This document shows, piece after piece, positions 1 to 64,000 of a stretch of DNA of 64,000 bases; the first letter of the stretch is position 1; every line of letters begins with the position of its first letter. This stretch comes from Gracilinanus agilis (Eukaryota). Below the pieces are notes generated by a model. That model did no database searches. It had not been told where the DNA came from and saw only the letters and a list, made by a program, of their open reading frames with translations. The position numbers were made by a program, and so were the translations under genes. The DNA lies in assembly GCF_016433145.1 (NCBI RefSeq), contig NC_058132.1, forward strand, positions 87,323,181 through 87,387,180, in the 5' to 3' direction.

Positions 1-15
1 CTCTCTCTCTCTTTT

Positions 16-89
<74 letters not shown>

Positions 90-102
90 ATTTTCTCTCT
101 CT
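1..102. repeat. (CT)n microsatellite
   Basis: Near-perfect CT dinucleotide run from the window start to about 102. Confidence 0.97.
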
Positions 103-444
103 TTGTTGGTGCTTCAGTGGGACACTTTCTTTAGTTTGAGCTTTGGTGAGATTCTTAGCCTTGTGTGTGCTGATGGTTCTCAGCAGATTTTTTAGTGTCT
201 CCTGGCTCTTCAAATTTCAGCTCCCTAATTAGGACTATGGATACTGGTGAGATTCACTTTTGGATTTGCATTTGGGGTCTGGAGGCATTAGGATTAGGAT
301 TTAGGCTATTTGTAGCTAGTTGATTTTTTTTCCTACCTCTTTCCTTTCCCCCCACTTTCATATCTCTACATTGTTGTAAATAAAAAACTGCTTATAGTAA
401 TTTTGACTGGAGAAGTCAATTTTTTTTTATAAATAGCGACCACA
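1..444 (+). mobile_element. 3' part of a probable LTR containing the (CT)n tract
   Basis: AATAAA near 379 followed by ...ataaatagcgaccaCA at 444. This resembles opossum ERV LTR 3' ends as I recall them. The 5' end lies outside the window. Confidence 0.4.
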
Positions 445-1015
445 ATTTAATTATTTTAATTCTTATATTTAGTCAAACCAATTCTAAATCTTACAGAGCC
501 AACAGAAGTTAATGTCTCCAAAGGATAATAAGAAATATTGAAACAAAGTCATAACAATGAAAATTTTGAAAAAAAAAATGAGATATATGCCCCAACATCT
601 AAAATTTCCAAAATATAGTTCAAGAAGACATACTTTCAAAGTCATCAGACTCTGGAAGCTGTTAAACTGGAAAAAACATAGAACTATTAAATGTCAGAAA
701 AAAACACATCTTTAATTAGGAAAGAGATAGTGCATAATAACTGGGCCTCCACACAGAGTCTCTTGCTCAAAATCACACAGAGTTGAAGGCCCTGGCATTC
801 TGGCTACACCATCCCTGGGAGTGCCAACCAGGCTAGATTGACAGCCCTGGGGAATAAAAGAATTTGGGAAACATATACCCTTTTAGGGGAATTGAAGATG
901 GGAGAGTATAGTTGTTTGGCTTTATCATGGCTACAAAGAAAATGAGGAGTCCTAGATAGGATTATCAGGGAGCGGCTGATACTTTACAATGGGCACAAAA
1001 GAGAAAGATTTAGCC

Positions 1016-1320
1016 CAGTGATGGGCAACCTTTTGAGCTTCCTGTGTCAAAAATCGCCAAAAAACTGAGCATAACTCAGGTGGTGTGTCACTTCAAGAAA
1101 AAAACCCATAATTTTGAGATATTTATAGTTTAAATAACAAAAATGTATAATTGTAATATAAATTACCTGCATTTAATAAACCAAAAATTGATAAATTAAT
1201 ATAGATAGAATTGTCATCTATAGTGCACAGAATGTCTACACTACACTACAACAAATGTTTCATCCTCAGCAAGTGGCCCCACACTTCTTTGTATGAGGCC
1301 GTATCAGGCTGTGTGTCATC
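1016..1320 (+). mobile_element. Non-autonomous hAT transposon (OposCharlie/OC1-like), right end not intact
   Basis: Starts with CAGTGATGGGCAACCTTTT, a hAT TIR of the OC1/OposCharlie type, and has typical subterminal gtgtca motifs. No matching right TIR was found. Confidence 0.65.
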
Positions 1321-1335
1321 AAGAATGTCTCTAGA

Positions 1336-1541
1336 GGGCAGCTGGGTTGTTCAGTGAATTGAGAGCCAGGCCTAGAGACTGGAGGTCCTGCGTTCAAACC
1401 TGGCCTCAGACACTTCCCAGCTGTGTGACCCTGGGCAAGTCACTTGACACCCATTGCCTAGCCCTTACCACTCTTCTGCCTTGGAACGAATACACAGAAT
1501 TGACTCCAAGATGGAAGGTAAGGGTTTAAAAAAAAAAAAAA
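1336..1541 (+). mobile_element. SINE1_MD-like tRNA-derived SINE with poly(A) tail and TSD
   Basis: gggcagctggg...ggttcaaa-like head, core gtgtgaccctgggcaagtcactt, poly(A). TSD AAGAATGTCTCTAG (1321-1334) / AAGAATGGCTCTAG (1540-1553). Confidence 0.92.
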
Positions 1542-4499
1542 GAATGGCTCTAGCCAAAGGTCTGGGCTACCTTAGAAAGGACATTGACACAAATTGAGAA
1601 ACTACCAGGACAAAAGGAGGGTACTTCACACCTGATTAAGACTGCTAGCTCCACTTAAAATACTTTAAAGTCTGTTGTTAGTCTGAAACTTGTGAAGTTG
1701 GGATTTCCCTCTGGGAGAAATTCTCATGAGACAAAGTCAAGGTTGGGGTCTTTAGACCTCATGCTGCTACAAACTTGGGGATCTCTTAGATTCCATGTTG
1801 ATAAAGCCATAACTAAATGCAAAACCTGAATGCTATATTTCTGGAAATCCTAAAAGCAAACTACCTTTCTATTAGACGAAGGCAAAAAAAATGAGAAGAA
1901 TCCTTAGGTCACTTTCTTAAGGAAACCATAAAACAAAAACTCCCAGGAATGTAAAAACCTAATACAGAACTTCTGAGTCAAACAAACAAACAAACAAAAC
2001 ACTACACGTATCCAGAAAGAAAAAGGTCAAGTGCCAAGGAAATACATTTTCTGTACTTAGAAATATATAATATTTGGCAATAGCTACCTTAAGAGGAGAG
2101 AAAATTTTTCATTTTTATGTTTAAATTTTTAAAATTTAAAATGTGTTACATTTAAATATCTAGTTAACTCCTTCTTATTCCTCCCTCCATTAGAAAGGCA
2201 AAGATAAAGGCTTATAATAAAGAACAAGTAACCTTGAAAAACTGAATATAACCCTAACTGTAGGAAAAAATGATTTTTTTAATGGAATAGATAACTTTCA
2301 AGGAATCTTCATGAAAAGATTGGGGCTGAGTAGAAACTTTTAAATACAGACACTGGAGTCAAGAAACAAATTTAATACATTTGAACATTTGGAAGGGGCT
2401 AAATCATGATGAATCTCACATTTGAATAGAGAAAAAAATGGGACAAGTATCTTCTTCGGATTAAAGTCAGGAGGTCAGAATCCTCAGGGGCAATGCTCCA
2501 TATTTTCCTGAAGTCAGTCACCTTTGATATCTAAATATAAATTTGGTTTGTTATCCACAAAATGAATAGACTGATAAAAAGCAGAGAGCTCACATTCGAT
2601 AGCTGCTTGGGGGCTGTCCTGGGCTATCTCTCTCTTTCCAATAAAGAACTTTTATGTGGTCCTTTGTTCCTTCTTCCAAGGAATATTGAATAAGACTACT
2701 AGCTTTTGTGAAGAAAAATGAAATTATAAATAGCATAGAGGCACATACATTTGAAGAACATCAAGAATTAAACACATCCCTTCCACATCCGGGGGGTTGG
2801 GGATATGGCACCCCTGTGATCTCGAAAATCTGTATAAAAATGTTGGCCCTCCCTTCATATCAAAGAAGAAGTCTATATTTTTTTTCCTTTTTTCTTCAAT
2901 GGCATATTTACAGTACCTTATCATGAAATTTGGGTTAAATATTTTATCAAAGGCTATTTTGTGCATTTCTGAGTTTCTAATGTTTTTCCATGTCATCTGA
3001 GGCTTCTGCAAAATTGCCCCCAAATTTTTATTTAATTTCTTATGGTGAACAGATATCAAAATTGCAATGGAAAAGTCACTATATGGAAAAGATACTTGTA
3101 TTTTGGAGGACCTATAGTACCTGAGATAGCTTCCATTTCTCTCATTCCCTCTTTTTTTCTCCCTTTGATGCTAAATCCAGCTTCTCATGTTGGAATCTAC
3201 TCAATGTCTTTAAACCACTGGGAATGTGCCTTTTCAAAAAAAGCAACCCTGCATCAAATAATTATATTCACCATTTGTTTTTGTGAATTTCATCCATGTT
3301 GCCCACCTCCAATCAGTCATTAAGAAGTCCTTTGACAAGGAAGATGAATTGGTCTATTGGGCAGTATATTGACACATTTTTTTCTACCTTCACAAGAACA
3401 ATATTTGATAAATGATAGAAAGAAAAATATGTGTTAAATAGACACAGTATTAATGAAGCACCATGTGCCAGGCTGATTGATAAGGATTTGAATACAAACA
3501 GTCAAAAAGTACTTGCCACATTCTAATGTGAAAATATGTATGGGTGATGGAAAAAAAGTCAAAGGGTAAACAGTATGATGTGGAGATGGTCAGAAATGTG
3601 GCGAGGAGGCTTAGTTTAGAGTAAGATAAAAACAAAAGATGACCTATCATCCAGGACTCCCAGGGGTTGAGTCCAAATTTCCATCAAAGAGGAGACGGGA
3701 GATAGGGGAGAGAAAAGAGAGATGCAGATGGTGACCAGAGTGGAGGCAACATGTGGAGAGGACTGAGAAGTAAAGTATGATAGGATTAAAGTATTGATTT
3801 AATTCCTGCAGAGCAAGAGGTAGAAGGGAGGTACTATAGGGAAGAGGGGAGAGAAAAGTATAATGAGAAGGCAGAGCATATGGGAAAAATGGGGAAGATG
3901 TCTGTTTGGATGTTCAGCTTGGTTAGGTCTAGTGGTCTATGGAGAGTTAGTGGATTTAATTTACATCTAATCATTCACCTATTAGCCATCTTGATCTGAA
4001 ACTTTAAAGCTGAGTATATTAAGTCTCCTCAGTGACTTGGGGCATTTTTGCTTGGGCATTCTGCTCCAGCACTGCTGATCTAGGGGGAGAAAAACAAAGA
4101 AGTGAAAACATTAAAGGCAAGATGAGTGGGATGGCTCTCTAGGTGGAAAGAATCCTCTTGTCTGGTGATGAAGATGATAAAGATTTCCATGGAAACTGAT
4201 AGGACCAGCTTATAAGTTGAATCACTAAGTGAGAAAGTAGTGAAAAAGCAGAAGTTCCAGTGTAGAACTTTTGTTTTAACCAATTGTTAAGTATAGGAAA
4301 AGGTGAGGATCCCATAAAGGAGTTGGGTGAAGTCCGTCTTATGCTTATAGAATCTGAGCTATGGTTATAATGAATGTGTTTGTCTCTAAATCCTAGTATC
4401 AGCATTGATTAACGTATGACTTTTTCATGCTATGCCCTTACTCCGGACATCAGATCCTCATTAGTAAAGTGAGATGTTTGGAATAAATAAGGTCTAAGG

Positions 4500-4772
4500 C
4501 AGTATTGGTGAATCTTTTAGAGACCATGTGCTTATTCCTCCCCCCCCCCCCCGAGACAGGGGAAGGAGGCAGAACTCCCACTGGGCTGCTTGGCAGAGGT
4601 GCAAATGAAATGAAGAATGTTTTCAGGTAAGGTGGAGAGGGGGAAAGGAGTACCTCAGCCTGAGTCCCTTTGCCTTTCTAGTAATGAACTCTGGTGGGCA
4701 ATGGTGTGTATGCCCACAAAGAAGACTCTGTGTGCTGCCTGTGGCACATGTGCTTTAGATTCACCAGCATGG
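4500..4772 (+). mobile_element. hAT MITE (OposCharlie3-like)
   Basis: Imperfect TIRs CAGTATTGGTGAATCT / AGATTCACCAGCATGG. 8-bp TSD GTCTAAGG (4492-4499) / GTCTAAGA (4773-4780). Confidence 0.75.
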
Positions 4773-5701
4773 GTCTAAGATGTCTTTCTGTTCTGAGAGG
4801 TGCTAGGAAAGAAGGAGGAAATTTAAGCTTTAGGTTGAAGGCACCATGGAAGATAATAAGATGCTATAACTAAGTATGGCATACATCTAGTCAGGATAAT
4901 ATACAATTCTCTTGGAACTACTCAGACAGAGGGGCAATGGTAGAACCAAATTCCCAGGAAATAGAAAGTGATAATAAGAGGTTGATATCATAGACCAGGG
5001 AAGAGAAGAAAGATGAAAAGACTGTCCAAAGCCAGAATCAAGGGAATTCCAGCTCATTGAAAGAAAGTCACTATAAAGATGATACATTTGGGTAATGAGG
5101 GAAAAGCACTGGACATGGAGTCAAAGGGCATGGTTTTGAGTCCTATTTTAACTCTGAGCTAAGTGGTTTGGGGCAAATGAGTTAATCTTTTCTGTGGTCT
5201 TTTATAAAATGAAGAAGACTTTGTAGTCTCCTCTTGGTCTAAATTTGTGATCCTATGATCTGTAAACTGGGGCAGTAGCCATCAACCTCACAGGACTAAT
5301 ATGAAGCCTTCTCCTTGGTAACAAAGTGGTGGCAGTCATTCTGCTGAATACTTTGAATTTTCTGGTTTGGCCTGACATGGAAGAAGAGGAAAGTGTGTAT
5401 TGTAGTGGGGTATGTTTGGAGTAAGAAGAGGAAGTAGTCAAGGCTGGGTTCCTGAATTTTCACTTTCAAGGGAACCGTTAATCTTTGCTATATATCAGTA
5501 TGACAGTAAGTAAATAGTAACATTAATTTTGGGGATGACCTGGGAGGCTGCATAATACAGGGGAATGGCTCCTCAGAAGATGACATAACCAATTATTTTA
5601 TCCCTTCTTTCCCTCCTGCAAGCCATGCTTCACACAGCTGTAGAAGTGATTTTCTTAAGAAAAGATTTGTAATACTGCCCTACTCAATAAACTTTAGCAA
5701 T

Positions 5702-5840
5702 AATAATAGCTAACAATTATATAGTAATACGACATGCCAAGCATTGTGCTAAGCACCTCATAGTTATTATTTCATTTGATCCTCACAAAAACTGGGAGAT
5801 AGGTCCTATTATTATCTCCATTTTACAGATGATAAAACAG
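5702..5840 (-). mobile_element. MIR/CORE-SINE fragment
   Basis: gtgctaagcac...tttgatcctcac...ccattttacagatga matches the MIR tail and core on the minus strand. Confidence 0.7.
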
Positions 5841-8094
5841 TCAAATAAATAAAACCTACTCTGATAGTGAAAGTCGAGCTTAATCTGGCTGCCATCTACA
5901 TCTTAATTTGTAATATGTAATATGTAAACATTATTCTCCATCACCTATTCTATTGTGCTGTTCTTGCTGACTTTCATACAGGCCTCTCCATCTCCCATCT
6001 ATCTCTTTTATATCCTGTCCTCATTCCTGGGAAGTCCTACTTCCTCATCTCTGACTAAGAATCCTTAGTTTTATTTAAAGCTCAATTCTGGTATCACCTT
6101 CTGCATTAAGCCACCTCAAATTCTATCTTTGATAGAGTATAAGTTTTTAGAAACCGGGGAGAGTTTTGTTTTTGTTTCTGTACCTCCCACGCCTACTGTG
6201 ATGTCTAGGATATTGAAGGTGCTTAATAAATATTTGTTGGTTGATTGACTTTAGTTGTATTAGTGGGCATAGAGTTTTATGCCATGATTTTCCCTTGGTT
6301 CAGTGGATCTTAATTCAATTGATCTTAAACTATTATAATTGCTCAGTTGTTTTCTCTTGAAATCCCTATTATATCTCAGGAGGCACCATAATCCCACCTG
6401 AGAATTTACTATTTATTTTAGCCCATAGCATGTAATTTATGGATGTACGGACATTATCCCATGATGATTCAAAACGTCCAAAGCCATTTCTACCAGACCT
6501 CTCTTCTGGGAAAGAATTCCCTCAGAAGCTAGAAATCATTTGATGCTATGACAATTACTCCAATATTGGGAATAGCCTGAATTAGCTCTCCTGCCTCTGC
6601 GGACCATTCCTTAAGTTTTCCAATGAGGCTGGAAGAGAAAATTCTTTGAGAACTTCCAATAGCTTCTCTTCCCCCTATATGCTTACCATTTCTTCCCTGC
6701 CTCCTTTTTTGACTCTTAAGAGCTACAGCTGGTGCCTAGTTTCTCTGAAGATGATGCTGAGTATCTTATGAAGTCTGAGACCATAAGCAACTTGGTTTAA
6801 GGAATAACAGTGTGTTGTGTTCTGGGGTGGTATTCAAGAGGGAGAGAGTTCCATCTCAGTGGTGCCCAGTCTTTCCATCAGGAAAGAAACAATCCCAGAA
6901 TAAGGAGGTAAGTAAAAGGTCAGTAGATTGGTGAGTGTAGGGTTCAGACTTTGGAATTAAATTATTGTGACTATGCATGGAGGTAGAGGGGAGATAATGT
7001 CTGACAGAATATTTAGGAGAGTTATCTGACAAGCTATACAAGGACACCTTTTGATTCAGCACAGACTCGTTTTCTTTTCCAAAGAATATCTTCTCAAACA
7101 ATCACATCAAATCAATAAAATCCAGTGTTGAGGTTGTCAGTATAGAAGGAACACTAGCTGTTGAGATATCAGTGAGAGGATCATTCAAGATAGTGAAGAT
7201 GGTGGCAATCATGGAAAGTTTAGAAGAATATTATTATAGAATCTTAAAATTGGAAGTCACTCTAGAGGCCACATGGTATATTTCTACCCCAAACATAAAC
7301 AAAGTTCGTTTCCAGAGAACAGTGGGTTTTTCATTGACTTTGAAAGGAATGGAAAGATAAAGGAAGGAGAACATGACCCTAGGAGGATATTGTCTAGATA
7401 ATTTCAGAAACTAGAGATTAAGAGTTATGTGTAGAGGTTGATGCTTTAAATTAATGAAAGTTATATAAAGTAGAAATGTTCTAGTCAGGAAATACTTACT
7501 ATAAACACTTGACCGAGGAGTCCAGATATTTTCTTGTAGGCAGTAGAGAGCCATTATAGATTTCTGAACAAGGAGGCAGTTGGAAGGGTTAAGGATCAAG
7601 TTTCCGGTAATGTCAGGGGCATCCTATAGAGAAGAAGAGATTGAAGTCAGGGATGGGATATACATCAAGGCTTTGGGGGCATTTGAAGTGGATATAAAGA
7701 GAGGGAAAGTATTAGAGGGTTGTGAGAATAGCAGTAGGGAATAAAAATTGAACACCATGATTAGATCCCAAATTAACATGGAGTGGAACAGAAGTGGAAT
7801 TAGGAGAGGGACAGGAGGGGTGGGAGGAAAAAGCCCAGAGAAAAGGAGAAATAATTCAAATTCCACAAAAGAATTGTGCATATAGGGTGCTGAAACTTTC
7901 CTTCACTTATATCCCTTCTGATCATCTTCTTTTTCAATTCTAGTTTTTTGACTCAAATTAGATGTAGGAACTAGTGAGAAAAAGTCCTATCCTTTAGATA
8001 TTTAGAACCCAAAGAGAGGACTATCAAGTAAGATTTGAAAGGAACCTCAAGAATCACTTACTTTAACCTTTATCTTTAACCTGATCTAAAGTAG

Positions 8095-8330
8095 CAATGT
8101 TGGATAGTAGAAAGAGGACTGGATTTGGAGCCAGGGCAACTAGATTAGAATTCCATTGCTAATGCTTATTACTTCTGGTACCTCAGATAAATCATTTAAT
8201 CTCACTTTTCCTCTTTCCTCACTCTTATAATGGAGATAATAATAATGTCTACTTCATGAGGTTTTTTGGGGGATGAAAGGAAATGATATATATTTAAAAT
8301 GCTTTACAAAGCTTAATGTATTCTATAAAT
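8095..8330 (+). mobile_element. MIR/CORE-SINE
   Basis: gtagaaagaggactggatttggag head, core, and a gctttacaaagctt-type tail. Confidence 0.65.
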
Positions 8331-9509
8331 TCTAGCCATCATCATCATCATCATTGTAATCATTTTTAATCAGTCTACTAATACTGTCAAAAAAGGAAAT
8401 GAGGTGAGAATGGTAATATTTATTCTTGATAAAGAACAAATCTTAGCAAACATTGCTTCCCCCACCAAATGCACACAAACCATCTCTTTAATAATATATT
8501 ATAGGATTTGTTAAAGAATGAATGACAACTGAGAATTTGATCAATTTATTTTATTGCAATTTTTAAAAATTACCATTCCTGTCCACTATGATTTTTGATC
8601 ACTTATTGATTGTGGCTCAGCAATCACAAAGAATTATAAGATCTCAAAGTTGAAAGGGAAATCAGAGGGTATGGAGTTCAGCATACATGACCTAGAATCC
8701 TTTCTAAGCCACCAGTAACAAGTGATTATCTACTCTAACTTAAAGAGTACTAGTGAGGGGGAAACCCACAATTTCCCAGGGGGCTTATTATCTTTTGGAG
8801 AATTGTGATTATTAAGAAAGTTTTTTTTAATGTAGAAATTAAATCTGTTCTTCTTCACTTATTGGTCTTAAATTTATCCTCTGGGACCAAGGAGAAGGAG
8901 TCTAATAATCCTTTTGCTGCATTAATTTCTTCAAATACTTGCAAGGATGTATGAAGTCTCTATCAAATCTTTTCTTTTCCATGTTACACATTCCCACTTC
9001 CTTCAACTGACCATCCTGTAGATAAGGCCTTGTACCATCCTGACTGCCCTTCTCTGGATGGTTTCAAGCTTATCCTAGTCACTTCTTAACTGTTGCAGCC
9101 CCAAAAGAACGAAATTATTTAGAAGTGATTTGATCAGGACAGAGAAAAAGGATACTATTAATTCCCTCCTTTTTAACAACCTACTTCTATTAAAGTAGTT
9201 TAAGATTGACTGAATTTTCTTCCAGTTATATCCTACTTTTGACTTCTGTTGAACTTGTGGTCTATTAATATCCTCGTATTTCCTGGAGACAAAATGGTAT
9301 ATAATTGTACCTCTCCAAATTGGTCTGCGTTCCCTGCCAAGACTTTTTTTTATCTTACAATCTGTTTTTATTATCTTACAATCTTATGATTGTTTAGATT
9401 ATATAGCAAAGAACAAATACCTGGGCCATTACTTTAGGGGAGACCTCTTTTGGATCTATATATTTATTCATTTCTGAATCTTCACAAATATATTATTTTG
9501 TTGTCCACA

Positions 9510-9660
9510 GCTTTTCAATCAATCATTTAACATTTATTAAGCACCTACTATATGCTAGACACTGTATTAAACTCTGAAGATGCAAAGAAAGGCAAAAGAT
9601 AGTTCTTGCTTTCAGGGAGCTCACAGTTTAATAGTGGTGACAACATGTCAACAACTACAT
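9510..9660 (-). mobile_element. L2 3' end fragment
   Basis: tcaatcaatcatttaacatttattaagcacctactatatgctag is the reverse complement of the L2 tail. Confidence 0.75.
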
Positions 9661-11034
9661 ACAAACTACACTTAGTCAGGATGAGTTGGGGGGAATCTCA
9701 GAAGGAAGGTATCAAAGGACAGTATAAAAGATCTTCAGATCCTTTGATAATACCCAAGAAATTTCATTTTCTGTTTCCTTCTTTATTCTGTTATATTGTC
9801 AGACCAGGCCTGGTACTTTATATTTTTAAAAAAAAACTGCTAGGGATCACTTTTCTTGAATTTCAACTTTACATTAGTTTTCTGTTTTCCAGACCAATGA
9901 TTATTCCCTTTGCTAAAGAAAACAAAGCAACATAAAGTTTGAGGAAATTTAACTTTTCCATTATATCTTATTACTGTTTTATTCTTATTGAGCAGAGGAA
10001 TAGCCCCTTCTTTGTTATTCTTCTTTCCCTACATATATCTTTTTTAAAAATGTTTTTTGTTCATATTAGTATTCTTAGTCAAGTTTATTTTGAGCATTAG
10101 CATTCCTAATACTATTCTTAAAGGATCATCCATTCTCTTATATTTATTCCAAAAGTAATTACATCTTCTATACATGTTCTTTAAAAATCTATTTCAGTGA
10201 ATGAACTCCCAGTGCAACCACATATATACATCAATGAAATTAAAAAGTCATTTGTAGCCTTCTCAGTCTTATTTCCTCTGTTGAATTTGAAGGTATGAAA
10301 TCCTATTAATCCTTTCTATGAGCCATTGGAAAACTAGCTTCACAAAATCAGGGTGCATGACAGATTATGCAAAGCTTTCTTCTTTTCTATTATCAACTCA
10401 AATCCTGCAGACTTCTTCCCAAAGTCATCATTATTTCTATGCATATAACCAGTTTATCCATGTTGGTAAAAATTAGGATAGTAGTTCACCTTCTGGATTC
10501 CTCAACTTTTGAATAATAAATTTTCCCAAGACAAGTTAGAAATATTTCAGTTGCTTTCATTTTAGCAAAATGAGATAGATCTAGCAGACACCCAAAAAGG
10601 AGAATATATCTGTTACAGGATTGTGACCTCTTTTGTAAAACTCAAATTTCCTCCTTCTGTTCATATTTTCTATAGTATTTATTAACATTGAATATATATA
10701 TTTTTGGTGTTCATATATTCCCTTGAAAATTCTTTGCAGCCTCAAACCTTCCTATCTGTTACTCATTTTTATGTATTCTTTCTCCATCTTCCCTTGTTTT
10801 CCTTCTCCAAAACTATGTATCTCACCTCTGCCTTTTCCGATGCCCCACTTTCCCTCTGTTTACCCTCCCAAATTCTTTCTTATTCCTTTTCCAGCTTGAT
10901 GTTTTCCATTTATCCAGGTTTTCTGTCTCTTCATTCTCTGGAATCTTCCATACTCCTCTTCCAGATGCCATTAGCTCTACCAACTAATTGATGCAGTAGG
11001 ATTCTTTCTTTGCAAATATTTGCCACAGTCAAAA

Positions 11035-11682
11035 TGAAATATTGGATTAAGCATTTTATGACAGAGTTGAAACTACATGGGAAAAATCACTTCTCTTTTT
11101 ATATTTTCCCCTCCCCCTCCCTGTTTTTCTGAGATTAGTAGGTTTCTTTCCACTTTACATAATTCTTTTTAATAGATATTACTACATGGTTTATATACTA
11201 CTACTACTACTACTAATAGACTTGGTTTTGACCCAGCTGAAGGATAAATGAGGGATAATCCGAAGCTTTTAGTGGCAGGTATAGGACAGTTATTAAAAGG
11301 AGGTGGAAGCTTTTGGAGAGAGTTCCCAAACAAGGTTTCAGGGTTGAGGGGAGTTGATCCTGGAGAGGACCTGAGAGAGGCAGCCTAGAGCTAGATGAAG
11401 AAATGAAAACATTTCTGCTTTATAGCACAGAGCCAGTGAAGGATCACAAGGGAGCAGGAAAGGTAGATCAGAGAACAATAGTTGGGAGGAAGTGGACCAC
11501 CTCATTTTAGGACCCCTGAGGCAAGGTCTCTGTCTTCCCTCCCCAGTAATGCTTCTTCTGGTTGATGCAAAAATTACTGGTGAAAGGATTCACATTAATC
11601 TGAAGGGAACTCTCTCGTGGAATCTTCCCCAGAGATTTATCTTCTGAATATAAAAACATGGTACCCCCAATTTTTTTTATCA
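11035..11682. mobile_element. Possible solo LTR
   Basis: TG...CA bounded segment with LTR-like composition and an internal (CTA)n run. No convincing TSD. Confidence 0.3.
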
Positions 11683-12709
11683 GAGACTAGGACAAAGCCA
11701 TAGATGGTATGCTTATTACATTTAAAGATTTTACACATTAGGCAGAAATGCTAAACAGATTAGGTAAGAATCAGGATTGAAAAAATCTCAAGAAATTAGA
11801 ATGGTCAACTGAACTAAATGATGAAATTTAATAGTGATAAACATAAAGGTATACTTGGATGAAAACAATATTTTCAAGTCATGAATATTCAGTCAGTCCA
11901 TGTGTATTTATTAAGTACCTACTAAGTGCCATTCAGTGTAATGTTTTCTCTTTCTCTTGCCACATGACCATCTTTTTGTTGTTTTTATCTATTTCATTGA
12001 AGATGTCTTTCCTCCTGTTCTTCAAATGATTGGGAAGGATAAGAGGAACAGTCCAAATGTTCTGTTGATACCACTGAGTCGTCAGAGGAGAAAAAGAAAG
12101 GCCTCAGTAGTAAACATATGGGAGGACATGGAGAGGAGTCTTGCATGATGAACAAGCATGGATAGGTGGTGATATGAATCATTAAAAGAACATCTAAATG
12201 AGTTTAGAACCCATTTCAATATGATTTGAAAAATGCTAATGAGTGGGGGATGGTAGAAAATTGAATTGTAAGCAGTATGGTTTCACAAAATAGCAAAACA
12301 TATTAGAGGAGGCAATGAGCCTGCAGAAAGTTGACATGAGCTTCATCAAAGCTAGATCATCCCAAGAGATTTTAATAGATGAAACTGAAAAGACTACTAG
12401 AAGCAAAATGGAGTAGATTTATCAGCATTTCTATTGCAATCAATTCTCATCCTTGATGACAGTGGGACCATTGTATGTGGACTCCAACACTCCAATCTGT
12501 CATCATAAAAAACTCATACATTCTTTCTACGTGTGTAACTTTTACAAATGAAAATATGTGCAAAGATTGAGGTTATCTTTAAGGAATATGTAAAAAAAAT
12601 CAAGTTTATCTTTTTTCTTCTCTTCTTTCATTATTTCCCCCTATTTTTCTTTTCTTTTCCCTCTCTTATTTCCTCTTTTAAAATTTCTTTCTCTCTCTTC
12701 CTTTCTTCT

Positions 12710-12885
12710 TTCACCCATCCTTAGGCAGCCTCATGTTCCCCTGCTACCAGGAACTCATCATATTGGTGCTGGACTTACTGAGGACACTGGAATGACTATA
12801 GTCCTTTTGCAGCTCAGAACTCTTGAGCTCAGTTGATCTGCCAACTTTGGCCTATCCCAGTAGCAGGAATAACAGGTGTGCCACT
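12710..12885 (-). pseudogene. 7SL (SRP) RNA-derived retrocopy (P7SL-like), 3'-truncated
   Basis: ttcacccatccttaggcagcct...catattggtgctggactta...gcagctcagaactcttgagctcag...cagtagcaggaataacaggtgtgccac aligns with the reverse complement of the 7SL 5' Alu domain plus part of the S domain. The adjacent pyrimidine tract (about 12610-12709) reads as a purine-rich tail on minus. Confidence 0.8.
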
Positions 12886-15458
12886 GAAAAGCAGACAGGT
12901 TTTTCTTGATGATAGATAATCTTCAAGAAATCTCATCTTCATATTTTCAAAGTTGACTGAAAGGTATATAGAATACAAGAATAAATAGGGCTTCATCATT
13001 GTCATCCTTTTAGATGGCAAAGTCCTTTGCATACTCTTGTTTCAAATATGATAATGTAATGATTTAATCAAGTCCTCAAATTCATCAAGTTTCCCCAGGC
13101 TCACCTACAACTACTTGAGAGGTTAACACAGAGATTTTCTCAAGAAAACTCAAACGCATATAGATGCATATTGTCTACTCAACATCCAGTTGAATGAGCA
13201 GTCTTTTTACTTAATTTGTCAGGGCCTGTATCATGAACAGACACTGAAGATGAACAGTGAGACAGAATAATAAGACAGAAATGAATAAGAAGAGTGAAGT
13301 AGGCCACACTTTGGAAACTGTAAAGTACTCTCAGTGATCCTAAACTACTCCCTGCCACAAATCCTAACTTTTTAACTCACTTCAGTTGAATTTAACAGAA
13401 TTATAGATACCTGTGACTATTTAACATGAAGGAGAGAAAGCTTAAGGCACAAGGAATAGGAAAGGTGAAAAATTTACATATATAGATAAGTATGCAATTC
13501 TGTATATACTCAGAAATTTCCATAGAGATAAAACACTAACAAATGTGAAAGAAAGAAAGGTTTAATGTTAAGTGGTGGCACATCAGCTGTGCTTTCAAGT
13601 CAGAGCTTCTGTGATGTGGAAGTGAGGTGGGAATGCATTCTAGACATAGTGGACTATTTCCACAAAGACAAGGTCACAGATCAAATATCATGTATGGTGA
13701 ATATCCAATTGGCCTGTCTGTCACAGAAAGAGCCAGGCTCAGGATTGGCATTATCTTCTACATGTATTAAGGGGCTTAGAGATTTTTGAAGAGGGGAATA
13801 ATATACTCAGATCTACTTTATAGGAAAATGACTTTGGTAGTTATATGGAGGATAGGTTAGATAGGAGAAATATTGGAGAAAAGGAGTCTAATTAGGAAAT
13901 TATTATAATTGTCTAGGGAAGAGGTAACTAGGACCTTAAATAGGGTGGTGGCTATATGAATAGAGAGAAGGGGTCATTTAAGACAGCTGTTGTGAAAGTG
14001 CCATTCTTCTGGTGATGCTGTATAGCTACAAGTCAGGGATTACCAAAATCTTCCAAGAATTAGAATTTTAGGTTATTCAAAGCATATGGGAAAAATGCAT
14101 GCTGGTTATAGGTAGGCTAGGCCATATTATCAACAATGATGTAGAATGTTAAAATAGCATGAAAGACATCATCAAAGAAATATTTAATTAGGAAAGGAGT
14201 AAGGAATAAAATATAGATAGTATTAGAGCTGTAATTCTCATGAAGTTTTAAAAGACTTCAAAAACCTTCCCAAGTGTTGAATAGATACTCTCTGAGGGAT
14301 TTACTTGGAGAGCTTGAACAATAATTGGAATACACTAAAGTACAGTAGTACAGGATCAATCAACTGATAAGCATTTATTAAGGACACATGCAAGACACTC
14401 TATTAGGCAATAGGGATATAAACAACAACAACAAAATGAAATAATCCCAATTCTCACAGAGTTTAGATTCTTTGGGGAGAGGTCTTTTATCTATGGGGGC
14501 AGAAAACAAGTGATGCATACAAAAAGGTCTCTATGAGTTTATAGTAATGTGGCAGGCAAAAAGAAAGTTTTGGTGATCTTCATTCTGAATTAATAAAGTG
14601 TCCCCCCCCAAGTGAAGAATATAATATTTCCATTATACTCATTTAAATTCAACTTATATCAACAAGCTTTTATTAAGCATATATACTCCATGTCAGACAT
14701 TATATTAGGTCCTGAAGTCAGAAAAACAAAAATGAAAGTCACTGCTCTCAAAGAACTTCTGTTCTACTGGAAAAAAATTCATAAAGTTCAATGGAAACTA
14801 ACAAAGTCAATAGAAGACACACAAAATAATGTGATATTATTCATAGAACCACAAATTTAGAACTAGAAGAAGATTCACCAAGTTGTCATCACATCTAATC
14901 AATTCATTTTACAAGTATGGAACATGAAATCTGGATAAGTTGTTTCAAGGATAGAGTAATGAAGAGATCAGGTCTACCCCACCAAAGAAGGTTGTACTCA
15001 AGATCATTCCCTTTCCCTGCTAAAAAGTATCTACCTCGAGCTAGAGAATCTACCTAATTGCACTATTCATTGCCTAGGGGTAAGTACTGAGTAGAGTATG
15101 AGTTTTCTCCATCAGCAAAAAAGATTCTATTACCCTTCTCAGACTGGGGATTTCCTGGATTGATGGGCCATTTTCCCTCCCTACATAGCAGGAGGTTCTT
15201 GGGATTACTTCATGGAAGGCATGTCTCCATCCTCAAATTAGGGCTCTACAAGAGGGCAATATCTCTCCCAACAAACTTGGATTTCCCTTAGTTTGGGATA
15301 ATATCTCCTCCAAAAGACCAGAGTATCTCTGAAAACAGGGTCCATGTTTCCTCCTTCCTCCCTATTTCACTTCAGACATAGTCCTAAAATATCAGACTTG
15401 TCTATCTTTACACAAAGGTTATCTGCAGTTCAACTAATAGTTATTATTCCATTCTAGC

Positions 15459-16430
15459 ATGCTGATCTCCAACCATTCTGGTGCTACGATCTTCACATTG
15501 TTGGGTGTCCCTGGTCTAGAGGCCCAGCATTTATGGCTCTCCATTCCCTTCTCGTCCATGTTTGTTGCCATCCTCATTGGCAATGGTGGCATTCTTTTTC
15601 TAGTAGCAACAGAGCCCTCCCTTCAGACACCTATGTACGCCCTCTTGGCCATGCTGATGGTGTCTGACTTGGTATCTACATTGGGTATAATTCCCAGGCA
15701 ACTCTGCATCTTCTGGTTTGATGCCCATGACATTGGTACCAAAGGATGTCTTGTTCAGATGTTCTTCATCCATTGTGCATCTGTGGTGCGTTCAGCCCTC
15801 CTTGTGGCGATGGCCTTTGACCGCTATGTGGCAGTGTGTGAGCCGCTCCGTTACAACACAATTCTGAGCCATACCCTGGTAGGGCAGCTGGGGTTGTTAG
15901 CCCTTGCCAAAGGAGTTGTGCTCATCCTGCCCATGCCCTTACTGCTCCAGAGACTGACCTTTTGCAGGACAGCCATTCCTCATACCTACTGTGACCACAT
16001 GGCTGTTGTGAAGATGGCTTGTGGTTACACCAAGCCCAATCGTGTCTATGGATTGTTTGTCATTCTCCTGGTGGTTGGGTTTGATCTCCTGCTTATTGGG
16101 GTCTCCTACGTACTGATCCTCCATGCTGTGCTGCGCCTCTCATCCCGAGATGCCATTCTAAAAGCACTTAATACCTGTTCAGCTCACTTTTTTGTAATCC
16201 TCATCACCTACGTGCCTGCCCTTTTCTCCTCCATAACCCACCGCATGGGACACATCATCCCTCCTCATGCACACATTCTGCTTGCTAATCTCTACTTACT
16301 CATGCCCTCATTATTCAACCCTGTTATCTATGGAATTAAGATGAAAGAGATCCGGAATAAAATAGTAAAATGTCTGTGCAAGAGGGATACTCTGGCTATC
16401 AGCCCAAGACACAAAGATGTAAGTGGATAA
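15459..16430 (+). CDS. Class I olfactory receptor, OR52 family (OR52P-like), 323 aa, intact ORF
   Basis: Motifs GN (TM1), PMY, MAFDRYVAVCEPLRY, HTYCDHMAVVK, KALNTC..H and NPVIYG; N-glycosylation site NHS. Acceptor ttccattctag ends at 15457 and a CTAAT branch-like site lies at 15434-15438. Confidence 0.95.
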   Translation: MLISNHSGATIFTLLGVPGLEAQHLWLSIPFSSMFVAILIGNGGILFLVATEPSLQTPMYALLAMLMVSDLVSTLGIIPRQLCIFWFDAHDIGTKGCLVQMFFIHCASVVRSALLVAMAFDRYVAVCEPLRYNTILSHTLVGQLGLLALAKGVVLILPMPLLLQRLTFCRTAIPHTYCDHMAVVKMACGYTKPNRVYGLFVILLVVGFDLLLIGVSYVLILHAVLRLSSRDAILKALNTCSAHFFVILITYVPALFSSITHRMGHIIPPHAHILLANLYLLMPSLFNPVIYGIKMKEIRNKIVKCLCKRDTLAISPRHKDVSG

Positions 16431-16504
16431 CTAAGATGAATCTTTGACAGTTAATCTGATGCCTTTGCCACAACATATTTGGCCTCAATGTAGAACTCTC
16501 TTTA

Positions 16505-16612
16505 AAAATAATTAATTAAGAATATTTTTCCATGGTTACATGATTCATGTTCTTTCCTTCCCTCTTTCCTCCTCCTTCTGGAGCTGACAAGCAATTCCAT
16601 TGGGTTATATTC
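16505..16612 (-). mobile_element. Short L1 3' tail fragment
   Basis: atatttttccatggttacatgatt is the reverse complement of the L1 tail seen at about 38760-38790. Confidence 0.75.
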
Positions 16613-16899
16613 AATACAGCACTCTTAATGAACCATAGACACAAACACACACATTAAAACACATCTCTTCCACATATGGGAAATATACAGGTTCCTAATA
16701 TATAAATATTTTAATTGCTTCACTATCTGGACTGCTTTAATCTGTCTTCTGCTATCTCTATAACACAGAGTGGGCTCTAGTACCAGTCTCTCCTCTAGGT
16801 TGAAAGTAGCAGTGATATCCTGATGACAAAAGAGATAGGGCCAAACAAAGCCTATTTAACAAATGCAAAATGATTGGAAGGGACTGGACCAAAAACAAG

Positions 16900-18890
16900 A
16901 TCCCAAAGCAATAACTGAGGCTGAAAATATGAGTTAGTAGACTAAAACCTAGAATACAATGAAAAAATTATCTGTTGAGAGATGCTCAAGAGGTCAATAT
17001 AGAAGAGAATAAATCCACTATAACTATAAGCAGACTCTTAGAGGAAAATAAATGGTTTGGCCTCAAGACTTATGAAAAAAATGTTGGAAACAATTAGGGA
17101 AGAGATAAAAATAAAATGATAAATGAAATGAGATTTTGGGTGAACAATTCCAGAAGATTGGTTTAGAGCAAGAGATTGAAAACTTACACAAGTAGTAGAC
17201 TTTCTGAAATGAAGAAAAGAGGAAACAGAAGTTAATATTTCTATGAAATAATAAGAAATATTAGAACAAAAGTAAGACAATGAAAAATTTGAAAAAATAG
17301 GTATCTGTCAAAAACGTGAAATTTCTGGTATACAGGTTGAAGAAATAATTTAAAAATAATCAGACTCCCTGAAACCTGTAAATAGAAAACCTGAACACTA
17401 TATTTTAGGCAACCATAAAAGGACTGCCTCTATATTAGAAGATGTAGGCAAAATAACAATAAAAGAATCTTTTGGTCATTTCCTGAAGAAAACCAGAAAA
17501 CAAAAACATCCAGGAATATGACAAATGTAATATAGAACTTTCAAGTAAATTTTTTTTAATGCTGTATGTATTATATAGTTAGAAACACACAATAATTGGC
17601 AGTAACTACTTTAAAAGGACAAAAATCATGTATTATATTCCAAAAAGCAAAGATAAAGCCTTACGATAAAGAAAAGCTAACTCTGCAAAATGGAGTACAA
17701 TCCTACCTGTGAAGGGAAAATGTTTTTTTTTTTTTAATGGAATAGATAACTATCAAGAAATCTTAATGAAAAGATTGGAGCCAAATAAAAACTTTTAAAT
17801 ACAAATGCAGGAGTCAAGAATCACTTAGAAAAGTTATATTTCAGCATTCAAAAGGCACTAAATTATGCATCTTACATTAGTATAGGGAGAAAAGAGACTG
17901 GCATCCTTTGAGGATCTTAATGTGTTCAATGGATACAGAGAAAAGGAAATAAGAGAATTATATAGCACCTGGGTATGATTTTATTCTGTTTTGATGGTTT
18001 TAAGGGAGAGAAAAAAGGATTATACTAGTAAATAAATAAGGAAAAAGAGGAAGGAACTTACTATTTTCTTTAAATGGAGTGTGTAAAAAGTCAAATAAGC
18101 AAGCATGAAGAAAGGGGTAGAAGGGTAAGGCATGTTATAACTTCACTCTCATCTGAATCAAACAAATGAAATTGAATACACACATACACATAGAGAGAAC
18201 TGAACATCAATATGGATACAGTTAGGAACAGGGAAAGAGAAGGTGGGTATTTGAAGAGCAATTGTCACAAGTAAAACAAATTTTAGAAGGTTTAATAAAA
18301 GAGTTGCTAAAAAGAGAAAGAAAGAAGGATAAGAATTGCTATTGATGAAGAGAAGAGGGGCAGTAGAATAGGAACATATAACTTCAATTGTAAATTATTA
18401 GTGCTGATTAGATTCCTTTGATTTCTTTCACCTCATCCTTCTTTTTACTCTTTTTTTTTAAAACCCTTGTACTCCGGTGTATTGTCTCATAGGTGGAAAA
18501 TTGGTAAGGGTGGGCAATGGGGGTCAAGTGACTTGCCCAGGGTCACACAGCTGGGAAGTGGCTGAGGCCGGGTTTGAACCTAGGACCTCCTGTCTTTAGG
18601 CCTGACTCTCACTCCATTGAGCTACCCAGCTGCCCCCTTCATCCTTCTTTTTAAATGAAAGATTGGGAGGAAAAGATTAAAAAGCATAAGAACTTCATAA
18701 AATCATACATTTGGAGCTGGGTGGGACTTTAGAGGCCAAGTGAAATGTAAACTTAAGAATCACAACAGTGAACATGAATGGGGTGAACTTATCCACAAAA
18801 CACAGAAATGTAGCAGAATGGATTAGGAAATAGATTAAAAATATATAATAAACACACTTGAAAGTGAGATTCATACAGTTAAAATGAGGG
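16900..18890 (+). mobile_element. Decayed L1 ORF1 and start of ORF2
   Basis: A-rich ORF1-like tract similar to 500-2460. About 18770-18870 resembles the L1 endonuclease N-terminus (gtagcagaatggattag). Confidence 0.55.
18448..18637 (-). mobile_element. Young SINE1-type element (variant-tail subfamily) with TSD
   Basis: Full-length SINE1 on minus. 15-bp TSD TCATCCTTCTTTTTA at 18433-18447 and 18639-18653. Confidence 0.92.
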
Positions 18891-18894
18891 CACA

Positions 18895-20235
18895 GAGCTG
18901 CCATAAATGTTTTTGTACAAATAGGTCCTTTCCTCATTTTTATTATCTTTGGGATACAGACTCAGTAGTGGTATTACTGGATCAAAGGGTATGCACAGTT
19001 TTATTACCCTTTGGGTATAGTTCCAAATTGTCCTCCAGATGGTTGGATCAATTCACAACTCCACCATCATTGCATGAGTGTCCCAATTTTGCCATATGCT
19101 TTCCAGAATTTACTATTTTCCTTTACTGCCTAGCCAATCTGATTGGTATGAGGTGGTACCTCAGTGTTGTTTTAATTTGCACTTGTTTAATCAAGAGAGA
19201 TTTATAAGATTTTTTCACATGATTATTGATGGCTTTGATTTTTTTTATCTGAAATTGCTTGTTAATATCCTTTGACCATTTTGCTATTGGGGAATGGCTT
19301 GTATTCTCACAAATTTTATTTAGTCTTTATAAATTTGAGAAATGAGACCTTTACCAGAGACATTTGTTATAAAATTTCCCCCCAATTTGTTGTTTCCCTC
19401 CTAATCTTGGTTAGATGAGTTTTATTTGTACAAAAGCTTTTTAACTTAATATAATCAAAAATATTCATTTTACATCTTATAATCGTCTGTCTATCTTGTT
19501 TGGTCATAAGTTCTTTCCATCTTCAAAGATCTTCTAGGCAAACTATTCTGTATTCCCCTAATTTAGTTACGGTATTACTCTTTATATCTAAAGCATATAT
19601 GCATTTTGATCTTATCTTGGTATAGGACGTGAGATATTGGTCTATACCTAGTTTCTGCCTTACTTTTTTCTCCTCGATTTTTCCTAACAATTTTTATTAA
19701 AGAGTGAGTTCTTATTCCAAAAGCTGGGATCTTTGGATTTATCAAATGCAATGTTACCAAAGTTATTTACCCCTGTATGTTGTGTGTCTAATCTATTCCA
19801 TTGACCTACCATTCTGTTCCTTAGGGAGGATCAGATTGTTTTGATGATTGCTGCTTTATAGTACAGTTTGAGATCTGGTACTGGTAGGCCTCTTTCCTTC
19901 ACATTTTTTCATTAGTTCTTTTGATATTCTTGACCTTTTGTTATTCCAGATGAATTTTGTCATTATTTTTTTCTAGTTTCATAAAATAATTATTTGGTAG
20001 TTTGATTTGTATGGCACTGAATAAATAATTTAATTTAGTTAGAATTGTAATTTTTATTATATTAGATTGGTCTACCCATGAGCAATTAATATTTTTTCCA
20101 ATTGTTTGGATTTGACTTTATTGGGTGAAGAGTGTTCTCTAATTGTATTAATATAATTCCTTCATTTGCTTTGGCAAGTAGATTCCCAAGTATTTTATAT
20201 TATTTAGAGTGACTTTGAATGGAATTTCTGTTTCT
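18895..20235 (-). mobile_element. L1 ORF2 3' half (antisense)
   Basis: ggatcaaagggtatgcacagtttt...ggttggatcaattcacaactccacc...gagatctggtactg...ttattccagatgaatttt match the marsupial L1 ORF2 C-terminal/RT region on minus. Confidence 0.85.
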
Positions 20236-21619
20236 TGTAAGAGAGCTATGGACAAGTAGTTCTAGGAGTTAGAAAGGAAAGAAACTTGGACATAGAAGCA
20301 AAAATTTATTTTTATTTTTGTTTATTTTGGTATTCATCTTATTGTTCTGCATGGAGAAGCATCAGTTCTCAGACTTAAAATGGTCTTAAGAGATAATAGA
20401 GCACCTTAACCCTATCTAATCCATGAATTCTCTCTGTAACAAGCAGAAGAAGATTAATAATCACTCTCCTGGACAGCCTTTCAAATACTTGAAGTAACCA
20501 ACATTTAGCCTATAAGTGTTTAATTATCTAAGTCCAATTGAAATTCTCATATAGCCCAGTGTGCAGGCTTTTCTCCTTTCCTTATCCCTTTCTTCTACAT
20601 GATTTGCTTTACAAATATTCCTTCCAAAGTTTGGTGCCCAGAACTGAACACAAAAGTCTAGCTGTAGTTTGTCCAGAAAAGAGTATGGTGAGATGATCTA
20701 TACCTCTTGATAAAACCTTTAAGTTATACTAACTTTTTTTTGCCTGCCTCATCATACTATGGAGTCCCAATGAACTTGTAATTCATCAAGCCAGTCTCCT
20801 GGCTCAAGGGAATCTACCTCTATGGAAGGTAGATTGGGATAATACATCCACGGGATTCAACTCCTTTCTCAGCAGAATCACTCCCAACCCCCATAAAACC
20901 AAGGTCTAGTCCTGTTCATTCATTCAGTCAATCAATCAAACATTTTAAGCAACTAGATGCTGTGTGCTTTATGTTAAACACCCAGGGCACAAAAAGAGCA
21001 AAAAGACGTCCCTAGCCCTCAAGGTGCTTATCATCTAATAAGGGAGATAGATTCTTCACAGTCTACACTTGAGTAGTAGAAAGGTCTTGACCAATGGATA
21101 CCACCTCCCTGAACCTCCTCTCCCCTCTGATTGGAGGGCTGGAGAGTAGAATACTAAATCCCTTGCAATGGCTTCCTTTATAGGATAGACACTGGACTTT
21201 TACTTACTCTGCTCCACATCTAATGTTCTGCCTAGTTTCAGGGAAGTAATGTATGATGAGGCTAGGATGGAAAGTTGTTCATAGAATCAAACAGTTAGAA
21301 CCAGAAAGGGCTTTTAAAGCCCCTAGGTCCAATCTTCTCATTCAATAGAGGAGGAAACTGAGTCACAGAGAGGTAAGGTAACTTGTCAAAGGTCACAGAG
21401 AAAGAAAGTTGCAAAAATAATAGTTAATTCCAAATTCTCTATTGCAAAATTCAGCACTCTCACTGCCCAGTTAGAGTATTGAATATAAGATAAAAGAAAT
21501 TAAATTAGATAATGGGGACCTGTTGAAAAATTTTGGACAAAGAAAAGCTATAACCAAATTTATACATAAGAAAATATGTCTAGCAGCAGCACAAAAAGAT
21601 GTGTTTATAATAATAACTA

Positions 21620-21845
21620 GCAATTACAAAGTCCTTTAAAGTTTGCAAAGTGCCATACATAATCTTATTTAAATCTCACAACAGTCCTGGGCACTAGGTG
21701 CTCCATTTTGTAGATGAAGAAACTAAGTCAGAGAAAGGTTAAGTGAATTGCCAGGGACCCATAGCAAGTAAGAGTTCAAGATAAGATTCCAACTTAGGTC
21801 TTAATGACTCCCCAAACAGCATTCTATCTACTGTACCACATAGCT
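21620..21845 (-). mobile_element. MIR/CORE-SINE
   Basis: tttgcaaagtgc...ctcacaacagtcct...ccattttgtagatgaagaaactaag...ggttaagtga. Confidence 0.7.
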
Positions 21846-23979
21846 GTTTGCTTTAGGGCAGGACAATCTGTTAGGAAGCATTTCTGAAAGTTCGAGTAGT
21901 GCCAGTGGAAATAGATATGAGAAAACACATTCAAGAAATTTTCTTTGGTTGTCCTTCATTTCTGGCATTCTCTTTCTTCTCAGCACTCTACTTCCTATCT
22001 TCCTTCAAATCTCAGCTAAAATACTACCTTTGTTAAGAAGGTTTTCCAAGACCTCTAGTGTTGTCTTTCTTCTGAGAATATCTCCAATTTATTCTGAATA
22101 TATCTTGTTTGCATTCTTTCTTGCCTATTAGTTGTAAATTCCTTGAGAGCAGAGATTTTTTTTGTCATTCTTTGTAGTCCCAGACCTTAGCACAGTGCCT
22201 AAATGTATTAGAGGAATAATAATTATTGATGACATATGAGGAATATAACAGAGGTATTTGTATCTGGATTTTTTGTAACTATTGGATATGAGAAGTGAAG
22301 GAAAGTGGGGGGAGTAAAAAATAATATTTCAAACTTGGGTTATTAAGTGGAATCATGGTGCTACAAACTGAAATAAGGAATTTAGAAAATAGAGCCTGTT
22401 TAAGAAGAAATGTAACAATCTCAGGCTTGGTCATTTGTTAAACTAATAATGGGTTTGTAATCCCTGTATTCATCTATCATATTTATTTTTAGAGTCAATG
22501 ACCTACTCTATCTGCAAAGTTTCTGCAAATGTTTGAGTTTTTAAGGAAAGATAGAAGTGTAAGCCTAGGAGAAGGCTGGAAGATGTGAGTTAGAATCTGT
22601 ATAGAGAAGATTCAGGGCAATTAAAGGATGGTAGCTTTATTAGAGAGATTAGAAGAATTAGAGAAGGAAAAAGTGAGAGCGCACTGAATAGCAGGGTTGA
22701 CATTGGTTTCCTGTGTGACTTACAAACATTTTAGTTCTTTATCCTTAGGCTCTCCTATCTTGTCATGTTCGGTAGGACTTTCTACCACTTTGTCCAAGGG
22801 TTTTTAAGTCCAGATGCAACCCAGAGAGAAAACTGCCTCTTTGTAAGATGACACAATTTAAGTGTGGAGACTGTACTACTGTAGGTATCATCACTTCCAT
22901 TTTATAGTTGGGGAAAGAAACACCAAGCAACTTATCTGAATTAACACAATTAATTGGTTTGGAACTGGGACTTGAATTCAATTATCTTTTTAAAAAGTTT
23001 TATTGATACTCTTTATTTTTTATATCACAGTAATTTCTTTTTGGGTATATACCCAAACCACTGAAACATTCTTTCTGTCAGAGAAAAATAGCTAAGAAAA
23101 ATTGACTGAAAAAACAACTATGTCTATCAGTATATGTAACATTCCACATTCAGAATATCCCATAATTCTCTGAAAAAGAAAGAACTGTGTCTCATCATCT
23201 CTACTCCAGAACAAAGCTTGGTTATTATCATTAATCTGAGTTCATCTATATCTGTGTTGCTTTGTTCCTGTTATTGATGTCTTTGTTCTTCACTTTCCAT
23301 TACTTCATCGTCTTGTGGTGTTTCTCTGAATTGCTCACATTCACATAGCACAATTTGTTCCACAATTTCCCAAATAATGGGCACCTACTTGTTTTTCATG
23401 TTTTTGACACCATAAGAAAAATTGTTATGATGGATATTTTGATGTACAAAATATGGGACTTCCCCCCACACACACTTTTACTCCACCCCCACCTTTTTTG
23501 AGTATATATCCAGGATTAGGATCACCAGAGAAAAATGTTATATTTTAATGATTTAAAAAATTCAAATTGTCTTCTAGAATAATTGCAACAATTCAGAGAT
23601 CTACTAACAGTGTTTTCATTTCTTCTTACTTTAAAAAATATTCTTTGTTATAAAAGAGGAAATTCTGGGATGGGAGAGTGAAGGCATATAGTAGAATCAA
23701 GAAAATTTTATTTAAAAAAAAGGGTGTGATCTCATCTTTGTCAGTACTTCCTCCTCAAGTTAGAATCATACCTTTCTATGACTTTCCATACTGGGTGGTT
23801 CTCTTTCAAATGATTATACAAATCCTCTAGAAGAGATCCACTGGATGCTGGAGTCCATTAAGAAAATACCTTAGAGATATTGTTAAAGGGCTTAGGTCAT
23901 TCACCTATTTTCTTTTATTCTTGATACATGACTGGTACATCTTGCTTTTTCCTCATTAATGTCCTTGATATCTTTTTAA

Positions 23980-24100
23980 ATTATATTTTTATTTTTATTT
24001 TGAATATTTTCCCATAGTTACACATTTCATGTTCTTTCCCTCTCTCCAAGCCCCCCCCCCCCCCAATCCTCCTTAGCCAAGGCATAATTCCACTGCTTTT
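23980..24100 (-). mobile_element. Short L1 3' tail fragment
   Basis: attttgaatattttcccatagttacac...aattccactg, the same tail family as 16505-16612. Confidence 0.7.
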
Positions 24101-24345
24101 AATGTCCTGGATATCTTAACACCTTAATATTTTCCAAATCTAAAACAGAATGGTCTTAAAGGAGCAGGCTGATCTCTGAGTCTATGTCTATAGTAACAGG
24201 GAACAGGCCATACGACTTTGTGACTAGCATGTCAAGAGTTGGCATAGAGATAATATTTTATATCTCATTTTTAGGCAGGAGCCAAATCTCAACTTGCCTG
24301 GTCTTCTTTCCCTGTTCTCTATTCATCCCTGCTCCCTCCCAATCA

Positions 24346-25323
24346 TCAGATAGTTTTCTGACTGGGGGCTTTGGTAATGGGCTCCTTTTTCCAGCAACCA
24401 TATTTGGTCACTTTGTCCCTAAACTCCTTAGTCTTTACTCCATAGATGATGGGGTTGAGCATAGGGGGCACGAGGAAGTAAAGATTGCCAAGAATGGTGT
24501 GAACATGGGGCGGAATGCCCCGACCAAACCGATGGGCCAGGAAAGAGAAAAGCGGAGGTGTGTAAGATGTCAGCATCACACAGATGTGTGTGGTGCATGT
24601 GTTGACCGCCTTGTGGTGAGCCTCCTTGGAGGAGAGTCGCATCACAGCCCGGATGATGAACACGTAGGATGAGCCAATGGCAGAGAAATCCAGGCCAACG
24701 ACCACCAGGGCTACCACGAGGCCATAGAAACGGTTGACGGTGGTGTCCGCACACACCATTTTCACCACAGCCATGTGTTCGCAATAGGTGGTAGGGATCA
24801 CCCGGCCCGAACAAAATGGCATTCGCTGAAGAAGGACGGGCATAGGAAGGATAAACGCGACGGCTCTCGCTAAGCTGGCCAGCGCAATGAGACCTATGCG
24901 GCCATTGGAGAGAATGGTGGCGTAGCGCAGCGGCTCACAGATTGCCACATAACGGTCGAAAGCCATGGTCATCAAAACGGCTGACTGCATGACAGAGATG
25001 GAGTGGATGAAGAACAGCTGGATCAAACAGCCCTCGAAGCTGATCTCCCTTTGGCCGAACCAGAAAATGCACAGTGCTTTGGGAATGGTGGTGGTGGACA
25101 TGCCCAGATCAGTGAGAGCCAGCATGCAGAGGAGCAGGAACATGGGCTTGTGCAGCGTGCGCTCTGTGGTGATGATGAACAGGATGGTGACATTACCCAG
25201 AACAGTGATGAAATACATGGAAGAGAAGGGGATTGATATCCAAAAATGGGTATCCTCCAATCCAGGGATGCCTTTTAGGATGAAGTAAGAAGGCTTCCCA
25301 TGGGTAAAGTTGAAGGTAGTCAT
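24346..25323 (-). CDS. Class I olfactory receptor, OR52 family, 325 aa, intact ORF
   Basis: Motifs LHKPM, MAFDRYVAICEPLRY, TYCEHMAVVK, KAVNTCTTH, HRFG and PPMLNPIIYGVKTKE; NFT glycosylation site. Candidate acceptors on minus at 25345-25346 and 25383-25384. Confidence 0.96.
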   Translation of the reverse strand: MTTFNFTHGKPSYFILKGIPGLEDTHFWISIPFSSMYFITVLGNVTILFIITTERTLHKPMFLLLCMLALTDLGMSTTTIPKALCIFWFGQREISFEGCLIQLFFIHSISVMQSAVLMTMAFDRYVAICEPLRYATILSNGRIGLIALASLARAVAFILPMPVLLQRMPFCSGRVIPTTYCEHMAVVKMVCADTTVNRFYGLVVALVVVGLDFSAIGSSYVFIIRAVMRLSSKEAHHKAVNTCTTHICVMLTSYTPPLFSFLAHRFGRGIPPHVHTILGNLYFLVPPMLNPIIYGVKTKEFRDKVTKYGCWKKEPITKAPSQKTI

Positions 25324-25568
25324 GATGGGACACCAGTCAGGTCACTGAAGTGGATGATAAAGAAAAAATATGTTTTTCCCCCCTACAAAAAAAGTCAGAA
25401 ACATTACAGTGGTGAAAAAAAAAAAAAGATCACAGGATGAAAGATTTAGACCGTAGAAGGGAATAACCTCCTCAGCTTACATGGAAAAAAAAATAGGTCC
25501 AGACTTACACAATATCACAGACAATGGAAGAGCCAGGAGTCCTTAAACTATAGTTTTATTATTATCTT

Positions 25569-25812
25569 TTAGTTATTTTTCAGTCATGTCTGATTCTTCA
25601 TGACATCGTTTTGGGTTTTCTTGGCAGAGATATCGCAGTGGTTTGCCATTTCCTTCTCTGTCCCATTGTACAGATGAGGAAACTGAGGCAAACAGGATTA
25701 AGTGATTTGCTCAGCTTCACATAGTAAGTGTCTGAGGTCAAATTTGAACTCAGAAAGATGAGTACTCCTGCCTCCAGACCCAACACTCATCTCCTGTGCC
25801 ACCTAGCTGCCT
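25569..25812 (-). mobile_element. MAR1-like SINE
   Basis: tcagtcatgtctgattc...ggttttcttggcagag...cagtggtttgccatttccttctc...cagatgaggaaactgaggc...ccacctagctgcc. Confidence 0.85.
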
Positions 25813-25826
25813 GATCTATACAACAA

Positions 25827-26072
25827 TGTATAATTAGAAATTTTGTACCCTTGGACTTCATCTCCCAGCATCCCTTTCCCTGTGCCCCCACGTTTTCATC
25901 TTCACGTGTTGTTTATAAGTTTGCTGTAAACTCTGCCTCTCGCTCTCTTTTTCCCCCACATGTGCAGCTGAGTTAGCTCCCTTTTTACTCTAGCTTTTTG
26001 CTTTAGTTATTATTAATAAATCTCATTAAATATAATACTTGGAGATATTATATATTAGTTTTTAATCTCACA
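25827..26072 (+). mobile_element. Short (246 bp) solo LTR candidate
   Basis: TGTA...CACA ends, AATAAA about 55 bp from the 3' end, near-TSD ACAA/ACAG. Confidence 0.55.
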
Positions 26073-26559
26073 ACAGGAACCATCATAACATAGTTTATTA
26101 CCCTATAGATTCAGTTGTTCTACAGTTTACATCACTGCAACCCAAATATAAATACACATAATAAAAGTCAGGCAAGGTCATTGGCCTATGATGTTATCTA
26201 TAAATATAGTTTTATAAGGGAATCTTCTGAATGTATTTCATGAAGGAAGGATAAAGGAAAATGTAGTCACTTTTTCAGACAGTGGGAAAAATAATGAATG
26301 AATATTTCTCAAAGGGTGAGGCCTTTCTTTACTGTGTTCAGGAGATCTGCTATGCTCTCTGAATCCCTAAGTTAAGTACGACTCAAACGCCACTGCTTCA
26401 GGAAGCCCCAATCAGTAATGAACTTCCCCTTCAGATCTCACATAGTATTTTGTTTATTCTTCTCTCATCTATTTAAGTGTTATTTTGACAATTTTGCCAC
26501 ATTTTGCCATTTCTATTTTCTTGCCCTTGAGACCCTCTCTCCATTCAGAAAGATACCAC

Positions 26560-27250
26560 CTTATTTTATGCCCTCATAACTCCTGTACTAGAATGTTTCA
26601 ACAACTCCCTACTCAGTCTCTCTACTTCAAAGTTTCTCCCCATTCTAGTCCATCCTGCAAATTACTGTCAAAATAATTTCCCTTAAGTGCAAATCTGATC
26701 ACATTGCCTTTCTCCCTTAACTCAATGAACTTCAATGACTTTCTATTGTCTTTGAGATAAAATATTAACTACTTTTCAGCTTTTAAAGTTCTACACACTT
26801 GGCCCCAACCTAATTTTCCTGGCTCATTGGATATTGTTCTTTCTACATCTATCATCTAGTCAAATTGATCTTCTCACTGTTCCTTCCACATAGCATTACC
26901 CCTCCCCACTCTTTATCCTTATACTGGTTTTTTTACATGCTTAGAATACAATCCCTCCTTATTTCTAATCCCTTCCTTCAAGATACTGATCAAACATTAT
27001 CTTTTCTGCATGAAGCCCTTCTTGATCTTTCCAGGTGCTGGGATCTTGCCTCCAAAATTAGGCACTTCATGTAGAATTGGGTTTATTCACCTTCTATTTA
27101 TGTTTCATATATATTTTATATGTACTTCTTGTCTTTCCCATTATAATGTAAGCTTTTTGAGTAGAAATTATTTCAATCCCTTTCCTTATATCTCCAGTTT
27201 AGCATGGTGTCCTTATTATGTGAGTGATTAATAAAAACTTAATTGATTAA
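26560..27250 (+). mobile_element. L2 3' portion
   Basis: cattctagtccatcct...aaatctgatcac...taataaaacttaattgatt. Confidence 0.75.
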
Positions 27251-27499
27251 CTATTTCTTCACATGTCGTAAATCCCCCAGAGACCAGGATTAGACCAATG
27301 ATTTCATTGATATTGAGAACTCCAGATGAGGAAACTCCCTCTACAAAACTTGATTAGAATCTTTTCTTTAATTTGTGGTCCTAGATAGTTGCCTAGGTTA
27401 CTGAGATTATGTGACTTGCCTGGGGTCATACAGGGAGTAGTGTCAGAGATGTTATTTGGGCATATTTGAATATACCTCATATATTACAACACAATATAT

Positions 27500-27740
27500 A
27501 TCATAGGGCAGTAGGTAAGATCATTGGATGTATAGCGAGGAGAATCTGAGGTTGAATCTGACTTTAGACACTTACTATGTGATCCTGAGCAAGTTACTTA
27601 ATCTCTGTTTGCCTCAGTTTCCTCATCTGTGGAATAGGAATATATTAGCATTTTTCTTCTAAGATGGTTATTAGGATAAAATAAAATTATATTTGTAAAG
27701 TGTTTTGAAAACTTTAAAGAACTATGTAAATGTTTTATAC
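27500..27740 (+). mobile_element. MIR/CORE-SINE
   Basis: Core gatcctgagcaagttacttaatctctgtttgcctcagtttcctcatctgt. Confidence 0.75.
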
Positions 27741-29922
27741 ACATACATGTACACACATAAATCCCATAGATTTTTGTTTGGACATATATGTCATTAGTTA
27801 TATATCCTCCTTACTAGACATTAATTTTCATAAGGCCAGGAATTGTATCTCATTTTAACTTTGAATCTTAACCATCATCGAACTTGGCATACAGGAGAAC
27901 CATAATAAATATTTGTTGAATTTCATGTTGAATAGAACATATTCAAGAAAGAATTAAATTCCTTCACAATCCACTCTTCTCCTCACCATCCCACTCCCAT
28001 TGGGCAGTTTCTGTTGTAGAAAGAAAAAATGTCCAACCCAAAACCCCAAGGAACTCCTCACTTCAGCATCTCTCTCTCAGTTCCTCAGGGACAGCCTTGA
28101 GGATTGTGACTTGGTTTTGTCACTTCAAATAAATCAGCATTAATTTAGCATCTGTTATTTGCAAGAAACTATCAGTTTATACTTGGTTCAGTTTTGCAAT
28201 GGGAAATTCATAGCCCATAAATTAGAAGTTTTAGGCTAATGTTCTAGCTCTGTAGAAAGGATGAATGACTGGAATGTATCCAAAAGTCAAGTCTGAATTG
28301 AACCCCCAACATTTTTGGGGGTTACCATCAAATAATTATAGAGTATTAAGTGCTAACTACAGGCTCGGCACTCTGCTAGATGCTGGAGATCAAAATATTA
28401 AGAAACAGTTTCTACCCACAAGGATTTTGGAGAACAATAAGGGATACAAGAAGCATGTATAAGGTGATACAGAATAGATATGAAGAGAATAAATACAAAT
28501 AAACCCTTGTAAATTAAGCAGGAAGTAGTTTAGGGGAAGCAGCAATAAAGGGGAGAAATTATTAGTGGTTTCATGTAGAAGGTGGTGGTGCTTGAGCCAC
28601 ATTTTGAAGGAAGAGAGGGATTCTATTTGTCAGAGATGAGGAAATATATGGCAGGTGTGAGAAACAGCCAATGCAAAGGAGGAGGAGGAGGAGGCAGACA
28701 TGGAAAAATAAGAACTGCAGAAGGAAGGGTATGACTGATGATGTCAATCCCAAGCCAGGTTGATAATGGTATTGAAAGTGAAATGGGAAGAACACTGGTT
28801 TTGGGGTCAGAGGACCCAGATATTCAAATTTATGTTCTGCTATTTACTGTTCATGTGATCTCCAGGCTTCAGGTGCCTCGGGTATAAAATAAGGGAGTTG
28901 AACTAGATAATTTGTGGTGTCCCTACCAGTCTAGATTTATAATTATATAATTCTTCTCAGCTCTAAATCTAAGAAATTTATACTATTAATATGCTTAATA
29001 TCTTAGCTATTAAGAACTAAGGAAGGAAGAATCCAAACTGCCTAACCAGAAAACAATAGTGAGATGATGCACAGGAAATGCTATGGATTTGTAGATTCTA
29101 CTAAGGTCTCCAATTCACATTCAGAGAACAACTCATGTTTCTTAAGATTTGCTGACTCTCCATTCTCTCCACTCTCTTCATTCTCCTGCCCAAGTCCAAA
29201 TGTGAAGAGACTTAGGTAAAGGCTAAGAATGAATGAAAAATATTTCTCATATTTACTATGTGTAAAACATTGGAAATAAAAATATTGCTGTAATGTTCTA
29301 CAATCTTATTTCATGGCAAGCATATATTTGGAGTCTGAGCCAAGGAAACATCAACAAATCTTATGCTCACAGGATTTTACAATTTACTAGGGGATATGAC
29401 ACCTCTACAAATGACTGTAATGTGCAATGCCACCTCAACTACTTAACCACAGAATTCAGAGTTGGAAAGAACCCTTATAGGTTACTTAGTCTGAATCATA
29501 TCTACACAGGGATGTCCCTTGTAGTGATTCAGGCAATGGTTCATCCCAGCTTTATTTGAAGTTCTCCAAAAATGGAGACTACAATTACTCAAGTCAGATT
29601 ATTCCATTTTTTGAAGGATATAATTCTTAGGAAGTAATTTCCTACATTGAATTGAAATCAGCCTCTCTGCAATTTATACTCATTCTCCATCTTCTCTTTT
29701 TGGGGTCACCAGAACAAGTCTAATCTCTATTTCACATGACAACCGTTCAAATGTTATTATGAACCTCCCTCAGCTCCTTCATTCAATCCTAATATTACAT
29801 GGACTCCATACTGTAAGTCAATGCCTTCTACAAAATGGGGCATTGAGAAATGAACACAGCATTGCTTAAGCATTATTACCAAGGAAGAAGGTAGACTTTT
29901 GCCTCCCTAGAATATCACATAA

Positions 29923-30162
29923 GGAAGCTATGTGGCACAGTGTATAGAGTGTTAGACCTAGAGTCAAGAATACCTGAATGCAAATCTAGCCTCAGACATT
30001 TGTGTGACCTTAGGTACTTAAGTCACGTAACTGTGTTTGCCTCAGTTTCTTCATCTATAAAATGAACTTGGAGAAGAAAATGGCAAACCACTCCAGTATC
30101 TTTACCAAGAAAACCCTAAATAGGGTCATTAAGAACTGGACACAACTGAAATGACTAAACAA
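29923..30162 (+). mobile_element. MAR1-like SINE
   Basis: gcctcagtttcttcatctataaaatga...gaaaatggcaaaccactccagtatcttt...gactaaacaa. Confidence 0.85.
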
Positions 30163-30948
30163 GATCATCACATTAGTTTAATTTTTTAAATTCCATATAA
30201 TGCTATTTGTTCCTATTGGGCATGTATTCCACTAAAAGATCACTGGATTTAGCATCAGAAGACACAGGGTTCAAATTCCAGATCTGCTACTTATTCTTTA
30301 TGAGATCTTGGCCAGTTTATTTAACTTCTCTGGGTCTTGATTTCTTCACCTATGAAATGGATGACTAGATGATCTCTCACCTCAATTTATTTTCATGTGA
30401 ACTGGTATGTAGCCATACCTCTTGCTAGAGGACTTTATATTTAGTCCCATTAAATTTCATTCTTGCTAAATCTGGCCCATTTGATATCCTGCCAGAATAT
30501 TTTAGTATCTTGATCTTATTGTCCAACGTGGTCACTATCTTCAGGTATATATATCTAGTAATTTGATCAGCATGTATGCCTCCATTCAACTTATTGATAA
30601 AAAAATGTTGAATGGCTCAGGATAAATCAGTTTCCTGAAGGACCCTACTAAATATTTTCCACTATTGAAATTGATACAATATTATTTATTAGGCATCATC
30701 ATTCAACTTATTCAGAATAAACTTAATTATATGATTACTTCCCCCATATTGAAGTTTTTCAGGGTGCTTTACATATATCACTTCACCTTCAATAACTATT
30801 ATATGGATTTTATATACAAGGAAATTGAAGTTTAGAGAGATTAAGAGATCCACCCATAGTCACCTACCTACCCAGATGCTCACCTTGTTTTCAACTTAAC
30901 TCTTTCTGACTTCAAGTCTTAACATCCAATCCATACCATAAAGCATTG

Positions 30949-31027
30949 AAAGTGAAAGGAAAAACAAATCCATAATCCTATACTTCCTTCAATGTTATAA
31001 AAGTTGAACAAATTTAAAGAGTCATAA
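30949..31027 (+). repeat. Copy 1 of an ~80-bp direct repeat (copy 2 at 33154-33230)
   Basis: aaagtgaaaggaaaaaca.atcca.aatcctatacttccttcaat matches at 43 of 45 positions, and similarity continues to gtcataa. Confidence 0.85.
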
Positions 31028-32067
31028 CACATTAAACAATATTAAGCAGCTCCCTCTTAAGGATGACAATAGGGAAAGGGACCCCAAATTGTAGCATATT
31101 AAAGGGGAAAGAGGAAGACAGTTGAGAAAAATGTTTGAAAGGAAAATAAGAAAAGAACAGTGACTGACAGAGATATAGGCTTCCAGCCCAGAAATCACCA
31201 GAGAGGGAAAAATTAAGACAGAGCTCCTTAAATTTTGGAAGATGATTGAGGTAGAGGGAAAGGAGGTTCTCCAAAGTGGACACAAGTATTCCAAAGGAGT
31301 TTGGAAAAAGCAAAATGTAAGAGTCAAGAAGAGTATGACTATAAAACATCTAACCACTACTTGTTTAGAGGAGATGATCATCAGGTGTGGGTCTGGGAAT
31401 GAGTAAGGGTACTTTGTGAGTTATCTCCCACCCCTCTGTGTCCTAGCTACTGAGCAATGGGTTGGAGGATATTTGAGAGGGAAATATTCAAAGAGGAGAG
31501 AAACCTTGGAGAGAATAGGGGTGGGGAAATGGAAATAGCACATGAAGGAAAAGATTGAGTTTCTCCAGGCTATCTGGGGATAATGGAACCCAGAGAATAG
31601 ACTAGGTGGAAGGCAGTAGTAGTAGGAGTGTCAGCTCAGCACCCTCAGTGTGTTAGGTACCACTCCAAAGAAATGAATACCTGGTTTTCATGGAGATTAC
31701 TTTATGGGGTCACCTAAGCAGGGGGAGATTTGACCTGAAAGAATGAATGGCCAGGACCTTTTTTGGGGGGTGGGGCACAGACAGCAGAAAAAACTTTGAA
31801 GAAGGGGAGATGGAAGAGGGTACCAACACCTGCCCTCTTCCCTAAGACTTACCCCAAGGTGAGTCTAAAATGGTGGCCATTGAGCATGAGTTGGATTTCA
31901 GTACCACCCAATGAGTTCCTGGGTGTATAGGTGAAGTGTGCATGTGTGTCTCAGCATGTGTTCCCCTGATTTTGAAATAGCATACACATTTCACAAGGAC
32001 TCATCTACTCCACAAACAGATGCACCTTGACATCTAGCCAGATCCAGGATATAACCTCAAGTAAATA

Positions 32068-32103
32068 TCCCAGGGGATGGCAGAATTATTTTACCCCTTG
32101 GGG
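32068..32103. promoter_or_regulatory. Paired O/E (EBF) sites, candidate promoter of the OR at 24346-25323
   Basis: TCCCAGGGGA (32068-32077) and CCCCTTGGGG (32094-32103) fit CCCNNGGG. A minus-strand donor GGG|GTAAGT lies at 31852. Confidence 0.45.
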
Positions 32104-32399
32104 GTACTAGAACTAGAGGCTAAAAATAGTGGTGTAAAGTCATTCCAGGAGGGGCTAAGGAATCCTCAAGGAGTTTTCCAACCTAGATTGCTAAGACCAT
32201 TCCTGGTAGAGCTGCTAGTACTCTGACCTCCCCATGGACAGAGTAGCACTGAGCTGGTAGGAAGCAAGACTAGGAAAGGAAGATTCAAGTAGACATTGAA
32301 TTTTCTTCTTTCTCCAGTGATTCTTTATATGAATGTTGACCTAAATTGTGGAGTGGGAGTCAGGGTGGGGAGTAGGGAATTCTTAATATATATTACATT

Positions 32400-32570
32400 T
32401 TTACTTTTTACTTAATGTAAATTATATTTGTATATAATAAATATGTCACATATTTATTATATATTAGACATTATATAATATATTTATATAATAATAAAAT
32501 ATAATAGAATTATATTTTATACTTAATGTAATATATATATGCATGAGTACATTCTATAGAAAGAAATATT
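32400..32570. repeat. AT-rich low-complexity tract
   Basis: Almost exclusively A/T with (TA)-like runs. Confidence 0.8.
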
Positions 32571-33153
32571 AATTTATTTAAATTGATGAAGGAAAGATAA
32601 GATGAACCCTCATAAAAATTCTGCAGAGCAAGCATATCCTTTTATTCATTATGAAAAGGAAGCAAGAAAACACAGACTATGACATAGAAATGTATTGCTG
32701 CAATCACAGTTTTAATGACAACACAGATTTCCCTCTACTAGTACATTTTATATATAAAAAGTATATATACAAATATTTAGGCTTTATGGATTTGATTGTC
32801 ATTCTTTCCTTTATTTTCCAAACAATTAAGCAGTATAAAAGTAAACTTTAACTTTGAACAGCTATCCCCAGAAAGAATTTAATAAGAATATGTTAGAATT
32901 TTTGTTCTTATTACAAGGAGAAACATTTCCTCTTTAAGTTCATGTGGTAGATAATTGCTTCCAAATATATATATTTATCCCAACGAAAAAATTATAGAGG
33001 CAACACTATGCTTAAGAATAGGTTCAATCCTCAGAGAAAACCTGAATAATCACATGAATTCTGAGAAGGTTTCTTAAAGGCAAAATTACATGGGAGTGAC
33101 AAAGAAATAATTCATTTACGAATTACAGTTTTGTACATTCCTCCTAGGACATA

Positions 33154-33230
33154 AAAGTGAAAGGAAAAACATATCCACAATCCTATACTTCCTTCAATAT
33201 CACAAACGTTAAGCAAACTTTAAGTCATAA
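33154..33230 (+). repeat. Copy 2 of the ~80-bp direct repeat
   Basis: Aligns with 30949-31027. Confidence 0.85.
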
Positions 33231-33246
33231 TCTCACACATGGAGTA

Positions 33247-34666
33247 TAAGGGATGTTCCAGGAAGTCTAGTAACTCTGGTGGGAGGGTCCTTTTGTTTTT
33301 CAGGGCTGCTTATCCTCCTTTGGTGTCCACATGCCACCCAGCTCTCCCCTGTGGCTCCAAGAAGTGGTAACATTTGCACAGTGGTCACACTCAGGTAAAA
33401 CTGTCATGGCAGGGAAATTAAACCAGGCTGAGGATAACCAGATGACTTCAATAAGGATGCAATGCAGCTACTGCACTGACAGTAAATTATTATTTTTTAA
33501 ACACTTATCTTCCATCTGAGAATCAATAATGGGTATTGGTTCTAAGGCAGAAGAATGGTAAGGGATAGGCAATGGGGTTTAAGTGACTTGCCAAAGGTGA
33601 CACAGCTAGGAAGTGTCTGGGGCCAGATTTGAACTCAGGAACTTGTGTCTCTGGGTCTGACTCTCAATCCACTGAGCCACCCAGCTGCCCCCAATGGTAA
33701 ATTATTTAACTTGGCTTTCTGTTCACAAATGATTGTTCACTCAGTGTGGCCTCTGAGATTGAGATGCAAAAGAACATGGATTGACCCTCTGCAACCTGTG
33801 CTTATTTTTGGCCTGACAATTAACACCAAGAAAGCAAAGGTTCTCCACCAGCCAGCTCTGTGCTTCCCATACTTGAAACCATTGGTGTCAGCAAATGGAT
33901 AAATTTTGAACAATGTGGTTAAGTTCACTTTCCTTGGCAGTATGCTTTCCAGGGATGTCCATATAGATATGAGGTTGACACACGTATTGATAGAGCTAGC
34001 TCAGTGTTTGGGAGACTCTGAAGAAGAGTATGAGAGAGAAGAGGTAGGAGCTGCCTACCAAACTGAAAGTTTGGGTTGATCTCATTGTTATATGCCTGTG
34101 AAACCTGGAAAGTAACACTAGAATTGCTTCCATTTGAATTGTCTAAGGAAGATTCTGAAGATCATTTTGCAAGATAAGGTACTGGATACTGAAGTCCTTT
34201 CTAGATCTGAACTGGCAAGAATTTGGACTCTAATGCAGAGAATATAAATCTGATGGCCTGACTATGTCATTCCAAAGTCAAATATTTATGGAGAACTCAT
34301 ACAAGGCAATTGCTCACAAAGAAGACATTAGAAGTGATATAAGGACACTTTTTAGGTCTCTTTGAAGAACAGTGATAATTGTAATAATTGGGAGACACTG
34401 GCACAGAACCATCCTGCATAGCATGAGTGAGCATCAAAGAAGGTGCTGTGCTTTATAAGCAAAGCAGAATTGTAGTAGCTCCATAGAAATATGAGGTGCA
34501 AAAATTTAGAGATGTCTCCATCCCAAATGTTCATATGGGCTATTTGTGACATGTAATAGAGCCTTTTGAGCTCTAATTGGTCTGTTCAGCCACAGTCAGA
34601 CACATATATTGACCCTGACATAGTGATACCATTTTGATCCTTTTTGAGTACAAAGGACAACAACCA
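33247..34666 (+). mobile_element. Internally deleted RTE-clade LINE (marsupial RTE)
   Basis: RTE-like 5' segment joined to the RT C-terminus (degenerate FADD as FTND at about 33720, then FGLTINTKKAKVLHQPA...PYLKPLVSANG). Ends with a caaaggacaacaacc tail. Confidence 0.85.
33497..33692 (-). mobile_element. SINE1_MD-like element nested in the RTE
   Basis: Full SINE1 on minus flanked by a gtaaattatt duplication. Confidence 0.88.
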
Positions 34667-35422
34667 ATTTCCCTTATCCTCTAAGGAAATAAACTTTAAC
34701 AAAATCTCTAGTTAAATAAGTCAGTTTACAAATTAAACTACATTTAGAGGATTCCCTGATGGACTGGTTGAGGAAGAGGATTTACATATTGCTAAGGAGT
34801 CAAGGACAGCTGAGATTCTTCCTCTGCCTTGGTATCTAAGGAGTATTTAAGGCTCTAAGTAAAATTTTACATCCTATAGGACAGGTTTTAGATCAAGTGA
34901 GGTTAATATGAAGATAAATTTCTAAACTTTGGAAGAAGAATGACCTTGAGGCCTGAGTAATAAAAGTTTATTAAAAAATTTCATAATACTTTGTTTTGTA
35001 AGGAGATCTTGGTTTTTTTTTTTGTTTTTGTTTAACTAGCCTAGCCCAAAGTTTCATAGAAGCAAGAATGATTATGTTATTTTTGCCTAGAAACTTTTTG
35101 CCAGTGTAATGGGAAGCCTGGGCCAATCTTCCTATTATACAGGTGGGTTGGGAGATTGAAGTAAGAGGTTATAATATTTACTATCTATCATTAAAGTAGA
35201 TAGATTACTTGTTAAGCATTGTACCAAATACTCTTCCATTTGTACGCATGAGTCTTTTACTAACTATGATTTTAGTTAGAAAATTTGTATTAGAATTAGA
35301 ATAAAAGAACATATGTGTATGATTGCATCTTTGAGAGATGGACATGAATATGGCAGATGGAGAGAAGCTTTCAAAGAAAAGTATCTCAGACTTGAAAGAG
35401 ACTACCTAGCCAATTCCACTTA

Positions 35423-35607
35423 TTTTTTTTAAACCCTTGTACTTCGGTGTATTGTCTCATAGGGGGAGGAGTGGTAAGGGTGGGCAATGGGGGTCAAGTG
35501 ACCTGCCCACGGTCACACAGCTGGGAAGTGGCTGAGGCCAGGTTTGAACCTAGGACCTCCCATCTCCAGGCCTGACTCTCACTCCACTGAGCTACCCAGC
35601 TGCCCCC
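35423..35607 (-). mobile_element. Young SINE1-type element (variant-tail subfamily) with TSD
   Basis: Near-identical to 18448-18637. TSD TCCACTTATTTT on both sides. Confidence 0.92.
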
Positions 35608-37854
35608 ATCCACTTATTTTTTTTTCTTTTCTAGTTTATGGTTTTTGGGAGCTACTCAGAAACTTACTAGCCCCCCAGCTACTAAGGGTAGGGATTAAGG
35701 CCTGTCAAAAAGAAATATGCCAATGTGAAACAAGCTTGAGACAGCTTTGGAGTCCATCCTGAGGGTATTCCCAATACCAAAAATGGGGAGAACTCAGAAT
35801 GTGAGTAAAAGGAGAATAAAAGGAAAAAAAAAGATAAAAAGGGGTAGAAAAAAGATTTCAAGAGGAAGAAAATTTAGTTGAAAATCTAGATCATGAACAA
35901 AAGTATCAAAGATGAAGATGCTAAATTTAAAAGGAAGGATGATTTCAAAAATCAACTTCTTCATTTCACTTTCTATTCAGAACTAGCCCTTTTTCTGTCC
36001 ATTTTTCTGTACCAGCTTCCATTAAAGATTACATTTAGTGATCATTTACATTCCATATTAACAAGAGAGGGCTTTACTAGAGGCATTTCTACTTCTTTCC
36101 CATTTTCACTCCATCTTCCTGTGAAGAGCCTGCTCTTTGCTCCGGTGGGTCTCTGGAGGTGGGATGTCTTGGTGATAATGAAATGAAAATGAGCCAGAAT
36201 GCGAGTGGAATTGCAGAGGCTGTTCACTCTGGTACCATCTGCTGATTTTTATTTTTATACCATTTTTTGTTTATGATCTCATACAGGGTTTGATTTCCCC
36301 ATACATTCAAAATCACATATTAACTTTTGAAACATCATATGGTTGGCATTTACTAATTATCTTACTGTGGTTGAACAAAGAAGCAAGCTTGTCAAGAATT
36401 ATTCATTATGGAATGGCTTAGTTGGAACTTATTATTTTCAGCCATCCATAAGGTACAAGAACATCATTTATTAGTTAAGCATAATAGTTAATTATATTTT
36501 AACTAATTAAGTCATGTATATTGTTATGTTATACTATTCATACCTATCATCAATCAAGGAGATAGTTACGATAGTTGAGTACATCAAATAAGATACAATA
36601 ATATCAGTCTGGTCTAAATTTTGTTCCCATGATGTTCTTTAATTTTTCTCTATTTTTTAAAAAGTATGTTTGCTGTTCTTTCTGCTACAGGGTCAATAAG
36701 AATGCAGTTCTGGAAGGGTGATTCTGGGCTAATTTGTCATTCCCCTGTTTTCCTTGTGTTTCACTGTTTCCTTGGTCTGTGGGAGTTTGGGAACAAACCC
36801 AGGCCAGGCACATTCTTGCAGGGGAATTTAGAAACTTGCATTAACTCTCTAACTTCTGTTTTTTTTTGCTAGGTTGATTCTAGGGAAAGTTTCTATACTC
36901 TACGGGTTTGTATAGGGGTTTATTTTGGGATAGTGGGTAGTCTGTGACTGTGGTTGTTCTTACCATGAACCTGTATTGTTTTTCTGTGTCTCCCTGGGGC
37001 TAAATAAGGATGCTGATTGCAATAGTTTCAATGCAAGTGAATGTCACTGCAAAAAGAACCACATAGGGTAAACTGAGTATGGAATTTCCATCCTCCTGAC
37101 AACCTGCTGTGCTGGATTGTCAGAGGTGGTGATGAGCTGTGCTAAACGTCATGGCTTTGATGGCTTCCTGCATCTTCCAACCTCTAATTGCCCTCTATTT
37201 TCCATCCTATATTTCCCATCTTGCACTCTTCATAGCACCTTGACTCTACGTACCTAATCTTCACACTGTCCCTTTTCTCACATTATCTCCTTTTCACAGC
37301 ATATTTTCTTCCTTTTATTTTTCTGTATCTCTTCCTCAAAATATCTTCTGTTTTCTCAACTCCTTTCCTGTCATACCATCCTCTGTCTATATCTTCTCTA
37401 TTCCTTCACTCCATTGTTGATTACATATTTCTTCTTTTGTTATTCTATGCACTATTCCAATAACTCTCCTTACCATTTGCTCTTTGTATATCTCATCTCT
37501 GTTTTTTCTTCGTCATAGTATCTCAAAAATTGGAAGGTACCACAGAAATGTGAATTGTAATTGAAGAGGACCACCATTGCAACTCTATACTTACTACTAC
37601 ATCCACATCCATTTCAAGTATACAATCAGTTTAAAGACTTCCAATAGCACAGCTTAGGATAAAATTCATTACCTATTGGGGCAGCCCATTACATTTTAGA
37701 TAACTAATTTTTAGGAATTTTTTGCCCCATTAATCAAAATTTGCCTCTACACAGTGTCCTTCTAGTGTTGCCCTCTGTAATCAACTACAACTACATGACA
37801 ACCCTTCCAATATTTCAAAGCAATTCAATAAAATGTTTATTTAACACTTTCTGT

Positions 37855-38813
37855 GTTCAAAGTACTATGGCTGAAATTTATAGGAATACAAAGCATTCTC
37901 CAATTGAAAAATGGTCAAAGAATATGAACAAATAGTTCTCATATAAAAAATTAAAACTACCTATAGTCATATAAGGAAAGCAAATCATTATTGATAGAGA
38001 AATGCAAATTAAAAGAACTCTGAGATAACACCTCACACATATCAGAGTGGCTAACCAAAAAGGAAAATGGTAAATGTTGGAGAGGATGTAAGAAAATTGG
38101 GACACTAATATATTGCTGGTGGAACTGTGAACTGATATAACCATTCTGGTGAGTGATATGGAACCCCATTCAAAGGGTCATAAAACTATGCATACCCTTT
38201 GACCCAAGCAATATGATTACTGGATCTGTACCCCAAAAATATTAGAGATAAGGGTAAAGGAATTACTTATACAAAAATATTTTTCATGGTTCTTTTTGTA
38301 GTGGCAAAGAATTAGAAACAACTGAGGGGATCTTCATCAACTGGGGAATGGATGAACACATTTTGGTATATAGTTGTAATGGAAAACTGTCACGCCATAA
38401 AAAATGACGAGCAGGATAATTCAGAAAAAAACTTGGAAACATTTATATGAACTGATGAAAATGAAGTGAACAGAATCAGGAGACTAGTGTATATAGTAAC
38501 AGACATATTATATGATGATCAGCTATGAACAACTAAACTCTTTTCAGCAAAATAAGGTTCTACTGTAACCCCAAGGGACCCCTGATTAACACATAGGTGG
38601 ATGTGGACATGGTTTGGGATGTGACACTAAACAACCACACAAATGCAGCTATCAATAATATGTAAATAAGTCTTGATTGATCACACATGTTAAAACCAGT
38701 GGAAATGCACGTTGGATATGGGGGGGGTGTTAAAAGGGAGTGAAGAGGAAAGTAAAAACAATAATCATGTAACCATGGAAAATCTTTCTAAAAAAATAAA
38801 ATATTAAAAAAAT
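37855..38813 (+). mobile_element. 5'-truncated L1 (ORF2 C-terminus, 3' UTR, A-rich tail)
   Basis: gagaaatgcaaattaaaagaactctgag...gctggtggaactgtgaac...aactatgcataccctttgaccca...catgtaaccatggaaaa followed by an A tail. Confidence 0.9.
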
Positions 38814-39608
38814 CATTATCCACAGTGAAAGGAATCTGATAGTAGATTAAAACATGCCATCCTTCACTTTATTTCCTTCATGAGTTTTTATTTTATTTTA
38901 TGTGATATCTTTCTTCAGTCACAACATGGGGAATATGGAAATCTGTATCACAAGAAAGCACTGATATAATCTATATCAAACTATTTACCACCTCAGGGAG
39001 CAGGGGAGTGAAGGACAGAAAGAATATGAATCATGAAATGTCAAGAAACAATAGTCAAAATTATTTTTATTTATAATTGAAAAAATAAAATTTTATTATG
39101 ACTAATTGCTGGAAAAATAAAGAAAAAACCCAACAAAACTGGCCCTGCCCATTCTAGTGGGGGGGGGGAATTGTGCATATGTAAATAAATAAGTGCAAAA
39201 TAATTTGAGAAGGTAGAGTGCATTACTAGGTATAAGAATCAGGGAAGATTTCTCAGAGAAGTGGTACTTTATTTGAACTTTTTAGAAAAACAAAGGCTTT
39301 AAGAGGCAGAATGGAGGATAGACTGCATTCTAGGAAAGGAGGGTGACCTGTCCAGAGGCTTGAACACCAGAATTAGAATTCTAAATTTGGGAGAAAACTA
39401 GTAGTCTACTTTGGCTTGAATACAATGTGTTAAGGAGAGCAATGTGAAACAAGTTAGGTTGGGAGCAAATTGTAGATGACATAAAATGCTAAGGTGAGCA
39501 GTTCGTATTCTGCCCTAAAAACAATGGAGAATCAGTGAAGGTTTTTTTTAAGCAGGTGATATGGTTTTATCTGTGCTTTTGGAAAATTATTTAGGTAGCC
39601 ATGTAGAG

Positions 39609-40035
39609 CAGTGATATCATGACATAGTCAAATGAAACCAATCCACGTGGGCCACAAATCACAAATTAAAATTACATATGTTTTATTTTAGTAGGTGACT
39701 AGATGGTTCAGTGGATAAAATGCTGAGCCTGGAGTGAAGAAGATCTGAGTTCAAATTCAACTCTCAGTTATTTATTAACTGTAATACTCTGGACAAGTCA
39801 TTTAACTTGTTTGCCTTAATTCACCGGAGAAGGAAATGGCAAACCACTCTGTATCTTTGCCAAGAAAACCCCATGGCTGTACAGTATGATCCATAAGGGT
39901 CATAAAAAGTTGGACATGACTGAATGACTGAACAAAAAATCTCCAATATTTTGTTTTGTTTTTGTTAAATTTCTAAAAATTACATTTTAATTTGGTTCAG
40001 GGGGAGTTTTGTGGACAGTAAGTTTGATACCTCTG
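39609..40035 (+). mobile_element. Old hAT/Charlie-like MITE with a nested MAR1 (39691-39935)
   Basis: Ends CAGTGATATC / GTTTGATACCTCTG with degenerate NTNTAGAN flanks. The internal MAR1 carries gaaggaaatggcaaaccactc. Confidence 0.5.
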
Positions 40036-40521
40036 CTATAGAAGATCTAATGGAAAGATCTGAAACAGCAGGACAAATTGAAAGGTTATTAAAATAATCT
40101 ATCAGGAGAGTTAGAGGGTGTGAAATTACCTAAAAAATAACTGTGAGTAGAAAGAAGGGAAAGAATTTAAAAATTGTTTTGAATGTCAAATCCAGAGGGA
40201 CATGGCAATTAGTCATTCAAGGGAGGTGATGGAGAGGATGAAGGACAGGATGACTGAAACAAAATCAGGGAAAGGGTTGCATTGAAAGTGCACAATGAGT
40301 TGTATTTTGGACATGCTGGGTTTGAGGAACTGGCATCTGACTTTGTGGCCACATTATCTTCCTGTTCTAAGTCTTGCCTTCTCTAGATTAAATATCTTCA
40401 GTTCCTCTTTGAATTCATCCTCAGATTTATAGAATTTAGAGACTAAAGCTGATTATTTAGAGACTCAAGCTCCTCAGGTCTGATGGAATTGTGGTACTGG
40501 GGAAACTGGCTTTAAGTTAAT

Positions 40522-40620
40522 ATATATGTGTATGCATATGTATATATATATACATATGTGTATCTATCTGTATGCATATACATGTACACACATAGACATG
40601 CATATGTGTGTATGTGTTTA
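40522..40620. repeat. (TA/TG)-rich microsatellite-like tract
   Basis: Alternating purine-pyrimidine run atatatgtgtatgcatatgt... Confidence 0.8.
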
Positions 40621-42585
40621 TGGAATATGGATTTGCCCAGAGTTAAACCTGCTCCTCTAGTACTGGGAAAGAAATGACCTTGATGTTCCACCTCTACATA
40701 ACCCATCAAGAAAATCCCAGAATGTCTCATTTAAGAATCACAGTATATTACACTTAAGAACTTAAAGTGTTTGGTGAGCCCACCTAAGTGTGTTACCATG
40801 GTGACCATGGTAGGTTCCAGAATATTCTCAGTGGATACTGCATTGTTACTATGGTAACTAAGGTACCCAATGAAACTAACAAACGCATCCCTAGTCAAGG
40901 TTGGAGTCAGTTTGAATGTTCCAGGCATTGAACTCTCTCTTTCAACATCCCTTTCTAGTCCATCGAAAGAACATAGGATAGCACATTAAGAGACCTGTAT
41001 AGCAGAAAGAGCAATAGGGTTGGAGTCAGAGGAACCTGATTTGAATCATGGCTCTACTACAACTAGTTGTGTGTTTTCAGTCAAATCACTTTCCTTTTTA
41101 TGGGGCACATTTTCTTTATCAGAGAAATAAGAAGGTTGAACTAGGTTAGCTTTTAAAAATCTCATACTTCTCAACACATTATCCTAAAATCTGACTTCAG
41201 AGGACCCAATAAGGACCAATGAATTGATGTTTCAGTAATTTAGATTTCTATTATAAGAAAATTTCCTAATAGCTAAAATGTCTAGTAGTGTAATCAATTT
41301 CCTCATGAAGAAGTGAACTCCCCAACATTAAAACTAATAATAGATTAAATTTATATAGCCCTTTATCATTTACAAAGATCTTTACATATAATACCAGTAC
41401 TGAGTGACTCTGCTTTCAGAGAGACTGTATTGGAGAGACCTAAATTAGATGAGAAACTAAAGTCTCTCTCATATCATATGTGATGTCAGATTTGGTTGCT
41501 GTATTGTTGAGTTTTGCTGGATAGCATTTCTTCTTTTTAAAAATTCTTTATTCTTAGGGATGATTGTCTGGGTGTAGGGAGTATATTTTAGGAGATGAAA
41601 GTGATATAAAAGCAAAAGATATTAAATTTTTTTTAGAAAATAAAGTTTCTTTCAACTCAGAACATCTATGATTCCCTTCCTAACAAGGGACAATCTCCTG
41701 CTAAATAAGAAGCCCTAATTGGAGAAGGGTCCACAAACCACAAGTTCCTCAGAAAAAAACTTTGATTGGTATGTGGTCTGCTTAGGACAGGCTGTTATCT
41801 TGAGGTAGTATGGAGGAAGTGGGTTTAGGCTCTGGATCTAGCTTTTAGGGGGCACTTGCCTATAGGATTCTTTGTCTGAAGGAATCAAGAAATGAGTCAA
41901 ATATCTGAATGATAAGATCAGAAGAAAGATTATCTTAAGGCTATATAATTTCTATCATCTTGAGGTTATTAGGTCAGGCCATCCCTATACTGAATTCTTC
42001 AGGAATTCCACAATTACTCAAAATGTTTTTCTCCTCTCAGAAGCTGGAGCTGTCCCTGGAGTGGAAGAAGTATGACTTCCTAGGACCCTACCCTTAATAA
42101 GGAGACATCATAAAAAGGCTTCCATTTCCATTTATCAGATGAAAAACATACATCTCTAATCCTTGCCCTTCCCCATGTTCCACAATCTGCAGGGCTTTCT
42201 GACAGCAAAGACAAAAACCGATGAACAGCAGGGTTTACTCTTCGGCCATGATGCTTATTGGCTCTCCATTGTCTCTTTTTTCTTTCAGACCTGAGTATAA
42301 GAATTAAGTCATTAATACATATCTTCTGTGAGACTAGCTTCTCTTATCACTTTATATGATTTAGAGAAGTTGTCTGTGGTGTCTGGACCCAGGATCACAT
42401 GAATTCTCAAAGGTCCTAGATAACACTGGGCCAATTGCTTCCCTGAAGTAGCAAGAATTATGATTTCCAGGTGGATCTTTTGGGGTACCTTTTGTCTCCA
42501 TAGATTTTCAGGAGCTTTTTAGCAGGGAACTTTACCCATTTTCTCCTGATATTTCCTCAGAACGTGAGAGTCGTGGAGGGCACTG

Positions 42586-43536
42586 CTAGCTTCTTCTTAG
42601 ACCTAGTCCTAGGATCCGAGTACGGATCTGCTTGGTGTTGATGCCATACACTAATGGGTTAAGAACGGGGGGCACAAGGAGGTAGAGGTTAGCGAGAATG
42701 ATGTGGGCCTGCGGGGGAACATGACGGCCAAAGCGGTGGGTGAAAAAGGAAAAGAAGGCAGGGATGTAGAAGACAAGAATGACACAGACATGGGCTCCAC
42801 AAGTGCTGAAGGCTCGAAGCTGGGCATCCTGGGATGGCAGGCTCAGCACAGCACGGAGAATAAGAACATAGGAGGCTGCAATGAGCACTACGTCCATTCC
42901 TGTGACTGACAGTGCCACAGTGAGTCCATAGATGGTGTTGGGTTTAATGCTGGTGCAGGCTAGCTTGGCAATGCCCATGTGCTCGCAGTAAGTATGGGCA
43001 AGAACATGGCGCCCACAGAAAGGGAGACGCTTAATGAGTATAATAAAAGGGAAGACAAAGAGAAGACCCCGAGCAACACATGCTGCCCCAATCCTCCCAA
43101 TGACACTGGCATTGAGAATGGAGGTATAGTGCAGTGGGCGACAGATAGCCACGTAGCGGTCAAAAGCCATGGCTAACAGGATTGCTGACTCAGTGGCAAA
43201 GACAGCATGGACGAAGAACATCTGGGTGAGGCAACCATGAAAAGAGATGGTGTGGGCATCCAACCAGAAGATGGCCAACATCTTAGGGAGAGTGGTGGAG
43301 CAGAGAACCAGGTCTGTGACAGAGAGCAGGCAGAGGAAGAGGTACATGGGTTCGTGTAGAGTCTTGTCTGTTATAATAATAAAGAGGATGGTACCATTAC
43401 CTACAAGGGCAAGGATATACATGGAGCAGAAGGGAATGGAGATCCAGATGTGTTGGTCCTGCATTCCTGGGATGCCCAATAGGATGAAGGTGGATGGGTG
43501 AAAGGCAGTATCATTGGACATAGATTCAGTGAGCAT
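42586..43536 (-). CDS. Class I olfactory receptor, OR52 family (OR52U/OR52D-like), 316 aa from the first ATG, intact
   Basis: Motifs LHEPMY, TESAILLAMAFDRYVAICRPLHY, HTYCEHMGIAKLAC, RAFSTCGAH, THRFG and PPVLNPLVYG. The track start at 43590 is a TTG lying beyond the acceptor (tttgttttgtctAG, 43578-43579), so the ATG is at 43536 or 43521. Confidence 0.95.
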   Translation of the reverse strand: MLTESMSNDTAFHPSTFILLGIPGMQDQHIWISIPFCSMYILALVGNGTILFIIITDKTLHEPMYLFLCLLSVTDLVLCSTTLPKMLAIFWLDAHTISFHGCLTQMFFVHAVFATESAILLAMAFDRYVAICRPLHYTSILNASVIGRIGAACVARGLLFVFPFIILIKRLPFCGRHVLAHTYCEHMGIAKLACTSIKPNTIYGLTVALSVTGMDVVLIAASYVLILRAVLSLPSQDAQLRAFSTCGAHVCVILVFYIPAFFSFFTHRFGRHVPPQAHIILANLYLLVPPVLNPLVYGINTKQIRTRILGLGLRRS

Positions 43537-44976
43537 TGTGGAATGATGTCCAGGAGACTTTTCTTCCTCCTCCTGATCTAGACAAAACAAAAGAAGATTG
43601 TCAAAGATAAATAAAGGTGAGAGGAGGAGAATCTCACAGCAGATGAAAGAAACTATTCTTATATTACTCTTTTTAAATTAAATTTTAGTATTTTTTCAAT
43701 TAGCATACATAGATCTTCTGTCTTGCCCACCTCTCTTACCTACTGGGAAAGGAAAAAAAAAGAAAAAGAAAAGAACCAGCTATTCCAGTCCTCCCTATCA
43801 TAGTGAAATGCACTCATGTTCAGAAAAAAAACAACAAAACAAAACCTGACTTCCTCCAGAAAATCTATTTAGATGGATCAGACAATAGTCTGTCTTTACT
43901 GGTCTTTCCATCCGGAATTCCTCTAGTTTGTGATTCTTATTCCTGTTCATCCTCCTCTCAGAATGTATTTGACAATAATATTTCACTCCATGGTTTCCTT
44001 ATTGGTCTGTGAGGGCAGGGAGAAACCAGACTTATGAAACTGTCTCCCAAGAGATCTCATTCCAGCTCTATGCAGAGAGATATTTAAAAAACAGCTTGGT
44101 AGTGGTGCCCATTACTTGCCAAGAAATGAATCAAATAAAGAGTGGGTATTAGACAAAGGGGAGAGGTCAAATAGTGGCAATATGGGAGTATAGGAGTTGG
44201 AAAGGGGAAGAAGAAGGCTGAGTTTGATATCTGTCTGCAGAGAGAATAGATTTGTGGTTCTTCCAGGGGGAAGGAACAAAAACAATTCTTCCTGAGGGGT
44301 TAATGTTCCTACATTGTGATTTTTGGTGGTTCTAAAGTTCTATGACTACTTTGCTGTGAATTACTATTAGATTAAAATTCTCTGGAAACAATATATTAAT
44401 TTATAATTATTAGTAAAATTTGGAGTAAGAGAGAAATAGTCACATAATCATCTGACTGTGTCTCAGTTTACTGCATTTGTCTGTTTGCTAACCCAAAATG
44501 GCTGCACCAGGAAGTGTCCAACCTAAGACAGCCAAGAGCCAAAAAACCTAAAACAACCCTTCTCAATTCCTCCATCCGCTCTCTTATAAAGCCATTGATG
44601 TTATTCCTTCTGGATCTTTCTGGTTGGACAAATTTGATATCAGTCGGGATCAGAGGCCAGTCTTCATGATGCCAGAAGTCTGGGACAAGAAACAAGTCTT
44701 TTCTGGAATGCCAGGGAGCCATGAGGCCTCTGGCATCCTCCCATAGTTGGCATGTGTGCTCAGAGAGTGGGATCGATACTGATCAAAATAGGTTTTCAAA
44801 ACTTTCCTTTTTTAAAAAGAGGGTTATAATTTATATAAATTCATGCATTATCCAGATACCCAGTTTTCATCTCAAGCGGCAAGTCTTGCATGAGGTCCTT
44901 GCTGGGGCCAGCAAACTCAGGCTAATAGCCATTAATTAATTTGTCAGTTCTATAAAGCCTAGAAGATGACCTTCTA

Positions 44977-45225
44977 AGCAGCTAGATGGTGCAGTGTTTA
45001 GAACACTGGGCTTGGAGTCAGGGAGACCTAAGTTCAAATGGCCTCAGATATTTACTAGTTATATGATCTCAGGCAGCTCATTTCACCTGTTTGTTTCAGT
45101 TTTTCTTAATTATAAAATGATGAAAATAGCACCTACCTCAGGGGCTGTTGTGAGAATCATAGGAGATAAAATTTGCAAAGTGCTTAGTTGAATACCTAGC
45201 ATATTTTAGGTGCTTAATAAACACT
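44977..45225 (+). mobile_element. MIR/CORE-SINE
   Basis: gcagctagatggtgcagtg head and a gtgagaatc...gcaaagtgcttag...gtgcttaataaa tail. Confidence 0.8.
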
Positions 45226-45370
45226 CATTTTCTTCCATCCTTTCTCCACCCCCCATACTAAATATATAGAAATGACTGAGGACATATAGAGATTAGGAAT
45301 TTGGCTGCATCCTGAGGAAAATGAAAAAGATCCTCTGACCCCAAGTATCATTTCTGAGCTAAATGATGCA

Positions 45371-45577
45371 GTTGTTAAAGCATAGGGTCTAGAGCCAGGA
45401 AGACCTGGGTTCAAATCTAGCTTCAGATACTAACTAGCTCTGTCATCCTAGGTGAGTCATTGAACCTCTCTGTCTCATTTTCTTCAACTGTAAAATAACA
45501 CCTGGGTTTGAGGATCAAATGAGATAATATTAGTTAAGTGTCTGGCATAGTGCCTGGTACATATTAGGTACTTAATG
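45371..45577 (+). mobile_element. MIR/CORE-SINE
   Basis: ggaagacctgggttcaaatctagc...gaggatcaaatgagataata...catagtgcctgg. Confidence 0.8.
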
Positions 45578-45636
45578 CCTTCCTTCCTTCCTTCCTTCCT
45601 TCTTTCCTTCCTTCCTTCCTTCCTTCCCTCCCTCCC
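45578..45636. repeat. (CCTT)n tetranucleotide repeat
   Basis: Directly visible at the end of the MIR. Confidence 0.95.
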
Positions 45637-46702
45637 ACAGGATCTCTAATTCTACTAGTCACCTTCAAGTTTAAATTTCTGATCCTCTGATCTTTTTCAT
45701 TAAAGTGCTAAAAGCCTTTCTTTAATGGCAGAGATGCTGGGTCAGGGATAATGCCAAATTAAACTATTAGTAACAGAGAGATTAGAGAAAACAAAGCAGC
45801 ATTAGGATTAGTAAGAGGCAGTTCATAGAATAACAGATTCAGCCCTGGAAAGAACCTTACAGATTGATTCATTCAAACACTTCATTTTAGGGATGGAGGG
45901 ACAGAGAGATAGAAAGACTTTTCTAAAATTGCTCAGATTAATCCATTGAGAGTCAGGGTTTGAAACAAAGTCCTTTGACTAGATCTCAATATAAGAAGGA
46001 GCTTCCTAATAATTAGAGTTGTCCAACTATGAAATGGATGGGGGTATTCAAGCAGAGGCTAGAAGCCCACCTTTTGGGAATGCTCTCCAGAAGATTTCTG
46101 CACTGTGTATTGGACATAAGCGGATAGAGGAAAGTCCAAAACTGGACTAGATATCCCTGAAATGATCCTATAACTCTTAGACTCTGATTTAATGATTTTC
46201 TTCCTAACTAGGATTCAATTCTTAGGTCTCTAGCAAAGAAAGGGTTCAAAATGAGCTGCTTATTAAGAGAAAGAAGTGGAAAGATGTCCAGTCTGAAGTC
46301 TGACTGTGGATGGATGGAAGGCCAGGCAGTCCAAAAGGCACCAGGAAGGAGGAAATGTAGGATAAATACTGGTGACTTCCCAGCTGTCAGAGAGAACTCA
46401 GGGTATTGGCCTTGGTGCTCTTCACTATAGCATTGAGAAGGGACAAACTAATATGACTAGCTTCCCTATTCCCACCCCAAACCAAGAACTTGACTGGCAT
46501 TACAGAAGTAAGAAGGTCAAAGTATTTCTAGCAACTAGTGGAACAATCTTTTCTTTCCTTCCCTCATATGATTTGTGGAAACTTCATGAGGGGAGACACT
46601 TTATTTTATTTATTATTGAATAAATCCAAGTGACTTAAATTTCAGTTGGAATAAGTATCATAAATGTATAAACACATATGAATTCATTGCATTAAAATTA
46701 AT

Positions 46703-46885
46703 CTTTTTTAACCATTATCTTCTGTCTTAGAATTGATACAAGGATTGGTTCCAAGGCAGCAGGTCAGAAGGGCTTGCCAATTGGGGTTAAGTGATTTGCT
46801 CAGAGCTGTTCTGAGGCCAGACTTTACTCCAGGTGCTCCAAACTCTAGATCTGGCACTTTAGCTACTGAACCATCTAGATACCCC
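46703..46885 (-). mobile_element. Older SINE1_MD-like element
   Basis: ttggttccaaggcag...gggcttgccaattggggttaagtgatttgc. Confidence 0.75.
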
Positions 46886-49479
46886 CGAATTTTATTCTTT
46901 TATTGCATTTATTGAATTAAAATGAATGTTTAGATGCCTGCCTTTGGATAGCACTGCTCTGCAATCCTCTCAAATGTCAAAATACTCCATGCAAAGGGAA
47001 TTTCCCTGTTGCCTTATCTCATTTATTCTGTCTCAGTTGTAAATCTGTACCAGGTAGCAAATCCAAATTCTTCCCACATTACATGGAAATTTTTCCCTCT
47101 CTTTCTAGAGGAAGCTGGGAAAAGCACAACTCACCATTCTCTGTAGCATGATATTTCACATTACAAAACACAAGGTATCCCACCTTCTCTTTGACAGAGT
47201 TCCTCTTGGAGAAGGTTAGAGAGATCAAAAGTGTCCCTGAAAGGGCATTCAGAGTGCCTGACAGGCTATAGGGGACATGGAAGCAGGTATTGACCACATC
47301 CTCCATGACCCAGACTGAACTCTTATGTGACAGGCTATTTCTTAGGTACAACAGCCACAGGTGTGTGGTTGTAGTTTTTATGTGGACTGGGAAACGGAGT
47401 TCTGGGAAGGAAGGAATCATTTGAATCAAAAATTAAGATAAAAGCTCAGTTACCATAAAGCATGAAGAAGAAAAGGCTACAGGGACTTAGGATATCCCGT
47501 ACGCAAATGATTGCTGGACTGTAAAACTATATATCTGAGTTTTTTCATCTATCACTTTATGCCATTAGGTAAGTCACCTCTTTTCTCTGGCCTACTAAAG
47601 CTCTTTTCAAAGGGGACAATTATTTGTTCTCTACTTTCCTCAAAAGGTTGTGTCAGGCATCGCTTCAGATCATGGTTGTAAAAGACTTAATAAGTATAAT
47701 CTACGGCATAAATGGAAAATAGCATTATCTTGGATCCCTTTTATTCATTAAAAGAGTCACAATTTCATTCATGTGGATATACTGGTCATTGAGCCTTAGC
47801 TTAGTAGATAAGGTTTTTCATGGGCTGCTGTGACCAAAGGAATTCATTACCTGAAGCCAGGCTTCTTCTCATGAACTTTCTCTATTTAATTAGGCTGGAT
47901 GTCAGACATCAGAAGCCTAGTGTATTCCCAAGTCCATACTTGAGCTCTGACTTGCTTAGTAGCACTTGCTAGAGTCTTTAAAACCCAGAAGAGCAGGGAG
48001 AATGCCTTAACTAAATATAATTCCTTTCTTAACAACTAAAACATCACACTGTACAAAGTAGGCACTCTAATGTTTGTTGACTGATGGTGATCTATTGGCA
48101 TAAACAAAAACTCAATGAAGTATCAGAGGAAGAGTTTAGAGGAACATTATTCTTACTATTATTATAAAAAATCTTTTCTGAAGGGGGTGAGAGGGTAGAG
48201 CTCCTTAACCCTTATTTTCCATCAACACATTTACTATAGCAAAATCCAGGAATTTCTGGAGTAGCAGGAAAGATTCAGGTAAGAAGCAAAAGAGGACTTA
48301 CTGTGGTTGAAAATTCAAGGACCCTGGAATATGTGCCTGGATCAGGACCCTCTTTCTTTTTCCTAATGATTTGAGGAATTCAAAAGATTCTTTTCTGTTC
48401 TAGGGCTGAAGAGATAGTTAAAGATGATCTCCTCAGGTCTTTGCCTGAGGAGAGGAACACAAGATCACTGTTCACAGAAATGCCTCTCCCCAGTCCCTGC
48501 CACTTGGGCTTTCTTTGGAGGATAGTTCTGACTTCTTCTCTTCCCCGTGACATACCCAACACTCCACACTGCCGGCCACTTACTCAATCTAACCCAGGGC
48601 AGAGGAAATACAAGGGTACATGCAATTCCAGAAACCAAGATTCAGTCAGCTTTATCCTAGATCTCTGGGGACCAGTAGGAGGTGGGGAGATAACTGAAAT
48701 ATGGAGACTAGGGACTAGAGGAGAGTGGAAATATTTGTGGTCACAGCTGCTAAAAGCAGAACTCACATTTGGAGACCTGCCCCTCTCACTCAAGTCATAT
48801 CCTCTTGAGCTCTCGGAGATTTTTTTTTTGAGGACCTGGGCTCCAGGATCAAGTATAATCACAAGAAAGCCAAGAGTATTGGCCAGGGGCCAGGATCATG
48901 AGCCTTTGTTGAGCTGGGAGGCTAATTTTTAGTTTTGGAAGGTTTTCTTCTCTCACTCCATCTTCATCATCAAGGACTTCCCTAAGGACTAGAAACCTCC
49001 AGGGGACAGACTGGACAGTCTCATTATTTCTAGGATGGTAGGAAGAAAGAAAGAGAAAGAAAAGAAAATATTCTTTTATCCACACTACATTTATCACTTC
49101 TCTATTTGGAGGTGGCTGTGGCTTTCATCATTATTCTTTAGGAATTGTTGTTAGCCACTGTGTTGATGAGAGTTCTTAAGTCTTTCAGAGTTTATTATTT
49201 TTGAAATATTGTTTTTAGTGTATAAATTTTTATAGTTCTCAGTTTACTTTACATCAGTTCATACAAGTTTTCCTAGGTTATTCTGAAATGATTATCTTGA
49301 TTTCTTACAGCACAATAGTATTCTATTAATTTCATATATCATAATTTGGTTAGACATTATTCAAATGGTAGGTATCCTTCAGTTTCTAATTCTTTGCTTA
49401 ATAAACATTTTTGTTTTTATAACATTTCTTTCTGATGGTTCTTCTCCTATCTATCTGATCTGTTCTTTTCTGGATATTC

Positions 49480-50630
49480 ATTCAGGTCACACCTGCTAAG
49501 AGCAGGTGACCCTTAGGACACTGTTCTAAGCCCTCTTCTCCTCTATTTTATTTTACTCAGTGATTCCATAAATTTCTATGGATTAAATTATCATCTCAAT
49601 AATGATGATTCTTAGATCCATTTATCCTGCCCTAAGCTCTCTGATAATCTCCAGGTTCACATCTCCAACTCCAATATCTCAAACTAGATTTCCCATAGAT
49701 CTATAATATCAAAATTTCCAAAAATAAACTTACTTTCTTCTCATACTACCTCCCCCATAAACTTTCTATTTTCCTAATTTCTCAGTTCCCTCTTGAAGGT
49801 ACCACTATCCTCCCAGGTAACCAAGCTAGAAATCTAGTCATCTTAGACTCCTCACTCTCTCTTGACACACCCCCTCTCCCATGTCTAGTTTGCTGTCAAG
49901 GCTTGTTGATTTTACCATTATAGTAGCTCTCATATATACCCACCTTCTCTCTCCTGACACTACCACCACCCTGGTTCAGGCCCTCATCACCTCATATCTG
50001 GACTATTGCAATAGCCTGCTGGTTGTGGCTTCTTGCCATTAATCTCTTCCCATTCAAGCCAATCTATCACTCGGCTATCAAACTGATCTCCCTAAAAACA
50101 TAGATCTCATCATGTCAGTCCCCTACTCAATAAACTCCAGATGTTTCATATCAACTGCAGCATCAAATAAAATATCCCTGTTTGGCATTTTAAACCCTTC
50201 ATTAATGGCCCTCCGCACCTTTCCAGTCTTCTTCTATTTCACTCATCCAAGTAGACTTTGCAATTTAGTTAAACTAGCCTCTTTGCCTTTCCTCAAATGC
50301 AAAACTTCATATCTTGCATTGGGGCATTTTCAGTGGCTGTCCCTCAAGTCTGCAGTTTTCTTTCTCCTCATTTCCAAATTCTGGTTTCCTTCAAATTCCA
50401 GCTAACATTTTATATTTTATGAGAAATCTTTCCAGATCCCCTTAATTCTAATGCTTTTCATGTGTGGATTATCTCCAATTTCCCCTGTATCTTGATTATA
50501 CATAGCTCTTTGCATGTTGTCCCCCCCACTGCACTGTTAGCTCTTTTAGAAGAGGGTTTGTCTTGCTTTTCTGTATTTCTATAGCTTAGCACAGTCCATA
50601 TAAGGTGCTTAATAAATATTTACTGATTGA
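49480..50630 (+). mobile_element. L2 3' portion
   Basis: aaattatcatctc...accactatcctccc...ccctcatcacctcatatctggactattgcaatagcctgctgg...gtgcttaataaatatttactgattga. Confidence 0.85.
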
Positions 50631-50747
50631 CTCAGTTTTATTCCTCAGCTTTATCCCATTGGGAAAGCCTATAATAAGATGTGAGAGGGATGTTTGGGAA
50701 AAAATGAGTGATTTTTATCTATAAAATAGGCCTGGGGAGGACTGAAA

Positions 50748-50944
50748 TTTTTTTGTTTAAATCCTTACCTTCCATCTTAGTTCGATACTAAGTACTGGTT
50801 CCAAGGCAAAAGAGTAGAAGGGGCTAGGCAACTGGGGTTAAGTGACTTGTCCAGGGTCACATAGGAAGTGTCTTAGGCCATATTTGAACCCAGGACCTAC
50901 TGTCTTTAGGCCTGGCTCTCTATCAACTGAGCACCTAGCTTCCC
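50748..50944 (-). mobile_element. SINE1_MD-like element
   Basis: ccttaccttccatcttag...ggttccaaggc...ggggttaagtgacttgtccagggtcac...tttgaacccagg. Confidence 0.85.
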
Positions 50945-52160
50945 TGACCGGAAGCCTTTCTAGTCGTTAGCAATTTCTCCCTCATCTCAACAGCACCTCC
51001 CAGCTTTCCTAGGACCCTTTTCATTATTCAAGGTTCTGGGATCTGCCTCACATTCATTCTTTTATTCATTCACTCATTAATCCATTCATTCTTTTTAGAA
51101 ATGTCAGATTCTGTTCTATGAGCTGGGAATACAAAGTCAGAAAACAAACACAGCCTGATCTTTCTTTCCCTTTTGTGGCACTCAGAGATTTCCTACTTTT
51201 ACTTCCTCCCTGCCCTGGGTCGAGAAGGGCTGGACATCAGTCCTTACATCCAAGAAAAGTTGGTCAGAATTCTATAGGTTTTAGCTTTGGGTCTGGCAAG
51301 GTAGGCCACCCAAATAAAAAAGTCATGGAAAATGTGAAAATGAAAGCATCTGGGAATGGGGCTATGTTCCTCTCGCCTAGCTTGCCTCTTCTGCCATCTC
51401 CAGGCAGTGTCTTCCTGCTCAGACTTATTTTCAGTTCCTCCTTATGATTTCTGGGTGTGGTATCTTGGCCTTTGTCTTGGCATCTCTAGTTCTGCCCCTC
51501 TGCTTTAGATACTACCTGAAACGTTGAGAGATCTACTGAGAGTCTTGAAGGACACAAGTTCTTTGGAATCATGAGAGGGTAAGTTCTGCTTCTTTTCTAC
51601 TATCTTCATCATTAATTTTTCCACATTTCTTTCCTTATTCTTTTTTCTCTTCCTTTCCTTCCTTTTACCTATGCTTTTCCAATTCTAAGTCCCTTCCTTT
51701 CTCCCTCTCTCAATTTTTCTAGTCCTCTCCAAAAGTCCTGTCTCACACACACACATATACACATACATAAGTAAGCAGAACATATTTTTTCAATTCAATA
51801 TCATTATTCACATTTCCTCCAACACTTTCCCAAAGTCTAGACAACCAACAAAAACAATAAATCAAGCTTTCCTTTAGAGCTCTGGTTTTCTAGGTGTAAA
51901 TACTCTTTCTGAACTTTTCACAATTAACTTGATAGACACACTTCAGGCTGGCTCAAACATACCTCTGACTGAAAGTCTATTGGCTTATAGCAATCGTTTT
52001 TACAAATACAGAGCATCTGACTGTTTTCCCTGGCTTTCTTCAAGATTTGGTCTAAATCCCACCCACTGCAGGAGGCTCTTCCTGCCCTGATCTCCATTAT
52101 TGACTCCCATTTCTAACTTCACTTCTAGTCCCTTCTCTCTAAGATTACCTTCCCACCACA

Positions 52161-52190
52161 GTGTGTGTGTGTGTGTGTCTGTGTGTGTAT
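52161..52190. repeat. (TG)n microsatellite
   Basis: Directly visible. Confidence 0.9.
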
Positions 52191-52343
52191 GTTTGTGTAC
52201 AACATTTAAATTTTCTCCCCATTGATATGGGAGCTCCTTAAAGGGACAGGGACCTACTCTTTGCTTTAAATTTTTTTTTTTAATTCTATTCAGTGCTTAG
52301 CAAAAGATCTGTCACATAAAAGATTTAAAGTCTTATTGACCCT

Positions 52344-52606
52344 GGGCAGCCAAGTGCCATAGTGGATAGAGTGCCAGGACTGGAGTAAGGAAAACTCATC
52401 TCATTGAGTTCAAGAGATCTGAATCTGGCTTCAGACACTTACTAGATATGTGATCCTGGAAAATTCTCTTAACCCTAATCGTCTCAGGTTCTTTTATCTG
52501 TAAAATGAGCTAGAAAAGGAAATTACAAACCACTCCAGTCTCTTTGCCAAGAAAACTCCAGATGAGGTCACAATGAATCAGACATAACCGAAATAACTGA
52601 ACAAAC
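52344..52606 (+). mobile_element. MAR1-like SINE
   Basis: gggcagcc...gtggatagagtg...caaaccactccagtctctttgccaagaaaactcc...actgaacaa. Confidence 0.85.
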
Positions 52607-53559
52607 TGGATAATTGGACCCTACTCAAGAAACTTTGATGGTTCCCAGTTTCCTATTATTTCATTGGGTCCAAATTCTTTATTTAGGACCCTCACTAACT
52701 TGAGTCCTTCTACAAGTCAGTTGCTTTGCGAAAGAACTGGTCTTGAATATTTAGGCTTCATTGAATTGAGTCAGCATCCCAGAGGAATAACTTCTCTTGA
52801 TTGAACCAAGGAATGGAGGTACTGGTAAGGAGCCCACATTTTAGAAAGGACCTGAATTTGTATCCTGGCTCTCTTACTTACTGTGTGTCTCTTCACATGT
52901 CATTTGAACTTTTTAGGTCTGAGTTTCTTCATTAGTAAAATGGAGATGGGATGGACTTTAAGAATCTTTCCAAATCAGAATCTCTGACCTTTGTATTTGG
53001 TTTTACAATTTTTATCTTTTAAGCACATTTATTCCCAATGTGGGGCACAACCCCTGCTTTCCACTTTCTCCCAGTTCAGAAACCTTCTGCATCTGATCTC
53101 TCTTTATAAGCTCCTCCCCTTTTTCTGCTGCTGCCTAAAAATCTTTATAACTTATTTCAGCACCCACTTCCTTTTCCCCTCTTCTTCTCCCATTACATAA
53201 TCTAGACCACAGGAGTGTGTTTTTTTTTAATGTTTATTTACAAAAGAAAAAAGAATGCAAAGATTTACAAGTAATGTATACAGGTAAAATCAATAAAAAT
53301 ATTTTAAAAGTTTTTTTTATTTTCTATTTATATCATCTTCATTTCTAAATATCTCTTTTCTCTCTTCTACCTCTTATAACAAAGAATTAAAAAAAAAGAA
53401 AGAGGAAGGGAGGGGGGAAGCAGATGGGCAAAACTAACCAACATATTAACTAAGACACGACAAGGACAGTTTTCCACCTCCACAAAGACTTGAGTTTTCT
53501 CCTCTCTTCATCAGGAATCATTAAAATTCTAAATATTTATAACCACTTCTCCCAGTAAT

Positions 53560-54900
53560 TCCTTCAAATTCTCTTCCTATATTCTTCACCATTTCCAGTC
53601 AAGCTTTTTTTGTTTTTAAAGTTAATTATACTCATTGCCTTCACTTTCTCTCCCCTGTCACTTTCTTCTATACCTTATGCAATCTGACTTCTTACTCAAT
53701 CATTGAAGTGAAACTGCTGTGTTAAGTTGATTTCTTAACGGCCAGATCTCATGGACTGCTCTTAAACTTCATTCTTCATTTGACCTCTCAGAAGCATTTA
53801 ATACTATTGATCACCTGGATCAAAATGTGGATGCTCCCCCCCCCAACCCCTAATTCTGAGTTTTCCAGAAACTTTTTTCTTTTTATATGACTACTTCTTC
53901 TAAATCTGTTTAACAGGATCATGATGTAGCCAGTATTCTTTCTTTTCTATCTACTCTCTCTTGCTTAATGATCTCATAAAGTTTTAATTATCATCTCTAT
54001 GTAGATGACTCATGGATCTCTATATTTAGCTTTGGTCTTTCTTCTAAGTTCCAATCCTGTGTTACCAACTCCTTATTGGACATTGATAATGGGGTGACAG
54101 AGGAGGGCTGTGTGCTTCATAGGCATTCCACATTTTAAGTTTAAAAGAGAAGTCATTCTATTTTACTCTCAAAGTTCTTTTGAATTCTCCAGTTCTATAA
54201 AAGGCATCATTATCCTTCTAGTCACTCATGTTTGCAATCTTGATGTTATTTTCAATTTTTCATTCTCATTCACTTTACATATGCAATCAGTTGTCAAATC
54301 TTTTTATACCTATATAGTATCTCTGAAATATACCCCCTTCTTTCTAGTCACCTCGGGAACAATTTAATCCAGGCCTTATCACTTAATTAGAATACTGAAT
54401 TAACTCACTAAGTGACCTTTCTGCCTCAAGTTTCTCCTTACTCAAATTCATTCTCCACAAACTTCCCAAAATTTCCCCAAAGTGTAAGCTACAGCCCACT
54501 ACTCCATAATTTTACCTTTAAGACCAGATAGAAACTCCTTTGTTTGAGATGAAAACTCTTTATAATCTGATTACATCCTACCTTTCCTACTTCCATCACT
54601 TAGCACAGTGGCTGACACATTGCAAGTGTTCAATAAATGTCTGTCCCTTGACTTTCCAGCCTTATACATTACTCTCGTCTACACAGAGACCCCTGGGGCA
54701 CTTGTTACTGTCCTGCTTTGTTTTCCTTTTTATGGTTCAGCCAAAATGATGCTCTGTTCTTCACACATAGCTTTCCATTTTTTATTTCCATCTCGAACTA
54801 TCCCCCATGTTTGGAATTCACTCCCTCCATCATTTCCAACTCTGGTAATCCTTGCTTTTCTTTAAGACCCAGCTTAAGAAACACCTTGTACATAAAGCCT
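53560..54900 (+). mobile_element. L2 fragments
   Basis: gtgaaactgct...gaagcatttaatactattgatcac...aattatcatctctatgtagatgactc...ttagcacagtggctgacac...caataaatgt. Confidence 0.7.
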
Positions 54901-55639
54901 TAGAGGCTAATTAGTAACTTTGTCTCCACAACCTCAAAGTTAACATGCATCAGTTTTGAAAATTTTCCATTTGTAGGTGCCAAAATATTTTCCTGAAATG
55001 CCAGTCTGATCATGTCACTCTCTTCTCAACAAATATCCATGGCTATTGCCTCTAAAATAAAATTAAAAAAAAATCCTCTTTTTTGGTATTCAAAGTTCTT
55101 TATAACCTAAGCACTCTCCCACATTCACCTTTGTAGACTTCTTACACCTTACTCCACAAAATGATTCTTTGTCCAGTGATACTAGCCTCTGTGATCCAGT
55201 GATCTCTGATCCAGTGATTCTGGCAGAATGATCTGCCTCAGGAAGTAGTGATTTCTTCTTTACTCACTATCTTCTATTGGAAGCTGGGTTTCCCCTTGAT
55301 GAAGATGATTCCAATTAAAAATGGGATATTGGTCAAGTACTAGATAAACTCTGAAATTTACAATTTTCCTTTCTTTATTAGAAAGGAAAAATGTCATGTC
55401 ATTTTGAGCCAGTCTCTGTTCTGCAGGGGAGTAATACATAGGCACAAATGCCATTCCATTTGGGGTGGGGTCTTCTGCCTTTGGAAGAAAAGGAGAAATT
55501 CTATTTGATCATGCTCAAACTCTCTCTATAGGCCTTCTAGCCTGGCCTGACCTGCCTCCAGGAGGAAAGAGAAAAATTCCATTTTATCAGTTCTCTCCTC
55601 TGTTCCTCATCTTTAAAATCCATAATTTCCTGAAAGGAC

Positions 55640-58215
55640 TACATCTTGAGGCCAAATTCCTATGTTGATAAGCTACAAGAACTCATTCCTTATTGATTAA
55701 CATATTCCTACCCAATCATTTCTTCCCAGTACCAGAAATTCTGAATTCCCAGTAGTTACTATTCAAACCCCACTCTCCATGCACTGCCAACTCCTTTAAT
55801 TCCATCTTTTGGAAATGAACTCCAACCTTCCCAGAAGAATCTCACATTCTAAAGTTACCCACTCCTTTTGTTGTGATATCTGGAGTGTTTACCCCATAGG
55901 AAACAAGCTTGCTTCCAATGCAGATATTTTTCCCTCTCATATTCCTTTTATCTTTTGGCTCTCACTGAAATCTATTATTATCCTGAGGACATAGCCTCCC
56001 TGGTTACCCTTTTCAGCACTATCATTCCTGGCCTCTTTCCTCCCTAACCTCTCCCAGGTTGAATGGAGTAGTTGAAATACTGATTTCCAACTTCCACTTC
56101 TAAGTTCTGCTTCTACTACCATTATTCAGTAACTTCTACTCATTAAATCTACCAAAATTCTCCTAGATGTTATCTACCAACCAGCCAAACACTTCCTTCT
56201 TTCCTCAATAATTTTAGTGCCTGGCTCACATTCTTTCCCCCTCAACTCTTTCTATCATATTAGGAAATCTAAACATACCTTTACCTCTCAATAATTCAAC
56301 TTACCTATTTCCTACAGCTTGCTCCTCGATTCCATCTTAGCCACACAGAGAGATAGTCATATCTTTGATCTTGCTACCACCCACAAATACATCACACTTC
56401 TATGTTAATGAAATCTGAAATTCCCTTCTTTGATCAAATTAAAGTAGATTTGTCAATCAATTTCTCCCTCTTTACAAATCTAAATCCTGTTCATCTTTAC
56501 TACGACCTCCCATTGCTTGACTCTTCAGTTCTTTCCCCAAGTCATTATTTCTGCATTGGTTGCTTTATATTCCTTTCTTCATCTTGACTCCTTGGAGAAT
56601 GATTTCAACTCTATATTGTCCTCTTTTCTCAAGTACTTTGCCCCCTTTGCTTATTGCCAATCTTGTCCTACCAAGACCCAACTACTTCCTTTGCTCCTAT
56701 TCACAGCTGATCTAAGTTGTATAATAACAAAATCTTTCCTGGATGGGACCACTAACAATCTATGATACATGATTTGAATTGACCCCTCAGTGCTACAAGG
56801 CAATCTTTTTTCGATTCTCTAATTGGTTCACTAAACAGCACCTTTTCTAAACTTTTTCATCCCTCTTTACATATCACATGACTCTCTTTCATGTTTTCAT
56901 GCTTTCAGCTAAGGACCTTACCTCATATTTCACTGAAAAAGTTGAGGTCTTTCACTGAGAGCTCCCTTTTCCCCTTATCATCTGACATCACTTATATGCT
57001 TCTACAACTATTTCTACCTTCAACCATCTCACATGAAAATATGGCCCCTTCTTCTTGGCAAAACAAACTCCTCTACATGAGCCTTCCATACCATCTTCTC
57101 AATCTATTCATTGTATCTTCTTATCTTCAATCTCTCCCTATTAACTGACTGCTTTCCTGCTGCCTACACCATTTATCCCTCATCCTCAAAAAACCTTTGA
57201 TTGATCCATCCATCCATCCCTACCAGCCTTTGCCCCATATCCTTCACTTTTATGACTAAACTCACTGAGAATGCCAGCTATAGTCATTGCCTATACTTTT
57301 CCTCTCATTCTCTACTTATCTCACCACAATTTGGCTGCAAACTTTATCATTCAACTGTAATTCTCTCTCAAGGTTGCCAATAATCTCTTAATTGCCATAC
57401 TAAATGGCTTATTCTCCAGCCTTATTCTTTTTGATCTCTCTGTAGCATACGACATTATCAGTCACTTTCTTCTTGATACTGTTTTATCTCTAGGTTTTCA
57501 TGACTCTATTCTATCCTGGTTCTATTGAATTTCTGTTTCTTATCAGTCTTATCAGCCAGGTTTGCTACTGGTGGATGTCTTCAGGGTTGTATCTTGAACT
57601 CTTTTCTCTTTATAGCATTTTTGTTTGATGAACTCATCTGCTTTTAGGGATTTAATGATCATCTCTATGCTCATGATTCTCAGATCTACTTATCCAGCTC
57701 TAGCCTCTCCCTAAGACCAGACTCATTTCTTTGCTAGTTATTAGGCATGTTAAATTAGATATCTCATAGATGTCTTTAATTCAACATGTTTAAAACTGAG
57801 ATTATTGTTTTTCCCCCAAATCCTTCCCTCTCCACACTTCCCTATTGCTGTCAAGACCACTCTCACCCTTTAGTCAGCCAGGCTCACAACCTAAGTGTCA
57901 TAGCAACTTCAGTATCAGATGACTGGAATTCTTTCCTTCCTTTCTCCTTCTGGCTTCCCTAGCTTCCCTCAAGATATAGATAAAATTCCATCTTCTACAA
58001 GAAGTCATTTCAGATCTTTCTTAACACTAGTGTTTTCCTTTTGAGAATATCTCCAATTTAGTCTGTATATATCTTATTTGTACATAGTTGTTTGCATGCC
58101 ACCTTATGAGTTCTTTGAGATCAGGGACTGCCTTTTGCCTTTTTTTTTGTATCTATGACACTAATTACTAGTTCTGACATTTTGTAAGCACTTAATAAAT
58201 AATTTTTGACTCAAT
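55640..58215 (+). mobile_element. Long decayed L2 (ORF2 remnant through the 3' tail)
   Basis: Endonuclease-like tctttgatcttgctaccacccacaaat...aaatctgaaattccc, RT-like gatctctctgtagcatacgacatt...gatcatctctatgctcatgattctcag, and the tail gcacttaataaat. Confidence 0.8.
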
Positions 58216-58557
58216 GACATGTCTAGTTCTTACTGAATCTATTCTGTTTCCTAATTATTATTGCTTCCCTTCTAAGTGCTAAGAAGCTATCAATTTAACA
58301 ATTCACTCTATTTTTTTCCAGGGACCATCATCCAGCAGTCTGATACCATTATTTACTGTTATTCATTTTGAAAATGTAGTTTACTCATCTGTGGACTTCT
58401 ATCACATCTTCCATTTCCCATCACTCTTTCCTAACAAGAAGCATTCAGGGATGGATAAAGAATATATGTGTGTTTAGGAAAAGCGATCCTCAAGCATCCT
58501 CAGTCTGTCATTTTAGCCACTTTCTTCAGACCCTGAAGATCCATAATTGGGGAAGAG

Positions 58558-58837
58558 ATGGCAATGAATACTAGACAAAGACTAGTCCAGTACTTAAGAG
58601 AACTGAATGAAGATGAGTTGAAGACATTCAAGCTGCTGCTGAAAAATTCTCTTCTAGGAAAAAAATTTCTAAAAAATAATCAGAACAAGCTGGAGAAAGC
58701 TGGTCATACTAAAGTGGCCTCCATTATAGTTTCTCTCTTTGATGAACAGAGAGTATGGGATATTGTGATCAGAATCTGGGAGAAGATGGGATTAAAGGAG
58801 ATGTGTGAAAGAGCAAAGGCTGAGGATCCTCTGATAA
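58558..58837 (+). CDS. NLRP-family gene, first coding exon encoding a pyrin domain (PYD)
   Basis: LVQYLRELNEDELKTFKLLL...LEKA...VASIIVSLFDEQRVWDIVIRIWEKMGLKEMCERAKAE fits the PYD pattern. Acceptor tttcttcAG ends at 58529, the Kozak context is gagATGG, and the donor GTAAGT at 58838 follows 280 coding nt (phase 1, as in NLRP PYD exons). Confidence 0.92.
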
Positions 58838-59493
58838 GTAAGTAAAGACAAAAGTCTTCAACCTGGGGAAAGCTAAATTTCCATTATACCTACTGCTCTT
58901 TATGTTTATGCCATCCCTAATTGTCCATACTCTGAGTTGTGTGTTTCCTTCTAAACATGTCAATTTTTGTTGAGGGTACTACCATCCTTTTAGCCAACAA
59001 GGATTGTAACCTTGGAATCATCTTTCACTCTTCCTTTTCCCCTCAGATCCACATACAATAAGTTTTCGAGCATTGTTAAACCTACTTCCATAATATCTCT
59101 GGCAACCATCCCCTTCTCTCTACTAATACAATCTCTAACTTACTTCAAGCTCTCATTATCTCTTCCCTGGATTATTTCAACAACCTTTTGTTTGCTCTAC
59201 TTCCTGTTTCTACTCTTCCTTTATTCATGCCCTCCTATAGTTGCCAAATTGATAATCCTAAAATACAGATCTTACTTACCATGTCACTTTCTTATGCAAA
59301 AATTGTCAGTGATTCTCTATTTTTTAAGGATAAAATAGAAAGTCTAGACATTTAGTAAAGTTTACAGCATGGATCCCACTTACCTTTCCATTCCTTTCTT
59401 GAACTATCTATTCCATTTTGACCTATTAGCTATTCTATCTATATCATATTTTATCTTCCACATCTTTGCCATTGCATAGATGATCCTCTGTGT

Positions 59494-60482
59494 TGTAGTA
59501 TAGAGAGTGGGGGTCATATAGTTTTTTCTAGCTTTGGCTGAGTTCTAAATCAGTTAGGGTTTTGGAATCTTGAGAAAAAACAGTTGATTAGGGTCTCCCG
59601 TGGAGGGAGGTGGTCTGATCAGCCGAGCTGCCTCATTACCTAGCTGTAGTATTGAAATTTAGCCTAGCTTTGATATATTTACTTAAGAATTTATTATTTT
59701 GGATAAACCCTTTATATCTTCCTTCCCTAATATTATTTCCTACCTTCCCTCCCTTACCTTATATGCCTGTGGAGTTAATAAAGAGAGTAATTAGAGAGGA
59801 GTTCAAAATCTGTGAAGGGTTAATTGTTATTTGACAATATTAGATATAGAGAAAACTAATCAATCATCATTTATTCCCTTTAGATAGCAATAGTATTTGT
59901 AAACTGAGTTAAAGGCTGGTCCTTACTCAGACTCCATCTTTGCCTCCCTTCCCCCACCTGAGGTTGGGGAGACAACTGTTAGGGCTTTCCTTTGATTCAC
60001 TTTCCTGACAAATCATCCTTTAAAGATAATAAACCTTTTTGTGTTTCAACAGACCTATTAGTATAATTTGTCTGTTAGTTATTAAGAGAGGGAAGAAGAG
60101 GGGAAGAATCAACATACTCTGGGCTTGAAGGGAAGCCGGGTATCCATCTTGGAGGAAGGTGTAACTTCAAAACAAGTCCCTTCCTGTGAAATTAACTAAA
60201 CCCTGTTTGTTAATTTCAGTTTAGTCTATTTCCCTCAGCCTGTGTTTGAGTCTAAGTCCCAGTCTGTAAAGCCTGCTGTTTGTCTGTTTAGTTTAATTTC
60301 TCCTCTCCCTGAAGATCTCTGTTTCCCTTCTGTGTTATACTCCTGACTTCAGCCCTATTATATCCTGAATCTCCTTAATCCCAGCCTACCTGTAACTTAG
60401 ATTACCCACTTAGCAAGTCTCTGACAATCTCCTTCCAAATTCCCTTATCCCACACACCTTTCCTCATATTATCCCCATAACA
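59494..60482 (-). mobile_element. Solo LTR (989 bp) in the PYD-NACHT intron
   Basis: TGTA...AACA ends with a perfect 4-bp TSD GTGT (59490-59493 / 60483-60486). A minus-strand AATAAA near 59690 suggests antisense orientation. Confidence 0.7.
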
Positions 60483-62356
60483 GTGTTCACCTCTTAAAAT
60501 TTCTAGCTTACTCTAAATTATAGTTATGTTGGCAGTGCATACAGAGGCCTTTCCTGATCCACCAAGTTAGTGTAATCCCTCTTGAAATGATTTTTTAAAT
60601 AATTTATGTATACTTTGAAGTATATATGTATTCCCCAGGATGCTCAAAGATAACTAAATTATTTCTGGGTTTATTCTTTTTCTATCTCCACAACTGACAT
60701 CTTGAATATAGTATTTATTAAGTCCTTATTGAATTAATTTGAATTGACATGAATATTTTTGTGTCGTCTATCAACTTGTAGACTTCTTGAAGATAGGTCC
60801 CTCCAATTTCATGAACTCTATTACTGTAGGAATGCTTTTTCCTACCAGATTATTGCTTGCTTCTTCATCATTGCCTATATCTTTATGCAGCACCTCAAAT
60901 AATGATTCATGTAAACCACTATAAATAAGATCATTTTTGTAAAGTGGATTGAACTGCTACACTTTATTTACCCATGCTGGAGTATAGATGGGCCTTCTGA
61001 TATAATTTCCTTTTCCAAAATCAGATACTTTTCCTTATTCCTTGTGTTGATTATCTTAGTTCTTTCCCCTATGTGCTACCCTGGATTAAATGGAGTTCCT
61101 GGAATTCCTGTCAAGCTTTTTTTTTGAAAAGTCTTCTTTCTTCCCAGCCCAAGTTACTTGTATTATCTAGTATACATATGTACCCCAGAGTGACTGGGAG
61201 AGGTATAACCATTGGAACAAGAATGCCTTTTGTGCTTGGGAATGATCAAGAGGACTCAGAGTAAAAAAGAAATGAGGATCAGGAGTATTGGGATGGACTC
61301 TAGAGTCACATGAGAAGAGTATATGATCTGAGTTTCTGGGTGTTTTGTGGACCCTGGGAATATATCTTTTCCCAAAGGTCCTATTCCTCAGCGATGAATA
61401 GGTTCACTCTAATACATGTATTCAACATTTCTAATGAGAAGTTGGAGCAATGGTCACCTCAACCTTCACCAAGGTTTCTTTCAAGCAGAGATTAGGTTAC
61501 TTGGGATGAGATTCATGCTTTAGATTGAAGCTGAACTAATTATCTTTCAGGTGTCTTTTAACTCAATGATTTGACTCTGATAATGCTGATTCTAGTAATG
61601 ACTAACACTGGTGCTTTTGGGGAGTGAATATAGGGAGGGACTCACTGAGGCTCAGTTTGGCCCAGTTCAGAGAGTCTTTCTTCCACTTTTTCAAACTATC
61701 AATGGTTTATTCCTGAATATATTAGCTGCAGTCCTATTGAAAATCAGTAGAGGGTCACGAAAGAAGAGAGGAAGATTTACAATATATAATCCAGGAACAT
61801 TGCCATAAAAGAGGATTTGGAAAGGGAGCTTGAATGATATGCTGAAGGGGGCCTGCTAAGAGGAGAAGAGGGAGGAGTAAAAAAAAAGCCAATCCGAACA
61901 GCAAAAGTCATGTTCCAAGGTGAGAACTCTTTTAAAACATTCAGAAAGTGTGCTACAATTCTGTGGTCTTCCTTAAATTCCACAGGGTCCCCTCACATCG
62001 AGTTTTGGATCATTTTCATTTATTTTTTTGGCATTTTTTCATATGAACCTGAATTCATTTATTATATTAGGAGACCACATTTCCTTCTATGATTTCTGTT
62101 TTTTTTTCTGTTGCTTTATCTGTTTATATTTAAGGTCTTGAATTTTATTCTTCCTGAAATTTTTGATCTATTTTTCATTCTTTTCTTCCTTTATTTTCTT
62201 TTCCCTCCCTTATCACTTATTTCCTGACTGTGTTTTTTTAGGATGCTGGTTCCCATAGTATCTCAGCCTCCTACACAGGGCAATTCACTGGTTCATAAAC
62301 AGTAGGTCTTTGGCCCAAATGATTTGATGGTCAGAACTGGCTCCAGCTGTGTACTG

Positions 62357-62360
62357 TTTT

Positions 62361-62391
<31 letters not shown>
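62357..62391. repeat. Poly(T) tract
   Basis: Directly visible. Confidence 0.95.
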
Positions 62392-62394
<3 letters not shown>

Positions 62395-63322
62395 CTCAGG
62401 CTTAGTGGATAGCCCTCAGGCTGCACAGGCCCACATATGCAGTTGTTCTATCCTGGTGACTTGCTGAGTACATTTGTTTCTCAATTCTCTGGCCTGTTGC
62501 TGACAGTTCATAGACTATTTCCCCAAGCACTGGCAAGTCAGAACTTTGCAGCAATTGTGCTTCCATATTGTAGCCCCTGGTAGGATTTTATTCCAGAAAC
62601 TCTGTGGCCAGGTTGGTCATCAAGGAATGGACAAAGCTCCATTTTCACAACACTGTAAAAAAGAAGAGGGAAAAAAAGAGAGACAGACAGAATCTTTAAA
62701 AAACAGCTGAAATTGTTTTTATCTTTGGCACATAATTTCTATTTTGTAGTGGTTTGAAAGGTCATGGGAATCAGAGAAAATGTTTGATCTATCCTTTAGT
62801 TGCTCACATAACCCAAAACAGTGAGAACCCTATGTTCTGCATGTTCATTTTTTTCAAGTAGATGCAACTAAGTCTTAGGTTTCAGATGTCCCTTTTCACA
62901 TTCCCATATTACTTTCCACTATCTGAAAAAAAACCTGAAGGCAATATCCCAGAATAACTCTATGTAGCTCCACACCACTACTGAAGATTTCTGAAGATCC
63001 CTAATATTGGGAAAATTAAAAGAGTATATAGTTACTTAGGAGATAAACAGGGCCTTTGCCTGATTAGTGTCAGTAAAATTTGTCATTATCTCTATGGAAT
63101 CAGGGACAATCAATAATTTCCTTTAAAAGTTATTTAGAAAACTTTCTTTGACTCAAGACATGGAAATTTGAGAATGAAGGTGAAAAAATATTTTTAATGC
63201 TACTGAAGACAGTACCAGGTACACACTTTTACTCTAAGGACTCTAGAATTGTCCCAATTAGAGATAACACTCTGGAACTGGAGATCTTGTATTTTTCATG
63301 GTTTTTCCTCTCACTATTATAG

Positions 63323-64000
63323 GTAAGAGAAGAAAATATATAAAAATAATGAAAGAGAAATTCAGCCTCACTTGGGATGGTAGCTCTTCTTGTCTTGGAA
63401 ACCTTAGAGACTTAAACAAGGAATTCATACCCCTTTTGCTTCTCCATAAGACCAAAGCATTGAAGAATATACGCAAGGAAAATAGAATTGTCTCAGTCGT
63501 GACAAAGCAAGCACACATCATTGACATACCAGAATTATTTGGGCATGATGAAAGGAAATATGTTCCACAGACTGTTGTGCTACGTGGTGCTCCTGGAATT
63601 GGGAAAACAATACTGACCAGAAAGATAATGCTAGACTGGGCAGAGGGGGACCTCTTTCAGGACAGGTTTAAAAATATTCTTTATCTGAACTGTAAGACAA
63701 TAAACCTTACATTAGAGATGAATTTAGTTGATCTGCTTTCCAAAGATTGGCCAGACCTCCAAGCACACATAGAAACAATTATGTCTAAGCCCAATGGACT
63801 CCTTTTTATTATTGATGGTTTTGATGAACTGAAGTGGCCCTTTGAGGAACTTGAACCTGAACTATGTAATCACTGGAAGGAGAAGCATCCAGTGCCTGTC
63901 CTTCTTTGCAGTTTACTATGGAAAACAGTGTTTCCTGAGTCATCTTTACTGATCACTACACGGTCCTCAGCTCTGAGCAGGTTCAGGTGCTTATCAGGTG
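63323..64000 (+). CDS. NLRP-family gene, FISNA-NACHT exon (open at the window edge; probable frameshift near 63975)
   Basis: Phase-1 acceptor ttttcctctcactattatAG ends at 63322. The frame reads KRRKYIKIMKEKF... (FISNA), Walker A GAPGIGKT (63586-63609), LDWAEG, Walker B LLFIIDGFDEL (63799-63831) and sensor 1 LLITTR (63946-63963). Confidence 0.93.

Follow-up and report, generated by a model that had tools for sequence, protein, structure and literature searches.

The DNA analysed here (the window) is a stretch of 64,000 nucleotides from Gracilinanus agilis that carries three class I olfactory receptor (OR) genes and, at its right-hand end, the beginning of an NLRP gene. We read this gene as the 5′ part of the G. 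agilis orthologue of NLRP1, comprising the pyrin-domain (PYD) exon plus the initial 40% of the NACHT exon, and we put the probability of this reading at about 90%. The PYD exon lies at 58558-58837 on the plus strand and starts with the ATG at 58558; its open reading frame runs over 58558-58845. The donor GTAAGT (58838-58843) fits the consensus and makes 58837 the last base of the exon, in phase 1. Intron 1 (58838-63322, plus strand, phase 1, 4.5 kb; splice sites read from the sequence) is colinear with its koala counterpart, which is shorter, and carries a high-copy interspersed repeat at ca. 59335-60643, where the contig depth reaches 10^4-10^5. It ends with a pyrimidine tract and AG at 63321-63322, after which the large NACHT exon starts at 63323, again in phase 1. 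The first 678 bases (226 codons) of this exon are contained in the window (63323-64000, plus strand), whose end cuts the exon, and its frame stays open through the last base. An earlier note on this DNA had joined the two exons into an NLRP gene, which was borne out by the phase-1 consensus splice sites and the Pfam matches to PYRIN (E 8.7e-20) and NACHT (E 4.3e-38). Moreover, the predicted PYD-NACHT junction (..DPLI-S-KRRKY..) agrees with the annotated koala junction (..DPLM-G-NRRKY..).

The part of the NACHT exon in the window encodes a pre-NACHT stretch, Walker A (GAPGIGKT), Walker B (LLFIIDGFDE), and sensor 1 (LLITTR), and it covers positions 1-135 of the 167 of the Pfam NACHT model. Its DNA aligns with the koala exon, which is ca. 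1.68 kb long, without a gap to the last base. The earlier note had labelled the pre-NACHT stretch as FISNA; this label did not hold, as neither the 99 pre-NACHT residues of the window nor their counterpart in koala NLRP1 matched Pfam FISNA even at E ≤ 10, although phmmer did align the stretch with the FISNA region of NLRP3. FISNA is present in the marsupial NLRP3-like proteins. Both exons were covered ca. 26- to 29-fold by independent Logan contigs from the only public run containing the stretch, with 0 indels and 0 coding differences. No further NLRP-like coding pieces were found within the window, and no public RNA runs containing the stretch were found.

The translated PYD exon showed 79% identity with residues 1-94 of koala NLRP1, and the NACHT fragment showed 82% identity with residues 6-227 of Monodelphis NLRP1 over 222 residues with 0 gaps; the identity of koala NLRP1 to the two exons was 72-79%. 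When the NACHT fragment was used as the query in a representative search, koala XP_020831609.1 ('NLRP1') was the only close full-length relative (73%; runner-up, 48%). This koala protein contains PYRIN, NACHT, WH, HD2, FIIND, UPA-FIIND, and CARD. Its relatives, ca. 120 among the matches listed, are named NLRP1 except for a few 'NLRP3-like' or 'NLRP12-like' entries, and they include Monodelphis XP_007491239.2. FIIND (ZU5-UPA) was found in five marsupial NLRP1 orthologues, and both the ENPSF|S self-cleavage motif with its upstream His and the C-terminal CARD are present in NLRP1 of koala, wombat, Trichosurus, Petaurus, and Monodelphis; the corresponding FIIND and CARD regions of G. agilis lie beyond the window end. 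Pfam detected 0 LRRs in koala NLRP1, yet the koala gene has one 171-bp LRR-type exon, for which the corresponding opossum region is outside the window.

Among solved structures, the best match of the PYD was the human NLRP1 PYD (1pn5; E 1.8e-13; 53.6 bits), in the alignment with which EQRVWD..WEKMGL of the window pairs with EQRAWD..WEQMGL, in agreement with the suggestion of the earlier note that this PYD recalls NLRP1. Human NLRP1 (135 bits) matched the NACHT fragment with a lower raw score than did human NLRP14 (161 bits) and NLRP3 (145 bits). The case for orthology is therefore built not on pairwise scores but on the tree, the architecture, and the intermediates from marsupials. In a careful maximum-likelihood tree of the NACHT-WH-HD2 module (64 rows), the window gene paired with Monodelphis NLRP1 (100/99) inside a marsupial NLRP1 clade (100/100) that was sister to eutherian NLRP1 with good but less than maximal support (96/92). 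The named NLRP14 (including that of Sarcophilus), NLRP2, 4, 5, 9, 13, NLRP3, and NLRP12 proteins fell outside the NLRP1 clade, and a quick tree of 135 rows was concordant on the placement of NLRP1 (SH-aLRT 89). A comparison with other NLRPs in a NACHT tree, which the earlier note had proposed, thus resolved the window gene inside the NLRP1 clade, in 1:1 orthology with therian NLRP1.

NLRP1 is among the best-studied inflammasome sensors, and the gene is an ordinary one because annotations of this well-known sensor already exist for other marsupials; what was found is a known gene and opens no long-standing question. NLRP1 is annotated in Monodelphis, koala, wombat, brushtail possum, and sugar glider, and marsupial orthologues stand in RefSeq. 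An NLRP1-type FIIND of opossum entered the literature in 2011 (PMC3210808), and opossum NLRP1 is listed in 10.1101/2025.06.19.660630. In comparison with the marsupial proteins (Monodelphis XP_007491239.2, koala XP_020831609.1, wombat XP_027726053.1, and those of Trichosurus and Petaurus), the G. agilis gene is visible for its first ca. 320 codons only. The PYD exon is missing from the Monodelphis model but intact in G. agilis.

The gene may be NLRP1 by descent while the G. agilis copy is a pseudogene or truncated, with intact exons in the window and a disabling lesion further downstream. No G. agilis NLRP1 protein of at least 645 aa was present among the listed relatives of koala NLRP1, which included those of Monodelphis, koala, wombat, Trichosurus, and Petaurus. 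Beyond the window, the gene may therefore be disrupted, interrupted by assembly gaps, or missing from the annotation. Other G. agilis proteins do occur in the database searched. For dasyurids, tammar, bilby, and Dromiciops, too, the matches listed contained no NLRP1 protein, a hint that the gene was lost repeatedly or is poorly modelled in these species. The dN/dS values against koala were 0.39 for the PYD exon and 0.55 for the NACHT fragment; they indicate past constraint, which is only moderate for the NACHT fragment. Against a pseudogene, 0 stops, 0 frameshifts, and 0 broken splice sites were found within the window, and every ATPase motif is intact. A suspected 1-bp deletion at 63961-64000 found no support, as the alignment with koala is gapless there and the frame is that of Monodelphis (..SALSRFRCL.. 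vs ..SALMRFRCL..). We consider a disabled copy rather improbable, and opossum NLRP1 is presumably complete and expressed.

By orthology, the full opossum NLRP1 would extend another 25-30 kb past the window and would comprise the rest of NACHT-WH-HD2, a much reduced LRR (the single 171-bp exon in koala), FIIND (ZU5-UPA), and a C-terminal CARD. If the protein follows established NLRP1 biology, FIIND would cut itself at the conserved SF|S site and the two halves would stay associated, with the N-terminal PYD-NACHT part serving as sensor and inhibitor. Pathogen activity or stress would then lead to proteasomal removal of the N-terminal half, freeing the UPA-CARD fragment, which would polymerise and recruit caspase-1 directly or via ASC, resulting in the maturation of IL-1beta and IL-18 and in pyroptosis.

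The OR gene nearest to NLRP1 (42586-43536 within an open reading frame at 42586-43590, minus strand; Pfam 7tm_4, E 3e-113) is transcribed divergently from it. The distance between the two start codons (43536 and 58558) is 15,022 bp, which matches the divergent class I OR ca. 15 kb away in the earlier note. The translation of this OR is identical to P0414 of assembly GCA_016433145.1, and its identity with the orthologues of koala, Mus caroli, and platypus was 95%, 85%, and 78%, respectively; it is a deeply conserved 'OR52D1-like' gene and not OR52U or OR52P. Its tandem partner, a second class I OR (24346-25323, minus strand; Pfam 7tm_4, E 5e-108), showed 81% identity with an OR of Mus caroli that follows the orthologue of the first OR at a distance of 7 kb downstream and is encoded on the same strand. 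This tandem pair is kept in mouse and probably in cattle. The identity of the third class I OR (15459-16430, plus strand; Pfam 7tm_4, E 2.7e-94) with the other two was ca. 51-53%.

In koala, NLRP1 and the orthologous OR are likewise arranged head-to-head, with 15.3 kb between the OR and the 5′ end of NLRP1 and the same PYD-to-NACHT junction, and in wombat the OR and NLRP1 are found together on one 192-kb contig. The 15-kb intergenic region of G. agilis (43591-58557) is colinear with that of koala; blastn blocks of 70-76% identity tile nearly all of it onto koala loci L001 and L003. The head-to-head arrangement of the OR and NLRP1 is conserved between American and Australian marsupials. On the 3′ side, koala NLRP1 is followed 9 kb downstream by a C2H2 zinc-finger gene (Pfam), and a convergent gene of similar size lies downstream of NLRP1 in wombat and Trichosurus. 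With 10 kb viewed per side, no gene was found within 10 kb of Monodelphis NLRP1 and no neighbour in the single eutherian NLRP1 look-up. Human NLRP1 is located at 17p13.2 and flanked by MIS12/DERL2 and WSCD1. Mis12 is named as the usual NLRP1 flank (10.1101/2025.06.19.660630). Marsupial NLRP1 adjoins OR genes, apparently unlike NLRP1 of placental mammals. A 1:1 orthologue of a eutherian NLRP in conserved synteny, which the earlier note had set against its own proposal, was found in part: the 1:1 orthology with NLRP1 holds, but the immediate neighbours (5′, a class I OR; 3′, in three Australian species, a C2H2 zinc-finger-type gene) differ from the known eutherian flanks. The different genomic address matters when synteny, such as that with MIS12, is used to call non-eutherian NLRP1 orthologues.

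The earlier note had regarded the NACHT as generic and the gene as a possible marsupial-specific NLRP paralogue without a eutherian counterpart, recruited where eutherians have the TRIM6/34/5/22 antiviral cluster. The NACHT fragment is indeed about equidistant (40-46%) from eutherian NLRP1, NLRP14, and marsupial NLRP3-like proteins, its class I OR neighbours contrast with the eutherian NLRP1 locus, and a marsupial NLRP without a eutherian orthologue does exist beside class I ORs, namely NLRP-OR52I1 (10.64898/2026.04.26.720791). However, the placement in the NLRP1 clade with eutherian NLRP1, the identity with Monodelphis NLRP1, and the FIIND-UPA-CARD region of the orthologues refute a generic NACHT and make a paralogue highly improbable. 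The NLRP-OR52I1-type or 'NLRP3-like' gene of koala (P0407; XP_020823543.1) also encodes PYD-NACHT and is embedded in class I ORs of the chromosome that carries NLRP1, but it is a separate gene 2.9 Mb from koala NLRP1 in the same orientation, has FISNA and LRRs without FIIND or CARD, belongs to a different clade, and shows 44-46% identity with the window fragment. Since marsupials have two NLRP genes among their class I ORs, a special single 'innate-sensor slot' in this cluster becomes less plausible. Neither TRIM nor NLRP sequence was found within 10 kb of the orthologous OR in mouse, cattle, or platypus.

It is hardly credible that the window gene is instead marsupial NLRP14, whose eutherian counterpart is situated near ORs on human 11p15.4. 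In favour of this reading, the NACHT fragment matched 9ln6 best among solved structures (161 bits), an entry whose length and PYD match lead us to regard it as human NLRP14 fused to MBP, and the PYD score against NLRP14 (51.7 bits) is close to that against NLRP1. However, marsupials have a separate NLRP14 (Sarcophilus, Sminthopsis, and Antechinus; P0190), which does not group with the window gene and lies outside the NLRP1 clade in a position of its own that is unsettled, and NLRP14 proteins have LRRs and lack the FIIND and CARD that the orthologues of the window gene carry. NLRP10 and NLRP14 are NLRP genes beside ORs too, but of separate clades; in human, both are presumably at 11p15.4 near class II ORs.

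As NLRP1, the gene belongs to a sister clade of eutherian NLRP1 (human NLRP1 and mouse Nlrp1a/b), with which the marsupial orthologues share the FIIND-UPA-CARD C-terminus and SF|S, but the identity is just 40-49%. Marsupial NLRP1 proteins are shorter than the eutherian ones, with about 1170 aa, and the PYD-NACHT spacer is ca. 90 aa in koala vs ca. 200 aa in Elephantulus. In human NLRP1, the spacer is ca. 235 aa long and holds the protease 'tripwire'. The compact marsupial form, with its short spacer and almost no LRR, could help to reveal the ancestral parts of the sensor. The marsupial site may tentatively be proposed as the older one, NLRP1 having arisen in an 11p15-type NLRP/OR neighbourhood and moved to 17p13.2 (MIS12) only in the eutherian stem, there gaining the long protease-bait linker and a larger LRR; a move in the opposite direction, in the stem of the marsupials, is no less conceivable. 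The marsupial NLRP1 region presumably corresponds to human 11p15, the home of NLRP6, NLRP10, and NLRP14. This region also holds the NLRP3-like gene among its ORs, while NLRP1 itself stands beside the deeply conserved class I OR pair.

The window holds the 5′ part of an NLRP gene on the plus strand. Its PYD exon (58558-58837, in an ORF of 58558-58845; Pfam PYRIN, E 8.7e-20) begins with the ATG at 58558 and ends in phase 1 at 58837, in front of a consensus donor (A/GTAAGT) at 58838. Ca. 4.5 kb beyond it, a pyrimidine tract and an acceptor AG (63321-63322) precede the NACHT exon, which starts at 63323 in phase 1; the two exons therefore join in frame, and their junction is identical in position to that of the annotated koala protein. 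The first part of the NACHT exon (63323-64000, plus strand; Pfam NACHT, E 4.3e-38, model positions 1-135 of 167) runs off the window with its frame open through the final base, and it retains intact Walker A, Walker B and sensor 1 motifs. No further NLRP-like coding piece was found within the window. Three intact class I olfactory receptor (OR) genes are present at 15459-16430 (plus strand), at 24346-25323 (minus strand) and, nearest to the NLRP gene, at 42586-43590 (minus strand); the last, whose ATG is at 43536, is divergent from the NLRP gene, with 15.0 kb between the two start codons. An ORF of 163 aa at 48441-48932 had no Pfam match.

An earlier note, made from the sequence alone, had read the PYD exon and a phase-compatible NACHT exon as an NLRP gene with a divergently transcribed class I OR ca. 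15 kb away. The Pfam domains, the phase-1 splice sites and the head-to-head placement of the two start codons show this observation to be correct apart from the FISNA label given to the sequence in front of NACHT: this stretch had no Pfam FISNA match even at E<=10, though phmmer aligned it to the FISNA region of NLRP3. Intron 1 of the gene contains a very high-copy interspersed repeat (59335-60643), over which the summed contig depth was 10^4-10^5 compared with ca. 27 in the flanks. The corresponding koala intron is ca. 2 kb shorter.

The two exon translations were searched separately and never spliced into one query. Among solved structures, the PYD matched the human NLRP1 PYD best (53.6 bits), in agreement with the first impression that its C-terminus recalls NLRP1, and NLRP14 was nearly equal (51.7 bits). 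The NACHT fragment scored 161 bits with 9ln6, which we take to be human NLRP14, 145 bits with NLRP3 and 135 bits with NLRP1. Pairwise scores against eutherian proteins were therefore not decisive. A word search with the 225-aa NACHT fragment, confined by its length filter to short proteins, gave short reptile fragments only and was uninformative about orthology. An exhaustive search of representatives gave one close full-length relative, koala XP_020831609.1, which is named NLRP1 and showed 73% identity, the next best showing 48%. The Pfam order of the koala protein is PYRIN, NACHT, winged helix, HD2, FIIND, UPA-FIIND and CARD, and the combination PYRIN-NACHT-FIIND-UPA-CARD is the defining architecture of NLRP1. 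When koala NLRP1 was used as the query, ca. 120 relatives were among the matches listed, nearly all named NLRP1 and a few 'NLRP3-like' or 'NLRP12-like'; those named NLRP1 came from Trichosurus, Petaurus and Monodelphis (XP_007491239.2), followed by eutherians at 40-49%. Over 222 residues, the NACHT fragment of the window aligned gaplessly to Monodelphis NLRP1 with 82% identity, and the PYD was 79% identical to that of koala NLRP1.

For a maximum likelihood tree of the NACHT-WH-HD2 module, 64 rows were hand-picked from 135 to cover all clades, and 71 unnamed representatives were excluded; the human NLRP1 protein (P0307) entered the analysis as one tree row and one short alignment only. In this tree (ultrafast bootstrap/SH-aLRT), the window gene grouped with Monodelphis NLRP1 (100/99), all marsupial NLRP1 formed one group (100/100), and marsupial and eutherian NLRP1 were joined at 96/92. 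A quick tree of the 135 rows had the same topology, with a support of 89 for the therian NLRP1 clade. Outside this clade fell the named NLRP14 of bat, deer mouse and Tasmanian devil, NLRP2, 4, 5, 9, 13, NLRP3 and NLRP12, and likewise the marsupial 'NLRP3-like' group. Based on the architecture of the koala relative, the identity to the Monodelphis and koala proteins and this tree, the window gene is the opossum orthologue of NLRP1. A marsupial-specific NLRP paralogue, a reading which the earlier note suggested and for which a NACHT tree had been proposed as a check, is refuted, since the window gene lies inside the therian NLRP1 clade. Orthology to NLRP14, at which the PDB scores hinted, is ruled out by the tree and by the FIIND-CARD architecture of the orthologues.

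The finding in the window is real but ordinary, because the gene is a known one, and the idea of a new sensor specific to this lineage is incorrect. The NLRP1-type FIIND of the opossum was already aligned in 2011 (PMC3210808), and recent surveys include opossum NLRP1 (10.1101/2025.06.19.660630). RefSeq names the gene NLRP1 in five marsupials. The presence of a marsupial NLRP gene among class I ORs has also been described before, for another gene, NLRP-OR52I1 (10.64898/2026.04.26.720791). What is left is of modest interest to comparative genomics and concerns the genomic location of NLRP1 in marsupials.

The part of NLRP1 inside the window is free of stop codons and frameshifts, and its splice sites are undamaged. 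Alignment of the window DNA to the koala NACHT exon is gapless through base 64000, the frame (..SSALSRFRCL..) is in register with Monodelphis NLRP1 (..SSALMRFRCL..), and in the final two codons substitutions are the sole differences from koala and Monodelphis. A 1-bp deletion at 63961-64000 is therefore not supported. Against koala, dN/dS was 0.39 in the PYD and 0.55 in the NACHT fragment, values that indicate moderate constraint in line with a fast-evolving immune sensor. Among Logan DNA contigs, those of the sole public run holding the stretch covered both exons without an indel; since this run probably derives from the assembly's own sample, the agreement checks the assembly rather than the species. 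One Logan contig extends 1.6 kb past the window end. None of the public RNA runs searched contained the stretch, and no G. agilis NLRP1 protein of at least 645 aa was among the matches listed for koala NLRP1. We put the chance that opossum NLRP1 is intact as a whole gene at about two in three.

Among the matches listed, the marsupial NLRP1 proteins came from koala, Trichosurus, Petaurus and Monodelphis alone, with wombat as a member of the koala cluster. None came from G. agilis, dasyurids, tammar, bilby or Dromiciops, species which supply other NLRPs or the OR orthologue. These absences may reflect lineage losses or merely poor gene models.

The marsupial NLRP1 orthologues retain the ENPSF/S self-cleavage motif of the FIIND with its upstream histidine, as well as the CARD, from which we infer the standard NLRP1 mechanism. 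By analogy, the FIIND would cleave itself and the PYD-NACHT half would restrain the UPA-CARD half; upon degradation of the N-terminal half, the freed UPA-CARD would polymerise and recruit caspase-1. The koala protein differs from eutherian NLRP1 in its PYD-NACHT spacer, which is ca. 90 aa long compared with ca. 200 aa in Elephantulus, and in its LRR, which is cut down to one exon of 171 bp and gave no Pfam match. Marsupial NLRP1 appears to be a compact version, with a short spacer and without a Pfam-detectable LRR. The human PYD-NACHT spacer carries a viral-protease bait.

Koala NLRP1 is encoded on the minus strand of NW_027556098.1 (5′ end at 352,526,439), and the orthologue of the OR nearest to NLRP1 in the window starts at 352,541,772 on the plus strand. 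The head-to-head spacing is therefore 15.3 kb, close to that of the window, and the intergenic DNA of the two species is colinear at 70-76% identity over nearly the whole stretch. Wombat has both genes on a single 192-kb contig, and Monodelphis and Trichosurus each have them on one chromosome-size record. Since the arrangement is common to the window and koala, and both genes are co-located in wombat, Monodelphis and Trichosurus, it is older than the split between American and Australian marsupials. Downstream of NLRP1, at ca. 9 kb, a gene encoding 714-776 aa in convergent orientation is present in koala, wombat and Trichosurus; in koala (48900-49651 of L001, the DNA around NLRP1) it is a C2H2 zinc-finger gene according to Pfam. 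No gene was found within 10 kb on the downstream side of Monodelphis NLRP1.

A koala 'NLRP3-like' gene (XP_020823543.1, P0407) with PYD, FISNA, NACHT and LRR domains lies 2.9 Mb beyond NLRP1; it shares the orientation of NLRP1 and is followed by an OR at a distance of 10 kb. We take it to be of the NLRP-OR52I1 type of preprint 10.64898/2026.04.26.720791. As NLRP1 and this separate gene both lie among class I ORs, marsupials have two different NLRP genes there. In Petaurus breviceps, XP_068965094.1 (P0290; 1440 aa, named NLRP12-like) has a NACHT that groups with the marsupial NLRP3-like/NLRP12-like clade and a FIIND-UPA-CARD C-terminus 65% identical to koala NLRP1, and it shares a 4.17-Mb contig with the NLRP1-like gene of the glider. 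It represents either a gene model fused in error or a genuine second NLR with FIIND and CARD.

Human NLRP1 is located at 17p13.2, beside MIS12. Mis12 is used as a marker of the NLRP1 locus in a preprint (10.1101/2025.06.19.660630). In the single eutherian look-up, Chrysochloris NLRP1 had no neighbour gene within 10 kb. Upstream of the nearest-OR orthologue, the side of NLRP1 in marsupials, no gene was called within 10 kb in mouse and platypus. On this side in Bos indicus, an apparently intronless hnRNPA1-like gene (chr15, ca. 48.28 Mb; 1-828 of L004, DNA near the OR orthologue) with two RRM_1 domains and an HnRNPA1 LC domain lies ca. 9 kb away. Searches by tblastn for an NLRP relic beside the OR orthologue of mouse, cattle and platypus gave nothing at E<0.9 in flanks of 10 kb, the marsupial spacing being 15 kb. 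As for the TRIM6/34/5/22 site considered at first reading, no TRIM gene was called within 10 kb of the OR orthologue in these three species.

The nearest OR (42586-43536; 'OR52D1-like') and its tandem partner at 24346-25323 are unusually conserved for ORs, the nearest OR showing identities of 95% to koala, 85-86% to rodents, 81% to cattle and 78% to platypus. In Mus caroli (chr7, ca. 106.97 Mb), its orthologue (85%) is followed 7 kb downstream by a same-strand OR with 81% identity to the window OR at 24346-25323. Bos indicus (chr15, ca. 48.27 Mb) has an OR in the matching position behind the nearest-OR orthologue, a correspondence of position only. Mouse retains both the order and the strand of the tandem pair, and an OR occupies the same place in cattle; the pair is therefore older than therians. 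Conservation of this degree points to a fixed ligand or to a role outside olfaction for the two ORs.
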